Shown here: one piece after another, positions 1-24,000 of the stretch
How positions within the stretch are numbered: the stretch's first letter is position 1
Layout: each line of letters starts with the position of its first letter
Assembly: GCA_942493335.1 (NCBI GenBank)
Contig: OW818693.1
Location: forward strand, 1,566,644-1,590,643
Source of the DNA: an uncultured Clostridia bacterium
GTDB lineage: Bacteria > Bacillota > Clostridia > DSM-8532
Reading direction: 5' to 3'
Length of the DNA: 24,000 bases
The notes under the pieces: generated by a model
What the model saw: the letters and a program-made list of their open reading frames with translations, nothing else
What the model was told of the DNA's origin: nothing
Databases searched by the model: none
Made by a program: the position numbers and the translations under genes

Positions 1-81
1 ACTAACCCCTTATTTGCAACACTTCAGCATACACGACCAAGAACATCGTCCTGAACCCTTTCCCATGTGTTCAGCTTTGAG

Positions 82-124
82 AAAAAAAGAGCAGAACCGC
101 CGCAGCGTATCCATGCTCTTTTTT
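82..124. terminator. Hairpin with A-tract and T-tract flanks (possible bidirectional intrinsic terminator)
   Basis: aaaaaaagagca (82-93) is complementary to tgctctttttt (114-124), about 11 bp, around a ~20-nt loop. A-run on the left and T-run on the right. The loop is large for a classical terminator. Confidence 0.4.
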
Positions 125-210
125 TACGGCTGATTTTTCCGTTGTCCGCCAACTGGCTGGGACGAACCCAGCAAATCTCTCGGATTAAGGTGTCAGCCCA
201 CCTTTTTTTC

Positions 211-324
211 TTTCTCCACTCACGGCAGGAGCTCTCAGGCTTTTTGTTATGACTCCCACTTACCGGCAGGGACTCTCCTGATATTAGAGCCTCCCCTTTG
301 TTGGCAGGGAATCGCCAGATGTTG
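211..324. repeat. Three degenerate tandem units of ~37 nt sharing CTCC-N(8-10)-GGCAGG(A/G)-N-CTC
   Basis: By eye: ctccactcacGGCAGGAgctctcagg / ctcccacttaccGGCAGGGactctcctg / cctcccctttgttGGCAGGGaatcgccag. Non-coding context between the hairpin at 82-124 and the 3' end of a minus-strand ORF. Confidence 0.3.
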
Positions 325-401
325 TATCACTTAACTCTATAGTACCATCAACCATGGCACAGAGCAATCAACAGTCATCTTCAGCGTTTGTCCATTCAGT
401 T

Positions 402-795
402 TTACAGTCCAAGACCTTCCATCATCCCATCAACCCATTCCCTCATCTCAGTTCCACGGACTTTCGAGGTGTACGGGCCTTGTGCGGATTCAGGAAGGTC
501 AGGCAGCACGGCGAAGTAAGTGCAACAACAATGGGGGTGTACTGGGAGGGAGGGCTCGATGCCTTTTTCGTAACGCTTCATATTGCGGGAGGCGCAAGTG
601 GGGCATGTTCTTGGTTCTTCTGTCGCGTAGTACTCGAGTTCCTGGATATGTGTGCTCAACTGTCCAGTTTGAGCATGTCCACCCTACCGTATAACTATCA
701 TGATTGTACATTTGTTCTGTCCCCTGAACCGATACTCCCATGCCCTCCATAATGCAGAAGAGTAGTGTAAGCGCAATAAGCGCCTTCATTATCAT
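402..795 (-). pseudogene. Possible frameshifted small secreted protein
   Basis: The signal-peptide-like start MIMKALIALTLLFCIMEGMG (frame of ORF 499..855) degenerates into an R/L/P-rich tail. The protein-like continuation (THIQELEYYATEEPRTCPTCASRNMKRYEKG..., ORF 402..659) is in another frame. Weak SD. Confidence 0.25.
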
Positions 796-984
796 TGTCA
801 CTTTTTTCTTCTTTAGTGTAAAGTGATTTATATTGCCGTCATTGAATCTATTCATTTTCCTATATGATTATTCCAAGAAAAGTAAATGCTATACCACAAC
901 ATGGTTGAACGGCATGCTATACTGGTTATGTTCAGCCTTATGTTGCTCATATGACGGTAAAATAATCCGATTGGAGTTGAACGC

Positions 985-1305
985 ATGTCATACAAAGAAC
1001 CTTACTGTATAGCAAATCTTGTTGAAAAACCCGATTGTGAATATAGTCGCATTCTTCGAGCGTTCACTCGAATCTCAATGCCGTCACAGAATAAAGTCGT
1101 TACCATAAAGGAAATTGCTGATTTTTGTTCTGATAAAAGCAAACAACTATACGTTAAGCGATTCAAACTTCGGTTTGCCGAAATGTGCCAGAGCGGTGTC
1201 CATGTCACAGAGCCTATATTTCAACTCAATGAAGATGGAATCATCAATGTCCATTTCGACCAGCAAGAAATGTACGAAAAGTATAGGAACTTGCTATCCT
1301 TTTGA
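985..1305 (+). CDS. Hypothetical protein (106 aa), possibly HTH-like
   Basis: ATG preceded by GGAG about 9 nt upstream. First gene of a same-strand cluster. The segment VVTIKEIADFCSDKSKQLYVKRF is HTH-like by eye only. Confidence 0.5.
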   Translation: MSYKEPYCIANLVEKPDCEYSRILRAFTRISMPSQNKVVTIKEIADFCSDKSKQLYVKRFKLRFAEMCQSGVHVTEPIFQLNEDGIINVHFDQQEMYEKYRNLLSF

Positions 1306-1380
1306 TAATCTTTTGTTGATTCAACATAAGTCAACACACATACTTTGAAGTACAGAAACCGGGACCCCGGAGGTAAAAAC

Positions 1381-1872
1381 ATGATTGTAAATGATTACTC
1401 CGCAGAGTTGATAGTAGCGTCAAGGTTTGCCGAGGCAGGATGGAACGTTTACTTCCCCCACCGAGATGAGGGGTTCGACTTTATTGTTTCAAAATCGGTC
1501 GAAGGAGTCGGTGAAGTAATTCGACCTGTTCAAGTGATAGGGAAATATCCCACTGACGTGAAAACTGACAAAGCAACATATGGATACATGGGGAGCTTAA
1601 GCAAAGTCCATCCCGAGATGGTTCTAGCAATGCCTTTCCTCAATCCTGTTTCGAATGCAGCTCCAATCTTCATCGCTTATCTGCCCATGACAATGGTCCG
1701 CCCGTGCTCCAAGGGGTATCGATGCCACCCGGCTACTTTCAAAAACGGTTCACCCTGCATTCGCAAGTATTACGCCAAGTTTTTCGACGACAACGGGTTG
1801 AGGGCTCTTGAAATGGAAAATTGGAAAGACAGCGGAGTTGGTCTTTGTGTTAGTAGCGATGAAGAAGAATGA
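1381..1872 (+). CDS. Hypothetical protein (163 aa), possible PD-(D/E)xK restriction-endonuclease-like fold
   Basis: I prefer ATG 1381 (GGAGG 7 nt upstream) to the TTG at 1345. The N-terminal pattern SAELIVASRFAEAGWNVYFPHRDEGFDFIVSK...PVQVIGK resembles E...D...D-x-x-x-x-K / QV-K cores of Hjc/DUF4365-type nucleases. Motif-level only. Confidence 0.55.
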   Translation: MIVNDYSAELIVASRFAEAGWNVYFPHRDEGFDFIVSKSVEGVGEVIRPVQVIGKYPTDVKTDKATYGYMGSLSKVHPEMVLAMPFLNPVSNAAPIFIAYLPMTMVRPCSKGYRCHPATFKNGSPCIRKYYAKFFDDNGLRALEMENWKDSGVGLCVSSDEEE

Positions 1873-1890
1873 TTGGTCGCAGGAGGCCGT

Positions 1891-2343
1891 ATGCCGAGGA
1901 TTCAGACCCTCATTTCCGACGCTCTCGATGTCTTCTTTGCCGAGCAAGGCGAACGTGAAAAGCGCTTACCTTTTCTTATCAACACACATTTGCAACTTCA
2001 CAACAGCGCTAGACAGACCATCGCTAAGCTAGACGATGTATTTGAAGCACTCCAGGGAGATAGTGGTGCGCTTGCAGTTAATCCAGTGGATTACTATTCG
2101 GATAGGCGAGCACTCATTATAGAAAATAATGAGCACCAGCATTTCACACCAATGCGCCAAATCGCCTTGTCATACTATACCTCTATTTCGCACATTGGGT
2201 TCAATCTTGATGAATACAAAGAAATCTGTGACATAAAGGCGAAGCCGCTTTGCTTAGAGGCCCGGCTGGATACCGAAGGCCAACAACGGAATTCAGCTTC
2301 CCGAATGGAAGAGCATCTCAAAGAGCCTATTTTGATACACTAA
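1891..2343 (+). CDS. Hypothetical protein (150 aa), weak Vsr/DUF559-like endonuclease-core resemblance
   Basis: ATG 1891 lies 4 nt after AGGAGG. I prefer it to the TTG at 1873. VDYYSDRRALIIENNEHQHF resembles the (C/P)DFY...(L)xIExDGxQH core of DUF559/Vsr-like proteins. Weak. Confidence 0.5.
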   Translation: MPRIQTLISDALDVFFAEQGEREKRLPFLINTHLQLHNSARQTIAKLDDVFEALQGDSGALAVNPVDYYSDRRALIIENNEHQHFTPMRQIALSYYTSISHIGFNLDEYKEICDIKAKPLCLEARLDTEGQQRNSASRMEEHLKEPILIH

Positions 2344-2557
2344 AGGACGTACGGCCTTTCATGAATGGGCTTCATCCAACGATTTGAATCCCTGTGCCAG
2401 CCCTACGATGCAATATCGAGGCACATGCCGAGTTGGTCAGTGAGTTGAGAGAACGGATAGCACCTATTCTTGAGTAGGAGCAATTTCATAGGTAGTCGCC
2501 GATATTGATACATATCTCGAAAACAGTAACGATATCAGATAATGAGGAGGAGTAACA

Positions 2558-3337
2558 GTGCGGTTAAGCGACGTACTATCAAAACTACCTGTACTCGAAT
2601 ATAAGCAAGTTGAAGGATTCCTTGGTGTTAAGGAACTTATTAAGGGTAAACAACGAAAAATTCAAATTGGGAAAATAGCGTTAAACTATTATTGTAAAAA
2701 CTGCAATGACATCCGAACATTCTATTCTAATGATGACCTTTACTGTATCAGAGTGAATGAGCACCTTATCAGTATTGATAGTGTAATTTTCTGTCATTGT
2801 GAAGCATCAGTTCAAATATGGTTTTTAGTTGATTGTGATAGCGATATTTCTACATACGCCCCAAGTGTTCGCATAATAAATCGGACTGAAAAACTGTCAA
2901 ACAAGGTGATGCTTAACAAAGAAGAGTACGGAGTTTATTCTGAACTCCTAGAAAAGTCGCAAAGAGCATACCGCGACAGACTCGGTGCTGGCTCAATGGT
3001 ATATTTACGTAAGGTATATGAACAAATCACGGTGAATGTCGCAAATGTAGAAAATATACCTATAGTTAATGATAAAGGTAAGCCAAAACCCTTCAGACTA
3101 TTACTAGAAGAAGTTGATAAAAAAAGTAGCATTATCCCAAGAGAATTCGCTGAGAATGGATATCAATTGTTCCGCGAGCTAAGCGACGTGGTTCATGGTG
3201 AATATGACGAAGGCCTTGGTTTGATTAAGTATGAGCCCCTATATAAACTCATTATCGGGATACTTGATAACGTGAGAAAAAGTGAAGAATTACGTATTGC
3301 TATCAAGACTCTTGGTTGGACAAATAAGTCAGAATAA
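2558..3337 (+). CDS. Hypothetical protein (259 aa): N-terminal Cys cluster plus C-terminal DUF4145-like region
   Basis: GTG start 7 nt after AGGAGG. CKNCN...C...CHC is a possible zinc ribbon. The C-terminal half (RAYRDRLGAGSMVYLRKVYEQIT ... LLLEEVDKKSSIIPREF ... LFRELSDVVHGEYDE) follows the DUF4145 pattern as I recall it. Confidence 0.6.
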   Translation: MRLSDVLSKLPVLEYKQVEGFLGVKELIKGKQRKIQIGKIALNYYCKNCNDIRTFYSNDDLYCIRVNEHLISIDSVIFCHCEASVQIWFLVDCDSDISTYAPSVRIINRTEKLSNKVMLNKEEYGVYSELLEKSQRAYRDRLGAGSMVYLRKVYEQITVNVANVENIPIVNDKGKPKPFRLLLEEVDKKSSIIPREFAENGYQLFRELSDVVHGEYDEGLGLIKYEPLYKLIIGILDNVRKSEELRIAIKTLGWTNKSE

Positions 3338-3400
3338 CATGCCTGTAAAAAGGAAATACTTGTTCAGTGGCTTGGAAAGACATAGATAGGGAGATTTCTA

Positions 3401-3416
3401 GACAACGCCTGTTGTC
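3401..3416. terminator. Short hairpin between convergent genes
   Basis: gacaac-gcct-gttgtc (6-bp stem) followed by ctcgattttct. Lies between the + gene ending at 3337 and the - gene ending at 3468. Weak. Confidence 0.3.
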
Positions 3417-3467
3417 CTCGATTTTCTATACGATAATGTGCTGATGCTTTGACGAAAACTATACACT

Positions 3468-4112
3468 TTATGACCGAAGTCCATTGATTTTTTTTACAAG
3501 TTCATCTCTCCTGCGCCATTTTATAGAAAGCACATCGCAAGCTACTTCCCAGTCAGGCACATCAATGTCTTTTATTACGCTTTTCACATATGTGTGATAT
3601 GCGGCTCTGTTAAAATCCTCAATGCTCCCTTTATGGCCAACAATATCCAAAAGCTCGCTCGCTTTGATAATACCTTCAGTCAGCTTGACATTGCAGCGCC
3701 GTACATTTATGTTCAGTATCCTGTGAATCCCTCTGGGAACAACCGTGCTGATAACCTCGGCATACTTACTAATCTGCGTCGTTATGTGCTTTCGGTTATA
3801 TAGGCGATACCCAATCAACACGCCGCGATTGGCACAGGTCAAGAATGGAATCACTTCTCGCTCAGAAATGCCAAGAAGCCCAAAACGTGTCATTACCGTT
3901 CTGCAGTAAACTCCCCGTCCTATTCGCATCATCTCTCCACGGTTTATCAGCTGACTAATGGCTCGGTGGATTTGCGATGACGAACAGCCGGAATGATAAC
4001 TCTTCAAATGAGCAAGGAAAATTGGCTCTTGATACGGCAACTCAAGGAGTCTGTCGACTAGGATGATGTTTGCCAATCGTTGTTCCTCCATAAAACAAAC
4101 ATGCTCACCCAT
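3468..4112 (-). CDS. AbiEi / DUF6088-like winged-helix protein (type IV TA antitoxin-like)
   Basis: SSSQIHRAISQLINRGEMMRIGRGVYCRTVMTRFGLLGISEREVIPFL...GYRLYNRKHITTQI matches the AbiEi/DUF6088 signature (L.rL...G.l.ri.rGvY ... fG ... lgLttQ) by eye. Starts 11 nt after the JAB gene stop. An alternative start is ATG 4091. Confidence 0.65.
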   Translation of the reverse strand: MGEHVCFMEEQRLANIILVDRLLELPYQEPIFLAHLKSYHSGCSSSQIHRAISQLINRGEMMRIGRGVYCRTVMTRFGLLGISEREVIPFLTCANRGVLIGYRLYNRKHITTQISKYAEVISTVVPRGIHRILNINVRRCNVKLTEGIIKASELLDIVGHKGSIEDFNRAAYHTYVKSVIKDIDVPDWEVACDVLSIKWRRRDELVKKINGLRS

Positions 4113-4123
4113 ATGGTTAGCAA

Positions 4124-4846
4124 CTATATTTCACCAGGAATATGCTTGATTCTGCCTTTTTCGCGGACAGGCTTCCCAAATCGTGAGTATTCTTCAGCAA
4201 CTGCAAAAGCAGAAGGACAATCAAGAAAAACGCGTTCATCATCATGAGCGGAAATCCGCAGATTACCTTTATCATCCTTTTTCGCGACGTATGCAGAAAT
4301 CCATATCCTATACCGGTTCAGAGTAAACACAATAGCGCTATTCCGAATTGCTTCCGCAGGTTTCGTACCTCTTCTCTTCAGCTCACATATAGTAACAGCT
4401 ATGCCAACTCGGTACTTGTGTTCAATCCAGTAGTCAGAATTGCCTTCAATGTGAAGATAATCTTCCTCAGAGAAATCATAACCCTCAATCGATTCAACCT
4501 CATGGATATCCTTATATGGATGGGTGTGAAAGTCGCCCAAACACTCGTACTGCGGCCAAAATGACGTAAGGATGTCCCGTTTTAGGCTAATCGACTCTTC
4601 CTTTGGATAACATGAGCCTGTATTCCTAACAGTTGAAGTATCGACGGTTACCATGTCCACACTGTACAGAACGTCATTTCTGGGAAGGTGAACTTCATGG
4701 CCGAGAAGGAGCCCGTATGTCTCAAGCTCATTTGCCTTCTTCAGATTTCTTCCGTGTGGAACACAATATGCCTCAAGGCCACTTAAGCACAATTGAATCA
4801 ATGCATTCTCTGATATTCTGATGTAATAGTTAGGCTCATTTCGCAT
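4124..4846 (-). CDS. JAB/MPN (JAMM) metalloprotease-domain protein, 240 aa
   Basis: ELETYGLLLG (upstream Glu) plus FHTHPY...FSEEDY gives an HxH ... S-x-x-D JAMM motif. The spacer is longer than canonical (16 rather than 7 residues). Lies 53 nt downstream of hsdR on the same strand. Confidence 0.8.
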   Translation of the reverse strand: MRNEPNYYIRISENALIQLCLSGLEAYCVPHGRNLKKANELETYGLLLGHEVHLPRNDVLYSVDMVTVDTSTVRNTGSCYPKEESISLKRDILTSFWPQYECLGDFHTHPYKDIHEVESIEGYDFSEEDYLHIEGNSDYWIEHKYRVGIAVTICELKRRGTKPAEAIRNSAIVFTLNRYRIWISAYVAKKDDKGNLRISAHDDERVFLDCPSAFAVAEEYSRFGKPVREKGRIKHIPGEI

Positions 4847-4899
4847 ATGCTACCCCGTCAAAACCCATTGAAGGTATACGTCTATCCATAACAATCTCT

Positions 4900-7800
4900 T
4901 CACCCAATACCGAAGAACTTCTCGAAAAAGCGCTCAAGGATAGACGCAATCTTGTCCTTGATTGATTTACGCTTCCCGCCAAACCGTGAGACTGGAGGCA
5001 TGATTGCATCAAACTCCATGCCCGTCACCTTCAATACGCCATCCTTCATGGCATTGTCGATATAACGGCGGGTCTCTTCCGGCTTCAGGTTTTCTGCCGT
5101 GATGATTTCGACAAGTTCCTTCTCCTTTTTTTCCGCAACATGCTGTTTCCAACTGCCCCGAACATCTCCGACGGAGTTCACCGTCGCGATAAACGATTCG
5201 ATGAGGTCTTTCTTACTGCGGAGTTGGATGCTTGAATCAATGGCTCGGTCGATGGCAGCCAAGGCTTCCTTATCCTTGCAGTTCGATTTGTGGTATTTCT
5301 CAATCAACGCAAGGATGTAATCGATATTTATTTCAATTTGCCGAATCAACTCGATTTCAAACTCGATGTCATCGTTAATGTTTTCTTTTCCCTCGCCCCT
5401 ATCCCTGACAAAGTTCTGATAAATGTCAATGTAGCGGCTTTGATAATCCTGTAGGTCACGTTCCGTCAAAAGCTCGTTTCCAATGAATTCATCAAAAGTG
5501 GCAAGGATGTTGCGCATCTTCAGGATGGACCCGAACAGCTTAACGAAATCCTTCTGGTTTTGCTCGCCAATCAAGGTCGAAGTCAGCGGAAATCTGCCCA
5601 GCAATGTGTTTACGAGGGTTTCATACCCCTCATGATAAACACCCTTTTCGTCAAAGCCTTTGTAGTACGCTTCGTATGGCTTCAAAAGAATAATGCCCCC
5701 TGCGTCCTTGTCTCCAAAAAGCGACAGTGCCTCATCCGTTTCGTCTTGGAGATTCCTGAAACAAATAATGTTCCCGTAGGTTTTTACGGAGTTCAAAATC
5801 CGGTTTGTTCGGGAAAAGGCTTGCAACAGTCCATGATGTTTCAGGTTTTTGTCGACCCAAAGTGTGTTGAGCGTTGTTGCATCAAAGCCTGTGAGAAAAA
5901 TGTTGACGACAATAACCATGTCGACTTCCCGGGACTTGATACGCATGGACAGGTCTTTGTAGTAGTTCTCAAATCGGTCTGCGTCTGTACAAAAATTTGT
6001 GTTGAAGATTGTGTTGTAGTCCCTAATTGCCGCTTCAAGAAAATCACGCGAAGTCTTGTCGAGCGCATCCGTATCGAATTCCTCATCCGGGAGGGAATCG
6101 TTCGGGTCCTCCTCATTTTGCGCAAAGCTGAAAATTGTTGCAATGGTTAGTTGTTGGCCCGATTCCGCAAGCTGCTTTTTGAACTCAGCATAGTACATTT
6201 TGGCCATCTTGATAGAGCTGACCGCAAAGATAGAGTTGAACCCCATGACGCGCTTGCCCTTAAGCGAATACGCGCTGTTTCGTCGCGTTTTCTGGTCAAA
6301 ATGCTCAAGGATATACTTGGACACCTCTCGAACTCTCACAGGCGATTCCATGGCATGTTCCCTGTCAATGGCGTGGACCTGTTTGTCCTTGATTCCCGCC
6401 TTTTCCTTGATGGTGTTCGTGTAGTCGACCTTGAATGGTAAAACGTTCTGGTCGTTTATGGCATCAATAATGGTGTAGGAGTGGAGCTTGGCACCAAATA
6501 GAGATTCCGTTGTTTTGATGACTGAATCCTTGCGTACAGCGTTTTTGGCGTAAATGGGCGTCCCGGTAAACCCAAACAGATAGTAGTTCTTGAATGCATC
6601 GGTAATTTGCTTGTGCATGTCACCAAACTGGGAACGATGGCATTCATCAAAGATGATGACCACCTGCTTGTTAAAGACAGCATGCCCCTTGTTCCGCCTG
6701 ATGAACATATCCATCTTTTGAATGGTCGTGATGATAATGTGGGCGTCGGGGTTGGCCAGCTGCTTCTGAAGCACCTTGGTTGAGGTGTTGCCGTTTGCTG
6801 CCCCCTTCTCAAATTTGTCATACTCTTTCATCGTCTGATAGTCCAAATCTTTCCTATCGACGACAAACAGGACTTTGTCGATGAATGGCAGCCCTGCGGC
6901 CAACTGAGCAGTTTTGTAGGATGTCAGTGTTTTCCCACTACCCGTAGAGTGGGAGCAATACCCACCTGCGTCAATGGTGCCTGCCTTCTTGTAGTTGTGG
7001 GAGATGTTGATTTTATTGATAATCTTCTCTGTCGCCGCTATCTGATAGGGCCGGAGCACAAGCAACAGGTTCTCGACGGTAAACACGCAATACCTTGTCA
7101 GGATGTTCAACAAGGTATGCCTAGAGAAGAATGTCTTTGTGAAATCAACAAGGTCGTCAATTCGACGATTCTTCTCATCTGCCCAGAACGAGGTGAATTC
7201 ATAACTGTTACTGGTCTTCTTGCTTTTCTCCTTTGATGCCGTGGCAAGCTCCCTCACGTGGCTATCGCGGGTTGTGTTGGAATAGTATTTTGTCGACGTT
7301 CCATTGGAGATGACAAACAACTGAACATACTCATACAGACCGTTTGAGGCCCAGAAACTGTCGCGCTGGTATCGGTTGATTTGATTGAACGCTTCCCGGA
7401 GCGCGATTCCTCTCCGCTTCAACTCAAAATGGACAAGAGGCAGTCCATTGACCAAAATTGTAACATCATATCTGGTATTGTGGGCCCCTTCACTTTCCTG
7501 GTACTGGTTGAGAACCTGCAACTGGTTGTTATGGACCATTTTCTTGTCGATGAGCATAATGTTCTTACTCGTGCCATCATCTCGCTTGAGAAGTTGAATG
7601 TGGTCGACCTGAATCTTGCGGGTCTTCTCAACAATCCCCTCCGTCGAGTTCGAGATGCATTCCTTGTAGAAGCGGGTCCACTCATCGTCAGAAAATGTAA
7701 AATCATTCAGCAACTCAAGCTGCTTTCTCAGATTCGTAATCATCTCTTGCGAGTTGTGAATCGTCGCATACTCATATCCCTGTGACACGAGCTGTTTGAT

Positions 7801-7917
7801 AAACTCGCGTTCAAGGTCTGCCTCGCTTTGATAGGACGTTTGACGAGTCTGGGATGGCTCATATTCCGTTACTACTGTTTTCTCGTCAGTCGAGGCGACC
7901 ACATGATAAACTTTCAT
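4900..7917 (-). CDS. hsdR: Type I restriction enzyme R subunit (helicase/endonuclease), 1005 aa
   Basis: SF2 helicase motifs: STGSGKTLTS (Walker A), FDECHRS (DEAH-type motif II), FTGTP. Size and position immediately after hsdS fit. AAGGAG RBS. Confidence 0.95.
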   Translation of the reverse strand: MKVYHVVASTDEKTVVTEYEPSQTRQTSYQSEADLEREFIKQLVSQGYEYATIHNSQEMITNLRKQLELLNDFTFSDDEWTRFYKECISNSTEGIVEKTRKIQVDHIQLLKRDDGTSKNIMLIDKKMVHNNQLQVLNQYQESEGAHNTRYDVTILVNGLPLVHFELKRRGIALREAFNQINRYQRDSFWASNGLYEYVQLFVISNGTSTKYYSNTTRDSHVRELATASKEKSKKTSNSYEFTSFWADEKNRRIDDLVDFTKTFFSRHTLLNILTRYCVFTVENLLLVLRPYQIAATEKIINKINISHNYKKAGTIDAGGYCSHSTGSGKTLTSYKTAQLAAGLPFIDKVLFVVDRKDLDYQTMKEYDKFEKGAANGNTSTKVLQKQLANPDAHIIITTIQKMDMFIRRNKGHAVFNKQVVIIFDECHRSQFGDMHKQITDAFKNYYLFGFTGTPIYAKNAVRKDSVIKTTESLFGAKLHSYTIIDAINDQNVLPFKVDYTNTIKEKAGIKDKQVHAIDREHAMESPVRVREVSKYILEHFDQKTRRNSAYSLKGKRVMGFNSIFAVSSIKMAKMYYAEFKKQLAESGQQLTIATIFSFAQNEEDPNDSLPDEEFDTDALDKTSRDFLEAAIRDYNTIFNTNFCTDADRFENYYKDLSMRIKSREVDMVIVVNIFLTGFDATTLNTLWVDKNLKHHGLLQAFSRTNRILNSVKTYGNIICFRNLQDETDEALSLFGDKDAGGIILLKPYEAYYKGFDEKGVYHEGYETLVNTLLGRFPLTSTLIGEQNQKDFVKLFGSILKMRNILATFDEFIGNELLTERDLQDYQSRYIDIYQNFVRDRGEGKENINDDIEFEIELIRQIEINIDYILALIEKYHKSNCKDKEALAAIDRAIDSSIQLRSKKDLIESFIATVNSVGDVRGSWKQHVAEKKEKELVEIITAENLKPEETRRYIDNAMKDGVLKVTGMEFDAIMPPVSRFGGKRKSIKDKIASILERFFEKFFGIG

Positions 7918-7929
7918 TCGTACTCCTTC

Positions 7930-9180
7930 TCACATCGCCTTTTCAAAGGAAAGCAGTTTGTCTCTGTAGTATTCGTACTGCTGCTGCCGTGCTTCTATTT
8001 CGGCGGGCAGACCCGTCGTCAAATCATTGCAGAGCAAATCAAATTGGTCGAGGATGCGGACTATTTCTTCCTGAATGGGGAGAGGGGGAACGAGAACAGG
8101 TACGCGAGCTATAGAATTACTCATTAACTTTGGGTTGCCCATCCCGGGACTAACATAGTCCTTAACAATTGACTGGAGCCAATAGAACAGAAAACGGGTA
8201 CATAATTCTGTAGGGATAGACACGCTTAAGAGGCCACATACATTTGTAATGCTGAATTTCTCGTTCGAATGGAAGAATACAGACCCTGCATTTGCGCCAT
8301 CAGTCGTCCATGTGATAGATTCAAAGTCATAATCATAATTGTCAATGTATCCGAATATTCCGTTGTTCAATGTCTGCGATGAGTACACTGGATAAACTCC
8401 AGCATTAGCTCGAAGATAGTCTTTTGACATAACGCGCCCACGAGTTATCATACACATCTCGTCAAGATTTTTATACTCCACCCCATCCGGGCATAACTCA
8501 TCAATCAGTTTCCGAATCGTCCCAGTCTTCCTCTGCAGACCTTCTTCCGAAAAATCAAGCATCTTATTTTGATAATACTCATACTGCTGCTTGCGAGCCG
8601 TCCGCTCCGCGTTTAGCTCCGCCTTCAATTCCGTTGTCAACTCCGTGAATGTGTCGAGGATGCGGACAATTTCTTCCTGAATGGAGAGAGGGGGGATGGG
8701 GATTTCAATTGCCTTTATTGCTGGTACACTTGAATGAACGACTTTGCTCTTCACTTTACCAGCACTCTTATGTTTTTGTGCATCTGCTGTCGACAGGACA
8801 TACGAAAGATACTTAGGGTTCTGATTATGCTTCAGTACAACCATGTCGCCGCCAGCCAAACACTTTTCATGGCCAACGTACGCTGTTGACTTAGCGATAT
8901 CCGCCACGTTTTCTCCCGTTATAGCAAATAAAATGTCACCGTGCTCGAAATATTTCGGATTTTGAATGGCGGCTTCTTCAGTGTGTGAAACACACTCATC
9001 AAACCATATCCCATATGTTGTATAAATTTCCCCATACCGGACACAGGAAATCCCATATGGGACTACCTGGTCTCGCGTGATTCCCGAACCCCGATAAACA
9101 TCGGTAGCGATTTCTCCAATAGCTTTTATCTCTACCCCATCGGGGCACAGCTCCGCAATCAGTTCTTCAATCCTGCTCAT
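7930..9180 (-). CDS. hsdS: Type I restriction enzyme specificity subunit, two TRDs
   Basis: Two-fold internal architecture. Each half begins (I/L)xELCPDGVE(I/Y)K and ends with the conserved spacer (L/P)(S/P)IQEEIVRILD...QQYEYY. ATGA overlap with the hsdM stop (9177-9180). Confidence 0.95.
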   Translation of the reverse strand: MSRIEELIAELCPDGVEIKAIGEIATDVYRGSGITRDQVVPYGISCVRYGEIYTTYGIWFDECVSHTEEAAIQNPKYFEHGDILFAITGENVADIAKSTAYVGHEKCLAGGDMVVLKHNQNPKYLSYVLSTADAQKHKSAGKVKSKVVHSSVPAIKAIEIPIPPLSIQEEIVRILDTFTELTTELKAELNAERTARKQQYEYYQNKMLDFSEEGLQRKTGTIRKLIDELCPDGVEYKNLDEMCMITRGRVMSKDYLRANAGVYPVYSSQTLNNGIFGYIDNYDYDFESITWTTDGANAGSVFFHSNEKFSITNVCGLLSVSIPTELCTRFLFYWLQSIVKDYVSPGMGNPKLMSNSIARVPVLVPPLPIQEEIVRILDQFDLLCNDLTTGLPAEIEARQQQYEYYRDKLLSFEKAM

Positions 9181-10745
9181 GCTTCCACCTCGATTTCATC
9201 GATAATTGCCGCAATTTTGTCGCGAAGCTGCTGAGCCCTGGTGACGATTGTTTCAAGCCGTTCGTTCAATTCAGTAATATCAACCACTTCTCGCAAGTCT
9301 TTTTGCTCAACGTATGACGAGACGGATAGATTATAGCCATTCTCGGCAATCTGTTTGTTAGGGACAACCTTTACCATGTGTTCGACATCCTGACGGCCCC
9401 ACACAGCCTTCAGTATGTTTGCAATGTTATCATCTGTCAGCTTGTTGCCGTTGGTTACCTTAACGCATTCTTTAGAAGCGTCAACAAATACCGTCGTACT
9501 GGCCTTTTTGTTCTTCTTTAGGACCAAGATATTTGTGGAGATAGAGGTTCCATAAAACAAGGACCCTGGGAGCTGGATGTTTGCTTCGACATAATTGTTG
9601 TCAATCAGATACTGCCGAATCTTTTGCTCAGCTCCGCCCCGATACATAATTCCAGGAAAACAAACAATGGCCGCGACGCCGTTTTCCGACAGCCATGACA
9701 ACGAATGAAGAATGAACGCAAAATCAGCCTTTGATTTCGGGGCAAGCACTCCGGCGGGGGCAAATCTTGGGTCGTTGATAAGTGTTGGGCTCCCATCCCC
9801 AATCCAACGGACGCTGTAAGGTGGATTCGATACGATAGCTTCAAAGGGTTCTTCGTCCCAGTGGTGTGGCTCAGTCAGGGTGTCTCCATGCTTAATGTCA
9901 AACTTGTCAGGGCCGACATCATGCAGGAACATGTTAATTTTGCACAACTGGCTGGTGACCGACGAAATCTCCTGCCCGTAGAAACCCATTCTGACATTTT
10001 CCTTGCCAAGAATCTTGGCAAACTTCAGCAGAAGTGAGCCACTCCCGCATGCGGGGTCATAAACCTTGTTGACTTCCGTTCTTCCATATAGTGCCAAATG
10101 AGCCAGGAGCATCGATGCTTCAGGCGGCGTGAAATATTCTCCGCCCGATTTCCCTGCATTGGACGCATACATCCCCATAAGGTATTCGTATGCATCTCCA
10201 AACGCGTCAATGGAGCTGCCATGGCCGTATCCAAAATCCATTTCGCCGATGCCATTCATCAACTTGACGAGTGCAGAATTCCTACTCGCAACGGTTGCTC
10301 CGAGTTTGTTGCTGTTGACATCAAGTTCGTTAAACAATCCCTTAAAGTCTTCCTCACTCTCATAACCGCGAGCGGATGCCTCAATGGCGTCGAGAGCCTT
10401 TCCCAGCTTTTCATTGATGTTGGGGTCAGATGAAGCATTCTTACGGACATTGCAAAAGAGCTGGCTGGGAAGAATGAAGAACCCCTTTACTTGGACGAAT
10501 TCTTCGCGAGCCTGCTCTGCATCTTCATCGGAAATTTCAGAATACTTGAACCCAATATTCCCAGCAGCTTCTTCGCCCTTGTTGATATAGTTTTCTTGGT
10601 TCTCGGAAATATACCGATAGAACAACATCCCAAGAACATATTGCTTGAAGTCCCATCCATCCACGCTACCACGTAAATCGTTCGCAATTGCCCAAATCCC
10701 CTTGTACAGTTCGCTTCTTTCAACCTCACGTTTGTTTTCTGCCAT
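9177..10745 (-). CDS. hsdM: Type I restriction enzyme M subunit (N6-adenine DNA methyltransferase)
   Basis: SAM-binding motif I VYDPACGSGSLLL and catalytic motif IV IVSNPPYS. HsdM-type N-terminal helical domain. AAGGAG RBS. Confidence 0.95.
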   Translation of the reverse strand: MAENKREVERSELYKGIWAIANDLRGSVDGWDFKQYVLGMLFYRYISENQENYINKGEEAAGNIGFKYSEISDEDAEQAREEFVQVKGFFILPSQLFCNVRKNASSDPNINEKLGKALDAIEASARGYESEEDFKGLFNELDVNSNKLGATVASRNSALVKLMNGIGEMDFGYGHGSSIDAFGDAYEYLMGMYASNAGKSGGEYFTPPEASMLLAHLALYGRTEVNKVYDPACGSGSLLLKFAKILGKENVRMGFYGQEISSVTSQLCKINMFLHDVGPDKFDIKHGDTLTEPHHWDEEPFEAIVSNPPYSVRWIGDGSPTLINDPRFAPAGVLAPKSKADFAFILHSLSWLSENGVAAIVCFPGIMYRGGAEQKIRQYLIDNNYVEANIQLPGSLFYGTSISTNILVLKKNKKASTTVFVDASKECVKVTNGNKLTDDNIANILKAVWGRQDVEHMVKVVPNKQIAENGYNLSVSSYVEQKDLREVVDITELNERLETIVTRAQQLRDKIAAIIDEIEVEA

Positions 10746-10799
10746 TATGATTCTCCTTTGTTTATAGTTATCGGATTCGTGTACCCGTTTACATTCACA

Positions 10800-10827
10800 A
10801 TTCTATCCGTATTCTTCCATTGGTCAA
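10800..10827 (-). promoter_or_regulatory. Predicted sigma-70-type promoter of the R-M operon
   Basis: On the minus strand: TTGACC (10827-10822), 16 nt, TAGAAT (10805-10800), about 55 nt upstream of the hsdM ATG. A second TTGACA lies at 10839-10834. Confidence 0.45.
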
Positions 10828-10859
10828 CACAGATGTCAACCTACTTCTCCTCTTTTCCG

Positions 10860-10994
10860 TTATTGGCCCCCATAACACGGAAAGGTCGAACACGCATTAT
10901 CAACGAACTTATGGACGGAAGAATCTTCATCAAGAATATCACACCTGCCGGACAATGTATGGGCTTTCATGAAGTGATTATGAAGCTTGTTCAT
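10860..10994 (-). CDS. Small ORF, 44 aa, Cys-containing (MNKLHNHFMKAHTLSGRCDILDEDSSVHKFVDNACSTFPCYGGQ)
   Basis: Below the ORF-track cutoff. ATG 6 nt after GAGGA. An extended -10-like TGCTAATAT (minus strand, 11057-11049) sits just after the upstream terminator. No recognisable family. Confidence 0.25.
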   Translation of the reverse strand: MNKLHNHFMKAHTLSGRCDILDEDSSVHKFVDNACSTFPCYGGQ

Positions 10995-11057
10995 TCCGAA
11001 TCCTCACTTAACATTCGTCTCGAAGGACAACCAATGTTTCAGGCACTGATATTAGCA

Positions 11058-11098
11058 AACAGAAAGCTGCTCTACATCAAATGGAGCAGCCTTCTGTT
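11058..11098 (-). terminator. Strong hairpin terminator downstream of the decayed gene
   Basis: aacagaaagctgctc (11058-11072) and gagcagccttctgtt (11084-11098) form a 15-bp stem with one mismatch and an 11-nt loop. Lies about 20 nt after the TAA at 11119-11117 on the minus strand. Confidence 0.6.
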
Positions 11099-11116
11099 AA
11101 TAAATCGACAACATCA

Positions 11117-12092
11117 TTACTCTTCAACCACGGGGAACACACGATTGAGTTCCGCCTGTGTTTCCGCGATATCTTTCCCAATGCCCGGCATCATCTCAAA
11201 CGACACCTTGAACAATGTATAGTCTTCTTCAACGACGTCATTGACGATAAGTTGAACTGAATTGAAAGTTTTTTGCAAATCGCTTGCCACATATTGTGGA
11301 GCGTCTGAGCTGATGCTGGTGGAGTAATCGACTGCAATTGGCGTTGATTGTTTTCAAGCGACTTTCATAGAGCATTGCTCCCTCAAGAATTGAAGCATCG
11401 GTATATGAAGTGGGATTTTCGATAACATCCATGTTATAGTCGCCATAATCACCGACGATGCTCTGATATCTGTTCGTGAAACACCCCATATCCTCAATAT
11501 ACGATGTTTTTTCCTCGGTGAACTGTAACCTCTTATCGCCCTCCAAGGCAACTTGAGATGTCGCACTTGGGGTGACTTCTTCTGAAGGAGAAGGCCATGC
11601 CTCTGATGGTGAAGGTAATACCGCTTAAGGAACTGAGGCAACTGGTGACACGGCTGTTTGTGACTCGATGGTCTTGGCATCACTGTCGCTTGATTGTTTG
11701 AAAAGACCCGTTTGAACCGGAATGAAGATGAAAATAAAACGACAATTGCAGTAACTATTAGCTTCACTTTGCGCTTTATACACTCATTTATCCAAAGTAA
11801 CAACAAGCCGAGCGGCCAGAACAGCACCAAGAAATGATTGCAATCCATGGTTTCTGATAGAACGGTTCTCTTCTGGGGGAGGCCGGTGGATATGATGCTG
11901 CATTATCATATACCTTGAGGTATCTGCATAGCAGTTGGTTGGACCATTCTGCGCCCACGCATACCATCCATGGCCTTGCCCATCTGAAGACATATTGTTA
12001 TTTGGTCCAGTATTCATGGGCCCATTCTGTTGGTCGTGCCTCGGTGTTCCATTGTCGCCTTCAATGTTCCACCCACTGTGATATGAATTCAT
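11117..12092 (-). pseudogene. Decayed gene (in-frame stops plus frameshift) for a membrane-anchored or secreted protein
   Basis: The start at 12092 has GAGG 8 nt upstream. That frame hits TGA at 11783-11781 and TAA at 11627-11625, yet stays protein-like on both sides (KQSSDSDAKTIESQTAVSPVASVP*AVLPSPSEAWPSPSEEVTPSATSQ...). After about 11350 the protein-like reading moves to another frame (KQSTPIAVDYSTSISSDAPQYVASDLQKTFNSVQLIVNDVVEEDYTLFKVSFEMMPGIGKDIAETQAELNRVFPVVEE*), which ends just before the terminator. TM-like text (HFLVLFWPLGLLLLWI, KLIVTAIVVLF) sits in a second frame. Confidence 0.45.
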
Positions 12093-12292
12093 ATTGCATA
12101 CCTCGTATGCAATATGCTAATCAGATATCGTAGAACAGTAACTCATAGCAGAGCGGACCAAGATGAACGTATTCGCTTGCCCATTATTGACATCGCTCTA
12201 CGATATGAATGCAACCAATAGAGCCCTATTCCATAAAGGAAGTGTGACCGCTATGCACTCCACCAGTAATACGTCAAATTTGAAGCAAACGC

Positions 12293-12958
12293 CTAATTTG
12301 TAACATTGCTAATATTTGTATCGGTAATTTCCCTATTTAGTTTGCTTTTTATCAAGTATACATACTGCGCAAACAGTTCTCTTGCATATGTTCTTGCGTA
12401 CTTGTCCATAGAATAAATCGATAAAACAATTGCAACAACTAGTGACAAACACACGTTAATTATGACACCTTTTAACACCACGACTACAATCAATATAAGA
12501 ATCAGAGAACTAGCAATCCCACGAGTAAGCCCATAACTCCCATTGAAGAAGTCTACTCTATCATGCAATGAAGCCGCTTTGATTTCGGCATAAATTTCTC
12601 TTGTGAATCCTATCCACGTTCTTTTGTTGACGAAGGGATTCTTCCCCTCCGACATAAAATGACTGTATATTGATTCTCTCCAATGCTCTGAGTAGGTATT
12701 GTTGCTCTCTATCATAATCCAGTCCGTTGGCCATCCTTTGCGGAACTTCCACCACATTTTCTCAAGAATATTCCCAACTGCTTGAACCAGATACCCGCAC
12801 GCATAGCTTATCACAAGCATAATACTAATGGCAGAAAACTGATTTTGGTTACTAAGCAACAGAGTGTTTACTTCCTGTATTACAAGGGATAGTCCAAATA
12901 ATGCCACCGCACCTGGGACAAATATACCCGCAAATTCGTAATAATCGAAGTTCCTCAT
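12293..12958 (-). CDS. Integral membrane protein, about 4 TM, unknown function (221 aa)
   Basis: I prefer ATG 12958 (GAGGTG 6 nt upstream) to the GTG at 12967. Two N-terminal TM segments (FAGIFVPGAVALFGLSLVI, ISIMLVISYACGYLVQAVG), a soluble core of about 90 aa, and two C-terminal TM segments (SSLILILIVVVVL, INVCLSLVVAIVLSIY). Confidence 0.6.
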   Translation of the reverse strand: MRNFDYYEFAGIFVPGAVALFGLSLVIQEVNTLLLSNQNQFSAISIMLVISYACGYLVQAVGNILEKMWWKFRKGWPTDWIMIESNNTYSEHWRESIYSHFMSEGKNPFVNKRTWIGFTREIYAEIKAASLHDRVDFFNGSYGLTRGIASSLILILIVVVVLKGVIINVCLSLVVAIVLSIYSMDKYARTYARELFAQYVYLIKSKLNREITDTNISNVTN

Positions 12959-13118
12959 AACAATCACCTCGTAATAAAGAAAATGCTTCTATACCCCATA
13001 CAGCGAAAGGTAAACTTTTCTTAACGGATATTACTTCGTTTCATATCAACTTCTCTCTGACTATATGAAGTCATTGGCGGCGAAACAACTTAAAATGATT
13101 AACTACCAGCATATATAA

Positions 13119-13388
13119 TCACTCAATATCCATTAACGGCAATGATAAAAGACCATTCTTGGAGTAGAATTCATCGTACTTATGGTGTGAAAATCTATAG
13201 TGACAAATATCGCTTTCATGATAGCATACTTTAACACCAATCCCAATAAATTCTACACATCTTCGAAGTGTTGCTGTATAATAGTTGTCGATAGAGTAGA
13301 TAAAAACACGTTCAAGAACTGCATCAATCGTCTCATTCAGGCTAAATGTACTTCTGCAAAAACGCACTCTGTGACCAAATGCTGACAC
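13119..13388 (-). CDS. Small hypothetical ORF (89 aa), doubtful
   Basis: GTG start with no SD. Divergent from the MBL gene. More protein-like than the antisense ORF 13200..13385, but unsupported otherwise. Confidence 0.25.
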   Translation of the reverse strand: MSAFGHRVRFCRSTFSLNETIDAVLERVFIYSIDNYYTATLRRCVEFIGIGVKVCYHESDICHYRFSHHKYDEFYSKNGLLSLPLMDIE

Positions 13389-13447
13389 TGATTTGACATA
13401 TACAAGAGAACAGCGGTTATCGAAATACCTAGAGGGGGGAATGCAAT

Positions 13448-14530
13448 ATGAGCCAAAGAATCACAATCTACCCGCTTGGAAACGCCGAAACCATTTTATT
13501 AGAACTCTCAAACAATAAGAGAATTCTCATAGACTATGCTGCAATGCGCACTGAAGAAGAGGGCGATAAGCGTTATGACATCACCACAACGCTAGTAAAA
13601 TTTAGTTCTTTCGACGTTGTTATGTTTAGTCATGCCCATGAAGACCACGTTAAGGGTGCGAAAGACTTTTTTGAGTTTGACCATGCCGAAAAATACCAGG
13701 GTAATGGGCGTGTGAAAATCAAGGAACTTTGGGTTTCATCTGCGTTTGTGCTTGATTCTAGTGTCAGCGAAGATGCTCGTGTTATTCGCCAAGAAGCACG
13801 CCACCGCATAAAGAAGGGCTATGGGATAAAAGTGTTCGCTGAGCCCGATAAACTCGACCAATGGCTTATTGATAATGACCTGTCAACTGACGATAGTGAA
13901 AACTCCATAATCCACGCAGGAACATTACTAAAAAATAAAGACCACTGCCTTGGAGATGAGCTTGATGTATTTGTCCATGCACCGTTCTCAGAGGACGCCA
14001 ATGAGAGTGAAGATAGAAATGACCCATCAATTGTTTTGCAGCTTAGGTTAGCAAATTTTTCGCGGACTACAACCATCTTCGTTACAGGCGATGCTCCACA
14101 TGAAATTCTTGATAAAATAGTCGAGCGTTCTGAAAAGGCCGGTAATGATAGCTATCTATACTGGGATTTATATGACATACCACACCATTGCAGTCATACC
14201 GGGCTATCAGACGAACGTGGAGAGAAAGTAACAGATACTTCTGAAAATATCAAACGCCTATTATCCAATTATTCTAGAAAGAACGCCGTCATGATAGCTT
14301 CATGTCGGGCGTTTTGTGATGTAGGTGACGACGACCCTCTACCGCCTCATTTTCAAGCAAAAGATGCTTATATAAAATATAGTGGCGAGAAGGAGTTCAT
14401 CGCGACAATGGAATACCCTAATAAAGTCAATCCTCAACCGCTGGTTTACGAAATCGATATGTTTGGAATAACCAAGAAAGTAGTCACGGCAAGCCCCATT
14501 ATAACTTCGCCAGCACCGAGGGCAGGATAA
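13448..14530 (+). CDS. Metallo-beta-lactamase-fold hydrolase (360 aa) with a Pro/Ser-rich C-terminal tail ending in Gly
   Basis: N-terminal ITIYPLGNAETILLEL..RILIDYA strand pattern. H62-A-H-E-D-H67 (HxHxDH zinc motif). No signal peptide. C-terminus ...KKVVTASPIITSPAPRAG*. GAGGGGGG RBS 8 nt upstream. The stop overlaps the next start (TAATG). Confidence 0.85.
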   Translation: MSQRITIYPLGNAETILLELSNNKRILIDYAAMRTEEEGDKRYDITTTLVKFSSFDVVMFSHAHEDHVKGAKDFFEFDHAEKYQGNGRVKIKELWVSSAFVLDSSVSEDARVIRQEARHRIKKGYGIKVFAEPDKLDQWLIDNDLSTDDSENSIIHAGTLLKNKDHCLGDELDVFVHAPFSEDANESEDRNDPSIVLQLRLANFSRTTTIFVTGDAPHEILDKIVERSEKAGNDSYLYWDLYDIPHHCSHTGLSDERGEKVTDTSENIKRLLSNYSRKNAVMIASCRAFCDVGDDDPLPPHFQAKDAYIKYSGEKEFIATMEYPNKVNPQPLVYEIDMFGITKKVVTASPIITSPAPRAG

Positions 14531-16791
14531 TGGAAACTGATATCACCACTCCAATGTGCGAGATAACAAGGCAAATCCTTGTTGTTTTGTGTAGCGGTGG
14601 CCCATATCAGGCTACCCTGCAATGCATTGAGAATGTGAGACATGATAATACCTTAACAGACATGCTCAAAATCGAATACAATATCGCAGGATTGTGTCAG
14701 TATCCAAAATATGAAATCCGCCGAGTCGAGCCAATTACTATTTGGGTACAAGATGGACAGTTGCCGATAGTCGAAGCAAGAGAAGATTTCCCGATAGTGC
14801 CTCATCTTGTTGTCAATCGTGATGGCATGAAGACGCTCTGTTATACCGATTTCTCATATTCTGAGATAAAGCACAGACTGAACGGACAATTTATTGTGGA
14901 GTGCATCAACGAGTGGTTTGTAAGAACCGCTCGTGATGAACTTCACCGAGATGACCAGCCTCTTGAACCTTTCTTTTTCGGGGTCCAAGACATGATTGTC
15001 GTAAAGAAGCAGTTTTTTCATAATTATTGTGCAAAATTCAAAGAAATTCAACAAAACAATCGTCTGACATTACAGCAAGTCCCCGACGGTGTCAACGGGA
15101 CAGGGGTATACCTTTACGTTGTTATTAGGTTGAATATCCCACCTAGTAAAGATAACATTATCCATCATCCTCCGAAGTCATTAGGAGATTTATTTGCTCT
15201 TTTTTCATCGAAGCACATCGAACAGCAGCTTATGACCGAATTGTGGGAAATTCTCAAAATAAGGCTTAATAAGAAAAATTTTCAATCTACATTCGTCAAT
15301 ATGTCTTTTCTGTTTTGTTTACCCTGCATCATCTTTTTGCATATCCCACAAAGAAGAAAAAAAACAAGTATTATCGAAACATCAGATAATCGTGTGTTTA
15401 TAACCAACGGTCACAGATTCGGCGATATTCTCAATGATTTTGGTATCCATCGACAGATAATTGTTGGCGAAAAAAAAAGTCAAGAATATAAGTTAACCAG
15501 TACCGGCAAAAATTATCACGGCGAAAACATCAGCATCAGTCAACTCAATCTTCACTTTGAAACAACGCCTCCACTTGCCAGAATATATAGCGGAATCAAT
15601 GAAGGCTATCAACATAAATATTTCGTACTCATCGGTGCAGGAGCCTTAGGCTCTCAGGTGTATGTTAATTGTTTACGCTCAGGTTTTGGGAAATGGGCAA
15701 TTATTGATTTCGATGTTTTTTTGCCCCACAACCTTACTCGGCATGTTCTTTCACAATCTTCAGTTGGACAACCGAAGGCAACAGAGCTAGTGCAATATGC
15801 TAATTCTGTCATTGAGAATCCTGAAGTATGCGCTTATGTAGCTGACGTTCTTGACCATCATAGCGCCGACATTCTTATGACCTTAGCAACAGCCGATGTG
15901 ATAGTAGACGTTTCCACATCGGTCGCGGTGGAACGAATGCTTGCCATAGACACGAAAACAAAAGCACGATGTATTTCGCTCTTCTTAAATCCACGAGGCG
16001 ATTGTCTTGTTATGCTTTGTGAAGACTCGGAGCGAACCATTACACTCGACCAATTGGAGATGCAGTTGAACGCAATACTGATTAACGAGACTGATTTGGA
16101 GAATTTCTATTGTTTGCCAACAACTATAGCATACGCTACATCTTGTCGCGACATAACTACTACTATTCCGCAAGAAAACATTGCATTAACTGGCGCCGTC
16201 GCAAGCAAAGAGTTGAAATTAGCTCAAGAAAACATGTCATCAAATATCGTTGTCTGGAAAATAAGCAACGATGGAATTGCAGCACAAAGATATGCTGGCG
16301 AACGATGGCATGAAATATCTTGTGGTGATTGGCGAGTGTTGATGCGCTACTCCTTGCTGCATTCTCTCCAAGAAAAGAGAATCGAACGTCAACCGAATGA
16401 AACCGGCGGTGTTCTTATTGGTAATTATGACTTTTCACGTAAGATAATTTATGTCGTCGACATGATTTTTTCACCAAGTGACAGTATTGAGGTCCCTTCC
16501 TCATATATCCGAGGCTGCAAAAACTTACCTGAGCAGATAAATCAAATATCAAAAAGAACATTTAACGGTCTTTTCTATATCGGGGAATGGCATAGCCACC
16601 CCAGCCAGAGCACTGCGATGAGCTGTGCTGATGAAAAGCTTCTCCGCACAATTAGCGATGTTTGTAAAGCCAACTGTCTACTCGGTGCTATGATTATTTG
16701 CGGGAGTAATAGCAATTTATCTTTTTATCTTCGTGATGATACTATGGTTTTTTCTGAGACGTTCATATTCGACAATACTGGACAACGATAA
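14530..16791 (+). CDS. E2(UBC)-like / E1 (ThiF-MoeB) / JAB triple-domain protein, 753 aa
   Basis: E2-like: DFPIVPHLVVNRDGMKTLCYTD, a His-x11-Cys pattern like HPN...G.iCl of UBC folds, with candidate Cys104 (nt 14839-14841). E1: YFVLIGAGALGSQVYVNCLRSGFGKWAIIDFDVFLPHNLTRH (GxGxxG plus D.D...NL.R). Candidate E1 Cys539 (ATSCRD). JAB: E624 (NETGGVLIG) and H688-S-H690-x7-S698-x2-D701 (EWHSHPSQSTAMSCAD), the canonical JAMM spacing. Confidence 0.9.
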   Translation: METDITTPMCEITRQILVVLCSGGPYQATLQCIENVRHDNTLTDMLKIEYNIAGLCQYPKYEIRRVEPITIWVQDGQLPIVEAREDFPIVPHLVVNRDGMKTLCYTDFSYSEIKHRLNGQFIVECINEWFVRTARDELHRDDQPLEPFFFGVQDMIVVKKQFFHNYCAKFKEIQQNNRLTLQQVPDGVNGTGVYLYVVIRLNIPPSKDNIIHHPPKSLGDLFALFSSKHIEQQLMTELWEILKIRLNKKNFQSTFVNMSFLFCLPCIIFLHIPQRRKKTSIIETSDNRVFITNGHRFGDILNDFGIHRQIIVGEKKSQEYKLTSTGKNYHGENISISQLNLHFETTPPLARIYSGINEGYQHKYFVLIGAGALGSQVYVNCLRSGFGKWAIIDFDVFLPHNLTRHVLSQSSVGQPKATELVQYANSVIENPEVCAYVADVLDHHSADILMTLATADVIVDVSTSVAVERMLAIDTKTKARCISLFLNPRGDCLVMLCEDSERTITLDQLEMQLNAILINETDLENFYCLPTTIAYATSCRDITTTIPQENIALTGAVASKELKLAQENMSSNIVVWKISNDGIAAQRYAGERWHEISCGDWRVLMRYSLLHSLQEKRIERQPNETGGVLIGNYDFSRKIIYVVDMIFSPSDSIEVPSSYIRGCKNLPEQINQISKRTFNGLFYIGEWHSHPSQSTAMSCADEKLLRTISDVCKANCLLGAMIICGSNSNLSFYLRDDTMVFSETFIFDNTGQR

Positions 16792-16915
16792 AGACAAATG
16801 TCAACTTCATAAATACGACTCAGTGTAGAAATGGAGAGACGAATGGTGCTGGTGGTTTATAAAACATTGCAACGAAAGGGTTCCATCATTCGAGCTTGTA
16901 TCACCTGTCTTGATA

Positions 16916-17251
16916 CTAGCGAATTCGTTTGTTCTTCCACTCTGCTGCTTCCGCTAGGACAAAACGATGTAAGATGCGTGAAACAATGTCAGCTTTATCG
17001 AAACCGACGGCGTTTCTTGTTCCATTCTCTTCGTAACATTCCCAAGTTATCCTATTCTCGGTTTGAAGCCAAATTAACGATAAATTCACGTTATCCTTTC
17101 GTTCAACTTCAGCCTCAATTAAGCCTTCAATCGTTTCTTCATACACGCGCCAGAAGAAGGAAATCTCTCCTTGAACCTGCACATATATTTCGTCCCACAC
17201 GTTATTGAAGATTCGAGTCGTTCCCAGAAAGCAACCCATTTGTTGTTGCAC
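16916..17251 (-). CDS. Hypothetical acidic protein (111 aa), possibly frameshifted at its 5' end
   Basis: The protein-like ORF (RIFNNVWDEIYVQVQGEISFFWRVYEETIEGLIEAEVERK...) has no good SD at its own start. A well-placed start (ATG 17330, GAGGTGGG 2 nt upstream) opens a different frame that stops at 17204-17202, which suggests a 1-nt frameshift. Confidence 0.35.
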   Translation of the reverse strand: MQQQMGCFLGTTRIFNNVWDEIYVQVQGEISFFWRVYEETIEGLIEAEVERKDNVNLSLIWLQTENRITWECYEENGTRNAVGFDKADIVSRILHRFVLAEAAEWKNKRIR

Positions 17252-17361
17252 AAGGCCGTCGTATTACGCTGTTGGCTATAAACTTACACGCCCTGTTTGC
17301 AACTGTTGCAATGATTCGTTCTTTATACATGACCCACCTCGCCAGAACGTAGTGCTTCTCG

Positions 17362-17669
17362 ACACCAAGCATAGCGGAGTATAGTCAAATCTCGCACGAA
17401 CGGCACACTCCCTTGTTCAACCTTCCAAAACCACCATGCTCCTTCATGTCTCCCTCATCGCACATTTCTCCACATTTTTCGCATTCATACCACCTGACCC
17501 AAAACGAATCAAACTGCATGTCACTAGATGACGCATCAAAGTGTTGGCGCATCTCAGCCTTTGCCTGTTCATGCTCAAAATCATCGTTATGATGTCCTAT
17601 GCCACCACATCGCGTCATTTGAGGCTCTCGCTGAGCATATTGTCGACGAATAGCTTGAAATGTCTCTGT
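17362..17669. repeat. Direct repeat copy A (3' two-thirds of the zinc-ribbon gene plus about 20 nt of downstream flank)
   Basis: Alignable by eye with 22962-23268 in the same orientation. Roughly three quarters of positions are identical, for example gagtatagtcaaatctc, caaccttccaaaa, caccatgctccttcatgtct, gctgagcatattgtcgacgaat. Confidence 0.7.
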
Positions 17670-17867
17670 AGCCTTCTTGGAATCGAGCTTCTCCTGTTCA
17701 TCATCTTCAGCACTCAAGATTGCGTCATTGTCAAGCCGGTCTATTACCGTCGATGCGAGTCGTTCTTGCTCACGGGCTTCACGTTCTTTTGACTCGTGAA
17801 GCCTCTGCTCAAGTTCTTTATTCAGCCGGTCTCTTTCCCGCTTATCTCGTTCTGCTTTTTCTACCAA
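17385..17867 (-). CDS. Coiled-coil plus C-terminal zinc-ribbon protein (paralog A), 160 aa
   Basis: The charged N-terminus (ERDKRERDRLNKELEQRLHESKEREAREQERL) is predicted coiled-coil. C-terminus WYECEKCGEMCDEGDMKEHGGFGRLNKGVCRSCEI (CxxC...CxxC). TTG start. The reading frame stays open upstream without a start, and a 55-codon ORF with a good SD (ATG 18025, ends 17861) is in another frame, so the 5' end is possibly frameshifted. Confidence 0.6.
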   Translation of the reverse strand: MVEKAERDKRERDRLNKELEQRLHESKEREAREQERLASTVIDRLDNDAILSAEDDEQEKLDSKKATETFQAIRRQYAQREPQMTRCGGIGHHNDDFEHEQAKAEMRQHFDASSSDMQFDSFWVRWYECEKCGEMCDEGDMKEHGGFGRLNKGVCRSCEI

Positions 17868-18069
17868 GAGCCGCTCGCGTTCACGAACAAGAGTCGAATG
17901 AACTTCATCATACCCTCTCGTCCATTCTGACTCCCAGCAACTACATCAAGCCTGAATGCCTTTTGGGCCTTTGTCTCCTGTACTTCAACAACCTGCTCTT
18001 GCTTAACAACTTTGTTCTTGTTCATTTGGTTCCCTCAAACTCTCTTTTAGTTCACCTTATTTTGTGACC

Positions 18070-18258
18070 GTTACAAGTTTGAGAGCAAGAGCGTTTTGTG
18101 TATGGCTTTCTGTACAGTTAGTTTATCAGTTGTAATTCTCACTTTGTGTGTTTTGTACGGTAACTTTTTCTTTGTGCTTTGATGTATAGTAACTGCAAAC
18201 ATCTTGAAAGAAACCATTTGTAACCGTGGCAGAGAAGGTGTAGACTTTTGGTGGTTAC
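18070..18258 (+). promoter_or_regulatory. Array of five GTAAC/GTTAC-containing sites upstream of the ATP-grasp operon (candidate operators)
   Basis: GTTAC at 18070 and 18254. GTAAC at 18160, 18189 and 18220. When oriented alike they read T(T/A)GTAAC(C/G). About 0.5 occurrences would be expected by chance in about 240 nt. TTTGT(G/A) is also reiterated about 7 times. Confidence 0.3.
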
Positions 18259-18299
18259 TAATATTGGCAATGAAATCAGTTGTGTTGCAGGAGGTTTGT

Positions 18300-18908
18300 A
18301 TGAATCAAAAGAATCCGCTGTTCTCGTATCGAACTGCTTGTCCTGATAACATTCCGGTGACAGAACAAGAGGTAGCCAGACACTACGACAGCAGAACCGG
18401 TCTTTGGTATGAGGCGGGTGGTGTTCCCGTTATTGAGAAATTCGTGAACTCACGTGTGAGAGATAAGAGGGCTGAAACCCACACAACAGACTCCCGTGAG
18501 GGTATCGACAGAGGCGAAACATCCTCGCCTCCGCCTCGTTATCTGAACGATACTCGAAGAACACAAGCTGGACCAGACGAAACCCTTATAACCGAAACCA
18601 GAGAAAGCATTGACCGAAGTGAAGGTTCTGTTCACTACGAAGACTTTGTGGCTCTAAAAGGACCTGATGAAACGCTGATTACAAAGACAAGGGAAGGTAT
18701 CGACACAAGTGAATCCTCTTCCTTTGTCCCATTTGTTGCAGAAGAATACAAAATCAAGGCATCCGGCTCTGCTGAAACGCTTATAACGCGTTCGAGAGAA
18801 GGTATTGACACAACCGAAAGAAGCAACGAAATACATGACTATATGTTTCAAACCATCCAAACATTCACGCGTGAATCGACCGACAGAAACGAGGAACAAT
18901 CGGAATGA
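18300..18908 (+). CDS. Multi-core graspetide-type precursor protein (202 aa) with five repeats of a T/S- and E/D-rich motif
   Basis: I prefer ATG 18300 (AGGAGG 7 nt upstream) to the TTG at 18204. Repeats: AETHTTDSREGIDRGE, DETLITETRESIDRSE, DETLITKTREGIDTSE, AETLITRSREGIDTTE, QTIQTFTRESTDRNEE. ATGA overlap with the ATP-grasp gene start. Confidence 0.75.
   Translation: MNQKNPLFSYRTACPDNIPVTEQEVARHYDSRTGLWYEAGGVPVIEKFVNSRVRDKRAETHTTDSREGIDRGETSSPPPRYLNDTRRTQAGPDETLITETRESIDRSEGSVHYEDFVALKGPDETLITKTREGIDTSESSSFVPFVAEEYKIKASGSAETLITRSREGIDTTERSNEIHDYMFQTIQTFTRESTDRNEEQSE
18471..18896 (+). repeat. In-frame coding repeats (5 units; 18471-18518, 18576-18623, 18666-18713, 18771-18818, 18849-18896)
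   Basis: Consensus (D/A)ET(L/H)(I/T)Tx(T/S)RE(G/S)IDx(S/T/G)E. The three central units share GAAAC(C/G)CT(T/G)AT(A/T)AC at the DNA level. Spacing is 30-35 codons. Confidence 0.8.
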
Positions 18909-19849
18909 TAACGTGTCCGAAGGTTCTCTTCGTAACAAATCGGGAGGATTTCGCCATCGACTTCCTCCTATATCGGTTCAAAGACAAAGGGATACCCTAT
19001 CTACGTATCAACTCTGAGGATATCACGGAATGTGATATAACCTGGGAATACGGTAAAGAAGTAACCTTTTCATATAGCGGAGACTCTTATGATTTAGAGG
19101 CTGTCAAATCGGTATACTTTCGTCGCGCTCCTTCTATCTTTCCACAAGGGGTTGACCCGACGGACACTCCTTTTCTTAGGGGTGAAAGACGTGATTTCTT
19201 CGAAGGGTTGTATATGACCCTTGAAGCTAGATGGGTGAATCCTCTTTTCAGCACCTACATAGCCGAAAAGAAACTATATCAGCTCAACGTAGCACGGCAA
19301 GTTGGCTTTACCATCCCAAAATCGATAGTCACAAATAGACCACAAGACATCCTCAGCTTTCTTTCGAACGGCCCCAGTATCATGAAACCTATCTCGCATG
19401 GTCTTCAGGTGAAGGTTGGCGAAGCTTACTCAATCTATACATCGGTTATCCAAGCAGCCGATTTCAAGGACCTTGAGAACACCTTTGAAGCACCCGTTCT
19501 GGTACAAACAAGAATTCCAAACACTTGTGATATAAGGGCTACAGTCGTTGGCAACAAGGTATTCGCTGTCGAGATACACCAAGAAGGCGAACCAAATGTT
19601 GATTGGAGAGTGCTCGAAGCAACCAAGCGTTATGTTCTTCACGAATTACCGCCTGATATCATATCCATGATGCTTAACCTGCATAAATCATTAGGGCTTG
19701 TCTACTCAGCCTTCGATTTCATCCTAACACCAGACGGAGAGTATGTGTTCCTTGAAACGAATCCTGCTGGAGAATGGGTTTGGATAGAAAGAGAGACAGG
19801 TCTGCCTATAGCAGAAGCCTTGTGCTCGGAGTTGATTGATGAAAAATAA
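18905..19849 (+). CDS. ATP-grasp peptide macrocyclase (MdnC/MvdD-like, RiPP maturase family), 314 aa
   Basis: VLFVTNREDFAIDFLLYRFKDKGIPYLRINSED (N-terminal precursor-binding domain pattern). DIRATVVGNKVFAVEI...VDWR. GLVYSAFDFILTPDGEYVFLETNPAGEWVWIERETGLPIAEALCSELI closely matches the FLE.NP.GqW.W.E..TG.pI signature of microviridin-type ligases. Confidence 0.9.
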   Translation: MITCPKVLFVTNREDFAIDFLLYRFKDKGIPYLRINSEDITECDITWEYGKEVTFSYSGDSYDLEAVKSVYFRRAPSIFPQGVDPTDTPFLRGERRDFFEGLYMTLEARWVNPLFSTYIAEKKLYQLNVARQVGFTIPKSIVTNRPQDILSFLSNGPSIMKPISHGLQVKVGEAYSIYTSVIQAADFKDLENTFEAPVLVQTRIPNTCDIRATVVGNKVFAVEIHQEGEPNVDWRVLEATKRYVLHELPPDIISMMLNLHKSLGLVYSAFDFILTPDGEYVFLETNPAGEWVWIERETGLPIAEALCSELIDEK

Positions 19850-20861
19850 GCAAAAAACTGTAGATTTGGGTTCCACACAAACTGAGGTGCAACCAAAAAT
19901 CGCTATGGCTGAGAAAAAGCCAATGGTAGCAGCAACAGAACAGAAAGACCCGGTTTGGCAAGACGAGTATCTATCGCCGAACATAGAAAGTAAACCACTA
20001 ACGGTCAAACTAATTTGGAAAAGTATAAAAGACTTTTTCATATTTCTTCTTCATGCAATATCCCCACATGCATATCCAACGCCACCAAAACTAGCTCTCC
20101 CCGATATAACATCAGATGATGAGCATTTAGCCTTCGATATGTGTAAGTCGCTGTATGAAGCATCACATTCAAGAATCGATAATCTTGAAGATAAATCGAT
20201 GAAGTTGCTCCCTTATATCACAGCCCTCTTTGCCTTCTATTCATTTGCTTATCTAAACATAGCGAATATCCCCACAAAGGTATCTTTGTTGACAGCAATG
20301 CTTTTTTTGCTTCTATCTATCATCATTTCCTTTCGTTGTGTTAGCGTAAAAGGGCGTAGAGCCATATTCATCCCTACCATATACGATATGGACGAAAAAC
20401 CACCAAAAGAGCTTTTTAAGAGAAACACAATATCAAAGGGTTACCTGAAATCTGCAATCATAAACCAGTCCGTGGCTGATAACACCGCTGATATCCTACG
20501 CGCTGCAAGAAGCACCTTAACACTCGCTCTGATTATTGGTTTAGTCGGTTGTATGGTTGGTGTTATAGGATTGTTTGGTGCAGAAAAAACTAGTCAGGAC
20601 GTAAAAATCCTTCAACAAAATGAGACAACCATATTGGTGAAAAGCGTTCAAGATGAGGCAATAGCCATACGAGGGTTAACCGAAAGAATAACAAGCAAGT
20701 ATGAGATACAACAGGACAGCGAGAATGGCAAGCTCGAGCGAAAGAACCAGGAGTTGTCAGATGCCCTAGATACCACGACCAAGAAGGTCGATAAACTAGA
20801 AAGTGAACTCAAAAACCTCTTGGAAAAACTCAACACAGAACCTGTTCCAGCAACAAAGTAA
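19839..20861 (+). CDS. Multi-TM membrane protein with C-terminal coiled coil (340 aa)
   Basis: ATG 19839 overlaps the ATP-grasp 3' end by 11 nt, with GGAG about 9 nt upstream. TM segments LLPYITALFAFYSFAYLNI, VSLLTAMLFLLLSIIISF, LTLALIIGLVGCMVGVIGLFG. The segment before TM1 (SHSRIDNLEDKSMKLL) is reminiscent of DUF5706/SLATT-type TM effector N-termini (weak). C-terminal heptad-like ELSDALDTTTKKVDKLESELKNLLEKL. Confidence 0.75.
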   Translation: MKNKQKTVDLGSTQTEVQPKIAMAEKKPMVAATEQKDPVWQDEYLSPNIESKPLTVKLIWKSIKDFFIFLLHAISPHAYPTPPKLALPDITSDDEHLAFDMCKSLYEASHSRIDNLEDKSMKLLPYITALFAFYSFAYLNIANIPTKVSLLTAMLFLLLSIIISFRCVSVKGRRAIFIPTIYDMDEKPPKELFKRNTISKGYLKSAIINQSVADNTADILRAARSTLTLALIIGLVGCMVGVIGLFGAEKTSQDVKILQQNETTILVKSVQDEAIAIRGLTERITSKYEIQQDSENGKLERKNQELSDALDTTTKKVDKLESELKNLLEKLNTEPVPATK

Positions 20862-20886
20862 GGGTATGCGGCGAAGCCGCACACCC
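20862..20886 (+). terminator. GC-rich hairpin immediately after the operon stop codon
   Basis: gggtatgcggc-gaa-gccgcacaccc. 11-bp stem with one mismatch and a 3-nt loop. The trailing T-tract is poor. Confidence 0.5.
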
Positions 20887-21398
20887 TCAATTGCATATTC
20901 TTGCTGTCCTCCTGTTCACCAACCAGATACATCAAATCTGTATCTTAAGAAGAATGTTTCTGTCGCTGAGTTGAAAGCCATATCTGCTAAAGCATTTGGG
21001 TTTATCTCGAAGTCCCAATCCTGCTTGCCTATTATGATGTATACGTATATATCTATCGTACCAGTTAAGAAATATCTTCTGTGGTCAAGCCTCATCCAAG
21101 CAGAAAAGCGTGCATTACTCATCTATTGTTCAGACTCAATGGCCATATCGTCTACCAACACCCATTTATAGCCATCACTTGTCTACCTCATATGATATAC
21201 TGCTCCATAGAGTAATGTAATAAAATCTCAGAATTTGTATATGATGACTAGATATTGATATACAATCAGAGACGTTTCGGAAGCTATTCGAGGACAAGAA
21301 GTTCTACGAAGCCGTCATGGGAGCTGTTGGGAGAGATGTGTATAAGTATTTGATGTCATAGTAACAAAGAGGCTCACTAATTATAGGAGGAGGCAGAA

Positions 21399-22367
21399 AT
21401 GAGAAAAGCACTTTGCGTCGGAATTGACAATTATGAAACAATCAACGACCTGCATGGATGTGTAAATGATGCGAACGGAGTAAAGGCTGTGCTTGACCGG
21501 AACGGTGATAGCACATTGAATTTTCAGACCCGCTTGATGTGTTCGACAAGTGAGAACTCGTATATAAGAAGAGGCGATTTGAAGGACGCAATTGAAGAGT
21601 TATTCAGAAGTGAATCTGAGATAGCGATTCTGTATTATGCAGGGCATGGCTCATATGATGAAAATGGCGGCTATTTATGCACTAGCGAAGTGAGTCGTTC
21701 TGATGACGGTTTATCTCTTGACGATATTATGGGAATAGTGTCACGGTCAAAAGCTCAAAACAAAGTGATTATACTCGATAGTTGCCATAGTGGGCTTGTG
21801 GGAACATCAAATTTGATGCCAAATTATTCTGTATTGCATAACGGAACGACTATTCTGGCCGCATGTGATGAAAAGCAATACGCATCGGAGGCAATGGGGC
21901 ATGGTGTATTTACGACTTTGCTTATAGAAGCGCTTTATGGCGGCGCAATGAATCTTTTAGGCGAGGTGTCACCTGGTAGCATATACTCATACATTGACCG
22001 CTCACTTGGTGGCTGGGAGCAACGTCCAGTGTTTAAGGCAAACATCAAATCCTTTGTGTCCCTAAGAAAAAATTCTCCTCCCATTCCAATAGAAGAATTA
22101 CGGCGCATAAAGGAATTTTTTCCCTCCCCATATGAGGAGTTCTCACTTGACCCCACATACGAGCCGGACAAACACGAGGCTGATATGCAGGATGTAAACA
22201 AAGAACACGAAGCCGTATTCGCAATACTGCAAAAGTATGTTAAGCTGAATTTGGTTGTGCCTGAAGGCGCAGAGCATATGTACTATGCCGCATTAAACCA
22301 CAAGTCTTGCAAATTAACTTCACAAGGTCAGCATTATTGGAATCTTGTTACAAAAGAAACAATATGA
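21399..22367 (+). CDS. Caspase-like (peptidase C14) protease with an uncharacterised C-terminal domain, 322 aa
   Basis: KALCVGIDNYETINDLHGCVNDANGV..., ILYYAGHGS (catalytic His) and VIILDSCHSG (catalytic Cys) form the caspase/metacaspase His-Cys dyad. Residues from about 200 to 322 have no motif I recognise. AGGAGGAGG RBS. Confidence 0.9.
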   Translation: MRKALCVGIDNYETINDLHGCVNDANGVKAVLDRNGDSTLNFQTRLMCSTSENSYIRRGDLKDAIEELFRSESEIAILYYAGHGSYDENGGYLCTSEVSRSDDGLSLDDIMGIVSRSKAQNKVIILDSCHSGLVGTSNLMPNYSVLHNGTTILAACDEKQYASEAMGHGVFTTLLIEALYGGAMNLLGEVSPGSIYSYIDRSLGGWEQRPVFKANIKSFVSLRKNSPPIPIEELRRIKEFFPSPYEEFSLDPTYEPDKHEADMQDVNKEHEAVFAILQKYVKLNLVVPEGAEHMYYAALNHKSCKLTSQGQHYWNLVTKETI

Positions 22368-22424
22368 AATCACCGACTCACCAAGAGGCAAAGGGACAAA
22401 TCAACGAAAGGAATGGTATAGACA

Positions 22425-22811
22425 ATGGTGAAGAAGAACGTATTCATTAGTCATCGCTGGGATTATGAAGAAGACTACGAAAAAATTAGTGCTGTGCTAG
22501 ACCGGACAAAATACGACGTGTCAAATCGCTCGGTTGAGAGTTCGGACCCTCTAGTTGGCACAAAAAAAGAAGTTACAGTCGCTATAAAGGCGAAGATTGA
22601 CAGTGCAAGTGTTGTGCTTGCACCCGCTCGTCCAGCAGCGGTCACATCTGGAAGCATGGGGCGTAAGGAAATTGATTATGCCGTAAGCAAAAAAAAGAAA
22701 ATCATAGCTGTCGATACTGGGACCACGCAATCCGTAGCTAGCTATTGGAAAGAAAACGACATCCCTGTAGTCACATGCCGTAAAGACAGTGTCGAGAATG
22801 CAATAGGATAG
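22425..22811 (+). CDS. TIR-like domain protein (DUF1863 / ThsB-like), 128 aa
   Basis: KNVFISHRWDYEEDYEKI start typical of TIR-like/DUF1863. IDSASVVLAP...SGSMGRKEIDYAVSKKKKIIAV matches the i..s..vivl...S.w...Ei..a...gkpiigv pattern. Lies 57 nt downstream of the caspase-like gene. Weak SD. Confidence 0.6.
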   Translation: MVKKNVFISHRWDYEEDYEKISAVLDRTKYDVSNRSVESSDPLVGTKKEVTVAIKAKIDSASVVLAPARPAAVTSGSMGRKEIDYAVSKKKKIIAVDTGTTQSVASYWKENDIPVVTCRKDSVENAIG

Positions 22812-22842
22812 TATTCTATAATGTCCGCAAAGGCATAATTTA

Positions 22843-22882
22843 GCCCTTAATAGAGCTTGATTACAAGCAAGCTCTATTGAGG
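22843..22882. terminator. Long hairpin between convergent genes (likely bidirectional terminator)
   Basis: cccttaatagagcttg (22843-22858) and caagctctattgaggg (22867-22882) form a 16-bp stem with one mismatch and an 8-nt loop. The T-tract is weak. Confidence 0.55.
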
Positions 22883-22961
22883 GTTAAATTCGTTGCCGCA
22901 GTCACCCATGACATTCAAGAAGAAAGTATATACATGCCATTCCAGGCATGAAGATTTTCAG

Positions 22962-23268
22962 CACCAAAGATAGCAGAGTATAGTCAAATCTCACACGACC
23001 GGCATACCCCCCGATTCAACCTTCCAAAATCACCATGCTCCTTCATGTCTTCCTCGTCGCACAGCGCTCCACACTTTTCGCACTCAAACCATCTGACCCC
23101 AAATGAGTCATACTGTTTCTCAACAGATGAGACGTCAAAGTATTGTCGCATCTCTGTCTTTGCGATTTCATGTTCGACATTATCGTCATGGCGTCCTTTG
23201 ACAATTCGTCGTATGATTTGTGATTCACGCTGAGCATATTGTCGACGAATGGCACGAAATGTCTCAGT
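22962..23268. repeat. Direct repeat copy B (see 17362-17669)
   Basis: Same orientation as copy A. Homology ends at the codons for (T)ETF(Q/R)AIRRQ at the upstream side, and about 20 nt past the stop codon at the downstream side. Confidence 0.7.
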
Positions 23269-23274
23269 TTCCAT
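22984..23274 (-). CDS. Zinc-ribbon protein (paralog B), about 96 aa from ATG 23274
   Basis: METETFRAIRRQYAQRESQ...WFECEKCGALCDEEDMKEHGDFGRLNRGVCRSCEI is collinear with residues 67-160 of the 17385..17867 product. The longer ORF-track start (23367) adds non-protein-like sequence. Confidence 0.6.
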   Translation of the reverse strand: METETFRAIRRQYAQRESQIIRRIVKGRHDDNVEHEIAKTEMRQYFDVSSVEKQYDSFGVRWFECEKCGALCDEEDMKEHGDFGRLNRGVCRSCEI

Positions 23275-23467
23275 CGTGAGAAAAATGGGGGCGCTTCTTT
23301 TTCGTCCTGATAACAGCGAGCATGTCGTTACCGCAGAAAGCGCATGAACAATTGCATCTACGACCATACTCTTCGGGTTTTAGGTCAGCGATATAGACGA
23401 TTTTCCCATTCCTTTTCGCAAAAGGATTTTTAAGGTCACCCATATCCCGATTCTCCATATAGCGCAA
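23264..23467 (-). CDS. Short Cys-rich ORF resembling only the N-terminal zinc finger/HFxH segment of CoiA-like proteins (probable truncated remnant)
   Basis: GKIVYIADLKPEEYGRRCNCSCAFCGNDMLAVIRTKKKRPHFSHDGN* resembles C.C..C...l......pHFaH. It stops right at the repeat boundary and no nuclease domain follows. TTG/ATG start ambiguous, weak SD. Confidence 0.35.
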   Translation of the reverse strand: MRYMENRDMGDLKNPFAKRNGKIVYIADLKPEEYGRRCNCSCAFCGNDMLAVIRTKKKRPHFSHDGN

Positions 23468-23482
23468 ATGTTGAACTGCATA

Positions 23483-24000
23483 TCACCATCGACGCCGAAA
23501 AATCTGTTCGTCTTGCAAGAACTCTTTCAGGCCCATATTCAGTTTCCCAAGTAGCTCATCATCCTTCTCATTCAACGGATTCATCCAATTCGCCTTATCC
23601 TTTGCCCATTCGATGTATCTATGCATTGCGTGATTATCTGTGTCACCATATCCGCCCAGCACACGAATGTACTCATATACTATCAGTGATGCTTGATAAT
23701 TTTCTGCATCAGCAAGAAGCTGCTTTACTTTTTTCACCTCGGCACGTTGCCGTTCCCTAAGTTCAGCGTCCTTCACGGCCTTCATTTGCGCGTCTTCTTC
23801 TCGTTGAATACGTTCAGCACGAGCGATTTCAGCCGCCTGGACAGCCGCCATCACGTTGATGACTATCTCGCCAACCTTTTCTTCGAGCGCTTGGCACTTT
23901 GTATCATTCCACGAACGGAACTTGGAATAGAAGTCCCCTATCCAGAACATGAGCTCTCCTGAATACTCCAAGACCTGCTCCAATGGAGGACTCTGTTCTT
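23483..24000 (-). CDS. Hypothetical coiled-coil protein, 5' end probably beyond the window
   Basis: The frame is open to nt 24000 upstream of the TTG at 23983. Charged helical segment AEIARAERIQREEDAQMKAVKDAELRERQRAEVKKVKQLLADAENY. No family recognised. Confidence 0.55.
   Translation of the reverse strand, partial: EQSPPLEQVLEYSGELMFWIGDFYSKFRSWNDTKCQALEEKVGEIVINVMAAVQAAEIARAERIQREEDAQMKAVKDAELRERQRAEVKKVKQLLADAENYQASLIVYEYIRVLGGYGDTDNHAMHRYIEWAKDKANWMNPLNEKDDELLGKLNMGLKEFLQDEQIFRRRW

Follow-up and report, generated by a model that had tools for sequence, protein, structure and literature searches.

To our knowledge, all characterized bacterial defense JAB proteases work inside ubiquitin-like conjugation operons, and the JAB proteins of CBASS (Cap3), the Bil system, and 6A-MBL are always encoded with E1/E2 proteins together with a cyclase, a ubiquitin-like protein, or an effector. 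In classical JAMM enzymes, about 7 to 10 residues lie between the HxH motif and the serine of the active site. Type I restriction-modification (R-M) loci are known to carry additional genes, an example being PrrC, a cargo embedded in the EcoprrI type I R-M locus. The control of HsdR by ClpXP provides an analogy for a protease serving as an accessory of type I restriction, a role that is weighed below for the JAB protein described here.

Proteolytic control of HsdR has been established for EcoKI (PMC4231737). It has been reported that in EPEC a DarTG2 system and the regulator RptR are appended to or embedded in a type I R-M locus (PMC12255303). For RadC-type JAB domains, the proposed targets are nucleic acids and not ubiquitin tails (PMC5512222), and the fusion of RAMA and JAB domains is eukaryotic only (PMC4738411).

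Here we describe a locus of an uncultured Clostridia bacterium (GCA_942493335.1 OW818693.1:1566644-1590643) in which a type I R-M operon is followed by the genes for a predicted JAB/MPN+ (JAMM) metallopeptidase and a wHTH protein assigned to the AbiEi/DUF6088 family. The window referred to throughout is the whole stretch of DNA that was analyzed, 24,000 nucleotides in length.

Organization of the locus

The type I R-M system of the window is complete, with hsdM, hsdS, and hsdR identified by both Pfam and PADLOC (Table 1). On the minus strand these genes are followed, after 53 nt, by the JAB gene and then by the AbiEi/DUF6088 gene. The earlier note on this DNA had read the order hsdM-hsdS-hsdR-53 nt-JAB-wHTH, and the open reading frames lie where it placed them, in agreement with the Pfam and PADLOC assignments. 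It had likewise seen no terminator between the genes, and our scan found no terminator-like site in the spacers. The sole minus-strand terminator-like match (3837-3823) falls within the coding sequence of AbiEi; it is a weak one, with a 5-pair stem, and such matches were no more numerous than in shuffled sequences. A consensus scan of the minus strand found no sigma-70-like promoter between the genes, none being identified upstream of the AbiEi gene. The hairpin listed in Table 1 is the only one in the convergent intergenic region.

Table 1. Features of the hsd operon and of the genes that follow it, with positions in the window
Feature	Position	Strand	Basis
hsdM, type I methyltransferase (522 aa)	9177-10745	-	Pfam N6_Mtase 4.8e-104 and HsdM_N; PADLOC MTase_I 6.7e-123
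hsdS, specificity subunit (416 aa, two target-recognition domains)	7930-9180	-	Pfam Methylase_S, two stretches; PADLOC Specificity_I 2.5e-105
hsdR, full-length restriction subunit (1005 aa), EcoR124_C-type C-terminus	4900-7917	-	Pfam HSDR_N, SWI2_SNF2/ResIII, T1R_D3-like, EcoR124_C; PADLOC REase_I 1161 bits
hsdR-JAB spacer, 53 nt	4847-4899	-	minus-strand scan found neither a promoter-like nor a terminator-like site
Solitary-type JAB/MPN+ (JAMM) metallopeptidase (predicted), 240 aa	4124-4846	-	alignments, AF2, Foldseek, dN/dS
Probable JAB-AbiEi spacer, 47 nt, with conserved GGAGGA Shine-Dalgarno at 4084-4089	4077-4123	-	L050 comparison
Orphan AbiEi/DUF6088-family wHTH protein, probably 202 aa from TTG at 4076	3468-4076	-	PADLOC, alignment, Foldseek, dN/dS
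Longest AbiEi open reading frame, 214 aa from ATG at 4112	3468-4112	-	ORF call
Hairpin between the convergent AbiEi gene and plus-strand cassette	3401-3416		terminator-like on the plus strand only (T-run there)

Neither Pfam nor PADLOC detected a PrrC-type anticodon nuclease domain in the hsd locus, in which the extra genes after hsdR are those for JAB and AbiEi. The hsdR gene of the window was not found in same-genus genomes, and the whole region is accessory.

The predicted JAB/MPN+ metallopeptidase

The 240-amino-acid protein encoded downstream of hsdR is assigned, from alignment and modeling, to the JAB/MPN+ fold, with its catalytic residues intact. It contains the motifs ETYGLLLG (E42), FHTHPY (H107 and H109), and FSEED (S126 and D129), from which the earlier note had proposed a JAMM protease; all of them are present, and the MPN+ fold was recovered in the model. 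A word-indexed search returned 44 homologues, from Caloranaerobacter, Desulfosporosinus, Symbiobacteriaceae, Desulfotomaculaceae, and metagenomes, none of which is informatively named ("hypothetical" or "uncharacterized" where a name is given). In an alignment of a subset of 28 of these, E42, H107, H109, P110, S126, and D129 are invariant in 28 of 28 sequences. Conservation of the active site among homologues extends to the wider family: of 161 representatives, no fewer than 159 keep any given catalytic residue (E42 in 160, H107 in 161, H109 in 159, S126 in 160, and D129 in 159).

The HxH-to-S spacer, which had been described as unusually long, is indeed so: H109 and S126 are 16 residues apart in the window protein, and over the 161 representatives the spacer ranges from 14 to 34 residues, with a mode of 16. 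As judged from these sequences, the long spacer is a trait of the family, in which the canonical short HxH-to-SxxD spacing does not occur.

An AF2 model built from the 28-homologue alignment had a pLDDT of 90.7 and a pTM of 0.89. Its best PDB matches in Foldseek were an archaeal Rpn11 homologue, BRCC36, Rpn11, and CSN5 (E values of 5e-7 to 1e-5; probability, 1.00; TM, 0.4 to 0.5; alignments of 190 to 250 columns), and in a viral structure library only two MPN-type proteins matched the model at an E value of 0.001 or better. When profiles from the JAB and AbiEi alignments were run against PDB sequences, nothing useful was obtained; the fold searches alone were productive.

No profile library searched (Pfam, NCBIfam, and PADLOC) reaches the JAB family at a reliable score. 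The curated Pfam models considered were PF01398 (JAB) and PF14464 (Prok-JAB), and the latter matched the window protein with an E value of 0.07 and 13.4 bits against a cutoff of 25. The PADLOC JAB models gave E values of 0.02 to 0.05 only, NCBIfam gave no match, and weak Pfam JAB matches were obtained for just 4 of the 28 family members. There was no RadC Pfam match to the window protein or to the 28 family members scanned. A link between RAMA and JAB domains in R-M contexts was considered and dropped, the window protein having no RAMA match in Pfam. We predict that the protein is probably an active zinc peptidase.

Distribution of the JAB family

An exhaustive profile search over 1.84 billion representatives placed 431 clusters in the JAB family at an E value of 0.001 or better, 318 of them at 1e-10 or better. 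Among the best 150 of the 431 clusters, nearly every protein is 200 to 260 amino acids long; these proteins are therefore not fusions but form a small, sharply bounded single-domain family. A genome scan with one genome per species yielded 40 loci, in Bacillota, Desulfobacterota, Patescibacteria, Alpha- and Gammaproteobacteria, Myxococcota, Planctomycetota, and Acidobacteriota, and a metagenome scan yielded 43 further loci. Fourteen contigs were added through look-ups of eight JAB homologues, and one contig, L050, through the AbiEi homologue P0047; the set used for comparison of contexts comprises about 95 loci from genomes and metagenomes. JAB was not found in 60 relatives, six same-genus genomes included, or in 400 other genomes of the phylum sample (0 of 460 in all). 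A scan of viral contigs found no copy, and a reading of JAB as a phage gene was dropped for that reason. The family is rare and sporadic, yet it is spread over many phyla.

All-against-all BLAST and phmmer comparisons revealed no gene recurring beside JAB across clades, clusters being confined to syntenic sets, and in a Pfam and PADLOC tally of the 117 ORFs flanking JAB, no family of either library had more than 3 members. No ubiquitin-like, E1, or sulfur-carrier gene recurs near JAB, and in the several loci checked there was no small ubiquitin-like ORF with a Gly-Gly end beside it. JAB is almost always solitary, with no fixed neighbor. Its fold and chemistry are known; the clade is unnamed and is distinctive by its long spacer and the lack of a partner.

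By our own count, JAB occurs in a defense or mobile-element setting in at least 11 of about 20 independent contexts. In addition to the type I R-M genes that are treated below, the neighbors in these settings include HEPN_AbiV (L047); LmuB_C-domain, CTD7, and MC3 proteins (L057); DarT and DarG with a PD-(D/E)XK protein (L004); GmrSD (L091, where the metagenomic JAB copy is frameshifted); WYL regulators (L059 and L108); ArdC (L111); and Rhs toxins, integrases, and XRE regulators (L056). The JAB family is a reasonable candidate for inclusion among the components of defense islands. Contexts without a defense signal hold sugar-acid genes, an aldolase-like gene, a histidine kinase gene, and mfd. 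The presence of several JAB loci among metabolic genes speaks against a universal role in conflict.

The AbiEi-family protein

The product of the longest open reading frame downstream of JAB, 214 amino acids in length, matched PADLOC AbiEi model PDLC02251 at 1.7e-37, with 17 further AbiEi models giving weaker matches, and Pfam AbiEi_4 matched its wHTH at 0.0018. Its relatives have 29 to 35% amino acid identity, and three of them have Pfam DUF6088 on record; the motifs RIxRGVY, TRFG, GYRLYN, and TTQISK are invariant in the window protein and these relatives. The AF2 model is good from residue 90 on and poor, with low confidence, at the N-terminus. Foldseek placed 6Y8Q and 1ZEL as the top two targets of this model, and these account for all four hits with an E value below 0.01. 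On the basis of the profiles, the relatives, and the model, we assign the protein to the AbiEi/DUF6088 family, which is the reading of the earlier note; profile search did not reassign it.

In the canonical relatives, AbiEii (PF08843) overlaps or directly follows AbiEi. The AbiEi family was found in 23 of the 400 phylum genomes, at 24 loci, 19 of which have a BLAST-detectable AbiEii directly downstream. Neither Pfam nor PADLOC detected AbiEii in the window, and PF08843 had no match in the whole 4.9-Mb single-contig genome. Because no toxin gene of the AbiEii type accompanies it in this genome, the window AbiEi is an orphan among antitoxin-type proteins; the missing partner had been remarked on for the immediate neighborhood, and the absence holds genome-wide. 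The window copy is the only AbiEi in its genome, and the gene was not found in the 60 relatives, including the six same-genus genomes. A C-terminal tail of roughly 25 amino acids that is present in canonical relatives is missing in the window protein and in its orthologue in L050. The family of the protein is known; its state as an orphan is unusual.

The L050 sequence also bears on the start of the gene. There, an in-frame TAG blocks an earlier start, and a TTG start lies seven nucleotides after GGAGGA. Since the window shares this GGAGGA-N7-TTG arrangement (Shine-Dalgarno sequence at 4084-4089, TTG at 4076), the AbiEi gene probably begins at 4076 and would encode 202 amino acids from its own ribosome-binding site, leaving a 47-nt gap behind JAB. 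The gap of 11 nt between JAB and the wHTH gene that was given in the earlier note stems from the choice of the longest open reading frame. The genome's own gene call (P0046) is still shorter, at 153 amino acids.

Probable separate cargo downstream of hsdR

Among the closest HsdR orthologues (61 to 64% identity), the slot after hsdR holds Mrr, a 119-aa unknown gene, or nothing, and a 256-aa unknown gene occupies the following slot beside an HsdR of 50% identity. The position 3' of hsdR is a variable cargo slot, and for annotation, adjacency at the 3' end of hsdR is poor ground for inferring a functional link. We consider the best explanation, with a probability of roughly 55%, to be that JAB and AbiEi are separate cargo after hsdR in a defense island and not a dedicated pair, the one being a solitary JAB and the other an orphan AbiEi.

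As separate cargo, JAB and AbiEi would probably be transcribed by read-through from the hsd operon, with AbiEi translated from its own ribosome-binding site. By analogy with the chemistry of the family, H107, H109, and D129 of JAB would hold a zinc ion, E42 would activate water, and S126 would stabilize the intermediate. The bond cleaved would be a peptide or isopeptide bond, in a substrate whose gene lies elsewhere. Because JAB is almost always without a fixed neighbor, it would act as a self-contained unit. Its patchiness and the genes surrounding it suggest that a role in phage or mobile-element conflict is the most likely. AbiEi would most likely serve as a DNA-binding regulator through its N-terminal winged helix, or confer immunity against incoming AbiEii toxins; the lack of a toxin to neutralize, together with the wHTH, suggests a regulatory role.

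A more specific reading, of low probability, can be put forward tentatively, in which JAB would be a new single-gene conflict system, a solitary MPN+ protease with a long-spacer active site that is carried in defense islands and recurs beside type I hsdR; in this lineage, AbiEi without its toxin would have come to regulate it. JAB would then cleave the tail of a phage or host protein and could either protect against phage alone or tune the neighboring defense enzymes.

JAB and AbiEi as a proposed two-gene unit

The earlier note had suggested that JAB and AbiEi form a backup defense module riding on the R-M operon, with JAB in the place of the AbiEii partner. In the corresponding explanation, the two genes would make a working unit here, an R-M-linked abortive-infection or toxin-antitoxin module in which AbiEi regulates or neutralizes JAB and AbiEii has been lost. 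The two genes are adjacent and co-directional, with a spacer that lacks a terminator-like site, and AbiEi is maintained although the genome has no AbiEii; the loss of its C-terminal tail could reflect a change of partner. We nevertheless consider such a unit unlikely. A search of the 40 genome loci with tblastn and of about 95 loci with phmmer found AbiEi beside JAB in L050 only, and JAB was adjacent to AbiEi at none of the 24 sampled AbiEi loci of the phylum. L050 is a metagenome contig with 80% DNA identity to the window over 2130 bp; the aligned stretch covers the 3' part of hsdR, JAB, and AbiEi, and the convergent cassette beyond is also common to the two. Since it is syntenic with the window, L050 is the same locus in a relative and therefore does not constitute independent evidence. 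JAB and AbiEi are not a conserved pair, and the proposed backup module does not hold.

Comparison of the window with L050 (dS of about 0.9 to 1.0) gave dN/dS ratios of 0.07 for JAB, 0.20 for AbiEi, and 0.02 for the C-terminal part of hsdR. JAB and AbiEi are both under purifying selection, which is also in keeping with a functional unit. In L050, the sequence on either side of JAB and AbiEi has been exchanged, with hsdR reduced to a fragment of 246 aa and a different gene downstream, and the two genes have remained together. Such co-retention is also expected of a functional unit and counts against separate cargo, as a single comparison. At nearly all loci JAB has no antitoxin-like neighbor, and it is therefore unlikely to be a toxin that needs an antitoxin. 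The putative toxin would be encoded first here, opposite to the canonical AbiE order, and the probable 47-nt gap with a separate ribosome-binding site differs from a translationally coupled arrangement at 11 nt.

Possible cellular and restriction-accessory roles of JAB

A non-defense role of JAB in the cell, such as the trimming of a ThiS/MoaD-like carrier or of another protein tail whose gene lies elsewhere, would make its placement in islands incidental. The many loci with metabolic or regulatory flanks (genes for altronate dehydratase, an aldolase-like protein, aminotransferases, a histidine kinase, and Mfd) and the absence of the family from the viral contigs scanned are consistent with this possibility. 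We regard it as quite unlikely, in view of an extremely patchy distribution (0 of 460 other genomes) that fits an accessory gene rather than a housekeeping gene, of the defense islands and mobile elements that make up at least half of the independent contexts, and of the lack of any recurring ubiquitin-like, E1, or sulfur-carrier gene nearby.

Type I R-M genes adjoin JAB in five independent contexts, namely, the window together with L050, L042, L044, L055, and L019. In the window and L050, HsdR is of the EcoR124_C type. The order is hsdR, YgjP, JAB in L042 (Caloranaerobacter) and hsdR, YgjP, a 98-aa ORF, JAB, Pycsar in L044. L055 contains an EcoEI_R_C-type hsdR-hsdM-hsdS operon divergent from JAB. 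In L019, where HsdR was recognized solely by its similarity to that of L055, the hsdR-hsdM-hsdS operon is convergent with JAB, which lies at the distal, hsdS end. Pfam typed HsdR in four of the five contexts and distinguished three kinds of C-terminal domain (EcoR124_C, T1RH-like_C, and EcoEI_R_C). In every context but L019, JAB lies on the hsdR side, and it is co-directional after hsdR in three contexts. The looser tie between JAB and type I R-M implied in the earlier note has some support from these five independent contexts, which are a minority of the JAB contexts.

By analogy with the proteolytic control of HsdR in EcoKI, the recurrence of JAB beside type I operons, on the hsdR side in four of five contexts and with three HsdR types among the four that were typed, could point to an accessory of type I restriction. 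Such a JAB, which follows hsdR co-directionally in three contexts, would act on HsdR or on a partner, processing or removing it, for instance during restriction alleviation or turnover of the complex. This explanation appears distinctly improbable. Most JAB loci have no type I genes in the flanks examined, JAB survives in L050 beside a truncated hsdR, and a YgjP-like metallopeptidase already lies between hsdR and JAB in L042 and L044. Moreover, hsdR is the gene at the edge of the operon, where cargo accumulates.

That JAB and AbiEi are decaying remnants without function, as the absence of a toxin and of the C-terminal tail for AbiEi and the frameshifted JAB copy of L091 might suggest, can be dismissed as highly improbable, given two intact frames, intact JAB catalytic residues, and dN/dS ratios of 0.07 and 0.20 at a dS of about 0.9 to 1.0.

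Comparison with known systems

Like the RadC-type JAB proteins of mobile elements, the window JAB is a stand-alone JAB fold on mobile DNA; in contrast to them, it has no RadC match in Pfam, and its best structural matches are peptidase-type MPN domains. As cargo of a type I operon, JAB and AbiEi can be compared with PrrC in EcoprrI, with DarTG2 and RptR in EPEC, and with YgjP after hsdR, all of which are extra defense-related genes riding a type I operon. Unlike PrrC and DarTG2-RptR, the cargo of the window has no anticodon nuclease, DarT, or RptR homology, and JAB and AbiEi do not consistently accompany the operon; Mrr or unknown genes take their place beside the closest HsdR orthologues. Regulation of the RptR type was considered for the window AbiEi and set aside, RptR being a precedent only, without homology.

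With the JAMM/MPN+ enzymes of the deubiquitinase type (Rpn11, CSN5, BRCC36, AMSH, and the archaeal Rpn11 homologue of PDB 6FNN), the window JAB has in common the predicted fold and the E...HxH...S..D zinc site. It differs from these enzymes in having no ubiquitin-like substrate, MPN- partner, or E1/E2 gene nearby, in its spacer of 16 residues, and in falling below the Pfam score threshold. CBASS Cap3, the JAB of the Bil system, and the E2/E1/JAB fusion of 6A-MBL likewise bring a JAB domain into defense islands, but the family of the window JAB has no conserved partner. An intact, always-solitary, patchy JAB clade that is often found in defense islands would have to work in another way, its substrate coming in trans from a phage or from another system.

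AbiE is a type IV toxin-antitoxin and abortive-infection system for which AbiEi structures are available (6Y8Q and 1ZEL). Autorepression, in which AbiEi binds inverted repeats of its own promoter, is a feature of AbiE; the scan identified no promoter upstream of the window AbiEi gene. By profile, homologues, and predicted fold, the window AbiEi belongs to the same family; it differs from AbiE in that there is no AbiEii nucleotidyltransferase, the tail of about 25 amino acids is missing, and the upstream gene encodes a JAB protein. A toxin-less but conserved AbiEi of this kind is a clean case for orphan antitoxin function, whether such proteins serve as regulators or as anti-addiction immunity.

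Variable gene content after hsdR

In L132, the locus with the closest orthologue of the window HsdR (64% identity), the place after hsdR is occupied by an Mrr-type type IV restriction gene rather than by the JAB/MPN+ metalloprotease (JAB) and AbiEi/DUF6088-family (AbiEi) genes of the window. The position directly after hsdR is thereby shown to be a variable cargo site. In two type I operons (L042 and L044), a YgjP-like (PF01863) predicted metallopeptidase lies between hsdR and JAB, so that in both operons hsdR is followed by a pair of distinct predicted peptidases.

In L050, a metagenome contig and the sole close relative, hsdR is shortened to a 246-aa open reading frame (ORF) comprising EcoR124_C only, 91% identical to the window hsdR, and a BubE-domain gene lies upstream of it. 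DNA similarity between L050 and the window begins abruptly within hsdR, and the recombination breakpoint there spared JAB and AbiEi in L050. Adjacent to AbiEi, the window carries a convergent 259-aa ORF with no family match; its replacement in L050 by a DUF6979 gene makes this boundary another swap point.

Features of the window and of related loci
Locus	Position	Feature
Window	2558-3337	259-aa ORF
Window	3468-4112 (-)	AbiEi, longest ORF
Window	4076	TTG start
Window	4900-7917 (-)	hsdR
Window	5651	Onset of similarity to L050
Window	10800-10850 (-)	Direct repeat
Window	about 11050-11095	Hairpin terminator
L050	1-1700	Region compared with window hsdR
L132	461-1375	Mrr-type gene
L042	5219-5932	YgjP-like gene
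L044	3877-4590	YgjP-like gene
L044	5739-6821	AT-rich DNA
L091	4787-5572	Split JAB
L059	4774-5502	242-aa ORF

Gene start and promoter

The genome's own call for AbiEi, P0046, is only 153 aa and lacks the winged-helix part; comparison with L050 supports a predicted 202-aa product from the TTG codon. A TTGACA-N6-TTGACC direct repeat about 80 to 100 nt ahead of the hsdM start codon, with a hairpin terminator further upstream, probably marks the hsd operon's promoter region.

JAB homologues in other loci

JAB and a Pycsar-like cyclase/PycTM pair are separated in L044, L045, and L046 by AT-rich DNA of about 1.06 kb that is free of ORFs in all frames. The L091 copy, immediately downstream of two genes, one a restriction gene of GmrSD type and the other coding for a DUF7662/DUF1653 protein, is broken over two frames (105 and 148 aa) and is therefore a probable pseudogene. 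In L059 and L101, an unknown 242-aa ORF shares about 20 nt with the beginning of JAB. A 736-aa AAA ATPase precedes this ORF, as does a divergent regulator of the WYL/WCX type; the ORF and JAB may form a separate lineage-specific module.

What the first reader, a model, noticed from the sequence alone, without database searches (positions are those of the whole stretch)
13448..16791. MBL-fold hydrolase plus E2-like/E1/JAB triple fusion: a ubiquitin-less conjugation module resembling CBASS Cap2/Cap3 logic with a different cargo
Seen directly: two co-directional genes overlap by 1 nt. Gene 1 has the HxHxDH metallo-beta-lactamase motif. Gene 2 carries, in order, a UBC-like His...Cys core (VPHLVVNRDGMKTLCY), a ThiF/E1 Rossmann and NL.R motif, and a canonical JAMM motif (E624, HxH-x7-S-x2-D).

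Established: in type II CBASS an E2-E1 fusion (Cap2) conjugates the CD-NTase C-terminus to targets and a JAB protease (Cap3) reverses it. Bil/Bub systems use E1/E2/JAB with a ubiquitin-like protein. Here all three enzymatic activities are in one polypeptide. The only partner is an MBL hydrolase, and no CD-NTase or beta-grasp gene is nearby. I recall that comparative-genomics surveys of prokaryotic E1/E2/JAB operons noted an association with MBL proteins. I know of no experimental characterisation.

Inference: the MBL protein, a possible nuclease or hydrolase effector, is regulated by conjugation and deconjugation. That would make this a candidate anti-phage system of a new type.
Basis: partly seen in the sequence, partly recalled or inferred. 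Interest (0 to 1): 0.9.

Follow-up and report, generated by a model that had tools for sequence, protein, structure and literature searches.

The report
Known 6A-MBL anti-phage defence operon
These two genes are a textbook copy of the already named and phage-tested "6A-MBL" bacterial defence system, in which a nuclease-like enzyme appears to be attached to targets through its own tail by a ubiquitin-style E2/E1/protease fusion protein; it is real, but it is not a new type of system.

Summary
Two co-directional genes overlap by 1 nt: a 360-aa MBL-fold protein (HAHEDH at residues 62-67) and a 753-aa E2/E1/JAB fusion.

The claim of novelty is not correct. Both proteins score far above the curated cut-offs of NCBIfam's "anti-phage 6A-MBL system" equivalog models. 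The operon type was defined in 2006 (Iyer et al., Table 1 row 6a). Citing papers credit van den Berg et al. 2024 with showing anti-phage activity in Pseudomonas aeruginosa.

My analysis supports the inferred mechanism:
- The MBL ends in a near-invariant PRAG-COOH, and orthologues often carry 1-10 extra residues after it.
- All 33 loci with a tail-bearing MBL and downstream sequence have the fusion gene. All 7 tail-less variants lack it and carry an AGS_C sensor domain instead.
- C104 and C539 are the only invariant cysteines in the fusion.
- The fusion model matches Cap2 (7TO3). The MBL model matches the ComEC DNA-nuclease domain (9IC4).

A Csx27/PDC-M48A-like four-TM protein (12293..12967, minus strand) flanks the pair here, and a TM protein of this architecture does so in 18 of 28 loci.

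The window is a defence island. Novelty: already known. Interest: low to moderate.

The parts
13448..14530 (+). 6A-MBL system MBL-fold protein (360 aa), a ComEC-like predicted metal-dependent nuclease. Invariant family residues include H62, H64, D66, H67, H177, D215, H246, H247.
   Evidence: NCBIfam NF058524 324.9 bits against a cut-off of 220. Invariant residues in a 37-sequence alignment. AlphaFold model pLDDT 88.6. Foldseek top hit 9IC4, the ComEC beta-lactamase-like nuclease domain, E 1.9e-15 and TM 0.70 on the target.
14507..14527 (+). C-terminal tail of the MBL (residues 354-360, TSPAPRAG-COOH). Predicted site of E1 adenylation and conjugation. In this copy the protein ends exactly at the reactive Gly360.
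   Evidence: A [PS]RAG motif is present in 112 of 120 homologues. It is terminal in 40 and followed by 1-10 variable residues in 72. R358/A359/G360 are invariant in A1. The tail has low pLDDT, consistent with flexibility.
14530..16791 (+). 6A-MBL 'cap2_3' protein (753 aa): E2-like, linker, E1-like and JAB domains in one polypeptide.
   Evidence: NCBIfam NF058523 518.1 bits against a cut-off of 320. Pfam Prok-E2_A + ThiF + Prok-JAB. Model pLDDT 83. Foldseek top hit Cap2 7TO3_A, E 6e-21 over 654 columns.
14698..15009 (+). E2-like (Prok-E2_A) domain, residues ~57-160, with catalytic pair H92/C104.
   Evidence: Pfam PF14457 at residues 61-158, E 1.3e-14. H92 and C104 are invariant in 30 orthologues with 31-62% identity.
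15592..16239 (+). E1-like adenylation domain, residues ~355-570. Nucleotide-binding residues G369/G371/G374, D393, N401, R404, K416, D460. Catalytic C539 sits on a mobile loop.
   Evidence: Pfam ThiF 6.9e-16. PDB sequence hit to Cap2, 2.4e-12. The Cap2 E1 domain superposes at TM 0.81-0.86. Residues are invariant. The loop 533-539 has low pLDDT.
16327..16734 (+). JAB/JAMM metallopeptidase domain, residues ~600-735 (E624, H688, H690, S698, D701). Cap3-equivalent isopeptidase and tail-trimming protease.
   Evidence: Pfam Prok-JAB 2.5e-9. PADLOC CBASS JAB models down to 7.7e-27. NCBIfam Cap3 1.9e-6. E624/H688/H690/D701 are invariant and S698 is at least 90% conserved.
12293..12967 (-). Csx27/PDC-M48A-like membrane protein (224 aa; two TM helices, a ~90-aa loop, two TM helices), transcribed divergently 481 bp upstream. 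Probable facultative third component.
   Evidence: PADLOC Csx27 1.2e-5. An iterative profile finds this family beside the pair in 13 of 28 loci. Of 21 family members, 11 hit Csx27 and up to 7 hit PDC-M48A, best E 4.7e-63. Homologues elsewhere sit beside ComEC-like MBLs.

Best explanation
This is a member of the 6A-MBL anti-phage defence system.

Shown here:
- The two proteins are orthologues of the curated 6A-MBL pair.
- The MBL has a ComEC-nuclease-like fold with a complete metal site and a flexible tail ending in an invariant Arg-Ala-Gly.
- The fusion is Cap2-like (E2-linker-E1) with a Cap3-like JAB domain appended, and all catalytic residues are conserved.
- The tail and the fusion are gained and lost together.

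Inferred, by analogy with type II CBASS:
- The E1 domain adenylates Gly360 of the MBL with ATP.
- The MBL passes as a thioester to C539 and then to C104 of the E2 domain.
- It is then ligated to an amine on a target that is not yet known.
- The JAB domain reverses this. In orthologues with 1-10 extra residues after the Gly, it first trims them; this copy needs no trimming.
- Conjugation primes, concentrates or localises a weakly DNA-binding nuclease so that it degrades DNA during infection.
- A Csx27-like membrane protein encoded next door may anchor or partner the nuclease.
For: Identity:
- NCBIfam equivalog hits far above cut-off.
- Operon type 6a of Iyer et al. 2006.
- The system is named and credited with anti-phage activity.

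The MBL is the conjugated substrate:
- A PRAG motif is at or within 10 residues of the C-terminus in 112 of 120 homologues.
- All 33 loci with a tail-bearing MBL and downstream sequence have the fusion.
- All 7 tail-less MBLs lack the fusion and carry an AGS_C domain instead.
- CBASS precedent: C-terminal Gly/Ala conservation occurs only when Cap2 and Cap3 are present, and Cap3 cleaves at the cGAS C-terminus.
- No beta-grasp gene or any other third gene is conserved across all loci.

Enzymology:
- C104 and C539 are the only invariant cysteines, and the JAMM and ATP-site residues are invariant.
- Cap2 is the top structural hit.

Nuclease:
- ComEC's beta-lactamase-like domain is the best structural match by seven orders of magnitude.
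- That domain is an experimentally shown DNA endo/exonuclease whose activity rises about 7-fold when it is tethered to a DNA-binding domain.
- PADLOC similarity to the MBL components of Lamassu, DRT and Avs1 systems.

Context: the pair lies in a defence island with type I R-M, an AbiEi-like gene, a caspase and a TIR protein.
Against: - I could not read the primary experimental paper, so the phage phenotype rests on citing papers and on NCBI's model names.
- No biochemical evidence for MBL conjugation was found in the accessible literature.
- The conjugation target is unknown.
- Nuclease activity is inferred from fold similarity only (15% identity to ComEC; TM 0.53 on the query).
- One preprint calls the MBL a 'signaling enzyme', which would suit a non-nuclease role.
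- The TM protein is absent from 10 of 28 loci. In this window it is on the opposite strand, so its link to the pair is statistical.
Confidence: 0.75

Rival explanations
1. The MBL is not a nuclease. It makes or destroys a small-molecule signal, for example as a cyclic-nucleotide phosphodiesterase or similar phosphoesterase, and conjugation tunes that signalling activity as it does for cGAS in CBASS.
For: The Corbett-lab preprint groups the MBL with 'signaling enzymes'. Tail-less paralogues are fused to AGS_C, a domain described as a nucleotide sensor and otherwise attached to nucleotide cyclases/SMODS. MBL-fold phosphodiesterases such as yeast PDE1 appear among weaker fold hits, E ~1e-5.
Against: The ComEC nuclease domain is the top structural hit by a wide margin, and the ComEC-type PHH(G/C)S motif is present. 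The conserved core is two genes with no separate signal-activated effector. The related defence MBLs in Lamassu, DRT and Avs1 occupy effector positions.
Confidence: 0.15
2. The fusion protein conjugates something other than the MBL, such as a ubiquitin-like protein encoded elsewhere or a phage protein. The MBL would then be an independent effector or a downstream target.
For: No direct conjugation data are available to me. Bil and Bub systems do use a separate Ubl.
Against: The MBL tail ends in an invariant Gly, with variable propeptides as in Ubl precursors. Tail and fusion co-occur 33/33 and are co-absent 7/7. No small conserved ORF accompanies the pair. The closest enzyme, Cap2, acts on its operon partner's C-terminus.
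Confidence: 0.07
3. The pair is not a defence system in this organism. It might be a housekeeping or DNA-uptake function (ComEC-like nuclease plus membrane channel), or an E1-type sulphur-transfer pathway.
For: The MBL resembles the competence nuclease. The neighbouring TM protein belongs to a family that a 2019 paper linked, by its title, to natural competence. The E1 fold is shared with ThiF/MoeB.
Against: The pair is embedded between type I R-M and caspase/TIR genes. Its distribution across phyla is patchy, which suggests horizontal transfer. E2 and JAB domains are not part of sulphur-transfer pathways. Anti-phage activity is reported for the family.
Confidence: 0.03

Closest known systems
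6A-MBL anti-phage system (Iyer, Burroughs & Aravind 2006, operon type 6a; van den Berg et al. 2024; NCBIfam NF058523/NF058524)
   Same: Same two-gene operon, same domain order, same catalytic residues, and scores well above both equivalog cut-offs.
   Different: Nothing essential. This copy comes from a Clostridia-type genome (closest relative 82% identical, in Ruminiclostridium cellobioparum), not from Pseudomonas. Its MBL ends exactly at the reactive Gly. It has a Csx27-like TM gene beside it.
Type II CBASS Cap2/Cap3 (Ledvina et al. 2023, PDB 7TO3; Jenson et al. 2023)
   Same: An E2-E1 enzyme that activates the C-terminal Gly/Ala of its operon partner, with a JAB isopeptidase that reverses it. 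Cap2 is the best structural match.
   Different: Here the JAB domain is fused to the E2-E1 protein. The substrate is an MBL hydrolase rather than a CD-NTase. There is no cyclic-nucleotide effector gene.
PADLOC candidate system PDC-M48 and the Csx27 membrane-protein family
   Same: A four-TM protein paired with a ComEC-like MBL. The 6A MBL weakly matches PDC-M48B, and the flanking TM family matches PDC-M48A and Csx27. Genuine PDC-M48B genes lie beside 10 of 28 6A-MBL loci.
   Different: The window has the TM gene but no PDC-M48B. PDC-M48 has no E2/E1/JAB component. The window's TM protein reaches only the Csx27 model (1.1e-5).
Bil and Bub bacterial ubiquitination-like systems
   Same: E1, E2 and JAB chemistry used for phage defence.
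   Different: Those systems have a separate beta-grasp Ubl and separate enzymes. None is present here.
ComEC beta-lactamase-like nuclease domain (PDB 9IC4)
   Same: Closest fold. The metal-binding motifs are equivalent (HxHxDH against HxDxDH, plus PHH(G/C)S).
   Different: Only 15% identity. The 6A MBL is soluble and stand-alone, is ~95 residues longer, and carries the conjugation tail.

Membership tests
6A-MBL anti-phage system | MBL-fold protein matching the curated equivalog model | tested here: met
   NF058524.1: 324.9 bits, cut-off 220, residues 8-338 against model positions 2-344 of 346.
6A-MBL anti-phage system | [quoted passage not shown] | tested here: met
   NF058523.1: 518.1 bits, cut-off 320. 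Pfam order is Prok-E2_A, ThiF, Prok-JAB.
6A-MBL anti-phage system | The two genes adjacent and co-directional | tested here: met
   1-nt overlap in the window. Same arrangement in 33 of 33 informative loci.
6A-MBL anti-phage system | Intact catalytic residues (MBL metal site; E2 Cys/His; E1 Cys and ATP site; JAMM) | tested here: met
   All are present in the window protein and invariant in the family.
6A-MBL anti-phage system | Protects cells against phage | not testable with these tools
   Reported for the P. aeruginosa system according to citing papers. The primary paper is not held.
Type II CBASS | CD-NTase (cGAS-like) gene in the operon | tested here: not met
   No CD-NTase hit among the window ORFs scanned, and none conserved in the flanks of 28 loci.
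Type II CBASS | Cap2-type E2-E1 enzyme and Cap3-type JAB | tested here: met
   PADLOC CBASS E1-E2 and JAB models, 7e-31 and 8e-27. Foldseek 7TO3, E 6e-21. Here the two are fused.
Type II CBASS | Effector activated by a cyclic oligonucleotide | tested here: not met
   No such effector gene is conserved next to the pair.
Bil / Bub systems | Separate ubiquitin-like beta-grasp protein | tested here: not met
   No conserved small ORF beside the pair and no beta-grasp family hit among the window ORFs scanned. ORFs under 110 aa were not all scanned.
Csx27 / PDC-M48A membrane-protein family (for ORF 12293..12967) | About 200-aa protein with four TM helices matching the family profile | tested here: inconclusive
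   The window protein hits Csx27 at 1.1e-5 only. Topology is 2+2 TM. A profile links it to 13 flanking proteins, several of which hit PDC-M48A strongly.

The most novel reading that the evidence does not exclude
The Cap2_3 fusion covalently tethers a ComEC-like nuclease, through Gly360, to the Csx27-like membrane protein or to proteins at the site of phage DNA entry. That would assemble a split, ComEC-like 'channel plus nuclease' gate that destroys incoming DNA. The natural swap between a conjugation tail and an AGS_C sensor domain would then show that the same nuclease can be switched on either by covalent tethering or by a nucleotide ligand. 6A-MBL would stand to PDC-M48 as type II CBASS stands to type I.
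Probability: 0.12. Interest if true: 0.65.

Novelty: already known. Interest (0 to 1): 0.25.

Why it matters
For a genome scan, this locus should be filed as a recognised defence system and not as a discovery. NCBI's own annotation models would label both genes.

The system is still mechanistically thin in the literature I could read. The conjugation target, the MBL's substrate and the trigger are all unknown.

Three features seen here give direct experimental handles on how ubiquitin-like conjugation can control an effector enzyme without a ubiquitin:
- the invariant PRAG tail with cleavable extensions;
- its replacement by an AGS_C domain exactly where the E2/E1/JAB fusion is missing;
- the frequent Csx27/PDC-M48A membrane partner.

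Tried and rejected
- The primary 6A-MBL paper and the Makarova 2019 Csx27 paper could not be read by DOI, PMID or PMC id. Statements about them rest on citing papers and titles.
- Rfam found nothing in the window, including the ORF-poor stretch 10745-12293.
- Promoter-like and terminator-like sites occur at chance frequency, so no operon boundary is claimed from them.
- No relative of the MBL was found on viral contigs.
- The two flanking TM families (A and B) are not detectably homologous (hhalign probability 0.5%), so I do not merge them. I report only that they share topology and position.
- I rejected a CBASS assignment because there is no CD-NTase and no effector. I rejected Bil/Bub because there is no Ubl.
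- tblastn found no PDC-M48B remnant in the window.
Full report
**Observation**

The window encodes two co-directional ORFs, 13448..14530 (360 aa) and 14530..16791 (753 aa). The TAA stop of the first shares its last A with the ATG of the second, and both have purine-rich ribosome-binding stretches.

- Gene 1: HAHEDH at 62-67.
- Gene 2: VPHLVVNRDGMKTLCY at 90-105 (H92, C104).
- Gene 2: GAGALG at 369-374 and NLTR at 401-404.
- Gene 2: C539, E624, and HSHPSQSTAMSCAD at 688-701.

Pfam places Prok-E2_A (residues 61-158, 1.3e-14), ThiF (364-471, 6.9e-16) and Prok-JAB (614-726, 2.5e-9) in that order. The MBL is only weakly seen by generic Pfam models.

**What it is**

NCBIfam holds two curated equivalog models, and both are matched far above cut-off:
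- "anti-phage 6A-MBL system MBL-fold protein" (NF058524): 324.9 bits against a cut-off of 220.
- "anti-phage 6A-MBL system cap2_3 protein" (NF058523): 518.1 bits against a cut-off of 320.

The name goes back to Iyer, Burroughs & Aravind 2006.

Later literature:
- A 2026 review credits van den Berg et al. [quoted passage not shown] I could not obtain the primary paper. PADLOC-DB 2023 has no dedicated model and returns only the generic CBASS E1-E2/JAB models and the MBL models of DRT, Lamassu and Avs1. This may be why the pair looks unclassified at first sight.

**Is the MBL itself the conjugated substrate?**

The MBL family is large: 871 proteins at E <= 1e-5.
- Of the best 120, 112 carry a [PS]RAG motif at the extreme C-terminus. 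It ends the protein in 40 of them, as it does here. It is followed by one residue in 51 and by 2-10 variable residues in 21.
- Of the 8 without the motif, one (P0022) ends in VRAG, three are AGS_C fusions and four appear truncated.
- R358, A359 and G360 are invariant in a 37-sequence alignment.
- In the AlphaFold model (pLDDT 88.6, pTM 0.89) the last ~15 residues are low-confidence, as expected for a flexible tail.

A conserved terminal glycine with an optional, non-conserved extension is the signature of ubiquitin-like precursors. It is also seen in CD-NTases of type II CBASS. There, C-terminal Gly/Ala conservation is found only in operons with Cap2 and Cap3, and Cap3 cleaves at the cGAS C-terminus (PMC10097602).

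**Synteny and a natural control**

A scan of one genome per species returned 43 loci, mostly Clostridia. The rest came from Poribacteria, Thermodesulfobacteriota, Bacteroidota, Ignavibacteria, Anaerolineae, Brocadiaceae and a CPR lineage.
- In all 33 loci where the MBL has its tail and the contig continues, the E2/E1/JAB gene follows immediately.
- Seven loci have no such gene. In exactly these, the MBL match stops at residue ~342 or earlier. The ~493-aa protein instead carries a C-terminal AGS_C domain (Pfam 1.5e-43; same architecture confirmed in all seven).
- One locus (L004) is a deletion remnant, and two are cut by contig ends.

Tail and conjugation machinery are thus gained and lost together. 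No other gene, and in particular no small beta-grasp ORF or CD-NTase, is conserved across the loci.

**The fusion protein**

- In 30 orthologues with 31-62% identity, only two cysteines are invariant, C104 and C539. Also invariant are H92, the nucleotide-binding residues (G369, G371, G374, D393, D395, N401, R404, K416, D460) and the JAMM residues E624, H688, H690 and D701. S698 is at least 90% conserved. A second set of 30 database homologues gave the same result.
- Of the 120 best database homologues, 119 have all three Pfam domains.
- By sequence, the E1 region matches solved Cap2 (7TO3, 2.4e-12).
- The AlphaFold model has pLDDT 83, and the C539 loop is disordered as in other E1 enzymes.
- Foldseek's top hit for the model is full-length Cap2 (7TO3_A, E 6e-21, 654 aligned columns). 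The isolated Cap2 E1 domain superposes at TM 0.81-0.86.

**What the MBL probably does**

[quoted passage not shown] The next hits are at about 1e-8.
- A profile of the family also picks 9IC4 as its only, faint, PDB sequence hit. That alignment pairs the HxHxDH motif with ComEC's HxDxDH and PHHCS with PHHGS.
- The ComEC domain is an experimentally shown Mn2+-dependent DNA endonuclease and 5' exonuclease. It binds DNA very weakly alone and is about 7-fold faster when fused to any DNA-binding domain (PMC12455585).

I therefore infer that the 6A MBL is a DNA nuclease effector, and that covalent attachment through its tail could raise its local concentration on the substrate. This step is an inference and has not been shown. 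The preprint's wording ("signaling enzymes") and the AGS_C-fused paralogues keep a small-molecule role alive as a rival.

**A missed partner**

The gene upstream on the other strand (12293..12967, 224 aa) has two TM helices, a ~90-aa loop and two more TM helices. It hits PADLOC's Csx27 model at 1.2e-5.
- An iterative profile started from it converges on 14 proteins beside the 6A-MBL pair in 13 of 28 loci.
- A second, not detectably homologous TM family with the same topology lies directly upstream of the MBL in five more loci, and in six of the seven AGS_C loci, the exception being L040.
- Altogether 18 of 28 loci have such a protein within 3 kb, and 11 of them have it within 71 nt of the pair.
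- Of 21 family-A members, 11 hit Csx27 (best 4.8e-12) and up to 7 hit PADLOC's candidate-system component PDC-M48A (best 4.7e-63).
- A second ComEC-like MBL that recurs in 10 loci is PDC-M48B (down to 2.6e-165).
- Starting from the window's TM protein, its database homologues sit beside PDC-M48B-type MBLs, and in one case beside separate E2-CBASS and ThiF genes.

The title of Makarova et al. [quoted passage not shown] I could not read that paper. In the window the TM gene is present without a PDC-M48B, so its likely MBL partner is the 6A MBL. This is association evidence only.

**Context**

The pair lies in a defence island:
- an AbiEi-like gene at 3468..4112;
- a type I R-M operon, with hsdR 4900..7917, hsdS 7930..9180 and hsdM 9177..10745;
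- a caspase of NCBIfam's "EACC1-associated type" at 21399..22367;
- a TIR/ThsB-like protein at 22425..22811.

No relative of the MBL was found on viral contigs. The closest genome copy, in Ruminiclostridium cellobioparum, is 82% (MBL) and 62% (fusion) identical.

**Verdict**

The finding is real and correctly dissected, but it is a rediscovery. It is a member of the named, curated and phage-tested 6A-MBL system, first delineated in 2006. The conjugation idea is already in print.

What my analysis adds is sequence-level support for that idea: the PRAG tail, its co-loss with the fusion, and the invariant catalytic residues. It also adds a ComEC-nuclease assignment for the MBL and evidence for a facultative Csx27/PDC-M48A-type membrane partner and an AGS_C-regulated sister architecture.

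Novelty: already known. Interest about 0.25, because the molecular mechanism still seems open.

Noticed in passing
window 18204..18908 (+) and 18905..19849 (+): The ORF at 18204..18908 contains five repeats of a T-x-(T/S)-R-E-(G/S)-(I/T)-D-x-x-E motif, at residues 94, 130, 160, 195 and 220. It is followed, with a 4-nt overlap, by an ATP-grasp enzyme that resembles graspetide maturases (NCBIfam GRASP_SAV_5884 1e-63 and MvdC 1.7e-54, both below their equivalog cut-offs; Pfam ATPgraspMvdD). This looks like a multi-core graspetide (omega-ester/amide RiPP) precursor plus its ligase, inside a defence island. The true start of the precursor may be the ATG at 18270 or 18300.
   Followed up: partly
L019, L020, L021, L023, L039, L040, L042 (e.g. 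L021:6001-7482): A sister architecture. The same MBL (50% identical over residues 1-342) lacks the PRAG tail and is fused to an AGS_C sensor domain, and the locus has no E2/E1/JAB gene. In six of the seven loci a 2+2-TM protein lies directly upstream (not detected in L040). In four of them (L019, L021, L040, L042) another ComEC-like MBL lies upstream. I found no description of this variant.
   Followed up: partly
L001:4089-5549, L003:1036-2576, L034:9894-10994 and others: PADLOC's candidate defence system PDC-M48 (four-TM protein plus ComEC-like MBL) is physically merged with, or adjacent to, the 6A-MBL pair in about a third of loci. That suggests a functional link and not just island co-residence.
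   Followed up: partly
window 10745..12293: About 1.5 kb between hsdM and the TM gene has no convincing ORF, only overlapping 100-160-aa ORFs of odd composition. It has no Rfam match, even at a permissive threshold. It may be a decayed gene or an uncharacterised non-coding element.
   Followed up: partly
window 21399..22367 (+) and 22425..22811 (+): A caspase-domain protein (Peptidase_C14 1e-17; NCBIfam 'caspase, EACC1-associated type' 2.4e-27, below cut-off) is followed by a small TIR/ThsB-like protein (PADLOC ThsB 7e-8). The preceding ORF 19836..20861 (341 aa) has no confident family. This may be another conflict system.
   Followed up: no
window 17385..17867 (-): A 160-aa ORF with a highly charged, coiled-coil-like N-terminal half and a Cys-rich C-terminal end (CxxC...CxxC). 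It has no hit in Pfam, PADLOC or NCBIfam, and it lies immediately downstream of the 6A-MBL pair on the opposite strand.
   Followed up: no
window 3468..4846 (-): An AbiEi-like protein (PADLOC 1.7e-37) lies downstream of an unannotatable 240-aa ORF (4124..4846). No recognisable AbiEii nucleotidyltransferase partner was detected.
   Followed up: no
L004:6001-7342: A decayed 6A-MBL locus. The MBL match ends at residue 290 and runs into a fragment matching only residues 557-748 of the fusion, consistent with an internal deletion.
   Followed up: no

What the first reader, a model, noticed from the sequence alone, without database searches (positions are those of the whole stretch)
14477..14532. 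The MBL protein ends in a flexible Pro/Ser tail with a C-terminal glycine, and its stop codon overlaps the E1 gene start
The last residues are KKVVTASPIITSPAPRAG*. This is a low-complexity tail ending in Gly, and Ala-Gly is the kind of terminus that E1 enzymes adenylate. In CBASS the CD-NTase uses a disordered tail ending in Gly or Ala as the Cap2 substrate. The TAATG overlap (TAA 14528-14530, ATG 14530-14532) implies translational coupling and fixed stoichiometry. Together with the absence of any Ubl gene, this suggests the MBL protein itself acts as the 'ubiquitin' of this module.
Basis: inference. Interest (0 to 1): 0.75.

Follow-up and report, generated by a model that had tools for sequence, protein, structure and literature searches.

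The report
6A-MBL defence enzyme's conjugation tail
This is a two-gene anti-phage system of an already named family (6A-MBL), and comparative evidence supports the idea that its metallo-beta-lactamase-fold enzyme carries a flexible tail ending in glycine that the neighbouring E2-E1-JAB enzyme attaches to other molecules, much as ubiquitin is attached.

Summary
ORF 13448-14530 (360 aa, MBL fold) ends ...SPIITSPAPRAG*, and its TAA shares one base with the ATG of a 753-aa E2-E1-JAB fusion (14530-16791). Both proteins pass NCBIfam equivalog cut-offs for the known anti-phage '6A-MBL' system (type 6a operon of Iyer et al. 2006; validated by van den Berg et al. 2024).

- R-A-G is invariant in 88 aligned homologues.
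- Of 96 short-tailed 50%-identity cluster representatives, 52 end in Gly (P~3e-36), 6 end in Ala, and the other 38 keep a Gly 1-12 residues from the end, like Ubl precursors.
- All synonymous codons occur in the motif, so selection acts on the peptide, not on an embedded ribosome-binding site.
- The tail is predicted to be unstructured, is at least 15 residues long, and is rich in Ala/Ser/Thr/Gly/Pro.
- All 72 tail-bearing loci with enough downstream DNA have an E2/E1/JAB gene. MBL paralogues without the tail have none.
- An MBL ending ...TGRFA pairs with a CBASS-type Cap2 whose own substrate ends ...TGRFA.

The idea is already in print by analogy with CBASS, so novelty is low. The widespread post-Gly extensions and the tail-E1 co-variation are modest additions. 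Conjugation itself was not tested.

The parts
13448..14530 (+). 6A-MBL enzyme gene (360 aa, MBL-fold, ComEC-like predicted metallo-nuclease)
   Evidence: NCBIfam NF058524 scores 324.9 bits against a cut-off of 220. AF2 model pLDDT is 90.9. Foldseek top hit is the ComEC MBL domain 9ic4, E=1.7e-15. PADLOC gives RTasMBL, LmuA and Avs1a MBL hits.
13631..13648 (+). HxHxDH metal-binding motif (H62, H64, D66, H67)
   Evidence: Invariant in the 88-sequence alignment A1, together with H177, D215, H246 and H247.
14480..14527 (+). Flexible C-terminal tail (residues 345-360, KVVTASPIITSPAPRAG)
   Evidence: Coil with low pLDDT, below 50 at residues 349-354. Across the family the tail has a median of 18 residues and a minimum of 15, and is 59.5% A/S/T/G/P.
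14513..14527 (+). Conserved A-P-R-A-G terminus; G360 is the predicted adenylation and conjugation site
   Evidence: R358, A359 and G360 are invariant; A356 and P357 are at least 90% conserved. 113 of 120 close homologues have RAG within the last 15 residues. All synonymous codons are used, including six Arg codons.
14528..14532 (+). TAATG stop/start overlap between the two genes
   Evidence: Read directly from the sequence. Orthologous junctions range from -8 to +12 nt.
14530..16791 (+). cap2_3 gene (753 aa, E2-E1-JAB triple-module protein)
   Evidence: NCBIfam NF058523 scores 518.1 bits against a cut-off of 320. Pfam finds Prok-E2_A, ThiF and Prok-JAB. The best PDB sequence match is Cap2 7TO3.
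14710..15003 (+). E2-like domain (residues 61-158); invariant C104 is at 14839-14841
   Evidence: Pfam PF14457. C104 and H92 are invariant in 57 orthologues. C104 corresponds to Cap2 C109.
15610..16146 (+). E1 adenylation domain (residues 361-524 align to Cap2) through the invariant C539 (16144-16146)
   Evidence: phmmer to Cap2 7TO3/7TSX. G369, G371, G374, D393, D395, N401, R404, K416, D460 and C539-R540 are invariant. C539 corresponds to Cap2 C548.
16369..16707 (+). JAB/JAMM isopeptidase domain (residues 614-726); the H688-S-H690...S698..D701 motif lies at 16591-16632 and E624 upstream of it
   Evidence: Pfam PF14464. The JAMM residues are invariant or at least 90% conserved. There is a weak NCBIfam Cap3 hit.

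Best explanation
The two genes form a 6A-MBL anti-phage system. The first protein is a ComEC-like metallo-beta-lactamase-fold hydrolase, probably a nuclease, with a flexible tail of about 16 residues ending in the invariant Arg-Ala-Gly. The second protein is a fused Cap2-Cap3 (E2-E1-JAB). Inferred mechanism, by homology with CBASS Cap2/Cap3: the E1 domain binds the tail and adenylates the carboxylate of Gly360. The acyl group then passes as a thioester to C539 (E1) and C104 (E2), and finally to an amine on an unknown target, which activates or localises the MBL enzyme. The JAB domain reverses the conjugate. In the many orthologues that encode 1-10 residues after the Gly, the JAB domain would first trim the precursor to expose it. 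In this window the ORF ends at Gly, so no trimming is needed. Shown here: family membership, conservation of the terminus, its exclusive association with E2/E1/JAB, intact catalytic residues, and a predicted unstructured tail. Inferred: every chemical step, the nuclease activity, and the target.
For: Both proteins pass the curated NCBIfam 6A-MBL equivalog cut-offs, and the operon matches type 6a of Iyer et al. 2006. R-A-G is invariant in 88 sequences. In total 113 of 120 close homologues carry the motif; the 7 exceptions are 4 fragments and 3 AGS_C fusions. Of 96 short-tailed 50%-cluster representatives, 52 end in Gly (P~3e-36), 6 end in Ala, and 38 keep a Gly followed by 1-12 extra residues. 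The residue after the Gly takes 16 identities, as expected for a removed pro-peptide. Synonymous codons vary freely while the amino acids do not. The tail is coil with low pLDDT, at least 15 residues long and A/S/T/G/P-rich. All 72 tail-bearing loci with at least 2300 nt downstream have an E2/E1/JAB ORF (67 complete, 5 decayed), whereas 3 of 3 AGS_C-type loci and the 660-aa variant have none. The conserved unit is exactly two genes. An MBL ending ...KGTGRFA pairs with a split Cap2 that matches E. cloacae Cap2 full-length at E=2.5e-48, and that Cap2's CD-NTase substrate ends ...KTGRFA. C104 and C539 are the only invariant cysteines, and the adenylation and JAMM motifs are intact. Experimental precedent in CBASS: the terminal Gly/Ala is conserved only with Cap2+Cap3, deleting the Gly abolishes the thioester and conjugation, and Cap3 cleaves exactly after the terminal residue.
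Against: There is no biochemical evidence for this family in anything I could read. The primary 6A-MBL paper is not held, so I cannot say what it tested. Low pLDDT is not proof of disorder. The tail-E1 co-variation rests on single loci per lineage (L092, L096). Many metagenome loci are near-duplicates (49 distinct MBL sequences among the 67 complete pairs). In CD-NTases the reactive residue is the true terminus, whereas here about 40-60% of proteins carry extra residues, so either trimming is obligatory or the chemistry differs. Five loci have decayed partners, which shows the pairing can be lost. Nuclease activity is inferred from fold only, at 15% identity to ComEC.
Confidence: 0.75

Rival explanations
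1. The tail is only a non-covalent docking or cleavage signal. The E2-E1-JAB protein binds APRAG or trims it with the JAB domain to switch the MBL enzyme on or off, and the MBL protein is never conjugated to anything.
For: More than half of close homologues carry residues after the Gly, so JAB-type cleavage at that site is plausible. Cap3 does cleave exactly after the CD-NTase terminus.
Against: 41 of 113 close homologues and 52 of 96 representatives, including this window's protein, end exactly at Gly and leave nothing to cleave. This model would give no reason to keep the adenylation site and both catalytic cysteines invariant. In CBASS the same architecture does conjugate.
Confidence: 0.1
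2. The E1 adenylates the MBL C-terminus for chemistry other than protein conjugation, for example thiocarboxylate formation as in ThiS/MoaD, a MccB-like peptidyl-nucleotide adduct, or attachment to a lipid or nucleic acid.
For: The E1 core also matches MoeB, ThiF and MccB. Jenson et al. note that the physiological CD-NTase target may not be a protein.
Against: An invariant E2 cysteine and an isopeptidase domain are fused into the same polypeptide. No sulfur-transfer or rhodanese module is present. The closest relatives are Cap2, not MoeB or MccB.
Confidence: 0.07
3. An unlinked housekeeping Ubl such as ThiS or MoaD is the modifier, and the MBL protein is merely the target or effector, as Iyer et al. 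2006 left open for operons without their own Ubl.
For: [quoted passage not shown] No Ubl is encoded locally.
Against: This does not explain why a terminal Gly on a tail of at least 15 residues is conserved in the MBL protein only when E2/E1/JAB is adjacent, or why the tail motif switches to ...TGRFA with an E. cloacae-type Cap2. The system is horizontally mobile across phyla as a strict two-gene unit.
Confidence: 0.05
4. The APRAG conservation is a nucleotide-level constraint. The purine-rich codons (AGG GCA GGA) act as the Shine-Dalgarno site of the overlapping downstream gene, and the encoded peptide is incidental.
For: In the window, GAGGGCAGGA lies 3-12 nt upstream of the downstream ATG.
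Against: Among 53 unique tails all four codons are used for each Ala, Pro and Gly, six Arg codons appear (including CGG, CGA, CGT and CGC, which destroy the AGG), and there is a single amino-acid change. Loci with a 9-12 nt spacer carry their own GGAG after the stop yet keep APRAG.
Confidence: 0.01

Closest known systems
6A-MBL anti-phage system (type 6a operon of Iyer, Burroughs & Aravind 2006; named and validated in P. aeruginosa by van den Berg et al. 2024)
   Same: It is a two-gene unit: a specialised MBL protein followed by an E2-E1-JAB triple-module protein. Both proteins exceed the NCBIfam equivalog cut-offs. It sits in a defence island next to a type I R-M system.
   Different: This copy comes from a Clostridia-like (Bacillota) genome; its nearest named relative is Ruminiclostridium cellobioparum at 82% identity, rather than Pseudomonas. 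The NCBIfam MBL model ends at residue 338 and does not include the tail. What the primary paper says about the tail could not be checked.
Type II CBASS (CD-NTase + Cap2 + Cap3)
   Same: It has a Cap2-like E2-E1 with two catalytic cysteines at equivalent positions and a Cap3-like JAMM peptidase. The substrate enzyme has a disordered tail ending in Gly or Ala that is conserved only when Cap2/Cap3 are present. Some MBL operons even use a split, E. cloacae-like Cap2 and a ...TGRFA tail.
   Different: There is no CD-NTase, no cyclic-nucleotide effector and no fourth gene. Cap2 and Cap3 are fused. The conjugated enzyme is a hydrolase rather than a nucleotide cyclase. A large fraction of the family encodes residues after the reactive Gly.
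Bil and Bub bacterial ubiquitination-like systems
   Same: They use E1, E2 and a JAB peptidase in anti-phage operons, and their modifier precursors are trimmed by the peptidase.
   Different: Those systems encode a dedicated beta-grasp Ubl and separate, canonical-type E1 and E2 proteins. Here no Ubl exists and the modifier is a 40-kDa enzyme.
Eukaryotic Atg8/Atg7/Atg3-Atg10 (non-canonical E1 pathway)
   Same: Cap2 is Atg7/Atg10-like. In both, a single C-terminal Gly is exposed by removing a short extension; Atg8 loses a C-terminal Arg (my own knowledge; Jenson et al. note the single Gly).
   Different: Atg8 is a beta-grasp Ubl conjugated to a lipid and processed by a cysteine protease (Atg4), not a JAMM domain.

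Membership tests
6A-MBL anti-phage system | Adjacent, co-directional two-gene unit: an MBL-fold gene immediately followed by the conjugation-enzyme gene | tested here: met
   The genes lie at 13448-14530 and 14530-16791 on the + strand with a 1-nt overlap. No flanking gene is conserved in the 94 related loci fetched by that point.
6A-MBL anti-phage system | [quoted passage not shown] | tested here: met
   Pfam places Prok-E2_A at 61-158, ThiF at 364-471 and Prok-JAB at 614-726. NF058523 scores 518.1 bits against a cut-off of 320.
6A-MBL anti-phage system | Specialised MBL-fold protein of the 6A-MBL_enzyme family | tested here: met
   NF058524 scores 324.9 bits against a cut-off of 220. The HxHxDH motif and further His/Asp ligands are invariant.
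6A-MBL anti-phage system | Protects against phage infection | not testable with these tools
   The only support is context: the defence-island neighbourhood and secondary citations of the P. aeruginosa experiments.
Type II CBASS | CD-NTase (SMODS) signalling enzyme in the operon | tested here: not met
   No CD-NTase/SMODS hit was found among the window ORFs scanned. The position upstream of the Cap2-like gene is occupied by an MBL protein.
Type II CBASS | Cap2-type E2-E1 with catalytic cysteines in both domains and an intact adenylation site | tested here: met
   Cap2 7TO3 is the best PDB sequence match. C104 and C539 are invariant and correspond to C109/C548; the Gly loop, Asp and Arg residues are invariant.
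Type II CBASS | Cap3-type JAMM isopeptidase | tested here: met
   E624, H688-S-H690, S698 and D701 are conserved. Here the domain is fused to Cap2 rather than encoded separately.
Type II CBASS | Substrate enzyme with a disordered C-terminal tail ending in Gly/Ala, conserved only when Cap2+Cap3 are present | tested here: met
   This holds for the MBL protein rather than a CD-NTase.
Type II CBASS | Cyclic-oligonucleotide-activated effector gene | tested here: not met
   No such effector is conserved next to the pair. A patatin gene lies next to one divergent locus only (L096).
Ubl-based bacterial systems (Bil, Bub, type 6d/6e operons) | Dedicated beta-grasp ubiquitin-like protein gene | tested here: not met
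   No Ubl, ThiS or MoaD domain was found in the flanking ORFs. The tail-bearing protein is confidently MBL-fold.
Covalent conjugation of the MBL protein through Gly360 | Adenylate, thioester or isopeptide species involving the terminal Gly | not testable with these tools
No experimental data were accessible.

The most novel reading that the evidence does not exclude
The flexible tail plus Cap2/Cap3 is a portable regulatory cassette. It has been grafted repeatedly onto unrelated enzymes (CD-NTases, cyclases, this MBL hydrolase), with tail motif and E1 lineage co-evolving: PRAG with the fused cap2_3, TGRFA with an E. cloacae-type split Cap2, AGFG with a third lineage. In the 6A-MBL family about half the enzymes are made as pro-forms whose reactive Gly is masked by 1-10 residues. 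The JAB domain would then be an obligatory activator (maturase) as well as an antagonist. This differs from CBASS and would give the system a proteolytic licensing step.
Probability: 0.3. Interest if true: 0.55.

Novelty: new member of a known kind. Interest (0 to 1): 0.33.

Why it matters
If the MBL enzyme really is conjugated through Gly360, this is a second and very different enzyme class, a hydrolase rather than a nucleotide cyclase, that uses itself as the 'ubiquitin' of an Atg7-like pathway. That would show the mechanism is a general way to regulate bacterial immune enzymes. The two-gene system is also the smallest such pathway, with sensor, effector, E1, E2 and deubiquitinase in two polypeptides, which makes it a tractable model for finding the still-unknown conjugation targets. 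The present work adds no new kind of system. It adds family-wide sequence evidence, and the post-Gly extensions point to a maturation step worth testing.

Tried and rejected
- **E. coli genomes:** a megablast of the locus found nothing.
- **Genome-contig scan:** I spent the single scan on one protein rather than the alignment, and it reached only four close Clostridia/Bacillota relatives. Broader synteny had to come from the metagenome scan and contig look-ups.
- **Shine-Dalgarno hypothesis:** the idea that APRAG is conserved as a ribosome-binding site was tested and rejected by codon usage.
- **Third component:** none of 12 flanking window ORFs recurs near homologues.
- **Hidden Ubl gene:** the search found none.
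- **Promoter and terminator scan:** counts were not above shuffled expectation.
- **Primary 6A-MBL paper and the Nature Bil paper:** neither is held in the library.
- **Source record:** the exact-sequence look-up for P0001 found no record.
- **L095:** this locus (tail ...GGNRYA) was too short to show its neighbour.
- **Malformed queries:** several literature queries failed on term-format rules.
- **First motif regex:** it was wrong and was corrected.
Full report
**1. Observation**

The sequence is as described. ORF 13448..14530 (+) encodes 360 residues ending KKVVTASPIITSPAPRAG-stop. Its TAA (14528-14530) shares one base with the ATG (14530-14532) of a 753-residue ORF ending at 16791.

The first protein is a metallo-beta-lactamase-fold protein:
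- Pfam hits are weak.
- The HxHxDH motif (H62, H64, D66, H67) and further His/Asp ligands are invariant in 88 homologues.
- The AlphaFold2 model is confident, with mean pLDDT 90.9.
- Its best solved structural match is the DNA-nuclease MBL domain of ComEC (9ic4, E=1.7e-15).
- PADLOC relates it to MBL effector modules of DRT, Lamassu and Avs1 systems.

The second protein carries Prok-E2_A (61-158), ThiF (364-471) and Prok-JAB (614-726) domains.

**2. What it is**

Both proteins pass the curated NCBIfam equivalog thresholds for the 'anti-phage 6A-MBL system'. NF058524 (MBL-fold protein) scores 324.9 bits against a cut-off of 220, and NF058523 (cap2_3 protein) scores 518.1 bits against 320.

The published record I could read is as follows:
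[quoted passage not shown] They did not identify the substrate.
- It was named 6A-MBL and shown to defend P. aeruginosa against phage by van den Berg et al. 2024. I know this only through citing papers, because the paper itself is not in the library.
- Ye et al. [quoted passage not shown]

The window copy lies in a defence island beside a complete type I R-M system: hsdR 4900-7917, hsdS 7930-9180 and hsdM 9177-10745, all on the minus strand. Its closest named relative is in Ruminiclostridium cellobioparum at 82% identity.

**3. Testing the tail hypothesis**

*(a) Conservation.*
- Among the 120 best homologues, 113 carry R-A-G within the last 15 residues. The seven exceptions are four truncated fragments and three members of a longer paralogue.
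- In the 88-sequence alignment, R358, A359 and G360 are invariant, and A356 and P357 are at least 90% conserved.
- An exhaustive profile search found 1014 family members at E<=0.001 among 1.84 billion cluster representatives.
- Of the 150 best, 105 reach the end of the catalytic core. Nine of these have another C-terminal domain in place of a tail.
- Of the remaining 96, 52 end exactly in Gly, 6 end in Ala, and 36 have xG followed by 1-12 residues. The last two also have a near-terminal Gly.
- With a background Gly frequency of 6.4%, 52 of 96 has a binomial P of about 3e-36.
- The sequence before the terminus drifts (PRAG, PRVG, PRFG, RYG, TYG, GFG, GRFA), just as the penultimate residues vary in CD-NTases.

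*(b) Protein-level selection.*
The APRAG codons overlap the likely ribosome-binding site of the downstream gene. However, among 53 distinct tails all synonymous codons of Ala, Pro and Gly are used, six Arg codons appear, and there is one amino-acid change. The peptide is what is conserved.

*(c) Flexibility.*
Residues 345-360 are modelled as coil with low confidence, below 50 at residues 349-354. Across the family the distance from the last strand to the reactive residue has a median of 18 residues (IQR 15-22) and is never below 15. The tail is 59.5% Ala/Ser/Thr/Gly/Pro against 28.7% in the core, and about 3% Asp+Glu against about 17%.

*(d) Pro-peptide-like extensions.*
Of the 113 close homologues, 41 end at the Gly, 51 have one extra residue and 21 have 2-10. 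The first extra residue takes 16 identities. This is the pattern of Ubl precursors. Cap3 is known to cut exactly after the CD-NTase terminus.

*(e) Exclusive association.*

| MBL type | Loci with at least 2300 nt downstream | Downstream E2/E1/JAB |
|---|---|---|
| Tail-bearing | 72 | 67 complete, 5 decayed, 0 absent (49 distinct MBL sequences among the 67) |
| MBL-AGS_C paralogue, no tail | 3 | none |
| 660-aa variant, no tail (L094) | 1 | none |

No other gene is conserved with the pair.

*(f) Tail-E1 co-variation.*
- The MBL in L092 still scores 364 bits against NF058524 and ends ...KGTGRFA. It is followed by a separate 603-aa Cap2 and a 164-aa JAB.
- That Cap2 matches E. cloacae CBASS Cap2 over its full length (E=2.5e-48), whereas the window protein matches it only in the E1 core (E=2.4e-12).
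- The E. cloacae CD-NTase tail crystallised in the Cap2 pocket ends ...KTGRFA.
- A second divergent MBL (...KPAGFG, L096) pairs with yet another split E1 plus a JAB, and a ...TTYG tail pairs with a fused protein.
- These are single loci per lineage, so this point is suggestive rather than statistical.

*(g) Catalytic competence.*
Across 57 distinct orthologues of the E2-E1-JAB protein only two cysteines are invariant: C104 in the E2 domain and C539 in the E1 domain. The adenylation residues G369, G371, G374, D393, D395, N401, R404, K416 and D460 are also conserved, as is a complete JAMM motif (E624, H688-S-H690, S698, D701). Cap2's experimentally defined catalytic cysteines are C109 and C548.

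**4. Mechanism**

Most likely (confidence about 0.75), the E1 domain adenylates the carboxylate of Gly360. The acyl group then passes through thioesters on C539 and C104 to an amine on an unknown target. This regulates or localises a ComEC-like nuclease. The JAB domain reverses the conjugation and, where needed, matures the precursor.

Only membership, conservation, association, catalytic-residue integrity and predicted disorder are shown here. The chemistry, the nuclease activity and the target are inferred from the CBASS precedent.

The gene junction supports tight co-expression but not a fixed geometry. Orthologues range from an 8-base overlap to a 12-base gap.

**5. Rivals**

- A docking-only or cleavage-only role fails to explain proteins that already end at Gly, or the invariant E1 and E2 cysteines.
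- Non-conjugative E1 chemistry is disfavoured by the fused E2 and isopeptidase domains.
- An unlinked Ubl is disfavoured by the tail's strict association with, and co-variation with, the E1.
- The ribosome-binding-site explanation is refuted.

**6. Limits**

- No covalent species was or could be observed.
- The primary 6A-MBL paper could not be read, so I cannot say whether tail conservation, trimming or conjugation has already been shown.
- Metagenome loci are partly redundant.

**7. Verdict**

However, the system is a member of a named, validated family and the mechanistic idea is already in the literature. Interest is modest. The widespread post-Gly extensions and the tail-E1 matching are the parts most worth following up.

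Noticed in passing
L007:441-3546, L008, L009, L085, L087: A paralogous branch of the 6A-MBL enzyme (about 490 aa; still 326 bits to NF058524) replaces the Gly tail with an AGS_C domain, the sensor domain also found on some CD-NTases and cyclases. It has no E2/E1/JAB neighbour. Instead it follows two conserved genes: a 303-aa protein with an MBL-like N-terminus and an unannotated 228-aa protein. This may be a distinct three-gene system.
   Followed up: partly
L096:2759-7339: A divergent 6A-MBL enzyme (tail ...KPAGFG) with a split E1 and JAB has a patatin-like phospholipase gene immediately upstream on the opposite strand. The layout recalls capV-dncV-cap2-cap3 of type II CBASS, with the MBL protein in the CD-NTase position. 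It is a single locus, so the adjacency may be coincidental.
   Followed up: partly
L005:6092-6913; also L021, L042, L048, L059, L060: Several loci keep an intact APRAG-tailed MBL gene but have a truncated or decayed partner, with E2 only or E2+E1 without JAB. This suggests pseudogenisation or assembly frameshifts, and in either case the MBL gene can persist alone.
   Followed up: no
window 18204-20861: An ATP-grasp ribosomal-peptide maturase of the MvdC/MvdD/graspetide type (TIGR04187, 215 bits, below the cut-off) is flanked by overlapping unannotated ORFs of 234 and 341 aa. This may be a graspetide RiPP cluster. No precursor peptide was sought.
   Followed up: no
window 21399-22811: A caspase-like peptidase (Peptidase_C14; NCBIfam 'caspase, EACC1-associated type', below the cut-off) is followed directly by a small TIR-domain protein (TIR_2/ThsB_TIR, weak hits). 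This is another candidate conflict or defence module in the same island.
   Followed up: no
window 4900-10745 (-): A complete type I restriction-modification system is present: hsdR (1005 aa), hsdS (416 aa) and hsdM (522 aa), with hsdM and hsdS overlapping by 4 nt.
   Followed up: partly
window 12293-12967 (-): A 224-aa predicted membrane protein is divergently transcribed from the MBL gene and has a weak PADLOC hit to Csx27 (E=1e-5). It is not conserved next to 6A-MBL homologues elsewhere.
   Followed up: partly
window 3468-4846 (-): Two adjacent ORFs of 214 and 240 aa; the first has a weak AbiEi antitoxin-like HTH hit (E=0.002). This may be an AbiE-like toxin-antitoxin or abortive-infection pair.
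   Followed up: no
P0140 (725 aa), P0213 (442 aa): These cluster representatives have unusual architectures. P0140 has an extra ~350-aa N-terminal region before an MBL domain that still ends APRAG. P0213 has an MBL fragment followed by a JAMM motif (EWHSHPEG), which could be a natural fusion or a frameshift artefact.
   Followed up: no

Follow-up and report, generated by a model that had tools for sequence, protein, structure and literature searches.

Direct repeats around two accessory modules of a Clostridia defense island: probable relics of two diverged, broken copies of one rare gene

Do direct repeats that bracket two accessory modules in the genome of an uncultured Clostridia bacterium form a working system for cassette exchange, or do they record how the region was put together? 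The window analyzed here is a 24,000-nt stretch of that genome (GCA_942493335.1, OW818693.1:1566644–1590643). The original prediction, which asked for a pairwise alignment, placed repeats of about 300 nt and roughly three-quarters identity at 17362–17669 and 22962–23268, correct to within 10 nt. The best local alignment is ungapped over 324 columns (17356–17679 with 22955–23278), 254 of them identical (78.4%), and scores 184 versus 12.7 ± 1.5 (maximum 18) in 200 shuffles; repeat detection in the window returned 17356–17655 and 22955–23254 (300 nt, 79%). Both copies are on the minus strand, inside ORFs 17385–17867 and 22984–23274, and their peptides are homologous gene 3' portions, as had been claimed, with 71% identity over 94 common codons. 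Homology runs 29 nt beyond the stop codon (23/29 identical; score 17 versus 8.1 ± 1.2, maximum 14). Some 35 nt of further gapped similarity is not statistically established, and 5' of the block no homology was found between the copies (score 8 versus 8.3 ± 1.3). The longest perfect match between them is 23 nt.

17356–17679, minus strand: repeat copy A, the final ~97 codons of the gene here called Z, followed by the stop and 29 nt of 3'-flanking DNA (ungapped alignment to 22955–23278)
18204–20861, plus strand: module 1, graspetide-type cluster (repeat family, Pfam RimK and ATPgraspMvdD matches, ORFs)
21399–22811, plus strand: module 2, caspase-like protease (21399–22367) and small TIR protein (22425–22811) (Pfam, PADLOC)
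22955–23278, minus strand: repeat copy B, Z codons 308–401, followed by the stop and 29 nt of 3'-flanking DNA (alignment, tblastn)

The 4.9-Mb genome contains no further copy. An assembly artifact was rejected: the genome is assembled into one contig, and at only 78% identity one copy would not be mistaken for the other in assembly. An integron-type attC cassette array was also rejected, the repeats being coding sequence plus the 29-nt flank in two genomic copies; no integrase domain was seen among the neighboring proteins scanned against Pfam.

Both accessory modules expected between the repeats are present. The graspetide-type cluster consists of a precursor gene (18204–18908) bearing four repeats in 50-nt units, an MvdD/RimK-like ATP-grasp gene (18905–19849) and a membrane protein gene (19836–20861). 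In the second module the protease matches Pfam Peptidase_C14 (1.1e-17), the small protein matches TIR_2/ThsB_TIR, and the PADLOC caspase and ThsB models both match. A TIR-caspase pair is present by itself on Thiolapillus plasmid pTBH13.

Full-length Z was found by searching 1.84 billion proteins. It is represented by P0003 (401 aa), residues 307–401 of which match the repeat profile with E 2.6e-40, and by a second full-length relative, P0040 (399 aa, 56% identical to P0003). The protein begins with a CoiA_N-like zinc finger, continues through an unassigned middle part into a long coiled coil, and ends in a zinc-ribbon domain. An AlphaFold2 model of P0003 from a seven-row alignment is of low confidence (mean pLDDT 58, pTM 0.32; pLDDT 30–45 in the middle region), too low for comparison of folds, and was used for its secondary structure only, which places a long helix at 221–280 and ribbon strands at 365–396. 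With P0003 and P0040 as tblastn queries, the whole genome yielded only Z residues 1–58 (23443–23270), 308–401 (23268–22987) and 217/225–401 (17936/17918–17388); codons 59 to ~216 have no match anywhere in it. Intact Z is absent from this genome and neither copy is whole. The copy A and B loci are remnants of a gene of the P0003/P0040 type, with colinear homology interrupted.

17385–17867, minus strand: ORF of 160 aa within fragment A, TTG start at 17867
17388–17936, minus strand: Z fragment A, codons ~217/225–401, coiled coil and zinc-ribbon domain, 5'-truncated (tblastn)
17937–17950, no strand: joint A, at which fragment A is broken at its 5' side and Z homology gives way to unrelated DNA (alignments, tblastn)
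22984–23274, minus strand: ORF B, 96 aa (sequence reading and alignment)
23268–23269, no strand: joint B, an internal deletion joint in Z (blastn colinearity with contig L030, joint sequences)
23270–23443, minus strand: Z N-terminal fragment, codons 1–58, CoiA_N/DUF7828-like zinc finger (81% identical to P0003 1–58)
23483–24000, minus strand: 3' part of the gene for a 426-aa partner protein, continuing to window coordinate 24763 (translation)

The break at copy B can be read to the base. Contig L030 carries an intact gene, and its positions 5667–7206 match window coordinates 24807–23268 at 84.7% nucleotide identity, across the 426 gene and the 5' end of Z. The match stops there and resumes 745 nt further on in L030 (7952–8221, window 23268–22999). 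Defined against this intact gene, the deletion comprises L030 7207–7951, is out of frame, has 1 nt of microhomology and removed Z codons 59–307, so that a 58-codon N-terminal stub abuts the last 94 codons. The abrupt end of a CoiA-like ORF had been said to coincide with the homology boundary of copy B, and it does: ORF 23264–23467 (ending HFSHDGN) stops at a TGA made by the frameshift, 11 nt inside the start of copy B. The recombination junction suspected here is thus real as a rearrangement joint. The stub ORF and copy B, however, are not separate genes; the colinear alignment to the intact gene on L030, which stops exactly at 23268, shows them to be two ends of one. ORF B itself can be read as 96 aa from METETF or as 127 aa from an upstream out-of-frame ATG, and the ATG at 23274–23272 was formed from Asp-Gly codons of the upstream Z fragment.

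At copy A, homology to intact Z begins abruptly at about 17918–17936, with none further upstream and a stop codon just upstream of the fragment. P0003 covers residues 225–401 (62% identity) and P0040 covers 217–399. Both joints are illegitimate, located at or outside the edges of homology and not within shared homology.

What Z has in common with the CoiA family (models CoiA_N PF25164, CoiA_nuc PF06054 and DUF7828 PF25165) is an N-terminal Cys-rich finger followed by an HFxH box. Against a Pfam cut-off of 25.7 bits, the stub scores 22.2 on DUF7828, and P0003 scores 20.3. Neither P0003 nor P0040 matches the CoiA nuclease-like domain (PF06054) at E ≤ 0.1, so the middle region differs from CoiA in having no detected nuclease domain, and the coiled coil and C-terminal zinc ribbon are extra in Z, absent from CoiA. 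Residues 1–95 of P0003 are 30.5% identical (tblastn, E 4e-6) to an annotated CoiA family protein of Thermoanaerobacterium plasmids. Three distant relatives with the same C-terminal ribbon, P0007, P0011 and P0025, score above the CoiA_N threshold, and P0011 also matches CoiA_nuc. For Z, no PADLOC, NCBIfam or Pfam model scored above threshold; the Pfam search yielded only sub-threshold DUF7828 and DUF7128 matches.

Could both short ORFs instead encode functional stand-alone zinc-ribbon proteins, paralogous regulators or adaptors each serving an adjacent defense module? Open frames are available, one of 160 aa starting at TTG 17867 and one of 96 aa starting at ATG 23274, and the latter is possibly translation-coupled, its ATG overlapping the stop of the 58-codon stub as in coupled genes. 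A 114-aa relative, P0004, is little more than the zinc-ribbon domain and might be a natural stand-alone form of it; elsewhere the coiled coil and ribbon are found fused to different enzymes, as an independent module. However, copy B has no Shine-Dalgarno-like sequence and starts in mid-helix of the intact protein (residues 295–326, low-confidence model), and copy A needs a TTG start inside a once-internal coiled-coil region. Between A and B, pS is 0.49 and dN/dS is 0.20 overall and 0.14–0.16 in the two conserved thirds, a divergence mainly under purifying selection. The zinc ligands, four ribbon Cys, are all retained in each copy. Low dN/dS with intact Cys fits two once-functional alleles and does not fit a dead fragment recently duplicated in place; it would also fit still-functional small proteins, but is equally expected if the divergence mostly accrued while Z was full-length. 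Copy A has 8 derived substitutions at conserved positions and copy B has 4, a difference that is not significant either way; we rejected this relative-rate count as a sign of which copy has decayed longer. On balance we consider the stand-alone reading unlikely.

A and B are mutual closest relatives, L030 and L031 being more distant from both, and have in common a 3' flank that L030 lacks. This would suit a history in which Z, or the 426-Z pair, was long ago duplicated in tandem and in place, with later, independent insertion of cargo between the copies and two separate deletions. Such a course takes at least three or four events, and tblastn found no second 426-like sequence anywhere in this genome. 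Moreover, the A-B pS of 0.49 is no lower than that of the resident 426 gene against the unrelated contig L030 (0.37), so the copies are as old as transfers of the block between hosts. We regard in-place duplication as highly improbable.

Synonymous divergence from L030 changes within Z, from 0.37–0.44 in the 426 gene and the 5' end of Z to 0.60–0.68 in the 3' parts of Z, a contrast measured over few sites, about 36–59 per Z segment, and lying partly in a low-complexity coiled-coil region. The jump indicates that in one lineage or another a recombination breakpoint fell within Z. The two 3' ends are equally far from L030 (0.62 and 0.60), which assigns the N-terminal stub to neither.

The original prediction called the arrangement compatible with gain or exchange of cassettes by recombination between copies of a conserved backbone gene. 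In the model built on this, such copies serve as portable homology through which homologous recombination gains, loses or swaps the bracketed cassettes, now or recently. Some observations agree with that model: the copies are in direct orientation around two self-contained modules, the divergence change relative to L030 would make Z a former site of recombination, and the 426-Z block is mobile. The conserved backbone, however, was not borne out, because Z is very rare and absent from all related genomes sampled. Only two proteins among 1.84 billion representatives match Z at E ≤ 1e-10. Among 60 related genomes the Z protein was matched in none, and only its C-terminal zinc-ribbon module was, within two unrelated larger proteins. 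At the DNA level, window positions 12000–24000 found no match in 55 same-family genomes, megablast found none in E. coli genomes, and the sole blastn match among plasmids was a 134-nt caspase stretch. A homologous-protein search with the 160-aa copy A protein found nothing. When the A/B alignment served as the scanning pattern, genome and metagenome contigs yielded distant zinc-ribbon matches alone and viral contigs yielded none; a close locus was found in none of these three. No collection searched contained a related locus with both Z copies.

RecA-dependent exchange is efficient from roughly 25–30 bp of uninterrupted identity, and the 23-nt run is near or below that length. Neither long identity (78.4% overall) nor joints inside homology were found here: the joints at 23268/9, with its single nucleotide of microhomology, and at ~17937 are illegitimate and lie at or outside the edges of the shared homology. 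Collapse between the repeats would, besides, still yield a broken Z. The layout thus remains compatible with gain of cargo, while exchange by recombination between the copies is very unlikely. As they stand, the repeats are too diverged to recombine efficiently by homology, and they have no associated site-specific machinery. Given the short perfect match and the two illegitimate joints, we read the repeats, which are the 3' ends of two diverged, broken Z copies, as probable relics of defense-island assembly and not a working cassette-swap system.

The most economical history would start from a resident 426-Z block. A second, diverged Z allele would have arrived with its downstream neighbors, the caspase-TIR pair and the graspetide cluster, on DNA anchored by homology in the 426/Z-5' region and illegitimately joined inside resident Z, that is, by homology-facilitated illegitimate recombination. 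The resident 3' end (copy A) would thereby have been pushed to the far side of the new cargo, and lastly an internal deletion would have broken the incoming Z (copy B). Arrival and displacement first, then deletion, is the most likely order. Neither form expected as an intermediate, an intact Z beside this cargo or a cargo-free 426-Z block at the site, was found in relatives. Tandem arrival of two Z-bearing modules with two deletions fits the same data, as does a single, double-illegitimate insertion.

No family in PADLOC, NCBIfam or Pfam was found for the 426-aa protein. L030 carries the 426-Z pair too, in an unrelated host background, and on L032 the pair lies directly downstream of a Tn7-like tnsD. 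The two genes travel together as a small mobile block. The block, chiefly the diverged 3' end of Z, could be a recurrent handle by which Tn7-like cargo regions and defense islands take up new defense modules through one-sided homologous anchoring, an idea we hold to be quite unlikely. If it were true, stranded Z 3' fragments would mark each capture, as orphans do at Rhs, CDI and type VI secretion (T6SS) loci, and the displacement mechanism of those loci would extend to defense-island assembly.

As it is, the locus offers a base-resolved example of such assembly. A single gene has left two stranded 3' ends, and with the two illegitimate joints these record at least two rearrangements, bringing a graspetide cluster and a caspase-TIR pair beside a 6A-MBL system. 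For annotation, ORFs 17385–17867, 22984–23274 and 23264–23467 are best labeled as fragments of one gene family, not as three genes. The 426-aa protein and the CoiA_N/coiled-coil/zinc-ribbon protein Z form a rare, uncharacterized pair that moves between unrelated hosts and in one Tn7-like element follows tnsD, which makes it a candidate for cargo or for a defense module.

Two known systems resemble this locus. Cargo regions of Tn7-like transposons are rich in defense systems (Benler et al. 2021, PMC8649781), and here too tns genes lie on both sides (tnsABCD ~5 kb to the right of the window, a TniQ/TnsD gene just to its left), the 426-Z pair follows tnsD on L032, and the neighbors are defense systems (type I R-M, 6A-MBL and caspase-TIR). 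A difference is that the intact tnsABCD operon here is directed away from the window and that no transposon ends were found: in a k-mer search for inverted Tn7-like end repeats the matches were all short, lying 86 kb away on the right and 46 kb away on the left. The stretch is a candidate member only.

The other parallel, in mechanism, is with the displaced, orphan 3' fragments at Rhs, CDI and T6SS effector-immunity loci, which have been explained by homology-facilitated illegitimate recombination (Kirchberger et al. 2017, PMC5361080), a process for which the works cited there include de Vries & Wackernagel 2002 and Meier & Wackernagel 2003. In the present locus a CoiA-like zinc-ribbon gene of a defense island stands in place of a polymorphic toxin, and the cargo is two unrelated, convergently oriented modules with no immunity gene. 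A single putative displacement is seen, and the incoming copy would itself have been broken later. The likeness is in the architecture: an incoming allele with its neighbors, anchored by a conserved 5' region; a resident 3' end displaced downstream and kept as a fragment; and direct repeats of the 3' portion flanking the new genes, with an illegitimate joint on one side.

A repeat search of the window aligned 17356-17655 with 22955-23254 (300 nt, 79% identity), and the best ungapped local alignment paired 17356-17679 with 22955-23278 (324 columns, 78.4% identity), scoring 184 against 12.7 ± 1.5 in shuffled sequence. The direct repeat of the original prediction is thus borne out at its place, and the encoded peptides are paralogous, as had been claimed, with 71% protein identity over the 94 codons common to copies A and B. 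Similarity continues 29 nt past the stop codon (23/29 identical, significant relative to shuffles); 5' of the repeat block, the shuffle comparison found no A/B homology. The host genome is one 4.9-Mb contig, and by whole-genome search A and B are its only two copies. Their open reading frames are as follows:

17385-17867, minus strand: copy A ORF, 160 aa, TTG start
22984-23274, minus strand: copy B ORF, 96 aa, from METETF

The interval between the copies does contain the predicted ATP-grasp and caspase/TIR modules: a graspetide-type cluster (precursor with repeated cores, MvdD/RimK-like ATP-grasp and membrane protein), and a caspase-like protease with a small TIR protein.

Pfam gave only sub-threshold matches, to DUF7128 for copy B and to DUF7828 for its upstream neighbor, an ORF of 67 aa, and a word-indexed protein search with copy A as query gave none. 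An HMM built from the A/B alignment had 37 matches among 1.84 billion representative proteins, only two of them reaching E <= 1e-10: P0003 (401 aa) and P0004 (114 aa). The HMM aligns to residues 307-401 of P0003, an intact member of a CoiA-like zinc-ribbon gene family that we term Z. Copy B is the counterpart of P0003 residues 308-401, and copy A of residues ~225-401, including a charged region previously left unassigned; the “truncated CoiA-like ORF” adjoining copy B (23443-23270) is 81% identical to residues 1-58, and we call it the Z stub. P0040 (399 aa) is a second intact Z, 56% identical to P0003. Z comprises a CoiA_N-like zinc finger with an HFxH box, a middle region of ~160 residues without family assignment, a long coiled coil (predicted as a helix at 221-280 in a low-confidence structure model) and a ~95-residue domain with a CxxC...CxxC ribbon at its end. 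In remoter proteins the coiled coil and ribbon follow a UvrD-type helicase or clear domains of the CoiA_N or CoiA nuclease type; hence this module is mobile and is appended C-terminally to nucleic-acid enzymes.

Searching the whole genome by tblastn with P0003 and P0040 found only three pieces of Z, and no match anywhere to codons 59 to ~216:

23443-23270: Z 1-58 (the stub)
23268-22987: Z 308-401 (copy B)
17936/17918-17388: Z 217/225-401 (copy A)

Judged from these alignments, both Z copies here are fragments. The joint at copy B was located by comparison with L030, the contig that encodes P0003. Window 24807-23268 is colinear with L030 5667-7206 at 84.7% nucleotide identity, spanning the 426-aa gene that neighbors Z, the intergenic spacer and Z's first 176 nt. 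The match breaks off at window 23268 and picks up again there, with L030 7952-8221 corresponding to window 23268-22999, leaving 745 nt missing relative to L030. The loss is not divisible by three, so the stub's frame meets TGA two codons on (...HFSHDGN*), and copy B's ATG is made from Asp-Gly codons of the stub. A single base is common to both parental sides, marking this as an illegitimate deletion joint. A recombination junction had been proposed where copy B meets the CoiA-like ORF; 23268-23274 is indeed a rearrangement joint, but colinearity with L030 places it within a single gene rather than at a boundary between neighboring genes. At copy A, Z similarity ends at ~17936; beyond it, in the upstream direction, come a stop codon and unrelated sequence, and this 5' end is a second illegitimate joint.

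These joints bear on the claim of cassette gain or exchange by recombination between the copies. Gain of cargo stands. For exchange between the copies we see no evidence: the joints are illegitimate, the longest perfect A/B identity is 23 nt, and the repeats have no associated recombinase. A Z produced by collapse between the repeats would moreover still be without its middle, and we find no support for ongoing repeat-mediated exchange. We also think it unlikely that the 96-aa (B) and 160-aa (A) ORFs are expressed as small proteins. The low A/B dN/dS, the intact zinc ligands in both ORFs, the stop/start overlap at copy B and the existence of a 114-aa relative, P0004, would favor this, but copy B has no ribosome-binding motif and its start falls within a predicted helix, and copy A depends on an internal TTG start.

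Z has extremely few close relatives. The copy B protein had matches in only 2 of 60 related genomes, both more distant ones from the same class, and in these the match covers just the 40-residue ribbon within unrelated larger proteins. Window 12000-24000 had no DNA match in 55 same-family genomes, and no close Z locus was found in the genome, viral and metagenome collections scanned. The gene had been taken for a conserved backbone gene, a description that its two strong protein matches, the lack of family-level DNA matches and the lack of a close locus in those collections contradict. The 426-aa gene and Z also occur as a pair on L030; since the rest of that contig's genes are not close to this genome, the block has moved between hosts. 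The pair recurs as well on a metagenome contig (L032:3-2983; ERZ9284106 NODE_8180), where a TniQ/TnsD gene has directly behind it a homologue of the 426-aa protein (62% identical), after which Z begins. An opposite-strand gene call there (2761-2982) is probably spurious because the Z N-terminus occupies that place; the contig's final ~50 nt seem unrelated. In the wider 426-aa family, which is common, Z is usually missing, and one member adjoins a CBASS cyclase.

A complete Tn7-like tnsA-tnsB-tnsC-tnsD operon lies ~5 kb right of the window, directed away from it (L003:7003-13520; window ~29003-35520). Just left of the window (L004:14540-17239) are a TniQ/TnsD gene (576 aa) and a TnsD fragment (192 aa) with no tnsABC adjoining them. 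Possibly the island is the cargo of a Tn7-like element, now decayed, beside an intact one; no transposon ends could be defined around it. An AbiEi-like protein (3468-4112) adjoins a type I restriction-modification operon (region 3468-10745), and these neighbors confirm the defence-island context:

4900-7917: HsdR
7930-9180: HsdS
9177-10745: HsdM

Other features of the surroundings were noted. A 224-aa minus-strand ORF (12293-12967) has a weak PADLOC match (E 1.1e-5) to Csx27, an accessory membrane protein of type VI-B CRISPR systems; its surroundings showed no cas genes. An operon encoding an MBL-fold protein and a Prok-E2_A/ThiF/Prok-JAB triple fusion (6A-MBL; 13448-16791) converges on copy A. 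Between them is a 111-aa minus-strand ORF (16916-17251) that matches no family and is not represented among the genes following Z on L030. Those genes (L030:8414-12587) comprise three small ones without assignment, an M78 peptidase/HTH pair, and a further ubiquitin-like conjugation module close to Z, in which a DUF6791-ThiF (E1-like) gene comes after Multi_ubiq. This module and the 6A-MBL operon are not homologous. A 26-nt inverted repeat (22837-22890; 88% complementary, 2-nt loop) separates the TIR gene from copy B's 3' flank, just beyond the edge of A/B homology; it is probably a bidirectional terminator for converging genes. The caspase-TIR pair (21399-22811) is a stand-alone two-gene unit on pTBH13, a small defence-rich plasmid of Thiolapillus brandeum (L038:4617-6016), in reversed order (TIR, then caspase) and with 71% identity over 134 nt between the caspase genes; the annotation of the plasmid stretch examined lists no Z-like gene.

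Between A and B, pS is 0.49 and pN 0.145; the resulting dN/dS of 0.20, with all zinc ligands kept in both, indicates that most of their divergence built up while both were working genes subject to purifying selection. A and B are nearer each other than either is to L030 or to another comparison contig, L031, and share a 3' flank absent from L030. At synonymous sites the divergence from L030 amounts to 0.37 in the 426-aa gene, 0.44 in the stub and 0.60-0.68 in both 3' parts, a contrast of ~3.5 standard errors by our own estimate from the same values, with few sites behind it; this suggests that in one lineage recombination had a breakpoint within Z. The shortest history we infer has two events. 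In the first, a diverged Z allele would have come in with its downstream neighbors, the TIR-caspase pair and graspetide cluster, anchored by homology within the 426-aa gene and 5' part of Z, with an illegitimate joint within the resident Z, whose 3' end (copy A) would be left stranded past the new cargo. In the second, the 745-nt deletion would have disrupted the incoming Z. Alternatively, two Z-bearing modules may have accreted in tandem and undergone two deletions, or there may have been one insertion with both ends illegitimate; the synonymous distances fit historical kinship of the stub with A or B alike.

Homology-facilitated illegitimate recombination is the scheme proposed for orphan fragments of T6SS and Rhs loci (PMC5361080), and the first step of the two-event history would follow that same scheme. 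The repeats are thus two gene remnants; pairs of this kind are already known from polymorphic-toxin loci, and this one lies in a defence island.

What the first reader, a model, noticed from the sequence alone, without database searches (positions are those of the whole stretch)
18300..18908. 202-aa precursor with five tandem core motifs ETLITxTREGIDxSE: a multi-core graspetide substrate with a motif I cannot assign to a named group
Each repeat presents hydroxyl donors (T/S at three fixed positions) and carboxylate acceptors (E, D, E at fixed spacing: T-x-x-T-x-T-R-E-x-I-D-x-S-E). That is the chemical logic of omega-ester cross-links installed by ATP-grasp macrocyclases. The gene ends in an ATGA overlap with such an enzyme. 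Multi-core precursors are known, plesiocin-type being an example, but I do not recognise this core motif. At about 200 aa, with 30-35-residue spacers, the protein is large for a RiPP precursor. The N-terminal 57 residues or so (MNQKNPLFSYRTA...GLWYEAGGVPVIEKF) would be the leader. NPLFSYR faintly recalls the PFFARFL leader box of microviridins.
Basis: partly seen in the sequence, partly recalled or inferred. Interest (0 to 1): 0.8.

Follow-up and report, generated by a model that had tools for sequence, protein, structure and literature searches.

The report
Five-core graspetide precursor, defence-island cassette
This 202-residue protein is very probably the substrate of the neighbouring ATP-grasp enzyme, which would staple each of its five repeats into small rings; the peptide class and this motif were already catalogued by computer, and the less expected point is that the three-gene unit always travels on transposons and in anti-phage defence islands.

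Summary
ORF 18300-18908 encodes 202 aa with five copies of [T/S]xx[T/S]x[T/S]RExxDxxE, and its stop overlaps the start of an ATP-grasp gene (ATGA). The graspetide reading is well supported. The enzyme's best matches are ribosomal-peptide maturases (TIGR04187 1e-63; MdnB 8.5e-42). In 29 homologous precursors (117 repeats) the one donor position my search pattern left free is always Thr/Ser. All related loci that reach far enough upstream carry the ATP-grasp gene. The leader has the published Phhxh box, and the core is predicted to be disordered.

The motif is not unassignable. Makarova et al. 2022 list the same core (clusters 2737 and 6621) with enzymes in their thuringinin branch. The family is homologous to precursors labelled Lee group 4, whose member OEP-4-1 has been made in E. 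coli. This is therefore a new, unusually long member of a known kind. No member with this exact core has been characterised, as far as I could find.

Two points go beyond the finding. A third gene, encoding a 3-TM protein with a coiled coil, is always present. No protease or ABC exporter lies inside the cassette. The cassette sits next to defence genes (here AbiEi, type I R-M, 6A-MBL, caspase, TIR) or is the first cargo of Tn7-like transposons. An anti-phage or conflict role is possible but untested.

The parts
18289..18294 (+). Shine-Dalgarno AGGAGG, 5 nt upstream of the precursor ATG
   Evidence: Read directly from the sequence.
18300..18908 (+). Precursor gene: 202 aa, made of a leader and five cores
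   Evidence: Translation. 29 homologues with E from 1.8e-37 to 1e-7. Alignments.
18300..18464 (+). Leader, residues 1-55. It contains MNQKNPLFSYR (the Phhxh box), a nearly invariant Cys14, YDxxxGLW and GxPxIxKF.
   Evidence: Invariant or nearly invariant columns Q3, L7, C14, Y29, D30, G34, L35, W36, I45. AF2 predicts helix 6-10, hairpin 28-37 and helix 44-54, with pLDDT 81-88 for residues 31-50.
18474..18518 (+). Core repeat 1: ETHTTDSREGIDRGE
18579..18623 (+). Core repeat 2: ETLITETRESIDRSE
18669..18713 (+). Core repeat 3: ETLITKTREGIDTSE
18774..18818 (+). Core repeat 4: ETLITRSREGIDTTE
18849..18893 (+). Core repeat 5: QTIQTFTRESTDRNE
18905..19849 (+). ATP-grasp graspetide synthetase, 314 aa. 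Its start overlaps the precursor stop (ATGA).
   Evidence: TIGR04187 1e-63, MvdC 1.7e-54, MvdD 5.2e-44, all below the curated cut-offs. PF08443 and PF21068. PDB relatives: MdnB 5ig8 8.5e-42, AMdnB, MdnC, CdnC, PsnB. 54% identical to the Lutispora partner enzyme.
19839..20861 (+). Third cassette gene. From ATG 19839 it encodes 340 aa and overlaps the ATP-grasp stop by 11 nt. The conserved part begins at W40, so ATG 19906 or 19924 are possible starts. It is a helical membrane protein with 3 predicted TM helices and a C-terminal coiled coil. Function unknown.
   Evidence: 40% identity, E 3e-76, to the gene in the same position in Lutispora. Present in every related locus. 28 invariant residues, including ISFRCV.VK.R and N...ADN.AD. 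AF2 pLDDT 72, all-helical. No PDB fold match. No Pfam, NCBIfam or PADLOC family above threshold.
20859..20889 (.). GC-rich 14-bp-stem hairpin starting at the stop codon of gene 3. It is the likely 3' end of the operon, although there is no clear U-tract on the + strand.

Best explanation
Genes 18300-20861 form a three-gene graspetide (omega-ester peptide) cassette of the thuringinin branch, close to Lee group 4.

Proposed mechanism, step by step:
1. The 202-aa product is a precursor.
2. Its ~55-residue leader (PLFSY box plus the YDxxxGLW...GxPxIxKF hairpin and helix) docks on the ATP-grasp enzyme.
3. The enzyme uses ATP to phosphorylate the side-chain carboxylates of E, D and E in each of the five disordered core repeats: T-x-x-T-x-T-R-E-x-x-D-x-x-E.
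4. The Thr/Ser hydroxyls attack the acyl phosphates and form omega-ester rings.
5. Each repeat would receive two or three rings. That is 10 to 15 losses of 18 Da per molecule.
6. The result is a pentavalent string of small cyclic knots.

Ring pattern. The symmetric spacing (T4/E17 and T7/D14 around the central T9-R10-E11-G12) suggests nested hairpin-like rings, but the connectivity is not known.

Likely activity. The invariant Arg at the centre of every repeat is a plausible P1 residue, so the product is most likely a multivalent inhibitor of trypsin-like serine proteases.

Third gene. The membrane protein is part of the unit. It may act in export or immunity, or as an effector.

Shown here: gene arrangement, homology, conservation, co-occurrence and core disorder. 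Inferred: the chemistry, by family analogy; the ring pattern; the protease target; the role of gene 3.
For: Enzyme.
- Its best family and structure matches are all ribosomal-peptide ATP-grasp maturases.
- It is 55% identical to the Brevibacillus thermoruber PM1 enzyme (GCA_000744635.1). Makarova et al. list that enzyme in 'Branch_Thuringinin', next to the Psychrobacillus and group-4 Idiomarinaceae enzymes.

Substrate.
- There is translational coupling through the ATGA overlap.
- 29 homologous precursors carry 3-5 repeats each. In 117 repeats, T4 is T/S in 117/117 and R10 is R in 116/117; neither was forced by my search pattern. T7, T9, E11, D14 and E17 were part of the pattern. They are invariant or nearly so in the shared repeat columns of the alignments.
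- Relatives carry one or two cores on 63-99-aa precursors with the same motif.
- The precursor is homologous to published graspetide precursors: cluster 6621 at E 2e-17 and the group-4-labelled cluster 2946 at hhalign 97.8%.
- The leader carries the Phhxh motif described in PMC8939145.
- AF2 gives a confident leader and a disordered core, pLDDT below 40 for residues 56-202.

Co-occurrence.
- Precursor, ATP-grasp and third gene lie in the same order in all 14 loci fetched through the precursor and in the 4 fetched through the enzyme.
- The same holds in every metagenome locus that reaches far enough upstream.

Literature.
- The acyl-phosphate mechanism, and protease inhibition by microviridins and plesiocin with potency rising with the number of cyclised motifs, are in PMC13097080.
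Against: - No chemistry was or could be tested. Ring number and connectivity are guesses.
- A T9-E11 ester would be a very small ring.
- The NCBIfam scores are below every curated cut-off (215 bits against 350 for TIGR04187), so the enzyme is a divergent member.
- No leader protease or ABC/PCAT exporter lies inside the cassette. A 15-20 kDa product with 11-21-residue spacers is atypical of a secreted RiPP.
- The protease-inhibitor role rests only on analogy and on the invariant Arg.
- The genomic context (defence islands, Tn7 cargo) hints at a role that the classical 'secreted natural product' picture does not explain.
Confidence: 0.8

Rival explanations
1. The chemistry is the same, but the biology differs. 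The cassette would be a mobile-element-borne conflict module, either anti-phage defence or exclusion of competitors, rather than a secreted natural-product pathway. The cross-linked, protease-resistant repeat protein would act inside the cell or at the membrane. It could block a phage maturation protease or another incoming protease, or it could gate the third protein. The third protein would be the membrane effector.
For: - The window is a dense defence island: AbiEi 3468-4112, type I R-M 4900-10745, the 6A-MBL system 13448-16791, and a caspase plus a ThsB-like TIR at 21399-22811.
- Other loci show the same kind of neighbourhood. CBASS cyclase plus 2TM effector lie directly upstream in L011 and L013. 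NsnA/GmrSD, Eco57I and PIN_8 are in L010. PDC-S31 and DUF4238 are in L001-L007. SRA-HNH and a DUF4011 helicase are in L017. An integrase and RmuC are in L018.
- The cassette is the first cargo after tnsD/tnsE in three diverged Tn7-like lineages.
- It lacks a protease or exporter.
- Weak PycTM (Pycsar effector) hits occur on some third-gene homologues.
- The Mitchell-lab co-occurrence table links group 3 and group 4 clusters with conjugation, integrase and resolvase genes.
Against: - None of the three proteins matches any PADLOC 2.0 model.
- No NCBIfam 2026 model matches the precursor or the third protein, and the enzyme matches only peptide-maturase and other ATP-grasp ligase models, none of them anti-phage.
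- A full-text search found no paper that links graspetide cassettes with phage defence.
- Bacteriocin and RiPP loci also ride mobile elements, so the association is not specific.
- L012 sits among T9SS, M23 and Tse3-like genes rather than defence genes.
- PycTM similarity is below threshold and was not reproduced by hmmscan on four homologues. There is no relation to SLATT_4 2TM effectors.
- Neighbour annotation was done by hand on about ten independent contexts. It is not a statistical enrichment test.
Confidence: 0.25
2. The ATP-grasp enzyme does modify the repeat protein, but not by macrocyclisation. It could instead add amino acids to the carboxylates, as RimK does in poly-glutamylation, or ligate the repeats to another molecule.
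For: PF08443 (RimK) is the top Pfam hit at 1e-05. Weak RimK-family NCBIfam hits are also present.
Against: - Peptide-maturase models score far better: 1e-63 against 3.8e-09.
- The MvdD pre-ATP-grasp domain is present.
- All PDB relatives are graspetide macrocyclases.
- The strictly conserved Thr/Ser donors at fixed spacing from the acids have no role in tailing chemistry.
Confidence: 0.04
3. The 202-aa ORF is an ordinary acidic repeat protein, for example a metal-binding or structural protein, whose adjacency to the ATP-grasp gene is incidental.
For: The precursor matches no protein family. It is large for a RiPP precursor.
Against: - Gene order and overlapping or abutting reading frames are invariant in every related locus, across Firmicutes and Bacteroidota.
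- The leader shows graspetide hallmarks, and the protein is homologous to catalogued precursors.
- The core is disordered.
Confidence: 0.02

Closest known systems
Makarova et al. 2022 precursor clusters 2737 and 6621 (Psychrobacillus sp. FJAT-21963, KQL33358-KQL33360), with the enzyme in 'Branch_Thuringinin'. These are computational predictions only.
   Same: - Same leader (MNQKS.LL.Y(K/R)..C ... YD...GLW ... P.I.KF).
- Same core, T(L/I)xTxTREG(I/V)D(R/Q)SE.
- BLASTP E 2e-17 to cluster 6621.
- Brevibacillus and Peribacillus loci of the same type also carry the third gene.
   Different: Those precursors are 71-99 aa, with one or two cores, and occur as several genes per locus. The window has one 202-aa gene with five cores and longer spacers. 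The ATP-grasp enzyme is only 55-56% identical to those of the Brevibacillus and Peribacillus loci of this type; I did not have the Psychrobacillus enzyme sequence.
Lee et al. 2020 group 4 omega-ester peptides. OEP-4-1 from Sphingobacteriales bacterium 44-61 was produced in E. coli. Group-4-labelled precursors are known from Idiomarinaceae HL-53 and Xanthomonas NCPPB1131.
   Same: - Tandem cores of the form (G)ETxxTxTxEGxDxSE.
- The YD...LW leader element.
- hhalign 97.8%, E 1e-12.
- Enzymes in the same tree branch.
- Association with resolvase and integrase genes.
   Different: - The group-4-labelled sequences have G or S where this family has an invariant Arg (T-G-E-G or T-S-E-G against T-R-E-G/S).
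- Makarova's table does not give the Psychrobacillus TRE-type precursors a group-4 label.
- I could not obtain the published group-4 motif, the OEP-4-1 sequence or its ring connectivity. Membership is therefore probable but not shown.
Thuringinin (group 3, Bacillus thuringiensis) and plesiocin (group 2, Plesiocystis pacifica)
   Same: - Multivalent graspetides with tandem core repeats on one precursor.
- A single ATP-grasp enzyme.
- Two ester links per repeat (PMC12291112).
- Plesiocin is a protease inhibitor whose potency rises with the number of repeats (PMC13097080).
- Thuringinin loci have a specific uncharacterised membrane protein, 'cluster 18' (PMC8939145).
   Different: - The core motifs and spacing differ.
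- PsnB matches only at E 9e-9.
- They have three or four repeats, against five here.
- I could not test whether the third gene here is the 'cluster 18' family.
Microviridins (group 1)
   Same: - ATP-grasp macrolactonisation guided by a leader helix.
- MdnB and MdnC are the closest solved structures.
- In microviridin J an esterified Thr is followed by Arg, the P1 residue for trypsin. This last point is from my own knowledge and was not checked here.
   Different: - There is no Lys donor and no amide bond.
- There is no TxKYPSD core and no PFFARFL box.
- There is one ligase instead of two, and no acetyltransferase.
- The precursor is multi-core.

Membership tests
Graspetide (omega-ester-containing peptide) biosynthetic locus | An ATP-grasp ligase of the MvdC/MvdD/TIGR04187 peptide-maturase type | tested here: met
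   TIGR04187 1e-63, MvdC 1.7e-54, MvdD 5.2e-44, and the MvdD pre-ATP-grasp domain. All PDB relatives are graspetide synthetases. The scores are below NCBIfam's equivalog and subfamily cut-offs.
Graspetide (omega-ester-containing peptide) biosynthetic locus | A precursor gene next to the ligase in the same direction, and always co-occurring with it | tested here: met
   ATGA overlap. The order is the same in all related loci.
Graspetide (omega-ester-containing peptide) biosynthetic locus | A core with conserved Thr/Ser/Lys donors and Asp/Glu acceptors at fixed spacing | tested here: met
   117 repeats. T4 is T/S in 117/117 and was not forced by the search pattern. The other five positions (T7, T9, E11, D14, E17) were in the pattern and are invariant or nearly so in the shared repeat columns of the alignments.
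Graspetide (omega-ester-containing peptide) biosynthetic locus | A leader with the conserved 'Phhx(1,2)h' recognition motif (PMC8939145) | tested here: met
   P6-L-F-S-Y10. P6 and L8 are at least 90% conserved and L7 is invariant. AF2 predicts a helix at 6-10.
Graspetide (omega-ester-containing peptide) biosynthetic locus | Side-chain ester or amide cross-links are actually installed | not testable with these tools
   This needs co-expression and mass spectrometry.
Thuringinin branch / Lee group 4 | The enzyme falls in the thuringinin branch of the ATP-grasp tree | tested here: met
   Indirect. The enzyme is 55% identical (E 3e-107) to the B. thermoruber PM1 enzyme, which Makarova's Table S1 lists in Branch_Thuringinin beside the Psychrobacillus and Idiomarinaceae enzymes. 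I built no tree.
Thuringinin branch / Lee group 4 | Exact match to the published group-4 core motif | tested here: inconclusive
   The motif text was not obtainable. Profile homology to a group-4-labelled precursor is 97.8%. The TRE-type Psychrobacillus precursors carry no group label in Makarova's table.
Thuringinin branch / Lee group 4 | The locus-specific uncharacterised membrane protein ('cluster 18' of PMC8939145) | tested here: inconclusive
   A conserved membrane protein is present. No cluster 18 sequence was available for comparison.
Microviridin (group 1) | TxKYPSDx(E/D)(D/E) core, PFFARFL leader, and the MvdC plus MvdD ligase pair | tested here: not met
   There is no such core or leader. 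There is a single ligase, which scores below the MvdC and MvdD cut-offs.
Known anti-phage defence system | Any component matches a model of a known or candidate defence system | tested here: not met
   PADLOC 2.0 gave no hit for any of the three proteins. NCBIfam 2026 gave nothing for the precursor or the third protein, and only peptide-maturase and other ATP-grasp ligase models for the enzyme.
Known anti-phage defence system | The locus resides among defence genes or in mobile-element cargo regions | tested here: met
   The window carries AbiEi, type I R-M, 6A-MBL, caspase and TIR. Other loci carry CBASS, NsnA/GmrSD, PDC-S31, SRA-HNH, or are Tn7 cargo. This is qualitative, not a statistical enrichment.
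Known anti-phage defence system | The system protects cells against phage | not testable with these tools
   This needs plaque assays.
PycTM (Pycsar transmembrane effector, PF18967), for gene 3 | A match to PF18967 at or above the gathering score | tested here: not met
   There are only precomputed or weak hits on some homologues and 16.8 bits against a cut-off of 27.2 on a distant relative. Nothing appears for the window protein or four homologues at E <= 1.

The most novel reading that the evidence does not exclude
The precursor, ATP-grasp and membrane-protein trio would be a previously unrecognised mobile anti-phage (or anti-competitor) system. An enzyme-stapled, protease-resistant multivalent peptide would work inside the producing cell. 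It could act as an inhibitor or decoy for a phage protease, or as a regulator of the PycTM-like membrane protein. It would not be an exported natural product. This would give graspetides of the thuringinin branch a physiological role and would add RiPP-type chemistry to the list of intracellular defence mechanisms.
Probability: 0.2. Interest if true: 0.8.

Novelty: new member of a known kind. Interest (0 to 1): 0.42.

Why it matters
As a graspetide, this is a clean and testable candidate. It has five cores and up to 15 esters on one 202-aa chain, with an invariant Arg that predicts specificity for trypsin-like proteases. It belongs to a sub-family (TRE[G/S]xDxxE) for which I found no experimental characterisation. 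It would extend the small set of multivalent graspetides: plesiocin, thuringinin and corallotide.

The wider point is ecological. The natural role of thuringinin-branch graspetides is unknown. This family is carried as a compact three-gene unit, with no protease or exporter gene inside the cassette. It sits next to CBASS, R-M, 6A-MBL and TIR genes, and it is the first cargo of Tn7-like transposons that have moved between Clostridia genera. That makes the question 'what are these peptides for?' directly testable with phage-challenge and protease-target experiments.

Tried and rejected
- Published motif definitions. I tried to retrieve the group motifs of Lee 2020 (JACS), Ramesh 2021 and the 2021 RiPP review. 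None is held. A full-text search for the motif strings returned only noise. A search for OEP4 gave no sequence or connectivity.
- Mitchell-lab 2026 supplement. It does not contain the motif strings in the text that is held. It did give the co-occurrence table and the OEP-4 source organism.
- Organism of the window. The exact-protein look-up found no record and the cluster look-up gave no names. The genome-contig scan did not return the window's own genome.
- Plasmids and phages. There is no close relative of the enzyme: the best hits are 36% on plasmids and 34% on phages. No relative of the precursor or of gene 3 occurs in 2.9 million viral contigs. The cassette is therefore not phage-borne.
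- Caspase and TIR genes as part of the cassette. Rejected. They are separated from it by 538 bp and a hairpin, and they are absent from all other loci.
- AF2 on the precursor, to see whether the repeats form hairpins. The core came out disordered, which is uninformative about ring topology.
Full report
**1. The observation**

- AGGAGG lies 5 nt upstream of its ATG.
- Its stop overlaps the ATG of a 314-aa ORF (18905..19849) as ATGA.
- The pattern [TS]xx[TS]x[TS]RExxDxxE occurs five times, starting at residues 60, 95, 125, 160 and 185. Only 3 of 20,000 shuffles of the protein gave a single match.
- Identical residues in different repeats frequently use different codons. The repeats are therefore maintained at the protein level.
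- One detail in the finding is wrong. The 30-35 residues is the repeat period, and the spacers are 11-21 residues.

**2. The neighbouring enzyme**

The 314-aa protein matches ribosomal-peptide ATP-grasp maturases. The scores are TIGR04187 1e-63, MvdC 1.7e-54, MvdD 5.2e-44 and grasp-with-spasm 4.8e-26. RimK-type ligases score only about 1e-9.
- It carries the MvdD pre-ATP-grasp domain.
- Its only solved relatives are the graspetide synthetases MdnB, AMdnB, MdnC, CdnC, 9bou and PsnB.
- All scores are below the curated cut-offs, so it is a divergent member of the family.

**3. The family**

A search of 5.8 billion proteins found 29 homologues of the precursor, 124-206 aa long, in Lutispora, Thermoanaerobacterium, Clostridium tepidiprofundi and metagenomes. 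Each has 3-5 repeats. Across 117 repeats:
- The consensus is x-(G/F/D)-(E/Q/K)-T-(L/I)-(I)-T-x-T-R-E-(G/S)-(I/V)-D-R-S-E.
- The first Thr/Ser (117/117) and the Arg (116/117) were not imposed by my search pattern.
- The other two donors and the three acids were imposed by the pattern. They are invariant or nearly so in the repeat columns shared by all sequences of the alignments.

The leader is conserved: MNQKSPLLxYRIxC...YDxxSGLWxDxxGxPxIxKY. AF2, run with the alignment, models leader residues 28-54 confidently as a hairpin plus a helix. It leaves residues 56-202 disordered, with pLDDT below 40. That is what a leader-plus-core substrate should look like. Relatives in Brevibacillus, Peribacillus and a Bacteroidota contig carry the same core once or twice on 63-99-aa precursors.

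**4. Co-occurrence**

The cassette passes this test.
- All 14 loci fetched through the precursor have the genes in the same order and closely packed: precursor, ATP-grasp, third gene.
- All 4 loci fetched through the enzyme show the same arrangement.
- Every metagenome locus fetched through the third gene that extends upstream shows it too.

**5. The third gene**

ORF 19839..20861 is 40% identical (E 3e-76) to the gene in the same position in Lutispora.
- The family has 28 invariant residues, including HxxSxH, ISFRCVxVKxR and NxxxADNxAD.
- AF2 gives an all-helical protein (pLDDT 72). I read its long hydrophobic stretches as three membrane-spanning helices, followed by a long C-terminal coiled coil.
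- It has no PDB fold match. It matches no Pfam, NCBIfam or PADLOC family above threshold.
- Weak PycTM (Pycsar effector) hits on some homologues could not be confirmed. There is no relation to SLATT_4 effectors.
- A profile search of 1.84 billion representatives found 200 relatives. The one distant relative whose locus I checked stands alone, with no ATP-grasp neighbour.
- A GC-rich hairpin sits at the stop codon.
- No protease or ABC exporter lies within the cassette.

**6. Comparison with what is known**

The motif is not new to the literature.
- The supplement of Makarova et al. 2022 (PMC8939145) lists clusters 2737 and 6621 from Psychrobacillus sp. FJAT-21963. They have the same leader and the cores TLVTETREGIDRSE, TLITKTREGIDQSE, TIETRTREGVDRSE and VVTYTRESIDRSE. 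The enzyme is placed in 'Branch_Thuringinin'.
- The window protein aligns with cluster 6621 at E 2e-17.
- In the same table the neighbouring Idiomarinaceae and Xanthomonas precursors (GETLITETGEGTDQSE, GETITTRTSEGIDQSE) are labelled Lee group 4. The family profile matches the Idiomarinaceae protein at 97.8% probability.
- The window enzyme is 55% identical to the Brevibacillus thermoruber PM1 enzyme, which is listed in that branch.
- Group 4 has a characterised member, OEP-4-1 from Sphingobacteriales bacterium 44-61, made in E. coli.
- I could not obtain the group-4 motif or its ring connectivity. Membership of group 4 is therefore probable but not shown.
- The invariant Arg distinguishes this sub-family from the group-4-labelled sequences, which have G or S at that position.
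- PLFSY fits the general 'Phhx(1,2)h' leader motif that Makarova et al. equate with the microviridin PFFARFL box.
- Makarova et al. also mention an uncharacterised membrane protein specific to thuringinin loci and guess that it acts in transport.

**7. Mechanism**

By family analogy (PMC13097080), the leader docks on the enzyme and ATP phosphorylates the Glu/Asp carboxylates. The Thr hydroxyls then attack and form omega-esters.
- Three donors and three acceptors per repeat allow two or three rings. That gives 10 to 15 dehydrations per molecule.
- The symmetric spacing T4/E17 and T7/D14 around T9-R10-E11-G12 suggests nested hairpin rings. This is my inference only.
- Characterised graspetides are protease inhibitors, and plesiocin gains potency with repeat number (bioRxiv 10.64898/2026.08.04.741601).
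- The invariant central Arg is a plausible P1 residue for trypsin-like enzymes. This is an analogy with microviridin J, recalled from my own knowledge.

**8. Context: the part that was not in the finding**

The window is a defence island. It carries:
- AbiEi at 3468-4112;
- a type I R-M system at 4900-10745;
- the 6A-MBL system at 13448-16791;
- the cassette itself;
- a caspase-like protease and a ThsB-like TIR protein at 21399-22811.

Two paralogous zinc-ribbon genes, sharing a 300-nt 79% direct repeat, bracket the block from the cassette to the TIR gene.

Elsewhere the cassette has these settings:
- It is the first cargo after tnsD in a Tn7-like element shared by Lutispora, Geosporobacter, Caloramator and digester metagenomes. 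The Tns proteins are 88-96% identical.
- It holds the same position in two more diverged Tn7-like lineages.
- It lies beside CBASS cyclase plus 2TM effector pairs.
- It lies beside NsnA/GmrSD, Eco57I and PIN_8, PDC-S31, and SRA-HNH plus a DUF4011 helicase.
- It lies beside integrases.
- One Bacteroidota contig instead shows T9SS, M23 and Tse3-like neighbours.

The cassette is absent from phage, plasmid and viral-contig collections. The Mitchell-lab co-occurrence table independently links group 3 with conjugation and integrase genes, and group 4 with resolvase and integrase genes. No paper in the library connects graspetide cassettes with phage defence, and no defence-system model matches any of the three proteins. 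I therefore keep a conflict or defence role as a rival and novel reading at about 0.2-0.25. It is not the main conclusion.

**9. Verdict**

The claim that the motif cannot be assigned is not supported. This is a new, long (five-core) member of a catalogued but uncharacterised sub-family in the thuringinin/group-4 branch.

Interest is moderate. The chemistry is expected. The compact three-gene unit, and its consistent residence in defence islands and Tn7 cargo, is the point worth following up.

Noticed in passing
window 13448-16791: A complete two-gene 6A-MBL anti-phage system. It consists of an MBL-fold protein (NF058524, 5.9e-97) and a Cap2/Cap3-like E2-E1-JAB fusion (NF058523, 3.8e-155). Both score above the curated cut-offs.
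   Followed up: no
window 3468-10745: An AbiEi-like gene at 3468-4112 (PADLOC 1.7e-37), next to an unannotated 240-aa ORF at 4124-4846 that may be its partner. A type I restriction-modification operon follows: hsdR 4900-7917, hsdS 7930-9180 and hsdM 9177-10745.
   Followed up: partly
window 21399-22811: A caspase-like Peptidase_C14 protein (1.1e-17; EACC1-associated type at 2.4e-27, below the cut-off), followed by a 128-aa ThsB-like TIR protein. They are separated from the cassette by 538 bp and are not conserved with it in other loci. An inverted repeat at 22837-22890 follows the TIR gene.
   Followed up: partly
window 17356-17655 and 22955-23254: A 300-nt direct repeat of 79% identity. It lies within two paralogous minus-strand genes (17385..17867 and 22984..23367), which are 71% identical over 94 aa. 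Both have a C-terminal CxxC...CxxC zinc ribbon and a weak DUF7128 match. Together they bracket the graspetide cassette plus the caspase and TIR genes. This could mark a recombination or insertion module.
   Followed up: partly
window 12293-12967: A minus-strand 224-aa ORF with a weak match to Csx27, a membrane protein associated with type VI-B CRISPR systems (PADLOC 1.1e-05). No CRISPR genes are nearby.
   Followed up: no
L001-L007 (e.g. L006 3303-15248): One Tn7-like element (TnsA, B, C, D) with nearly the same cargo: the graspetide cassette, a 163-aa gene, DUF4238/SEC-C, a 116-aa gene and PDC-S31. It is shared by Lutispora thermophila, Geosporobacter subterraneus, Caloramator quimbayensis and several digester metagenomes. 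The Tns proteins are 88-96% identical, which implies recent transfer between genera.
   Followed up: partly
L001 10347-10838; L016 11908-12423: A 163-171-aa gene with no family match directly follows the third gene in the Tn7-borne copies. The two lineages are 50% identical here. It may be a fourth member of the cassette there. It is absent from the window.
   Followed up: no
window 18339-18341 (Cys14 of the precursor): A nearly invariant cysteine in the leader (MNQKSPLLxYRIxC) across the family. I have no explanation for it. Graspetide leaders are not known to me to need a Cys.
   Followed up: no
L015 6001-6924: A distant relative of the third gene (profile E 2.7e-20) stands alone among metabolic genes, with no ATP-grasp gene nearby. 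The membrane-protein superfamily is therefore wider than graspetide loci.
   Followed up: partly
H27 (Leptospira phage LE1, KF114876.1, 59117-60064) and H26 (MT835913.1, 8836-9768): Two phage records encode distant graspetide-type ATP-grasp proteins, 32-34% identical to the window enzyme. Their neighbours were not examined.
   Followed up: no

What the first reader, a model, noticed from the sequence alone, without database searches (positions are those of the whole stretch)
18300..20861. Precursor, ATP-grasp and membrane/coiled-coil protein are translationally coupled and lack the usual graspetide accessory genes, inside a defence island
The overlaps are ATGA at 18905-18908 and 11 nt at 19839-19849, and a GC hairpin closes the unit at 20862-20886. 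As I recall them, graspetide clusters typically carry an ABC transporter/peptidase or a GNAT. Here the only third gene is a 3-TM protein with a long coiled-coil tail and no transporter motifs. With R-M, E1/JAB and caspase/TIR modules as neighbours, an alternative to a secreted natural product is possible. The cross-linked repeat protein could be an intracellular protease trap or sensor coupled to a membrane effector, which would be a defence-type function not described for ATP-grasp RiPP enzymes to my knowledge.
Basis: inference. Interest (0 to 1): 0.75.

Follow-up and report, generated by a model that had tools for sequence, protein, structure and literature searches.

The report
Mobile graspetide cassette with membrane partner
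This is a three-gene unit for a ring-cross-linked repeat peptide of an already catalogued (thuringinin-like) type, but it travels on mobile elements, sits among anti-phage genes, and its obligatory membrane partner faintly resembles a known phage-defence pore protein, so it is a reasonable but unproven defence candidate.

Summary
Three co-oriented genes, with overlapping stop and start codons, are closed by a strong hairpin.

- **Precursor (18300-18908):** a leader plus five TxxTx[T/S]RExxDxxE cores.
- **Ligase (18905-19849):** an MvdD/MdnC-type ATP-grasp enzyme.
- **Membrane protein (19839-20861):** three TM helices and a coiled coil.

The unit sits between a 6A-MBL system, a type I R-M system and a caspase+TIR pair.

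The trio is strictly conserved. About 30 loci from Clostridia, Ignavibacteria, Bacteroidota and other groups keep precursor(s), ligase and membrane gene adjacent. None has an ABC-like exporter nearby.

The architecture is not new. The ligase falls in the published "thuringinin branch", and its core motif is already catalogued. [quoted passage not shown]

Three things go beyond the papers I could search:
- The cassette is cargo of Tn7-like transposons, integrase islands and defence islands.
- It shows 95% DNA identity across genera.
- 18 of 101 membrane-partner relatives weakly match PycTM (Pycsar pore effector) models. The window protein itself does not.

Best reading: a mobile, multivalent graspetide cassette whose partner handles the peptide at the membrane. 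A defence role is possible (about 0.2) but untested.

The parts
18290..18294 (+). GGAGG ribosome-binding site 5 nt upstream of the precursor ATG
   Evidence: Read directly from the sequence.
18300..18908 (+). Precursor gene (202 aa). It has a leader (aa 1 to about 57, with the conserved PLFSYR and GLW..G.P.I.KF motifs) followed by five core repeats.
   Evidence: Translation and motif scan. Homologous precursors sit upstream of the ligase in 31 loci. The same core type appears in published precursor clusters 2737/6621/6751.
18477..18518 (+). Core 1: THTTDSREGIDRGE
18582..18623 (+). Core 2: TLITETRESIDRSE
18672..18713 (+). Core 3: TLITKTREGIDTSE
18777..18818 (+). Core 4: TLITRSREGIDTTE
18852..18893 (+). 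Core 5: TIQTFTRESTDRNE. It lies at the C-terminus, as in homologues.
18905..19849 (+). Graspetide-type ATP-grasp macrocyclase (314 aa), with a pre-ATP-grasp MvdD domain plus a RimK-like ATP-grasp domain
   Evidence: Pfam RimK 1e-5, above its gathering cut-off, and ATPgraspMvdD 1e-4, below its cut-off. NCBIfam RiPP-maturase models hit at 1e-63 to 1e-26, all below family cut-offs. Solved relatives are MdnB, AMdnB, MdnC, CdnC and PsnB. ATP-grasp residues are invariant in 18 homologues.
19839..20861 (+). Membrane partner (340 aa). It has an N-terminal cytoplasmic region, a TM1-TM2 hairpin (about aa 120-169), a basic loop, TM3 (about 224-247) and a C-terminal coiled-coil helix (259-333) that is probably extracytoplasmic.
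   Evidence: AlphaFold2 model with pLDDT 87. Hydropathy and charge counts. The family has 164 representatives and lies directly downstream of the ligase in all related loci. There is a weak family-level similarity to PycTM.
20861..20887 (+). GC-rich hairpin closing the unit, with no T-tract
   Evidence: -20 kcal/mol, z = -5.0. The terminator scan called it only on the - strand.
13448..16791 (+). Neighbour, not part of the unit: 6A-MBL anti-phage system (an MBL-fold protein plus an E2/E1/JAB Cap2_3 fusion)
   Evidence: NCBIfam NF058524 at 325 bits (cut-off 220) and NF058523 at 518 bits (cut-off 320).
21399..22811 (+). Neighbour, not part of the unit: caspase-like protease plus a small TIR protein, the gene content of type IV Thoeris
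   Evidence: Pfam Peptidase_C14 1e-17, TIR_2 and ThsB_TIR. PADLOC caspase and ThsB. Type IV Thoeris is described as TIR plus caspase-like in PMC13069673.
4900..10745 (-). Neighbour, not part of the unit: type I restriction-modification operon (hsdR, hsdS, hsdM)

Best explanation
This is a horizontally mobile, self-contained cassette for a multivalent graspetide (omega-ester peptide) of the thuringinin branch.

**Shown by sequence**
- The ribosome makes a 202-aa precursor with a conserved leader and five TxxTx[T/S]RExxDxxE cores.
- The adjacent gene encodes an MvdD/MdnC-type ATP-grasp ligase.
- A family-specific three-TM protein is always encoded immediately after the ligase.

**Inferred from characterised relatives (thuringinin, plesiocin, microviridin)**
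- The ligase docks on the leader.
- Using ATP, it esterifies the Thr/Ser hydroxyls of each core to the downstream Glu/Asp carboxylates. This gives two or three nested rings per core.
- The product would be a protease-resistant string of constrained loops, each displaying an invariant Arg. That is the design of a standard-mechanism inhibitor of Arg-specific serine, or possibly caspase-like, proteases.

**Inferred from topology and the lack of any exporter**
- The membrane partner has a cytoplasmic N-domain, a conserved basic cytoplasmic face (K119, R166, N209), a PycTM-like TM core and an extracytoplasmic coiled coil.
- It receives the modified peptide at the membrane and lets it out or holds it at the envelope, acting as a dedicated ATP-independent, pore- or holin-like conduit.

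The whole unit is accessory 'conflict' cargo of transposons, integrative elements and defence islands.

My confidence that this is a thuringinin-type graspetide cassette is about 0.9. My confidence in the release or handling role of the partner is about 0.4-0.45.
For: **Ligase identity.** Pfam, NCBIfam and PDB relatives all point to a graspetide ATP-grasp.

**Core motif.** It is conserved in 31 loci, as tandem cores or as 2-3 single-core genes. It aligns position for position with the thuringinin core TTIVTETIEQADPDE shown in the PMC8939145 supplement.

**Branch assignment.** The Brevibacillus thermoruber homologue is 55% identical. The PM1 assembly that carries it, together with Psychrobacillus, is listed under Branch_Thuringinin, and TREGIDRSE-type precursors are catalogued as clusters 2737/6621.

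**Partner conservation.**
- The partner gene lies directly downstream in all about 30 related loci.
- This includes loci whose partner is only 21-24% identical.
- Shorter partners of Pseudomonas and Croceicoccus loci with LTKT..E.DDD-type cores still match the family profile.

**No exporter.** No ABC-like ORF lies within 6 kb in 0 of 30 loci, against 8 of 30 in other graspetide clades.

[quoted passage not shown] All characterised graspetides are protease inhibitors.

**Topology.** The TM2-TM3 loop has 11 K/R against 6 D/E. One variant has an OmpA-like C-terminal domain.

**Mobility.** Cassettes are Tn7-like cargo, share 95% nucleotide identity across genera, and sit in integrase, IS or prophage contexts.
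Against: - No chemistry was observed. Ring number and connectivity are by analogy only.
- No known transporter fold or motif is present in the partner.
- No leader peptidase or conserved double-glycine site exists, so a released 'mature' peptide is not evident.
- The partner's only recognisable similarity is to a cell-killing pore effector (PycTM), not to an exporter.
- The contexts are those of defence or mobile cargo rather than natural-product clusters.
- From memory, not checked here: in the published thuringinin and plesiocin work the ligase modified its precursor without the membrane protein. The partner is therefore not needed for catalysis, and its role is open.
Confidence: 0.5

Rival explanations
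1. **Anti-phage (abortive-infection type) module.** The PycTM-like membrane protein is a pore-forming effector. The ATP-grasp-cross-linked peptide is its regulator in one of two ways. It could be a bait or trap whose engagement by a phage or host protease releases the effector. Or it could be a ligand made on infection that opens the effector, a peptide counterpart of the cyclic-nucleotide signal of Pycsar.
For: - 18, 17 and 4 of 101 family members match the three PADLOC PycTM models (best 1.6e-6). The Pseudomonas partner matches almost the full model (3e-5, positions 21-149 of 160). No other TM effector model collects more than 3 hits.
- PycTM kills by forming a membrane pore (PMC11224242).
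- Known defence genes lie within 10 kb in the window.
- They also lie near L056 (SRA-HNH, DUF4011 helicase), L065 (MmeI-type R-M, E2/E1), L070 (SIR2+HerA, AbiEii), L071 (SMODS+SLATT_4) and L017 (SMODS-type nucleotidyltransferase by eye; two SMODS hits in the pooled flanks).
- Further R-M, HEPN, mad2 and SMODS hits occur among 143 flanking ORFs.
- Cassettes are Tn7-like cargo.
- There is no exporter and no peptidase.
Against: - None of the three window proteins hits any PADLOC model. The window partner itself shows no PycTM hit even at E<=1.
- Pfam PycTM hits are only 'weak' precomputed ones and were not reproduced.
- A bona fide SLATT_4 protein does not match the family profile.
- Fold searches gave nothing.
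- No cassette was found in IMG/VR viral contigs.
- The context sample is small and has no formal background statistic. Several loci have ordinary housekeeping neighbours.
- Diversified cores and single-core precursors look more like an inhibitor repertoire than a single ligand.
- Graspetides are stable, which suits a labile antitoxin poorly.
Confidence: 0.2
2. **Intracellular protease inhibitor serving the mobile element (counter-defence or safeguard).** The cross-linked Arg-loops stay in the cell. They block Arg/Lys-specific proteases of host immune systems, such as caspase-like, CHAT or trypsin-like effectors. The membrane protein only anchors or sequesters the inhibitor.
For: - Arg is invariant in the centre of every core.
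- All characterised graspetides are protease inhibitors (PMC8939145).
- Cassettes ride on transposons, ICE-like regions with ArdC, and integrase islands.
- In the window, a caspase-like protease gene starts 538 nt downstream.
- No export machinery is present.
Against: - The obligatory, translationally coupled membrane partner with an extracytoplasmic tail has no obvious role in this scheme.
- The caspase/TIR pair is not conserved next to the cassette in other loci.
- Protease specificity is inferred from one residue only.
Confidence: 0.1
3. **Biosynthetic scaffold, chaperone or self-protection protein.** The membrane protein plays a role comparable to the membrane scaffold role proposed for MdnE in microviridin biosynthesis, or to the partner proteins recently shown to stabilise graspetide synthetases. 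It neither transports nor kills.
For: - Start and stop codons overlap or lie within about 20 nt in all loci, which suggests stoichiometric co-production with the ligase.
- Partner-protein-dependent graspetide synthetases exist (PMC13097080).
- A membrane scaffold has been proposed for microviridin (reference 17 in PMC8939145).
Against: - Partner proteins described so far are soluble (a PPIase-like protein, and a partner of the tailoring oxygenase).
- From memory, the thuringinin and plesiocin ligases work without the membrane protein.
- The most conserved part of the partner is the TM core, not a soluble docking domain.
Confidence: 0.1

Closest known systems
Thuringinin biosynthetic cluster (Bacillus thuringiensis; omega-ester peptide group 3)
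   Same: - A single ATP-grasp ligase.
- A multi-core precursor (thuringinin is trivalent, with two esters per repeat; PMC12291112).
[quoted passage not shown]
- The core residues align: TTIVTETIEQADPDE against ETLITETRESIDRSE.
- The ligase clade is listed in Branch_Thuringinin.
   Different: - There are five cores, with an invariant Arg where thuringinin has Ile, and Ser-Glu in place of Asp-Glu at the end.
- The partner carries an N-terminal extension and a long C-terminal coiled coil.
- The product and its ring pattern are uncharacterised.
- I could not obtain the thuringinin membrane protein sequence to compare directly.
Precursor clusters 2737/6621/6751 and membrane 'cluster 18' of Makarova et al. 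2022 (PMC8939145)
   Same: - Psychrobacillus precursors have TLVTETREGIDRSE or TYTRESIDRSE cores.
- The paper describes an uncharacterised membrane protein specific to thuringinin loci that lack transporters.
   Different: - The paper proposes transport and does not mention defence islands, mobile-element cargo or PycTM-like similarity (0 occurrences of 'defense').
- Identity of the window partner with 'cluster 18' is inferred through the Pseudomonas-type partner, not checked directly, because the supplement is truncated.
Pycsar PycTM effector
   Same: Part of the partner family matches PycTM profiles over the juxtamembrane helix plus the TM hairpin. Both are small membrane proteins found in defence islands.
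   Different: - There is no cyclic-nucleotide-binding domain and no cyclase neighbour.
- The window protein itself does not reach any threshold.
- The partner is linked to an ATP-grasp and a peptide instead.
Plesiocin cluster (group 2)
   Same: - A multivalent (tetravalent) ester-cross-linked precursor.
- A single ligase, PsnB, which is a solved relative at 9e-9.
[quoted passage not shown]
   Different: The core motif is different and the ligase is distant. I did not test whether its membrane protein is homologous.
Microviridin cluster (mdnA-E)
   Same: Leader-guided ATP-grasp macrocyclisation. MdnB and MdnC are the closest solved structures, at 8.5e-42 and 2.7e-30.
   Different: Microviridin uses two ligases, a GNAT and an ABC transporter/peptidase. 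None of those accessory genes is present here or in any orthologous locus.

Membership tests
Graspetide (omega-ester peptide) biosynthetic cluster | An ATP-grasp ligase of the MvdC/MvdD/MdnB/MdnC type with a pre-ATP-grasp domain | tested here: met
   Pfam RimK is above its cut-off and ATPgraspMvdD is below its cut-off. NCBIfam RiPP maturase models hit at 1e-63 to 1e-26, below their equivalog or subfamily cut-offs. PDB relatives are MdnB, AMdnB, MdnC, CdnC and PsnB.
Graspetide (omega-ester peptide) biosynthetic cluster | An adjacent precursor with a conserved leader and a core in which hydroxyl donors (Thr/Ser) precede acidic acceptors (Glu/Asp) | tested here: met
   Five TxxTx[T/S]RExxDxxE cores. 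The leader and core are conserved in 31 loci.
Graspetide (omega-ester peptide) biosynthetic cluster | Side-chain ester or amide macrocycles actually installed | not testable with these tools
   This needs mass spectrometry of the co-expressed precursor and ligase.
Thuringinin branch (Lee groups 3-6; Makarova Branch_Thuringinin) | The ligase belongs to that clade | tested here: met
   The 55%-identical homologue P0016 is from Brevibacillus thermoruber. The PM1 assembly that carries it and Psychrobacillus FJAT-21963 are listed as Branch_Thuringinin. This is transitive evidence; no tree was built here.
Thuringinin branch (Lee groups 3-6; Makarova Branch_Thuringinin) | Repeated core units in the precursor | tested here: met
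   Two to five cores per locus.
Thuringinin branch (Lee groups 3-6; Makarova Branch_Thuringinin) | The branch-specific uncharacterised membrane protein ('cluster 18') next to the ligase | tested here: inconclusive
   A partner is always present. It is profile-related to the partners of the Pseudomonas and Croceicoccus plasmid loci (E 3e-10 and 3e-7 in a small search). P. aeruginosa group-5 ligases are listed in Branch_Thuringinin. Cluster 18 sequences themselves were not available.
Pycsar (PycC + PycTM) | An effector TM domain matching PycTM profiles | tested here: inconclusive
   The window protein has no hit at E<=1. In the family, 18 of 101 members hit at E<=0.01, best 1.6e-6. The current Pfam PycTM model was not matched.
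Pycsar (PycC + PycTM) | A cyclic-nucleotide-binding domain on the effector and an adjacent pyrimidine cyclase | tested here: not met
   No such domain was found. The neighbour is an ATP-grasp in every locus.
Any catalogued anti-phage system (PADLOC-DB v2) | Component proteins match the system's models | tested here: not met
   There were 0 hits for the precursor, ligase and partner at E<=0.01.
RiPP export/maturation set (PCAT/ABC transporter, C39 peptidase, GNAT) | A transporter or peptidase gene in the cluster and a double-glycine cleavage site in the leader | tested here: not met
   No such genes are present. A crude Walker-A plus signature-motif scan found 0 of 30 loci with an ABC-like ORF within 6 kb. 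The 'GG' in the window leader falls in a G.P motif that is not GG in homologues.

The most novel reading that the evidence does not exclude
The precursor, ATP-grasp and PycTM-like trio is a new kind of immune (or counter-immune) module. In it, an enzymatically cross-linked ribosomal peptide takes the place of the nucleotide second messenger or sensor. Modification of the Arg-loop peptide, or its capture by a protease, would gate a PycTM-related membrane pore and abort infection. This would link RiPP chemistry to abortive-infection effectors for the first time.
Probability: 0.17. Interest if true: 0.9.

Novelty: new member of a known kind. Interest (0 to 1): 0.5.

Why it matters
The biological role of the whole thuringinin/plesiocin branch of graspetides, and of its obligatory membrane protein, is unknown. 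The products have been made only in heterologous hosts.

This work shows that the trio is strictly conserved, lacks exporters, moves on Tn7-like and integrative elements, and clusters with R-M, CBASS-like, SIR2-HerA, Thoeris-like and 6A-MBL genes. It also shows that the partner family resembles a pore-forming defence effector.

That turns an orphan 'natural product' cluster into a compact, directly testable three-gene candidate for a conflict system. If the defence reading is wrong, the cassette is still a clean model for ATP-independent release of a RiPP and a source of multivalent Arg-directed protease inhibitors.

Tried and rejected
- **Pfam, NCBIfam and PADLOC on the window partner.** Nothing meaningful was found. 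Family-wide Pfam gave no consistent family. Family-wide NCBIfam gave only 10 weak hits to TIGR04402 'mobilome CxxCx(11)CxxC protein'.
- **General SLATT membership.** Rejected, because a genuine SLATT_4 protein (L071) and the presumed SLATT-like ORF next to the L017 nucleotidyltransferase do not match the family profile.
- **Profile-profile test against PycTM.** I could not obtain PycTM sequences. Paper supplements were not held or contained none.
- **Phage carriage.** No relative was found in IMG/VR viral contigs. The partner gave no match in PLSDB plasmids by tblastn. Plasmid hits to the ligase are distant clades.
- **Source organism.** An exact look-up of the window proteins gave no contig record or name.
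- **Second word-indexed search with the family alignment.** It returned only 7 proteins.
- **Direct check of Makarova 'cluster 18'.** The loci table is truncated in the held copy.
- **Canonical terminator.** The hairpin has no T-tract on the + strand.


Full report
**1. The observation**

Three co-oriented ORFs occupy 18300-20861. The precursor stop overlaps the ligase start as ATGA at 18905-18908. The ligase stop (19847-19849) overlaps the ATG of the third gene (19839) by 11 nt. GGAGG and GGAG ribosome-binding sites precede the first and third starts.

There is one caveat on the third start. Homologues begin about 38 residues further in, and the first 35 residues of the model have low confidence. 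The 11-nt overlap therefore rests on the ATG at 19839, which is also the start of the database protein P0121.

A GC-rich hairpin at 20861-20887 is far more stable than shuffled sequence (-20 kcal/mol, z = -5.0). It lacks a T-tract on the + strand.

**2. The three genes**

The precursor is 202 aa. It has a leader (PLFSYR ... GLWYEAGGVPVIEKF) followed by five copies of TxxTx[T/S]RExxDxxE, the last at the C-terminus.

The second protein is a RiPP-type ATP-grasp:
- Pfam RimK matches above its cut-off, and the MvdD pre-ATP-grasp domain matches below its cut-off.
- NCBIfam 'ATP-grasp ribosomal peptide maturase' models match at 1e-63 to 1e-26, all below their family-specific cut-offs.
- The closest solved structures are MdnB, AMdnB, MdnC, CdnC and PsnB.

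The third protein matches no transporter or other family. A 101-sequence alignment gave an AlphaFold2 model with pLDDT 87. It shows a long helix running into TM1, then TM2, a loop with a small hairpin, a helix running into TM3, and a helix spanning residues 259-333.

The TM2-TM3 loop is net basic, with 11 K/R against 6 D/E. One family variant replaces the coiled coil with two more TM helices and what looks by eye like an OmpA-type domain; no family search was run on it. I therefore infer that the N-terminus is cytoplasmic and the C-terminal tail is outside.

**3. Conservation**

The ligase has 143 relatives at E<=1e-5, and the next closest after the self-match is 59-60% identical.

A scan of one genome per species returned 54 loci. 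In all 20 testable loci among L001-L019 and L054, the partner lies immediately downstream. In those loci the ligase is 40-55% identical over its full length, except L054, which matches only the C-terminal 74 residues at 47%. They come from Clostridia, Ignavibacteria, Bacteroidota and a PVC-group bacterium. L016 ends at the contig edge. In L020-L053 (28-35% identity; mainly Myxococcota, plus Actinomycetota and other phyla) the partner is absent.

With the extra contigs, the trio is intact in about 30 loci. Core-bearing precursors were found upstream in 31 of 35 loci.

Bacteroidota-type cassettes (for example L006-L009, L012-L015; L010 is an exception) split the cores over two or three single-core genes.

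The partner family has 164 representatives at 50% clustering. Members only 21-24% identical to the window protein are again fused by overlap to an MvdD-type ligase, behind precursors with GETxLTxTREGVDQSE repeats.

Shorter, tail-less partners follow the ligase in Pseudomonas aeruginosa and Croceicoccus plasmid loci with LTKT...E.DDD-type cores. They still match the family profile over the TM core.

**4. What is already known**

- Makarova et al. 2022 list Psychrobacillus and Brevibacillus thermoruber ligases under 'Branch_Thuringinin'. The B. thermoruber homologue is 55% identical to the window ligase.
- They also catalogue TREGIDRSE-type precursors as clusters 2737/6621.
- The thuringinin core TTIVTETIEQADPDE aligns residue for residue with ETLITETRESIDRSE at all six candidate linking positions.
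- The same paper describes 'cluster 18', uncharacterised membrane proteins specific to thuringinin loci that lack transport systems, and suggests transport.
- Thuringinin is trivalent, with two esters per repeat.
- A 2026 survey of more than 20,000 graspetides still lists many groups whose co-occurring proteins match no Pfam or TIGRFAM model, and it does not mention defence.

So the 'missing accessory genes' are the norm for this branch, not an anomaly.

**5. The partner and PycTM**

The window partner alone hits nothing in PADLOC. Across the family the picture differs:
- 18, 17 and 4 of 101 members hit the three PycTM models, with the best at 1.6e-6.
- No other TM-effector model collects more than three hits.
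- The Pseudomonas partner aligns to positions 21-149 of a 160-position PycTM model at 3e-5.
- Precomputed Pfam marks show PycTM for three homologues: P0124, P0275 and, marked weak, the C. formicaceticum partner.

Evidence against a firm link:
- The current Pfam model did not reproduce those hits.
- A genuine SLATT_4 protein does not match the family profile.
- Fold searches were uninformative.

I take this as probable but unproven distant homology of the TM core to PycTM, the pore-forming Pycsar effector. The protein is not a Pycsar component, because it has no nucleotide-binding domain and no cyclase neighbour.

**6. Context**

In the window the cassette lies between a type I R-M system, a 6A-MBL system scoring above NCBIfam cut-offs, and a caspase-like plus TIR pair. 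That pair has the gene content of type IV Thoeris.

Contexts elsewhere:

| Locus | Neighbourhood |
|---|---|
| C. formicaceticum (L055) | Cassette directly follows tnsA-tnsB-tniB-tniQ of a Tn7-like element |
| Peribacillus (L056) | SRA-HNH and a DUF4011 helicase |
| Brevibacillus (L058) | Integrase/excisionase island with IS21 copies |
| Bacteroidales (L060) | Between a prophage-like block and an integrase |
| L065 | MmeI-type R-M, an E2/E1 pair and ArdC |
| L067 | Excisionase, RadC and UmuDC |
| L069 | D5-type primase and resolvase |
| L070 | SIR2+HerA, AbiEii and a SNF2 helicase |
| L071 (one of the closest homologues, 60% identical) | Integrase, SMODS+SLATT_4 and a Macro protein |

Among 143 flanking ORFs from 16 further loci, the recurrent families are transposases or integrases, TnsD, type I and II methylases, REase-ARP, SMODS, HEPN and mad2. 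Housekeeping genes occur as well.

Caloramator and Geosporobacter share 95% nucleotide identity over 11.7 kb that includes the cassette. Lutispora shares 95.6% identity starting just upstream of the precursor.

A crude motif scan found no ABC-like ORF within 6 kb in 0 of 30 cassette loci, against 8 of 30 loci of other graspetide clades.

No copy was found in IMG/VR.

**7. Mechanism**

Three facts are shown by sequence and conservation: a leader-plus-cores precursor, a graspetide ligase, and an obligatory membrane partner, all made from one tightly packed operon.

Inferred from characterised relatives: leader-guided, ATP-dependent esterification of Thr/Ser to Glu/Asp. This would give two or three nested rings per core, and therefore a protease-resistant array of loops with an invariant central Arg.

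The step I consider most likely for the partner (about 0.4-0.45) is handling or release of the modified peptide at the membrane by an ATP-independent, pore-like protein. This reconciles the transport proposal in the literature with the PycTM-like core.

The rivals, with their probabilities, are:
- A defence module in which the partner is the killing effector and the peptide its regulator or bait (about 0.2).
- An intracellular Arg-directed protease inhibitor serving the mobile element (about 0.1).
- A scaffold or chaperone role (about 0.1).

**8. Verdict**

The cassette is a new member of a known, catalogued but functionally orphan kind, so the 'unusual architecture' argument does not hold.

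Three points are not in the literature I could search: the mobile-element and defence-island ecology, the total absence of exporters, and the PycTM-like signal. They keep the defence idea alive without proving it.

Interest is moderate. It is a compact, well-defined candidate worth a phage-challenge and membrane-toxicity test.

Noticed in passing
window 21399-22811: A caspase-like protease (322 aa) is followed by a small TIR protein (128 aa). This matches the gene content described for type IV Thoeris (TIR plus caspase-like). The caspase hits NCBIfam 'caspase, EACC1-associated type' below its cut-off.
   Followed up: partly
window 13448-16791: A complete 6A-MBL anti-phage system is present: an MBL-fold protein plus an E2/E1/JAB (Cap2_3) fusion. 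Both score above the NCBIfam equivalog cut-offs.
   Followed up: yes
window 12293-12967 (- strand): A 224-aa ORF with a weak PADLOC hit (1e-5) to Csx27, a membrane protein associated with type VI-B CRISPR. No Pfam family matched.
   Followed up: no
window 17385-17867 (- strand): A 160-aa ORF diverges from the cassette. Its N-terminal half is rich in Glu, Lys and Arg, and its C-terminus carries Cys pairs (CEKCGEMC ... CRSCE). It matched no family in Pfam, PADLOC or NCBIfam.
   Followed up: no
L001 3393-15102 vs L002; L001 9286-15003 vs L019: The cassette and its flanks are about 95% identical at the DNA level between Caloramator, Geosporobacter and Lutispora. In the first two the shared block includes Tn7-like genes. 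In the third, identity starts just upstream of the precursor. Two downstream genes, a 163-aa membrane protein and a 392-aa protein ending in a CxCGSGKKFKNCC motif, travel with the cassette.
   Followed up: partly
L006-L009, L012-L015, L060, L065 (Bacteroidota-type cassettes): Instead of one multi-core precursor, these loci have two or three tandem genes. Each encodes a leader plus a single C-terminal core (...TREAxDxSExS).
   Followed up: partly
protein P0148 (477 aa, partner family): This variant of the membrane partner replaces the coiled coil with two extra TM helices and what looks by eye like an OmpA-type C-terminal domain (no family search was run). That implies the C-terminus of the family is outside the cytoplasm.
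   Followed up: partly
partner family alignment A3: Ten of 101 members weakly match NCBIfam TIGR04402 'mobilome CxxCx(11)CxxC protein' (best 7.6e-6). I did not determine which region aligns or what the relationship means.
   Followed up: no
L071 68-3013 and L017 5157-6882: In L071 a SMODS nucleotidyltransferase and a SLATT_4 gene sit within 3 kb of the cassette. In L017 a nucleotidyltransferase ORF that looks SMODS-like by eye, and an overlapping unidentified ORF, start just after it. L071 also has an integrase at the island edge and a Macro-domain gene downstream.
   Followed up: partly
window 18300-18908 and all homologous precursors: An Arg between the third hydroxyl residue and the first acidic residue of every core (T-R-E) is essentially invariant across phyla. 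The other non-linking positions vary. It may be the specificity (P1-like) residue.
   Followed up: no

Follow-up and report, generated by a model that had tools for sequence, protein, structure and literature searches.

Type IV Thoeris, described by Rousset et al. (bioRxiv 10.1101/2024.10.24.620036), is an anti-phage system in which a caspase-like protease is accompanied by 'a short TIR-domain protein'. Upon infection, the TIR protein makes N7-cADPR, and the protease cleaves after arginine, with EF-Tu among its substrates. Validated systems come from E. coli 328 (EcTIR and EcCaspase) and from Pseudomonas sp. 1-7 (PsTIR and PsCaspase). Defence is abolished by the PsTIR E79Q substitution and likewise by PsCaspase C129A, and PsCaspase is activated by EcTIR metabolites as well as by PsTIR. 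The C-terminal domain of the protease is hypothesised to bind N7-cADPR at a dimer interface. The published MacSyFinder detection rule combines a caspase profile with TIR_2 or ThsB at an i-E-value of at most 0.1 and allows at most one gene between the two, and Table S1 of the study includes Flavobacterium sp. CF108 with a caspase and two TIR genes (all from bioRxiv 10.1101/2024.10.24.620036). A common logic is found in type I Thoeris, in which the TIR protein ThsB makes a cyclic ADPR-type signal for a separate effector, the SIR2-SLOG protein ThsA.

Does the caspase-TIR pair of an uncultured Clostridia bacterium belong to this family of systems? The pair occupies positions 21399-22811 of the window, by which we mean the whole 24,000-nucleotide stretch of DNA that was analysed, and consists of two ORFs on the same strand with 57 nt between them.

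21399..22367, plus strand: thsE, caspase-like protease effector of 322 aa (ATG start; Peptidase_C14; EcCaspase homology)
21402..22007, plus strand: protease domain, residues 2-203, with H83 (YAGHGS) and C129 (DSCHSG) (Pfam; metacaspase-4 alignment)
22008..22364, plus strand: C-terminal domain, residues 204-322, presumed N7-cADPR sensor (conservation; hypothesis of Rousset et al.)
22425..22811, plus strand: thsB, short TIR-domain protein of 128 aa, presumed signal synthase with putative catalytic E82 (GRKEIDYA) (ATG start; profiles; EcTIR homology)

We assign this pair to type IV Thoeris, with a mechanism predicted from homology to the E. coli 328 and Pseudomonas sp. 1-7 systems, and put the probability of this assignment at about 0.92. 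The pair is an ordinary, previously unannotated example of an already described type of anti-phage system, and the locus agrees with type IV Thoeris in every feature that sequence can test. The assignment draws on homology, architecture, catalytic residues, synteny and the defence-island setting. An earlier, sequence-only reading of this DNA had suggested such an affiliation and stated that it had no sequence-level homology to offer. That homology is now supplied by comparison with EcCaspase (40% identity, E=7e-85) and EcTIR (30% identity, E=9e-15). Its description of the two genes holds as well: the ORF positions, the 57-nt gap and the motifs YAGHGS, DSCHSG, VFISHRWDYEED and GRKEIDYA are all confirmed, the proposed C14 His/Cys dyad lies in a Peptidase_C14 match over residues 2-203 (E=1.1e-17) and is invariant at both H83 and C129 in the caspase family alignment, and the C-terminal region of about 120 residues that it described as being of unknown function corresponds to the last 119 residues of the protease, which match no Pfam family. 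The protein that it called TIR-like and ThsB-like matches the PADLOC ThsB model (E=7e-8) and lies just below the Pfam cut-offs for TIR_2 (27.7 bits against 28, E=4.2e-6) and ThsB_TIR (20.9 bits against 21.2, E=5e-4).

The validated sequences were taken from Table S2 of Rousset et al., which supplied PsTIR in full (123 aa) and almost the whole of EcTIR. In 14 complete E. coli genomes, a gene annotated as 'TIR domain-containing protein' matches the EcTIR DNA at 100% identity, and in E. coli strain 165 a 321-aa 'caspase family protein' gene follows the EcTIR gene by 10 nt inside a prophage. The E. coli 328 system (genomic copy NZ_CP020509.1, L004) likewise consists of two genes for a short TIR and a caspase-like protease. 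EcCaspase (321 aa) has the same two-domain layout as the 322-aa protease in the window, to which it is related over its full length, and EcTIR (133 aa) aligns end to end with the 128-aa TIR. The catalytic His, Cys and Glu and the Pfam profiles are the same in both systems. However, the E. coli 328 genes run TIR then caspase, whereas the order here is caspase then TIR, and the sequence around the catalytic Cys is DCCQAG in EcCaspase but DSCHSG here. The E. coli copy is flanked by the lysis genes and the Q antiterminator of a prophage, in contrast to the chromosomal defence island that surrounds the present pair, and EcTIR scores 66 bits against ThsB_TIR, well above the cut-off that the TIR here narrowly misses. 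A megablast search of 5,426 E. coli genomes returned no match to the pair itself.

The mechanistically characterised Pseudomonas sp. 1-7 system shares its effector family with the window. PsCaspase and the window caspase have the same catalytic Cys number, C129, and nearly the same N-terminus (MRKALVVGI and MRKALCVGI, respectively). Furthermore, caspases that are partnered with PsTIR-like TIRs (71-75% identity to PsTIR; L047, L053, L074 and L078) are 49-55% identical to the window protein in the protease domain and 57-62% identical in the C-terminal domain. PsTIR, in contrast, belongs to another TIR sequence class, with 17% identity to the window TIR and no significant pairwise BLAST match, and the Pseudomonas gene order is reversed relative to the pair here. 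With respect to the published detection rule, the TIR side of the pair lies within the threshold for both TIR_2 and ThsB_TIR; on the caspase side, we infer family membership from 40-55% identity to members, including the Table S1 genome Flavobacterium sp. CF108 (L083), which carries two TIR genes upstream of a caspase that is 51% identical to the window's. As for type I Thoeris, the PADLOC (ThsB) and Pfam (ThsB_TIR) models of its synthase match the window TIR, but instead of SIR2-SLOG the effector here combines a caspase-like protease domain with a C-terminal domain of its own, and the solved ThsB chains (9b7d, 190 aa; 8wcf, 160 aa) are only distant Foldseek matches to the window TIR. No SIR2, SLOG, or Macro and transmembrane effector of the type I/II Thoeris kind is encoded in the ORFs flanking the pair.

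The caspase belongs to a large family. More than 6,800 caspase homologues were scored, most of the top ones being exactly 322 aa long, and 113 close TIR homologues were found, almost all of 128 aa; with so many homologues, including over 110 close TIR homologues of the same length, neither ORF is a chance reading frame. A sequence search of the PDB with the protease returned only metacaspases (clan CD, family C14), with which it shares the protease fold and the His/Cys dyad motifs. DSCHSG aligns with the identical DSCHSG of Arabidopsis metacaspase-4 (PDB 6w8s), and SGHG likewise; a second deposited Arabidopsis metacaspase-4 sequence reads DSAHSG at this position. The similarity is weak and covers residues 2-132 only (E=1e-5), and metacaspases have neither the sensor-like C-terminal domain nor the obligate TIR partner of the window protein. 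The basic-residue (Arg) specificity reported for PsCaspase is a metacaspase-like feature. For both proteins, the PDB sequence search returned no type IV Thoeris component of solved structure. Membership in the EACC1-associated caspases (NCBIfam NF047832) was considered and rejected, given that the protein scores 95.8 bits against a curated cut-off of 140 and that its partner here is a TIR.

The C-terminal domain links the protease specifically to type IV Thoeris effectors. The similarity to EcCaspase extends into this domain, in which the two proteins are 40% identical and share WxQRPVFK, LDP..EP and EHMYYAA, and the motifs W-E/D-QRPVFK and EHMYYAA are conserved from Clostridia to E. coli. In the window protein they include W206, Q208, R209 and P210 and, respectively, H293, M294, Y295 and Y296. 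Across caspases partnered with all TIR classes, the domain is 40-82% identical to the window's, and the figure is 55-62% for relatives whose TIR is PsTIR-like or EcTIR-like. Residues 204-322 were used as the query in an exhaustive phmmer search, which yielded 598 cluster representatives. In nearly all of them the domain occupies residues ~200-325 of a protein of 315-340 aa, matching the ThsE architecture; it occurs almost only behind caspase domains, and the longer exceptions that were checked still contain caspase domains. One of the proteins (P0309, 836 aa) joins TIR, TPR, caspase and the same C-terminal domain in a single chain, and such a Rosetta-stone fusion supports a functional link between TIR and caspase. 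The AlphaFold2 model of the isolated domain is moderately confident (pLDDT 70), and its best PDB matches are weak ones to MarR-type winged-helix proteins (E=0.03, TM 0.44), a resemblance that we take as a hint and not as a finding.

The synteny of the pair was examined in a genome scan with two C-terminal-domain motifs across one genome per GTDB species, which yielded at least 584 loci; the best 80, with caspases 51-81% identical to the window's over residues 1-322, were analysed. A TIR gene adjoins the caspase gene in 77 of these 80 loci, within 550 nt in 76, and the lack of synteny that the sequence-only reading had named as speaking against its proposal is thus not observed. Of the other three loci, L040 has a caspase extending to the end of its contig, L066 has one beginning at a contig edge, and in L042 the caspase match is partial. 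The TIR ORFs at the 77 loci are typically 122-138 aa long. This size range bears on a part of the earlier description that has to be given up, namely that the TIR is 'minimal' and the pair possibly a 'compact or divergent relative': 128 aa is the usual size in type IV Thoeris, and since short TIRs are usual in this type, as PsTIR and EcTIR also exemplify, the pair is neither compact nor divergent. Gene order follows caspase relatedness. At every genome locus whose caspase is at least 63% identical to the window's, mostly in Bacillota and gut MAGs, the caspase gene comes first, as here; in the clade at 51-56%, which spans many phyla, the TIR gene leads, as it does in the validated systems, with the exception of L079.

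The pair lies in a defence island. Within the window, this island also includes a complete type I R-M system, a gene resembling AbiEi and, directly after an MBL-like gene, a fusion gene of E2, E1 and JAB.

14530..16791: E2/E1/JAB gene

Exact-protein look-ups showed that on relatives' contigs the pair adjoins type I R-M and other defence-type genes. The particular neighbours in the window are not syntenic with the pair in relatives and are therefore regarded as independent. A graspetide-type ATP-grasp cluster is located directly upstream of the pair and is likewise not syntenic with it in relatives. The terminal Gly of the TIR (…NAIG) was considered as a conjugation mark for the E2/E1/JAB gene, as in Cap2/Cap3-associated Thoeris, and this link was rejected: the Gly is not invariant, the E2/E1/JAB gene is separated from the pair by 5.6 kb with genes on both strands, and no linkage of the pair to E1/E2/JAB is seen in relatives. 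The plasmid and phage collections contained no near-identical match of the whole window.

The immediate surroundings of the two genes are marked by the following elements.

20859..20889, no strand assigned: GC-rich hairpin that follows directly on the membrane-protein gene upstream and delimits the pair's own transcription unit on that side
21386..21393, plus strand: strong Shine-Dalgarno sequence GGAGGAGG, 5 nt before the caspase ATG (sequence read)
22837..22890, no strand assigned: inverted repeat of 26 nt forming a strong hairpin, between the TIR gene and a convergent minus-strand gene ending at 22984

The downstream hairpin (MFE -41 kcal/mol, z=-8.4) has no U-tract and may be a bidirectional terminator. 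The spacer at 20890-21385 is AT-rich, has no homology to related loci and contains no convincing promoter, promoter-like matches being no commoner than in shuffled sequence. By blastn, DNA similarity to relatives extends from ~21384 at the RBS (21378-21397, depending on the locus) to 22810 at the TIR stop. This similarity spans essentially the two genes, and the mobile unit here is the caspase and TIR genes alone. At other loci (L001, L002/L003, L012, L015 and L021), an Mrr_cat gene of 184-199 aa is located upstream of the caspase gene and abuts or, as in L002, overlaps its start. The TIRs at these loci are of the window type, and the conserved DNA block covers all three genes. Dehalobacter (CP003869.1) offers one example of such a three-gene cassette. 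The window, L009 and L011 are without Mrr_cat, and no Mrr_cat remnant was detected upstream of the caspase gene in the window by tblastn (E<=10) or blastn. As Mrr_cat is absent from these three, it is an occasional accessory or neighbour and not a core component. At L011, a 563-aa TIR_2 protein is encoded upstream in place of Mrr_cat.

Could the 128-aa protein be something other than a TIR? The alternative is an NDT/DNPH1-like nucleotide hydrolase or an NAD-depleting effector that merely stands beside an independent caspase gene. The AlphaFold2 model (pLDDT 88, pTM 0.83) shows the alternating strand/helix pattern of a flavodoxin-like fold, and Foldseek matches it to the SARM1 TIR, ThsB (9b7d), a B. 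cereus TIR protein (8fz9), EcThsB (8wcf) and plant TIRs, but also, at similar scores, to human DNPH1, BcmB and nucleoside 2-deoxyribosyltransferase. The top DNPH1 and BcmB matches (E about 2e-4 to 1e-3, TM about 0.6) are on a par with those to SARM1, ThsB and the B. cereus TIR, and fold alone therefore cannot separate the two families; the Pfam TIR scores, being marginally below threshold, leave room for the same doubt. A likeness at the fold level only is, however, expected among related flavodoxin-like folds. No nucleoside 2-deoxyribosyltransferase family is matched in Pfam, in which TIR_2 and ThsB_TIR are the only hits at E<=1, and the protein is homologous in sequence to EcTIR, which has been shown to make a caspase-activating signal. 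Moreover, E82 is among just five columns without variation in an alignment of 14 TIRs from four classes, and its counterpart in PsTIR is the catalytic E79. The sequence-only reading had called for a check on this Glu, which is thus conserved, and had named an NDT-like fold as an outcome that would speak against a TIR; the structural half of that concern stands, given the similar Foldseek scores, and the sequence half is answered in favour of a TIR. The PDB sequence search returned no match for the 128-aa protein. Homology to EcTIR and the invariant Glu settle its assignment, on sequence grounds, as a TIR, and together with the nearly obligate caspase adjacency (77/80) and the natural TIR-caspase fusion they make a nucleotide hydrolase or NAD-depleting bystander extremely improbable. 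A type IV Thoeris pair could also be a decayed or silent remnant of a three-gene cassette that has lost Mrr_cat and its promoter and is unexpressed or non-functional. The conserved three-gene block with Mrr_cat directly upstream at related loci, the onset of homology in the window only at the RBS and the lack of an above-chance promoter speak for such a loss. Yet both ORFs are intact and full-length with all catalytic residues retained, the caspase gene has a strong Shine-Dalgarno sequence, TIRs of the same class occur without Mrr_cat in L009 and L011, and both validated systems and more than 70 genome loci consist of two genes without it. We consequently regard decay as very unlikely.

If the pair is an intact type IV Thoeris system, does its TIR make the same signal as the validated ones? 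The architecture could be that of type IV and the signal an ADPR-derived molecule other than N7-cADPR, with a co-adapted C-terminal domain, which would make the pair a functional variant. The window-type TIR shares only 30% identity with EcTIR and 14-19% with TIRs of the PsTIR type, and several different signals are known from Thoeris TIRs. Nevertheless, the very divergent EcTIR and PsTIR both activate PsCaspase, and partner exchange in nature points to an interchangeable ligand. Caspases with 70-81% identity to the window protein are found with partners from four TIR sequence classes, namely window-type TIRs (77-88%), a class at ~40%, EcTIR-like TIRs (L008, L024 and L035; 57-59% identity to EcTIR) and a PsTIR-like TIR (L032). 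The caspases of L008 and L024, which have EcTIR-like partners, are 74-80% identical to the window protein (78% in the C-terminal domain), and that of L032, which has a PsTIR-like partner, is 71% identical overall and 72% identical in the C-terminal domain. Across pairings, the C-terminal domain is conserved at least as much as the protease domain; N-terminal and C-terminal identities are 81% and 78% for L008 and 52% and 62% for L047. The constancy of the effector across TIR classes, combined with the activation of PsCaspase by EcTIR metabolites, argues that all classes deliver the same ligand. The window TIR thus most probably makes N7-cADPR, as judged from sequence relationships, and a different signal is improbable. 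A further reading regards the caspase as a constant platform that accepts different TIR sensors as exchangeable cassettes, so that the window TIR class, which at six related loci occurs in the three-gene block headed by the nuclease-fold gene Mrr_cat, would be a sub-variant with a different phage trigger or with an accessory third component that was lost or never present here; we consider this speculative and rather unlikely.

By analogy with the validated type IV Thoeris systems, phage infection would trigger the 128-aa TIR to convert NAD+, using E82, into the cyclic nucleotide N7-cADPR. This signal would be bound by the 119-aa C-terminal domain of the protease, probably in a dimer, and the H83/C129 domain would then cleave many cellular proteins after arginine, EF-Tu included. 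Such promiscuous proteolysis would stop phage replication and result in abortive infection. In this scheme, the nature of the signal, its sensing by the C-terminal domain, cleavage after arginine and the outcome for the phage are inferred from the validated systems. The peculiarities of the pair are local and amount to minor variations, namely the caspase-first order, a TIR sequence class distinct from those of EcTIR and PsTIR and the absence of Mrr_cat.

For this Clostridia genome, an annotation of 'caspase family protein' plus 'hypothetical protein' is replaced by a named and mechanistically understood defence system. The result mainly confirms an annotation and leaves the understanding of type IV Thoeris as a system type unchanged. 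In addition, it shows that a large ThsE clade, mostly from Bacillota and gut-associated, has an inverted gene order, and the TIR-TPR-caspase fusion and the three-gene cassette with Mrr_cat are leads for variants. The exchange of TIRs from at least four classes around an effector that remains 70-81% identical represents a natural experiment in which TIR sensors diversify against phages and a single signal is kept.

The Thoeris pair of the window, which consists of the caspase-like protease gene thsE and the TIR gene thsB, is surrounded by the following genes.

3468-4112, minus strand, AbiEi-like antitoxin gene (PADLOC E=1.7e-37)
4124-4846, minus strand, unassigned ORF of 240 aa beside the AbiEi-like gene
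4900-7917, minus strand, hsdR
7930-9180, minus strand, hsdS
9177-10745, minus strand, hsdM
13448-16791, plus strand, metallo-beta-lactamase-like gene and E2/E1/JAB gene
18204-18908, plus strand, repeat-bearing ORF of a graspetide-like cluster (motif T..T.RE(G/S)ID..E, five copies)
18905-19849, plus strand, ATP-grasp ribosomal peptide maturase (TIGR04187 E=1e-63, under the model's cut-off)
19836-20861, plus strand, membrane and coiled-coil protein of 341 aa, third gene of the cluster
23483-23983, coiled-coil ORF of 166 aa, upstream of the minus-strand ORFs at 23264-23467 and 22984-23367

The graspetide-like RiPP cluster (18204-20861, plus strand) resides within the defence island, 5' of the Thoeris pair. 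The starts and stops of all three genes overlap or abut, the maturase contains RimK and MvdD pre-ATP-grasp domains, and copies of the repeat motif are exemplified by DETLITETRESIDRSE, DETLITKTREGIDTSE and AETLITRSREGIDTTE. The 5.3-kb segment that carries this cluster together with the Thoeris pair is flanked by two copies of a 300-nt direct repeat (17356-17655 and 22955-23254; 79% identical). Each copy is formed by the 3' part of a minus-strand gene, and the two genes (17385-17867 and 22984-23367) are paralogues; their proteins exhibit 71% identity over 94 aa and carry a C-terminal zinc ribbon (CxxC...CxxC). Such a bracketing arrangement may stem from a duplication, or it may mark the site at which a cassette was inserted. 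The 3' paralogue overlaps a second minus-strand ORF (23264-23467; 67 aa, with C.C..C and PHFSH motifs) within 22984-23467, and the two look like fragments of a single gene split by a frameshift.

Further from the pair, the AbiEi-like region (3468-4846, minus strand) adjoins a complete type I restriction-modification operon (4900-10745, minus strand). At 13448-16791, the 360-aa metallo-beta-lactamase-like protein yields weak PADLOC matches to both RTasMBL and LmuA, and its stop codon overlaps the start of the directly 3' gene, which encodes a 753-aa protein in which Prok-E2_A, ThiF (E1) and Prok-JAB are fused. This fusion gene is a ubiquitin-like conjugation module, and neither a CD-NTase nor a TIR gene adjoins it.

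What accompanies the caspase in related loci? In relatives with the TIR class of the window, a gene of the Mrr_cat restriction endonuclease fold (184-199 aa) lies directly 5' of the caspase gene (L001 7430-7984; L002 6376-6975; likewise L012, L015 and L021), and Mrr_cat, caspase and TIR are kept as a single DNA block; in Dehalobacter, the Mrr_cat gene overlaps the start of the caspase gene. The Mrr_cat gene is missing from the window. Mrr_cat may act as a third component, or it may be a defence gene that hitch-hikes.

The catalytic mutant of PsTIR, the TIR protein of Pseudomonas sp. 1-7, is named E79Q in the Results but E89Q in the western-blot Methods of Rousset et al. (bioRxiv 10.1101/2024.10.24.620036). 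In their Table S2 sequence, Glu occupies position 79 (KWEIQ) and Lys position 89, so E79 is the right number.

One relative, L011, has a second TIR gene besides that of the 128-aa TIR 3' of the caspase: directly 5' of the caspase, at 2181-3872, it encodes a protein of 563 aa whose N-terminal domain is TIR_2. This layout is reminiscent of the column headed 'additional TIR' in Rousset Table S1. P0309, an 836-aa metagenomic protein, contains TIR_2, TPR repeats, Peptidase_C14 and the ThsE C-terminal domain on one chain. P0309 is a natural fusion in which the two type IV Thoeris components are joined to a repeat domain, and this repeat domain could be the phage sensor.
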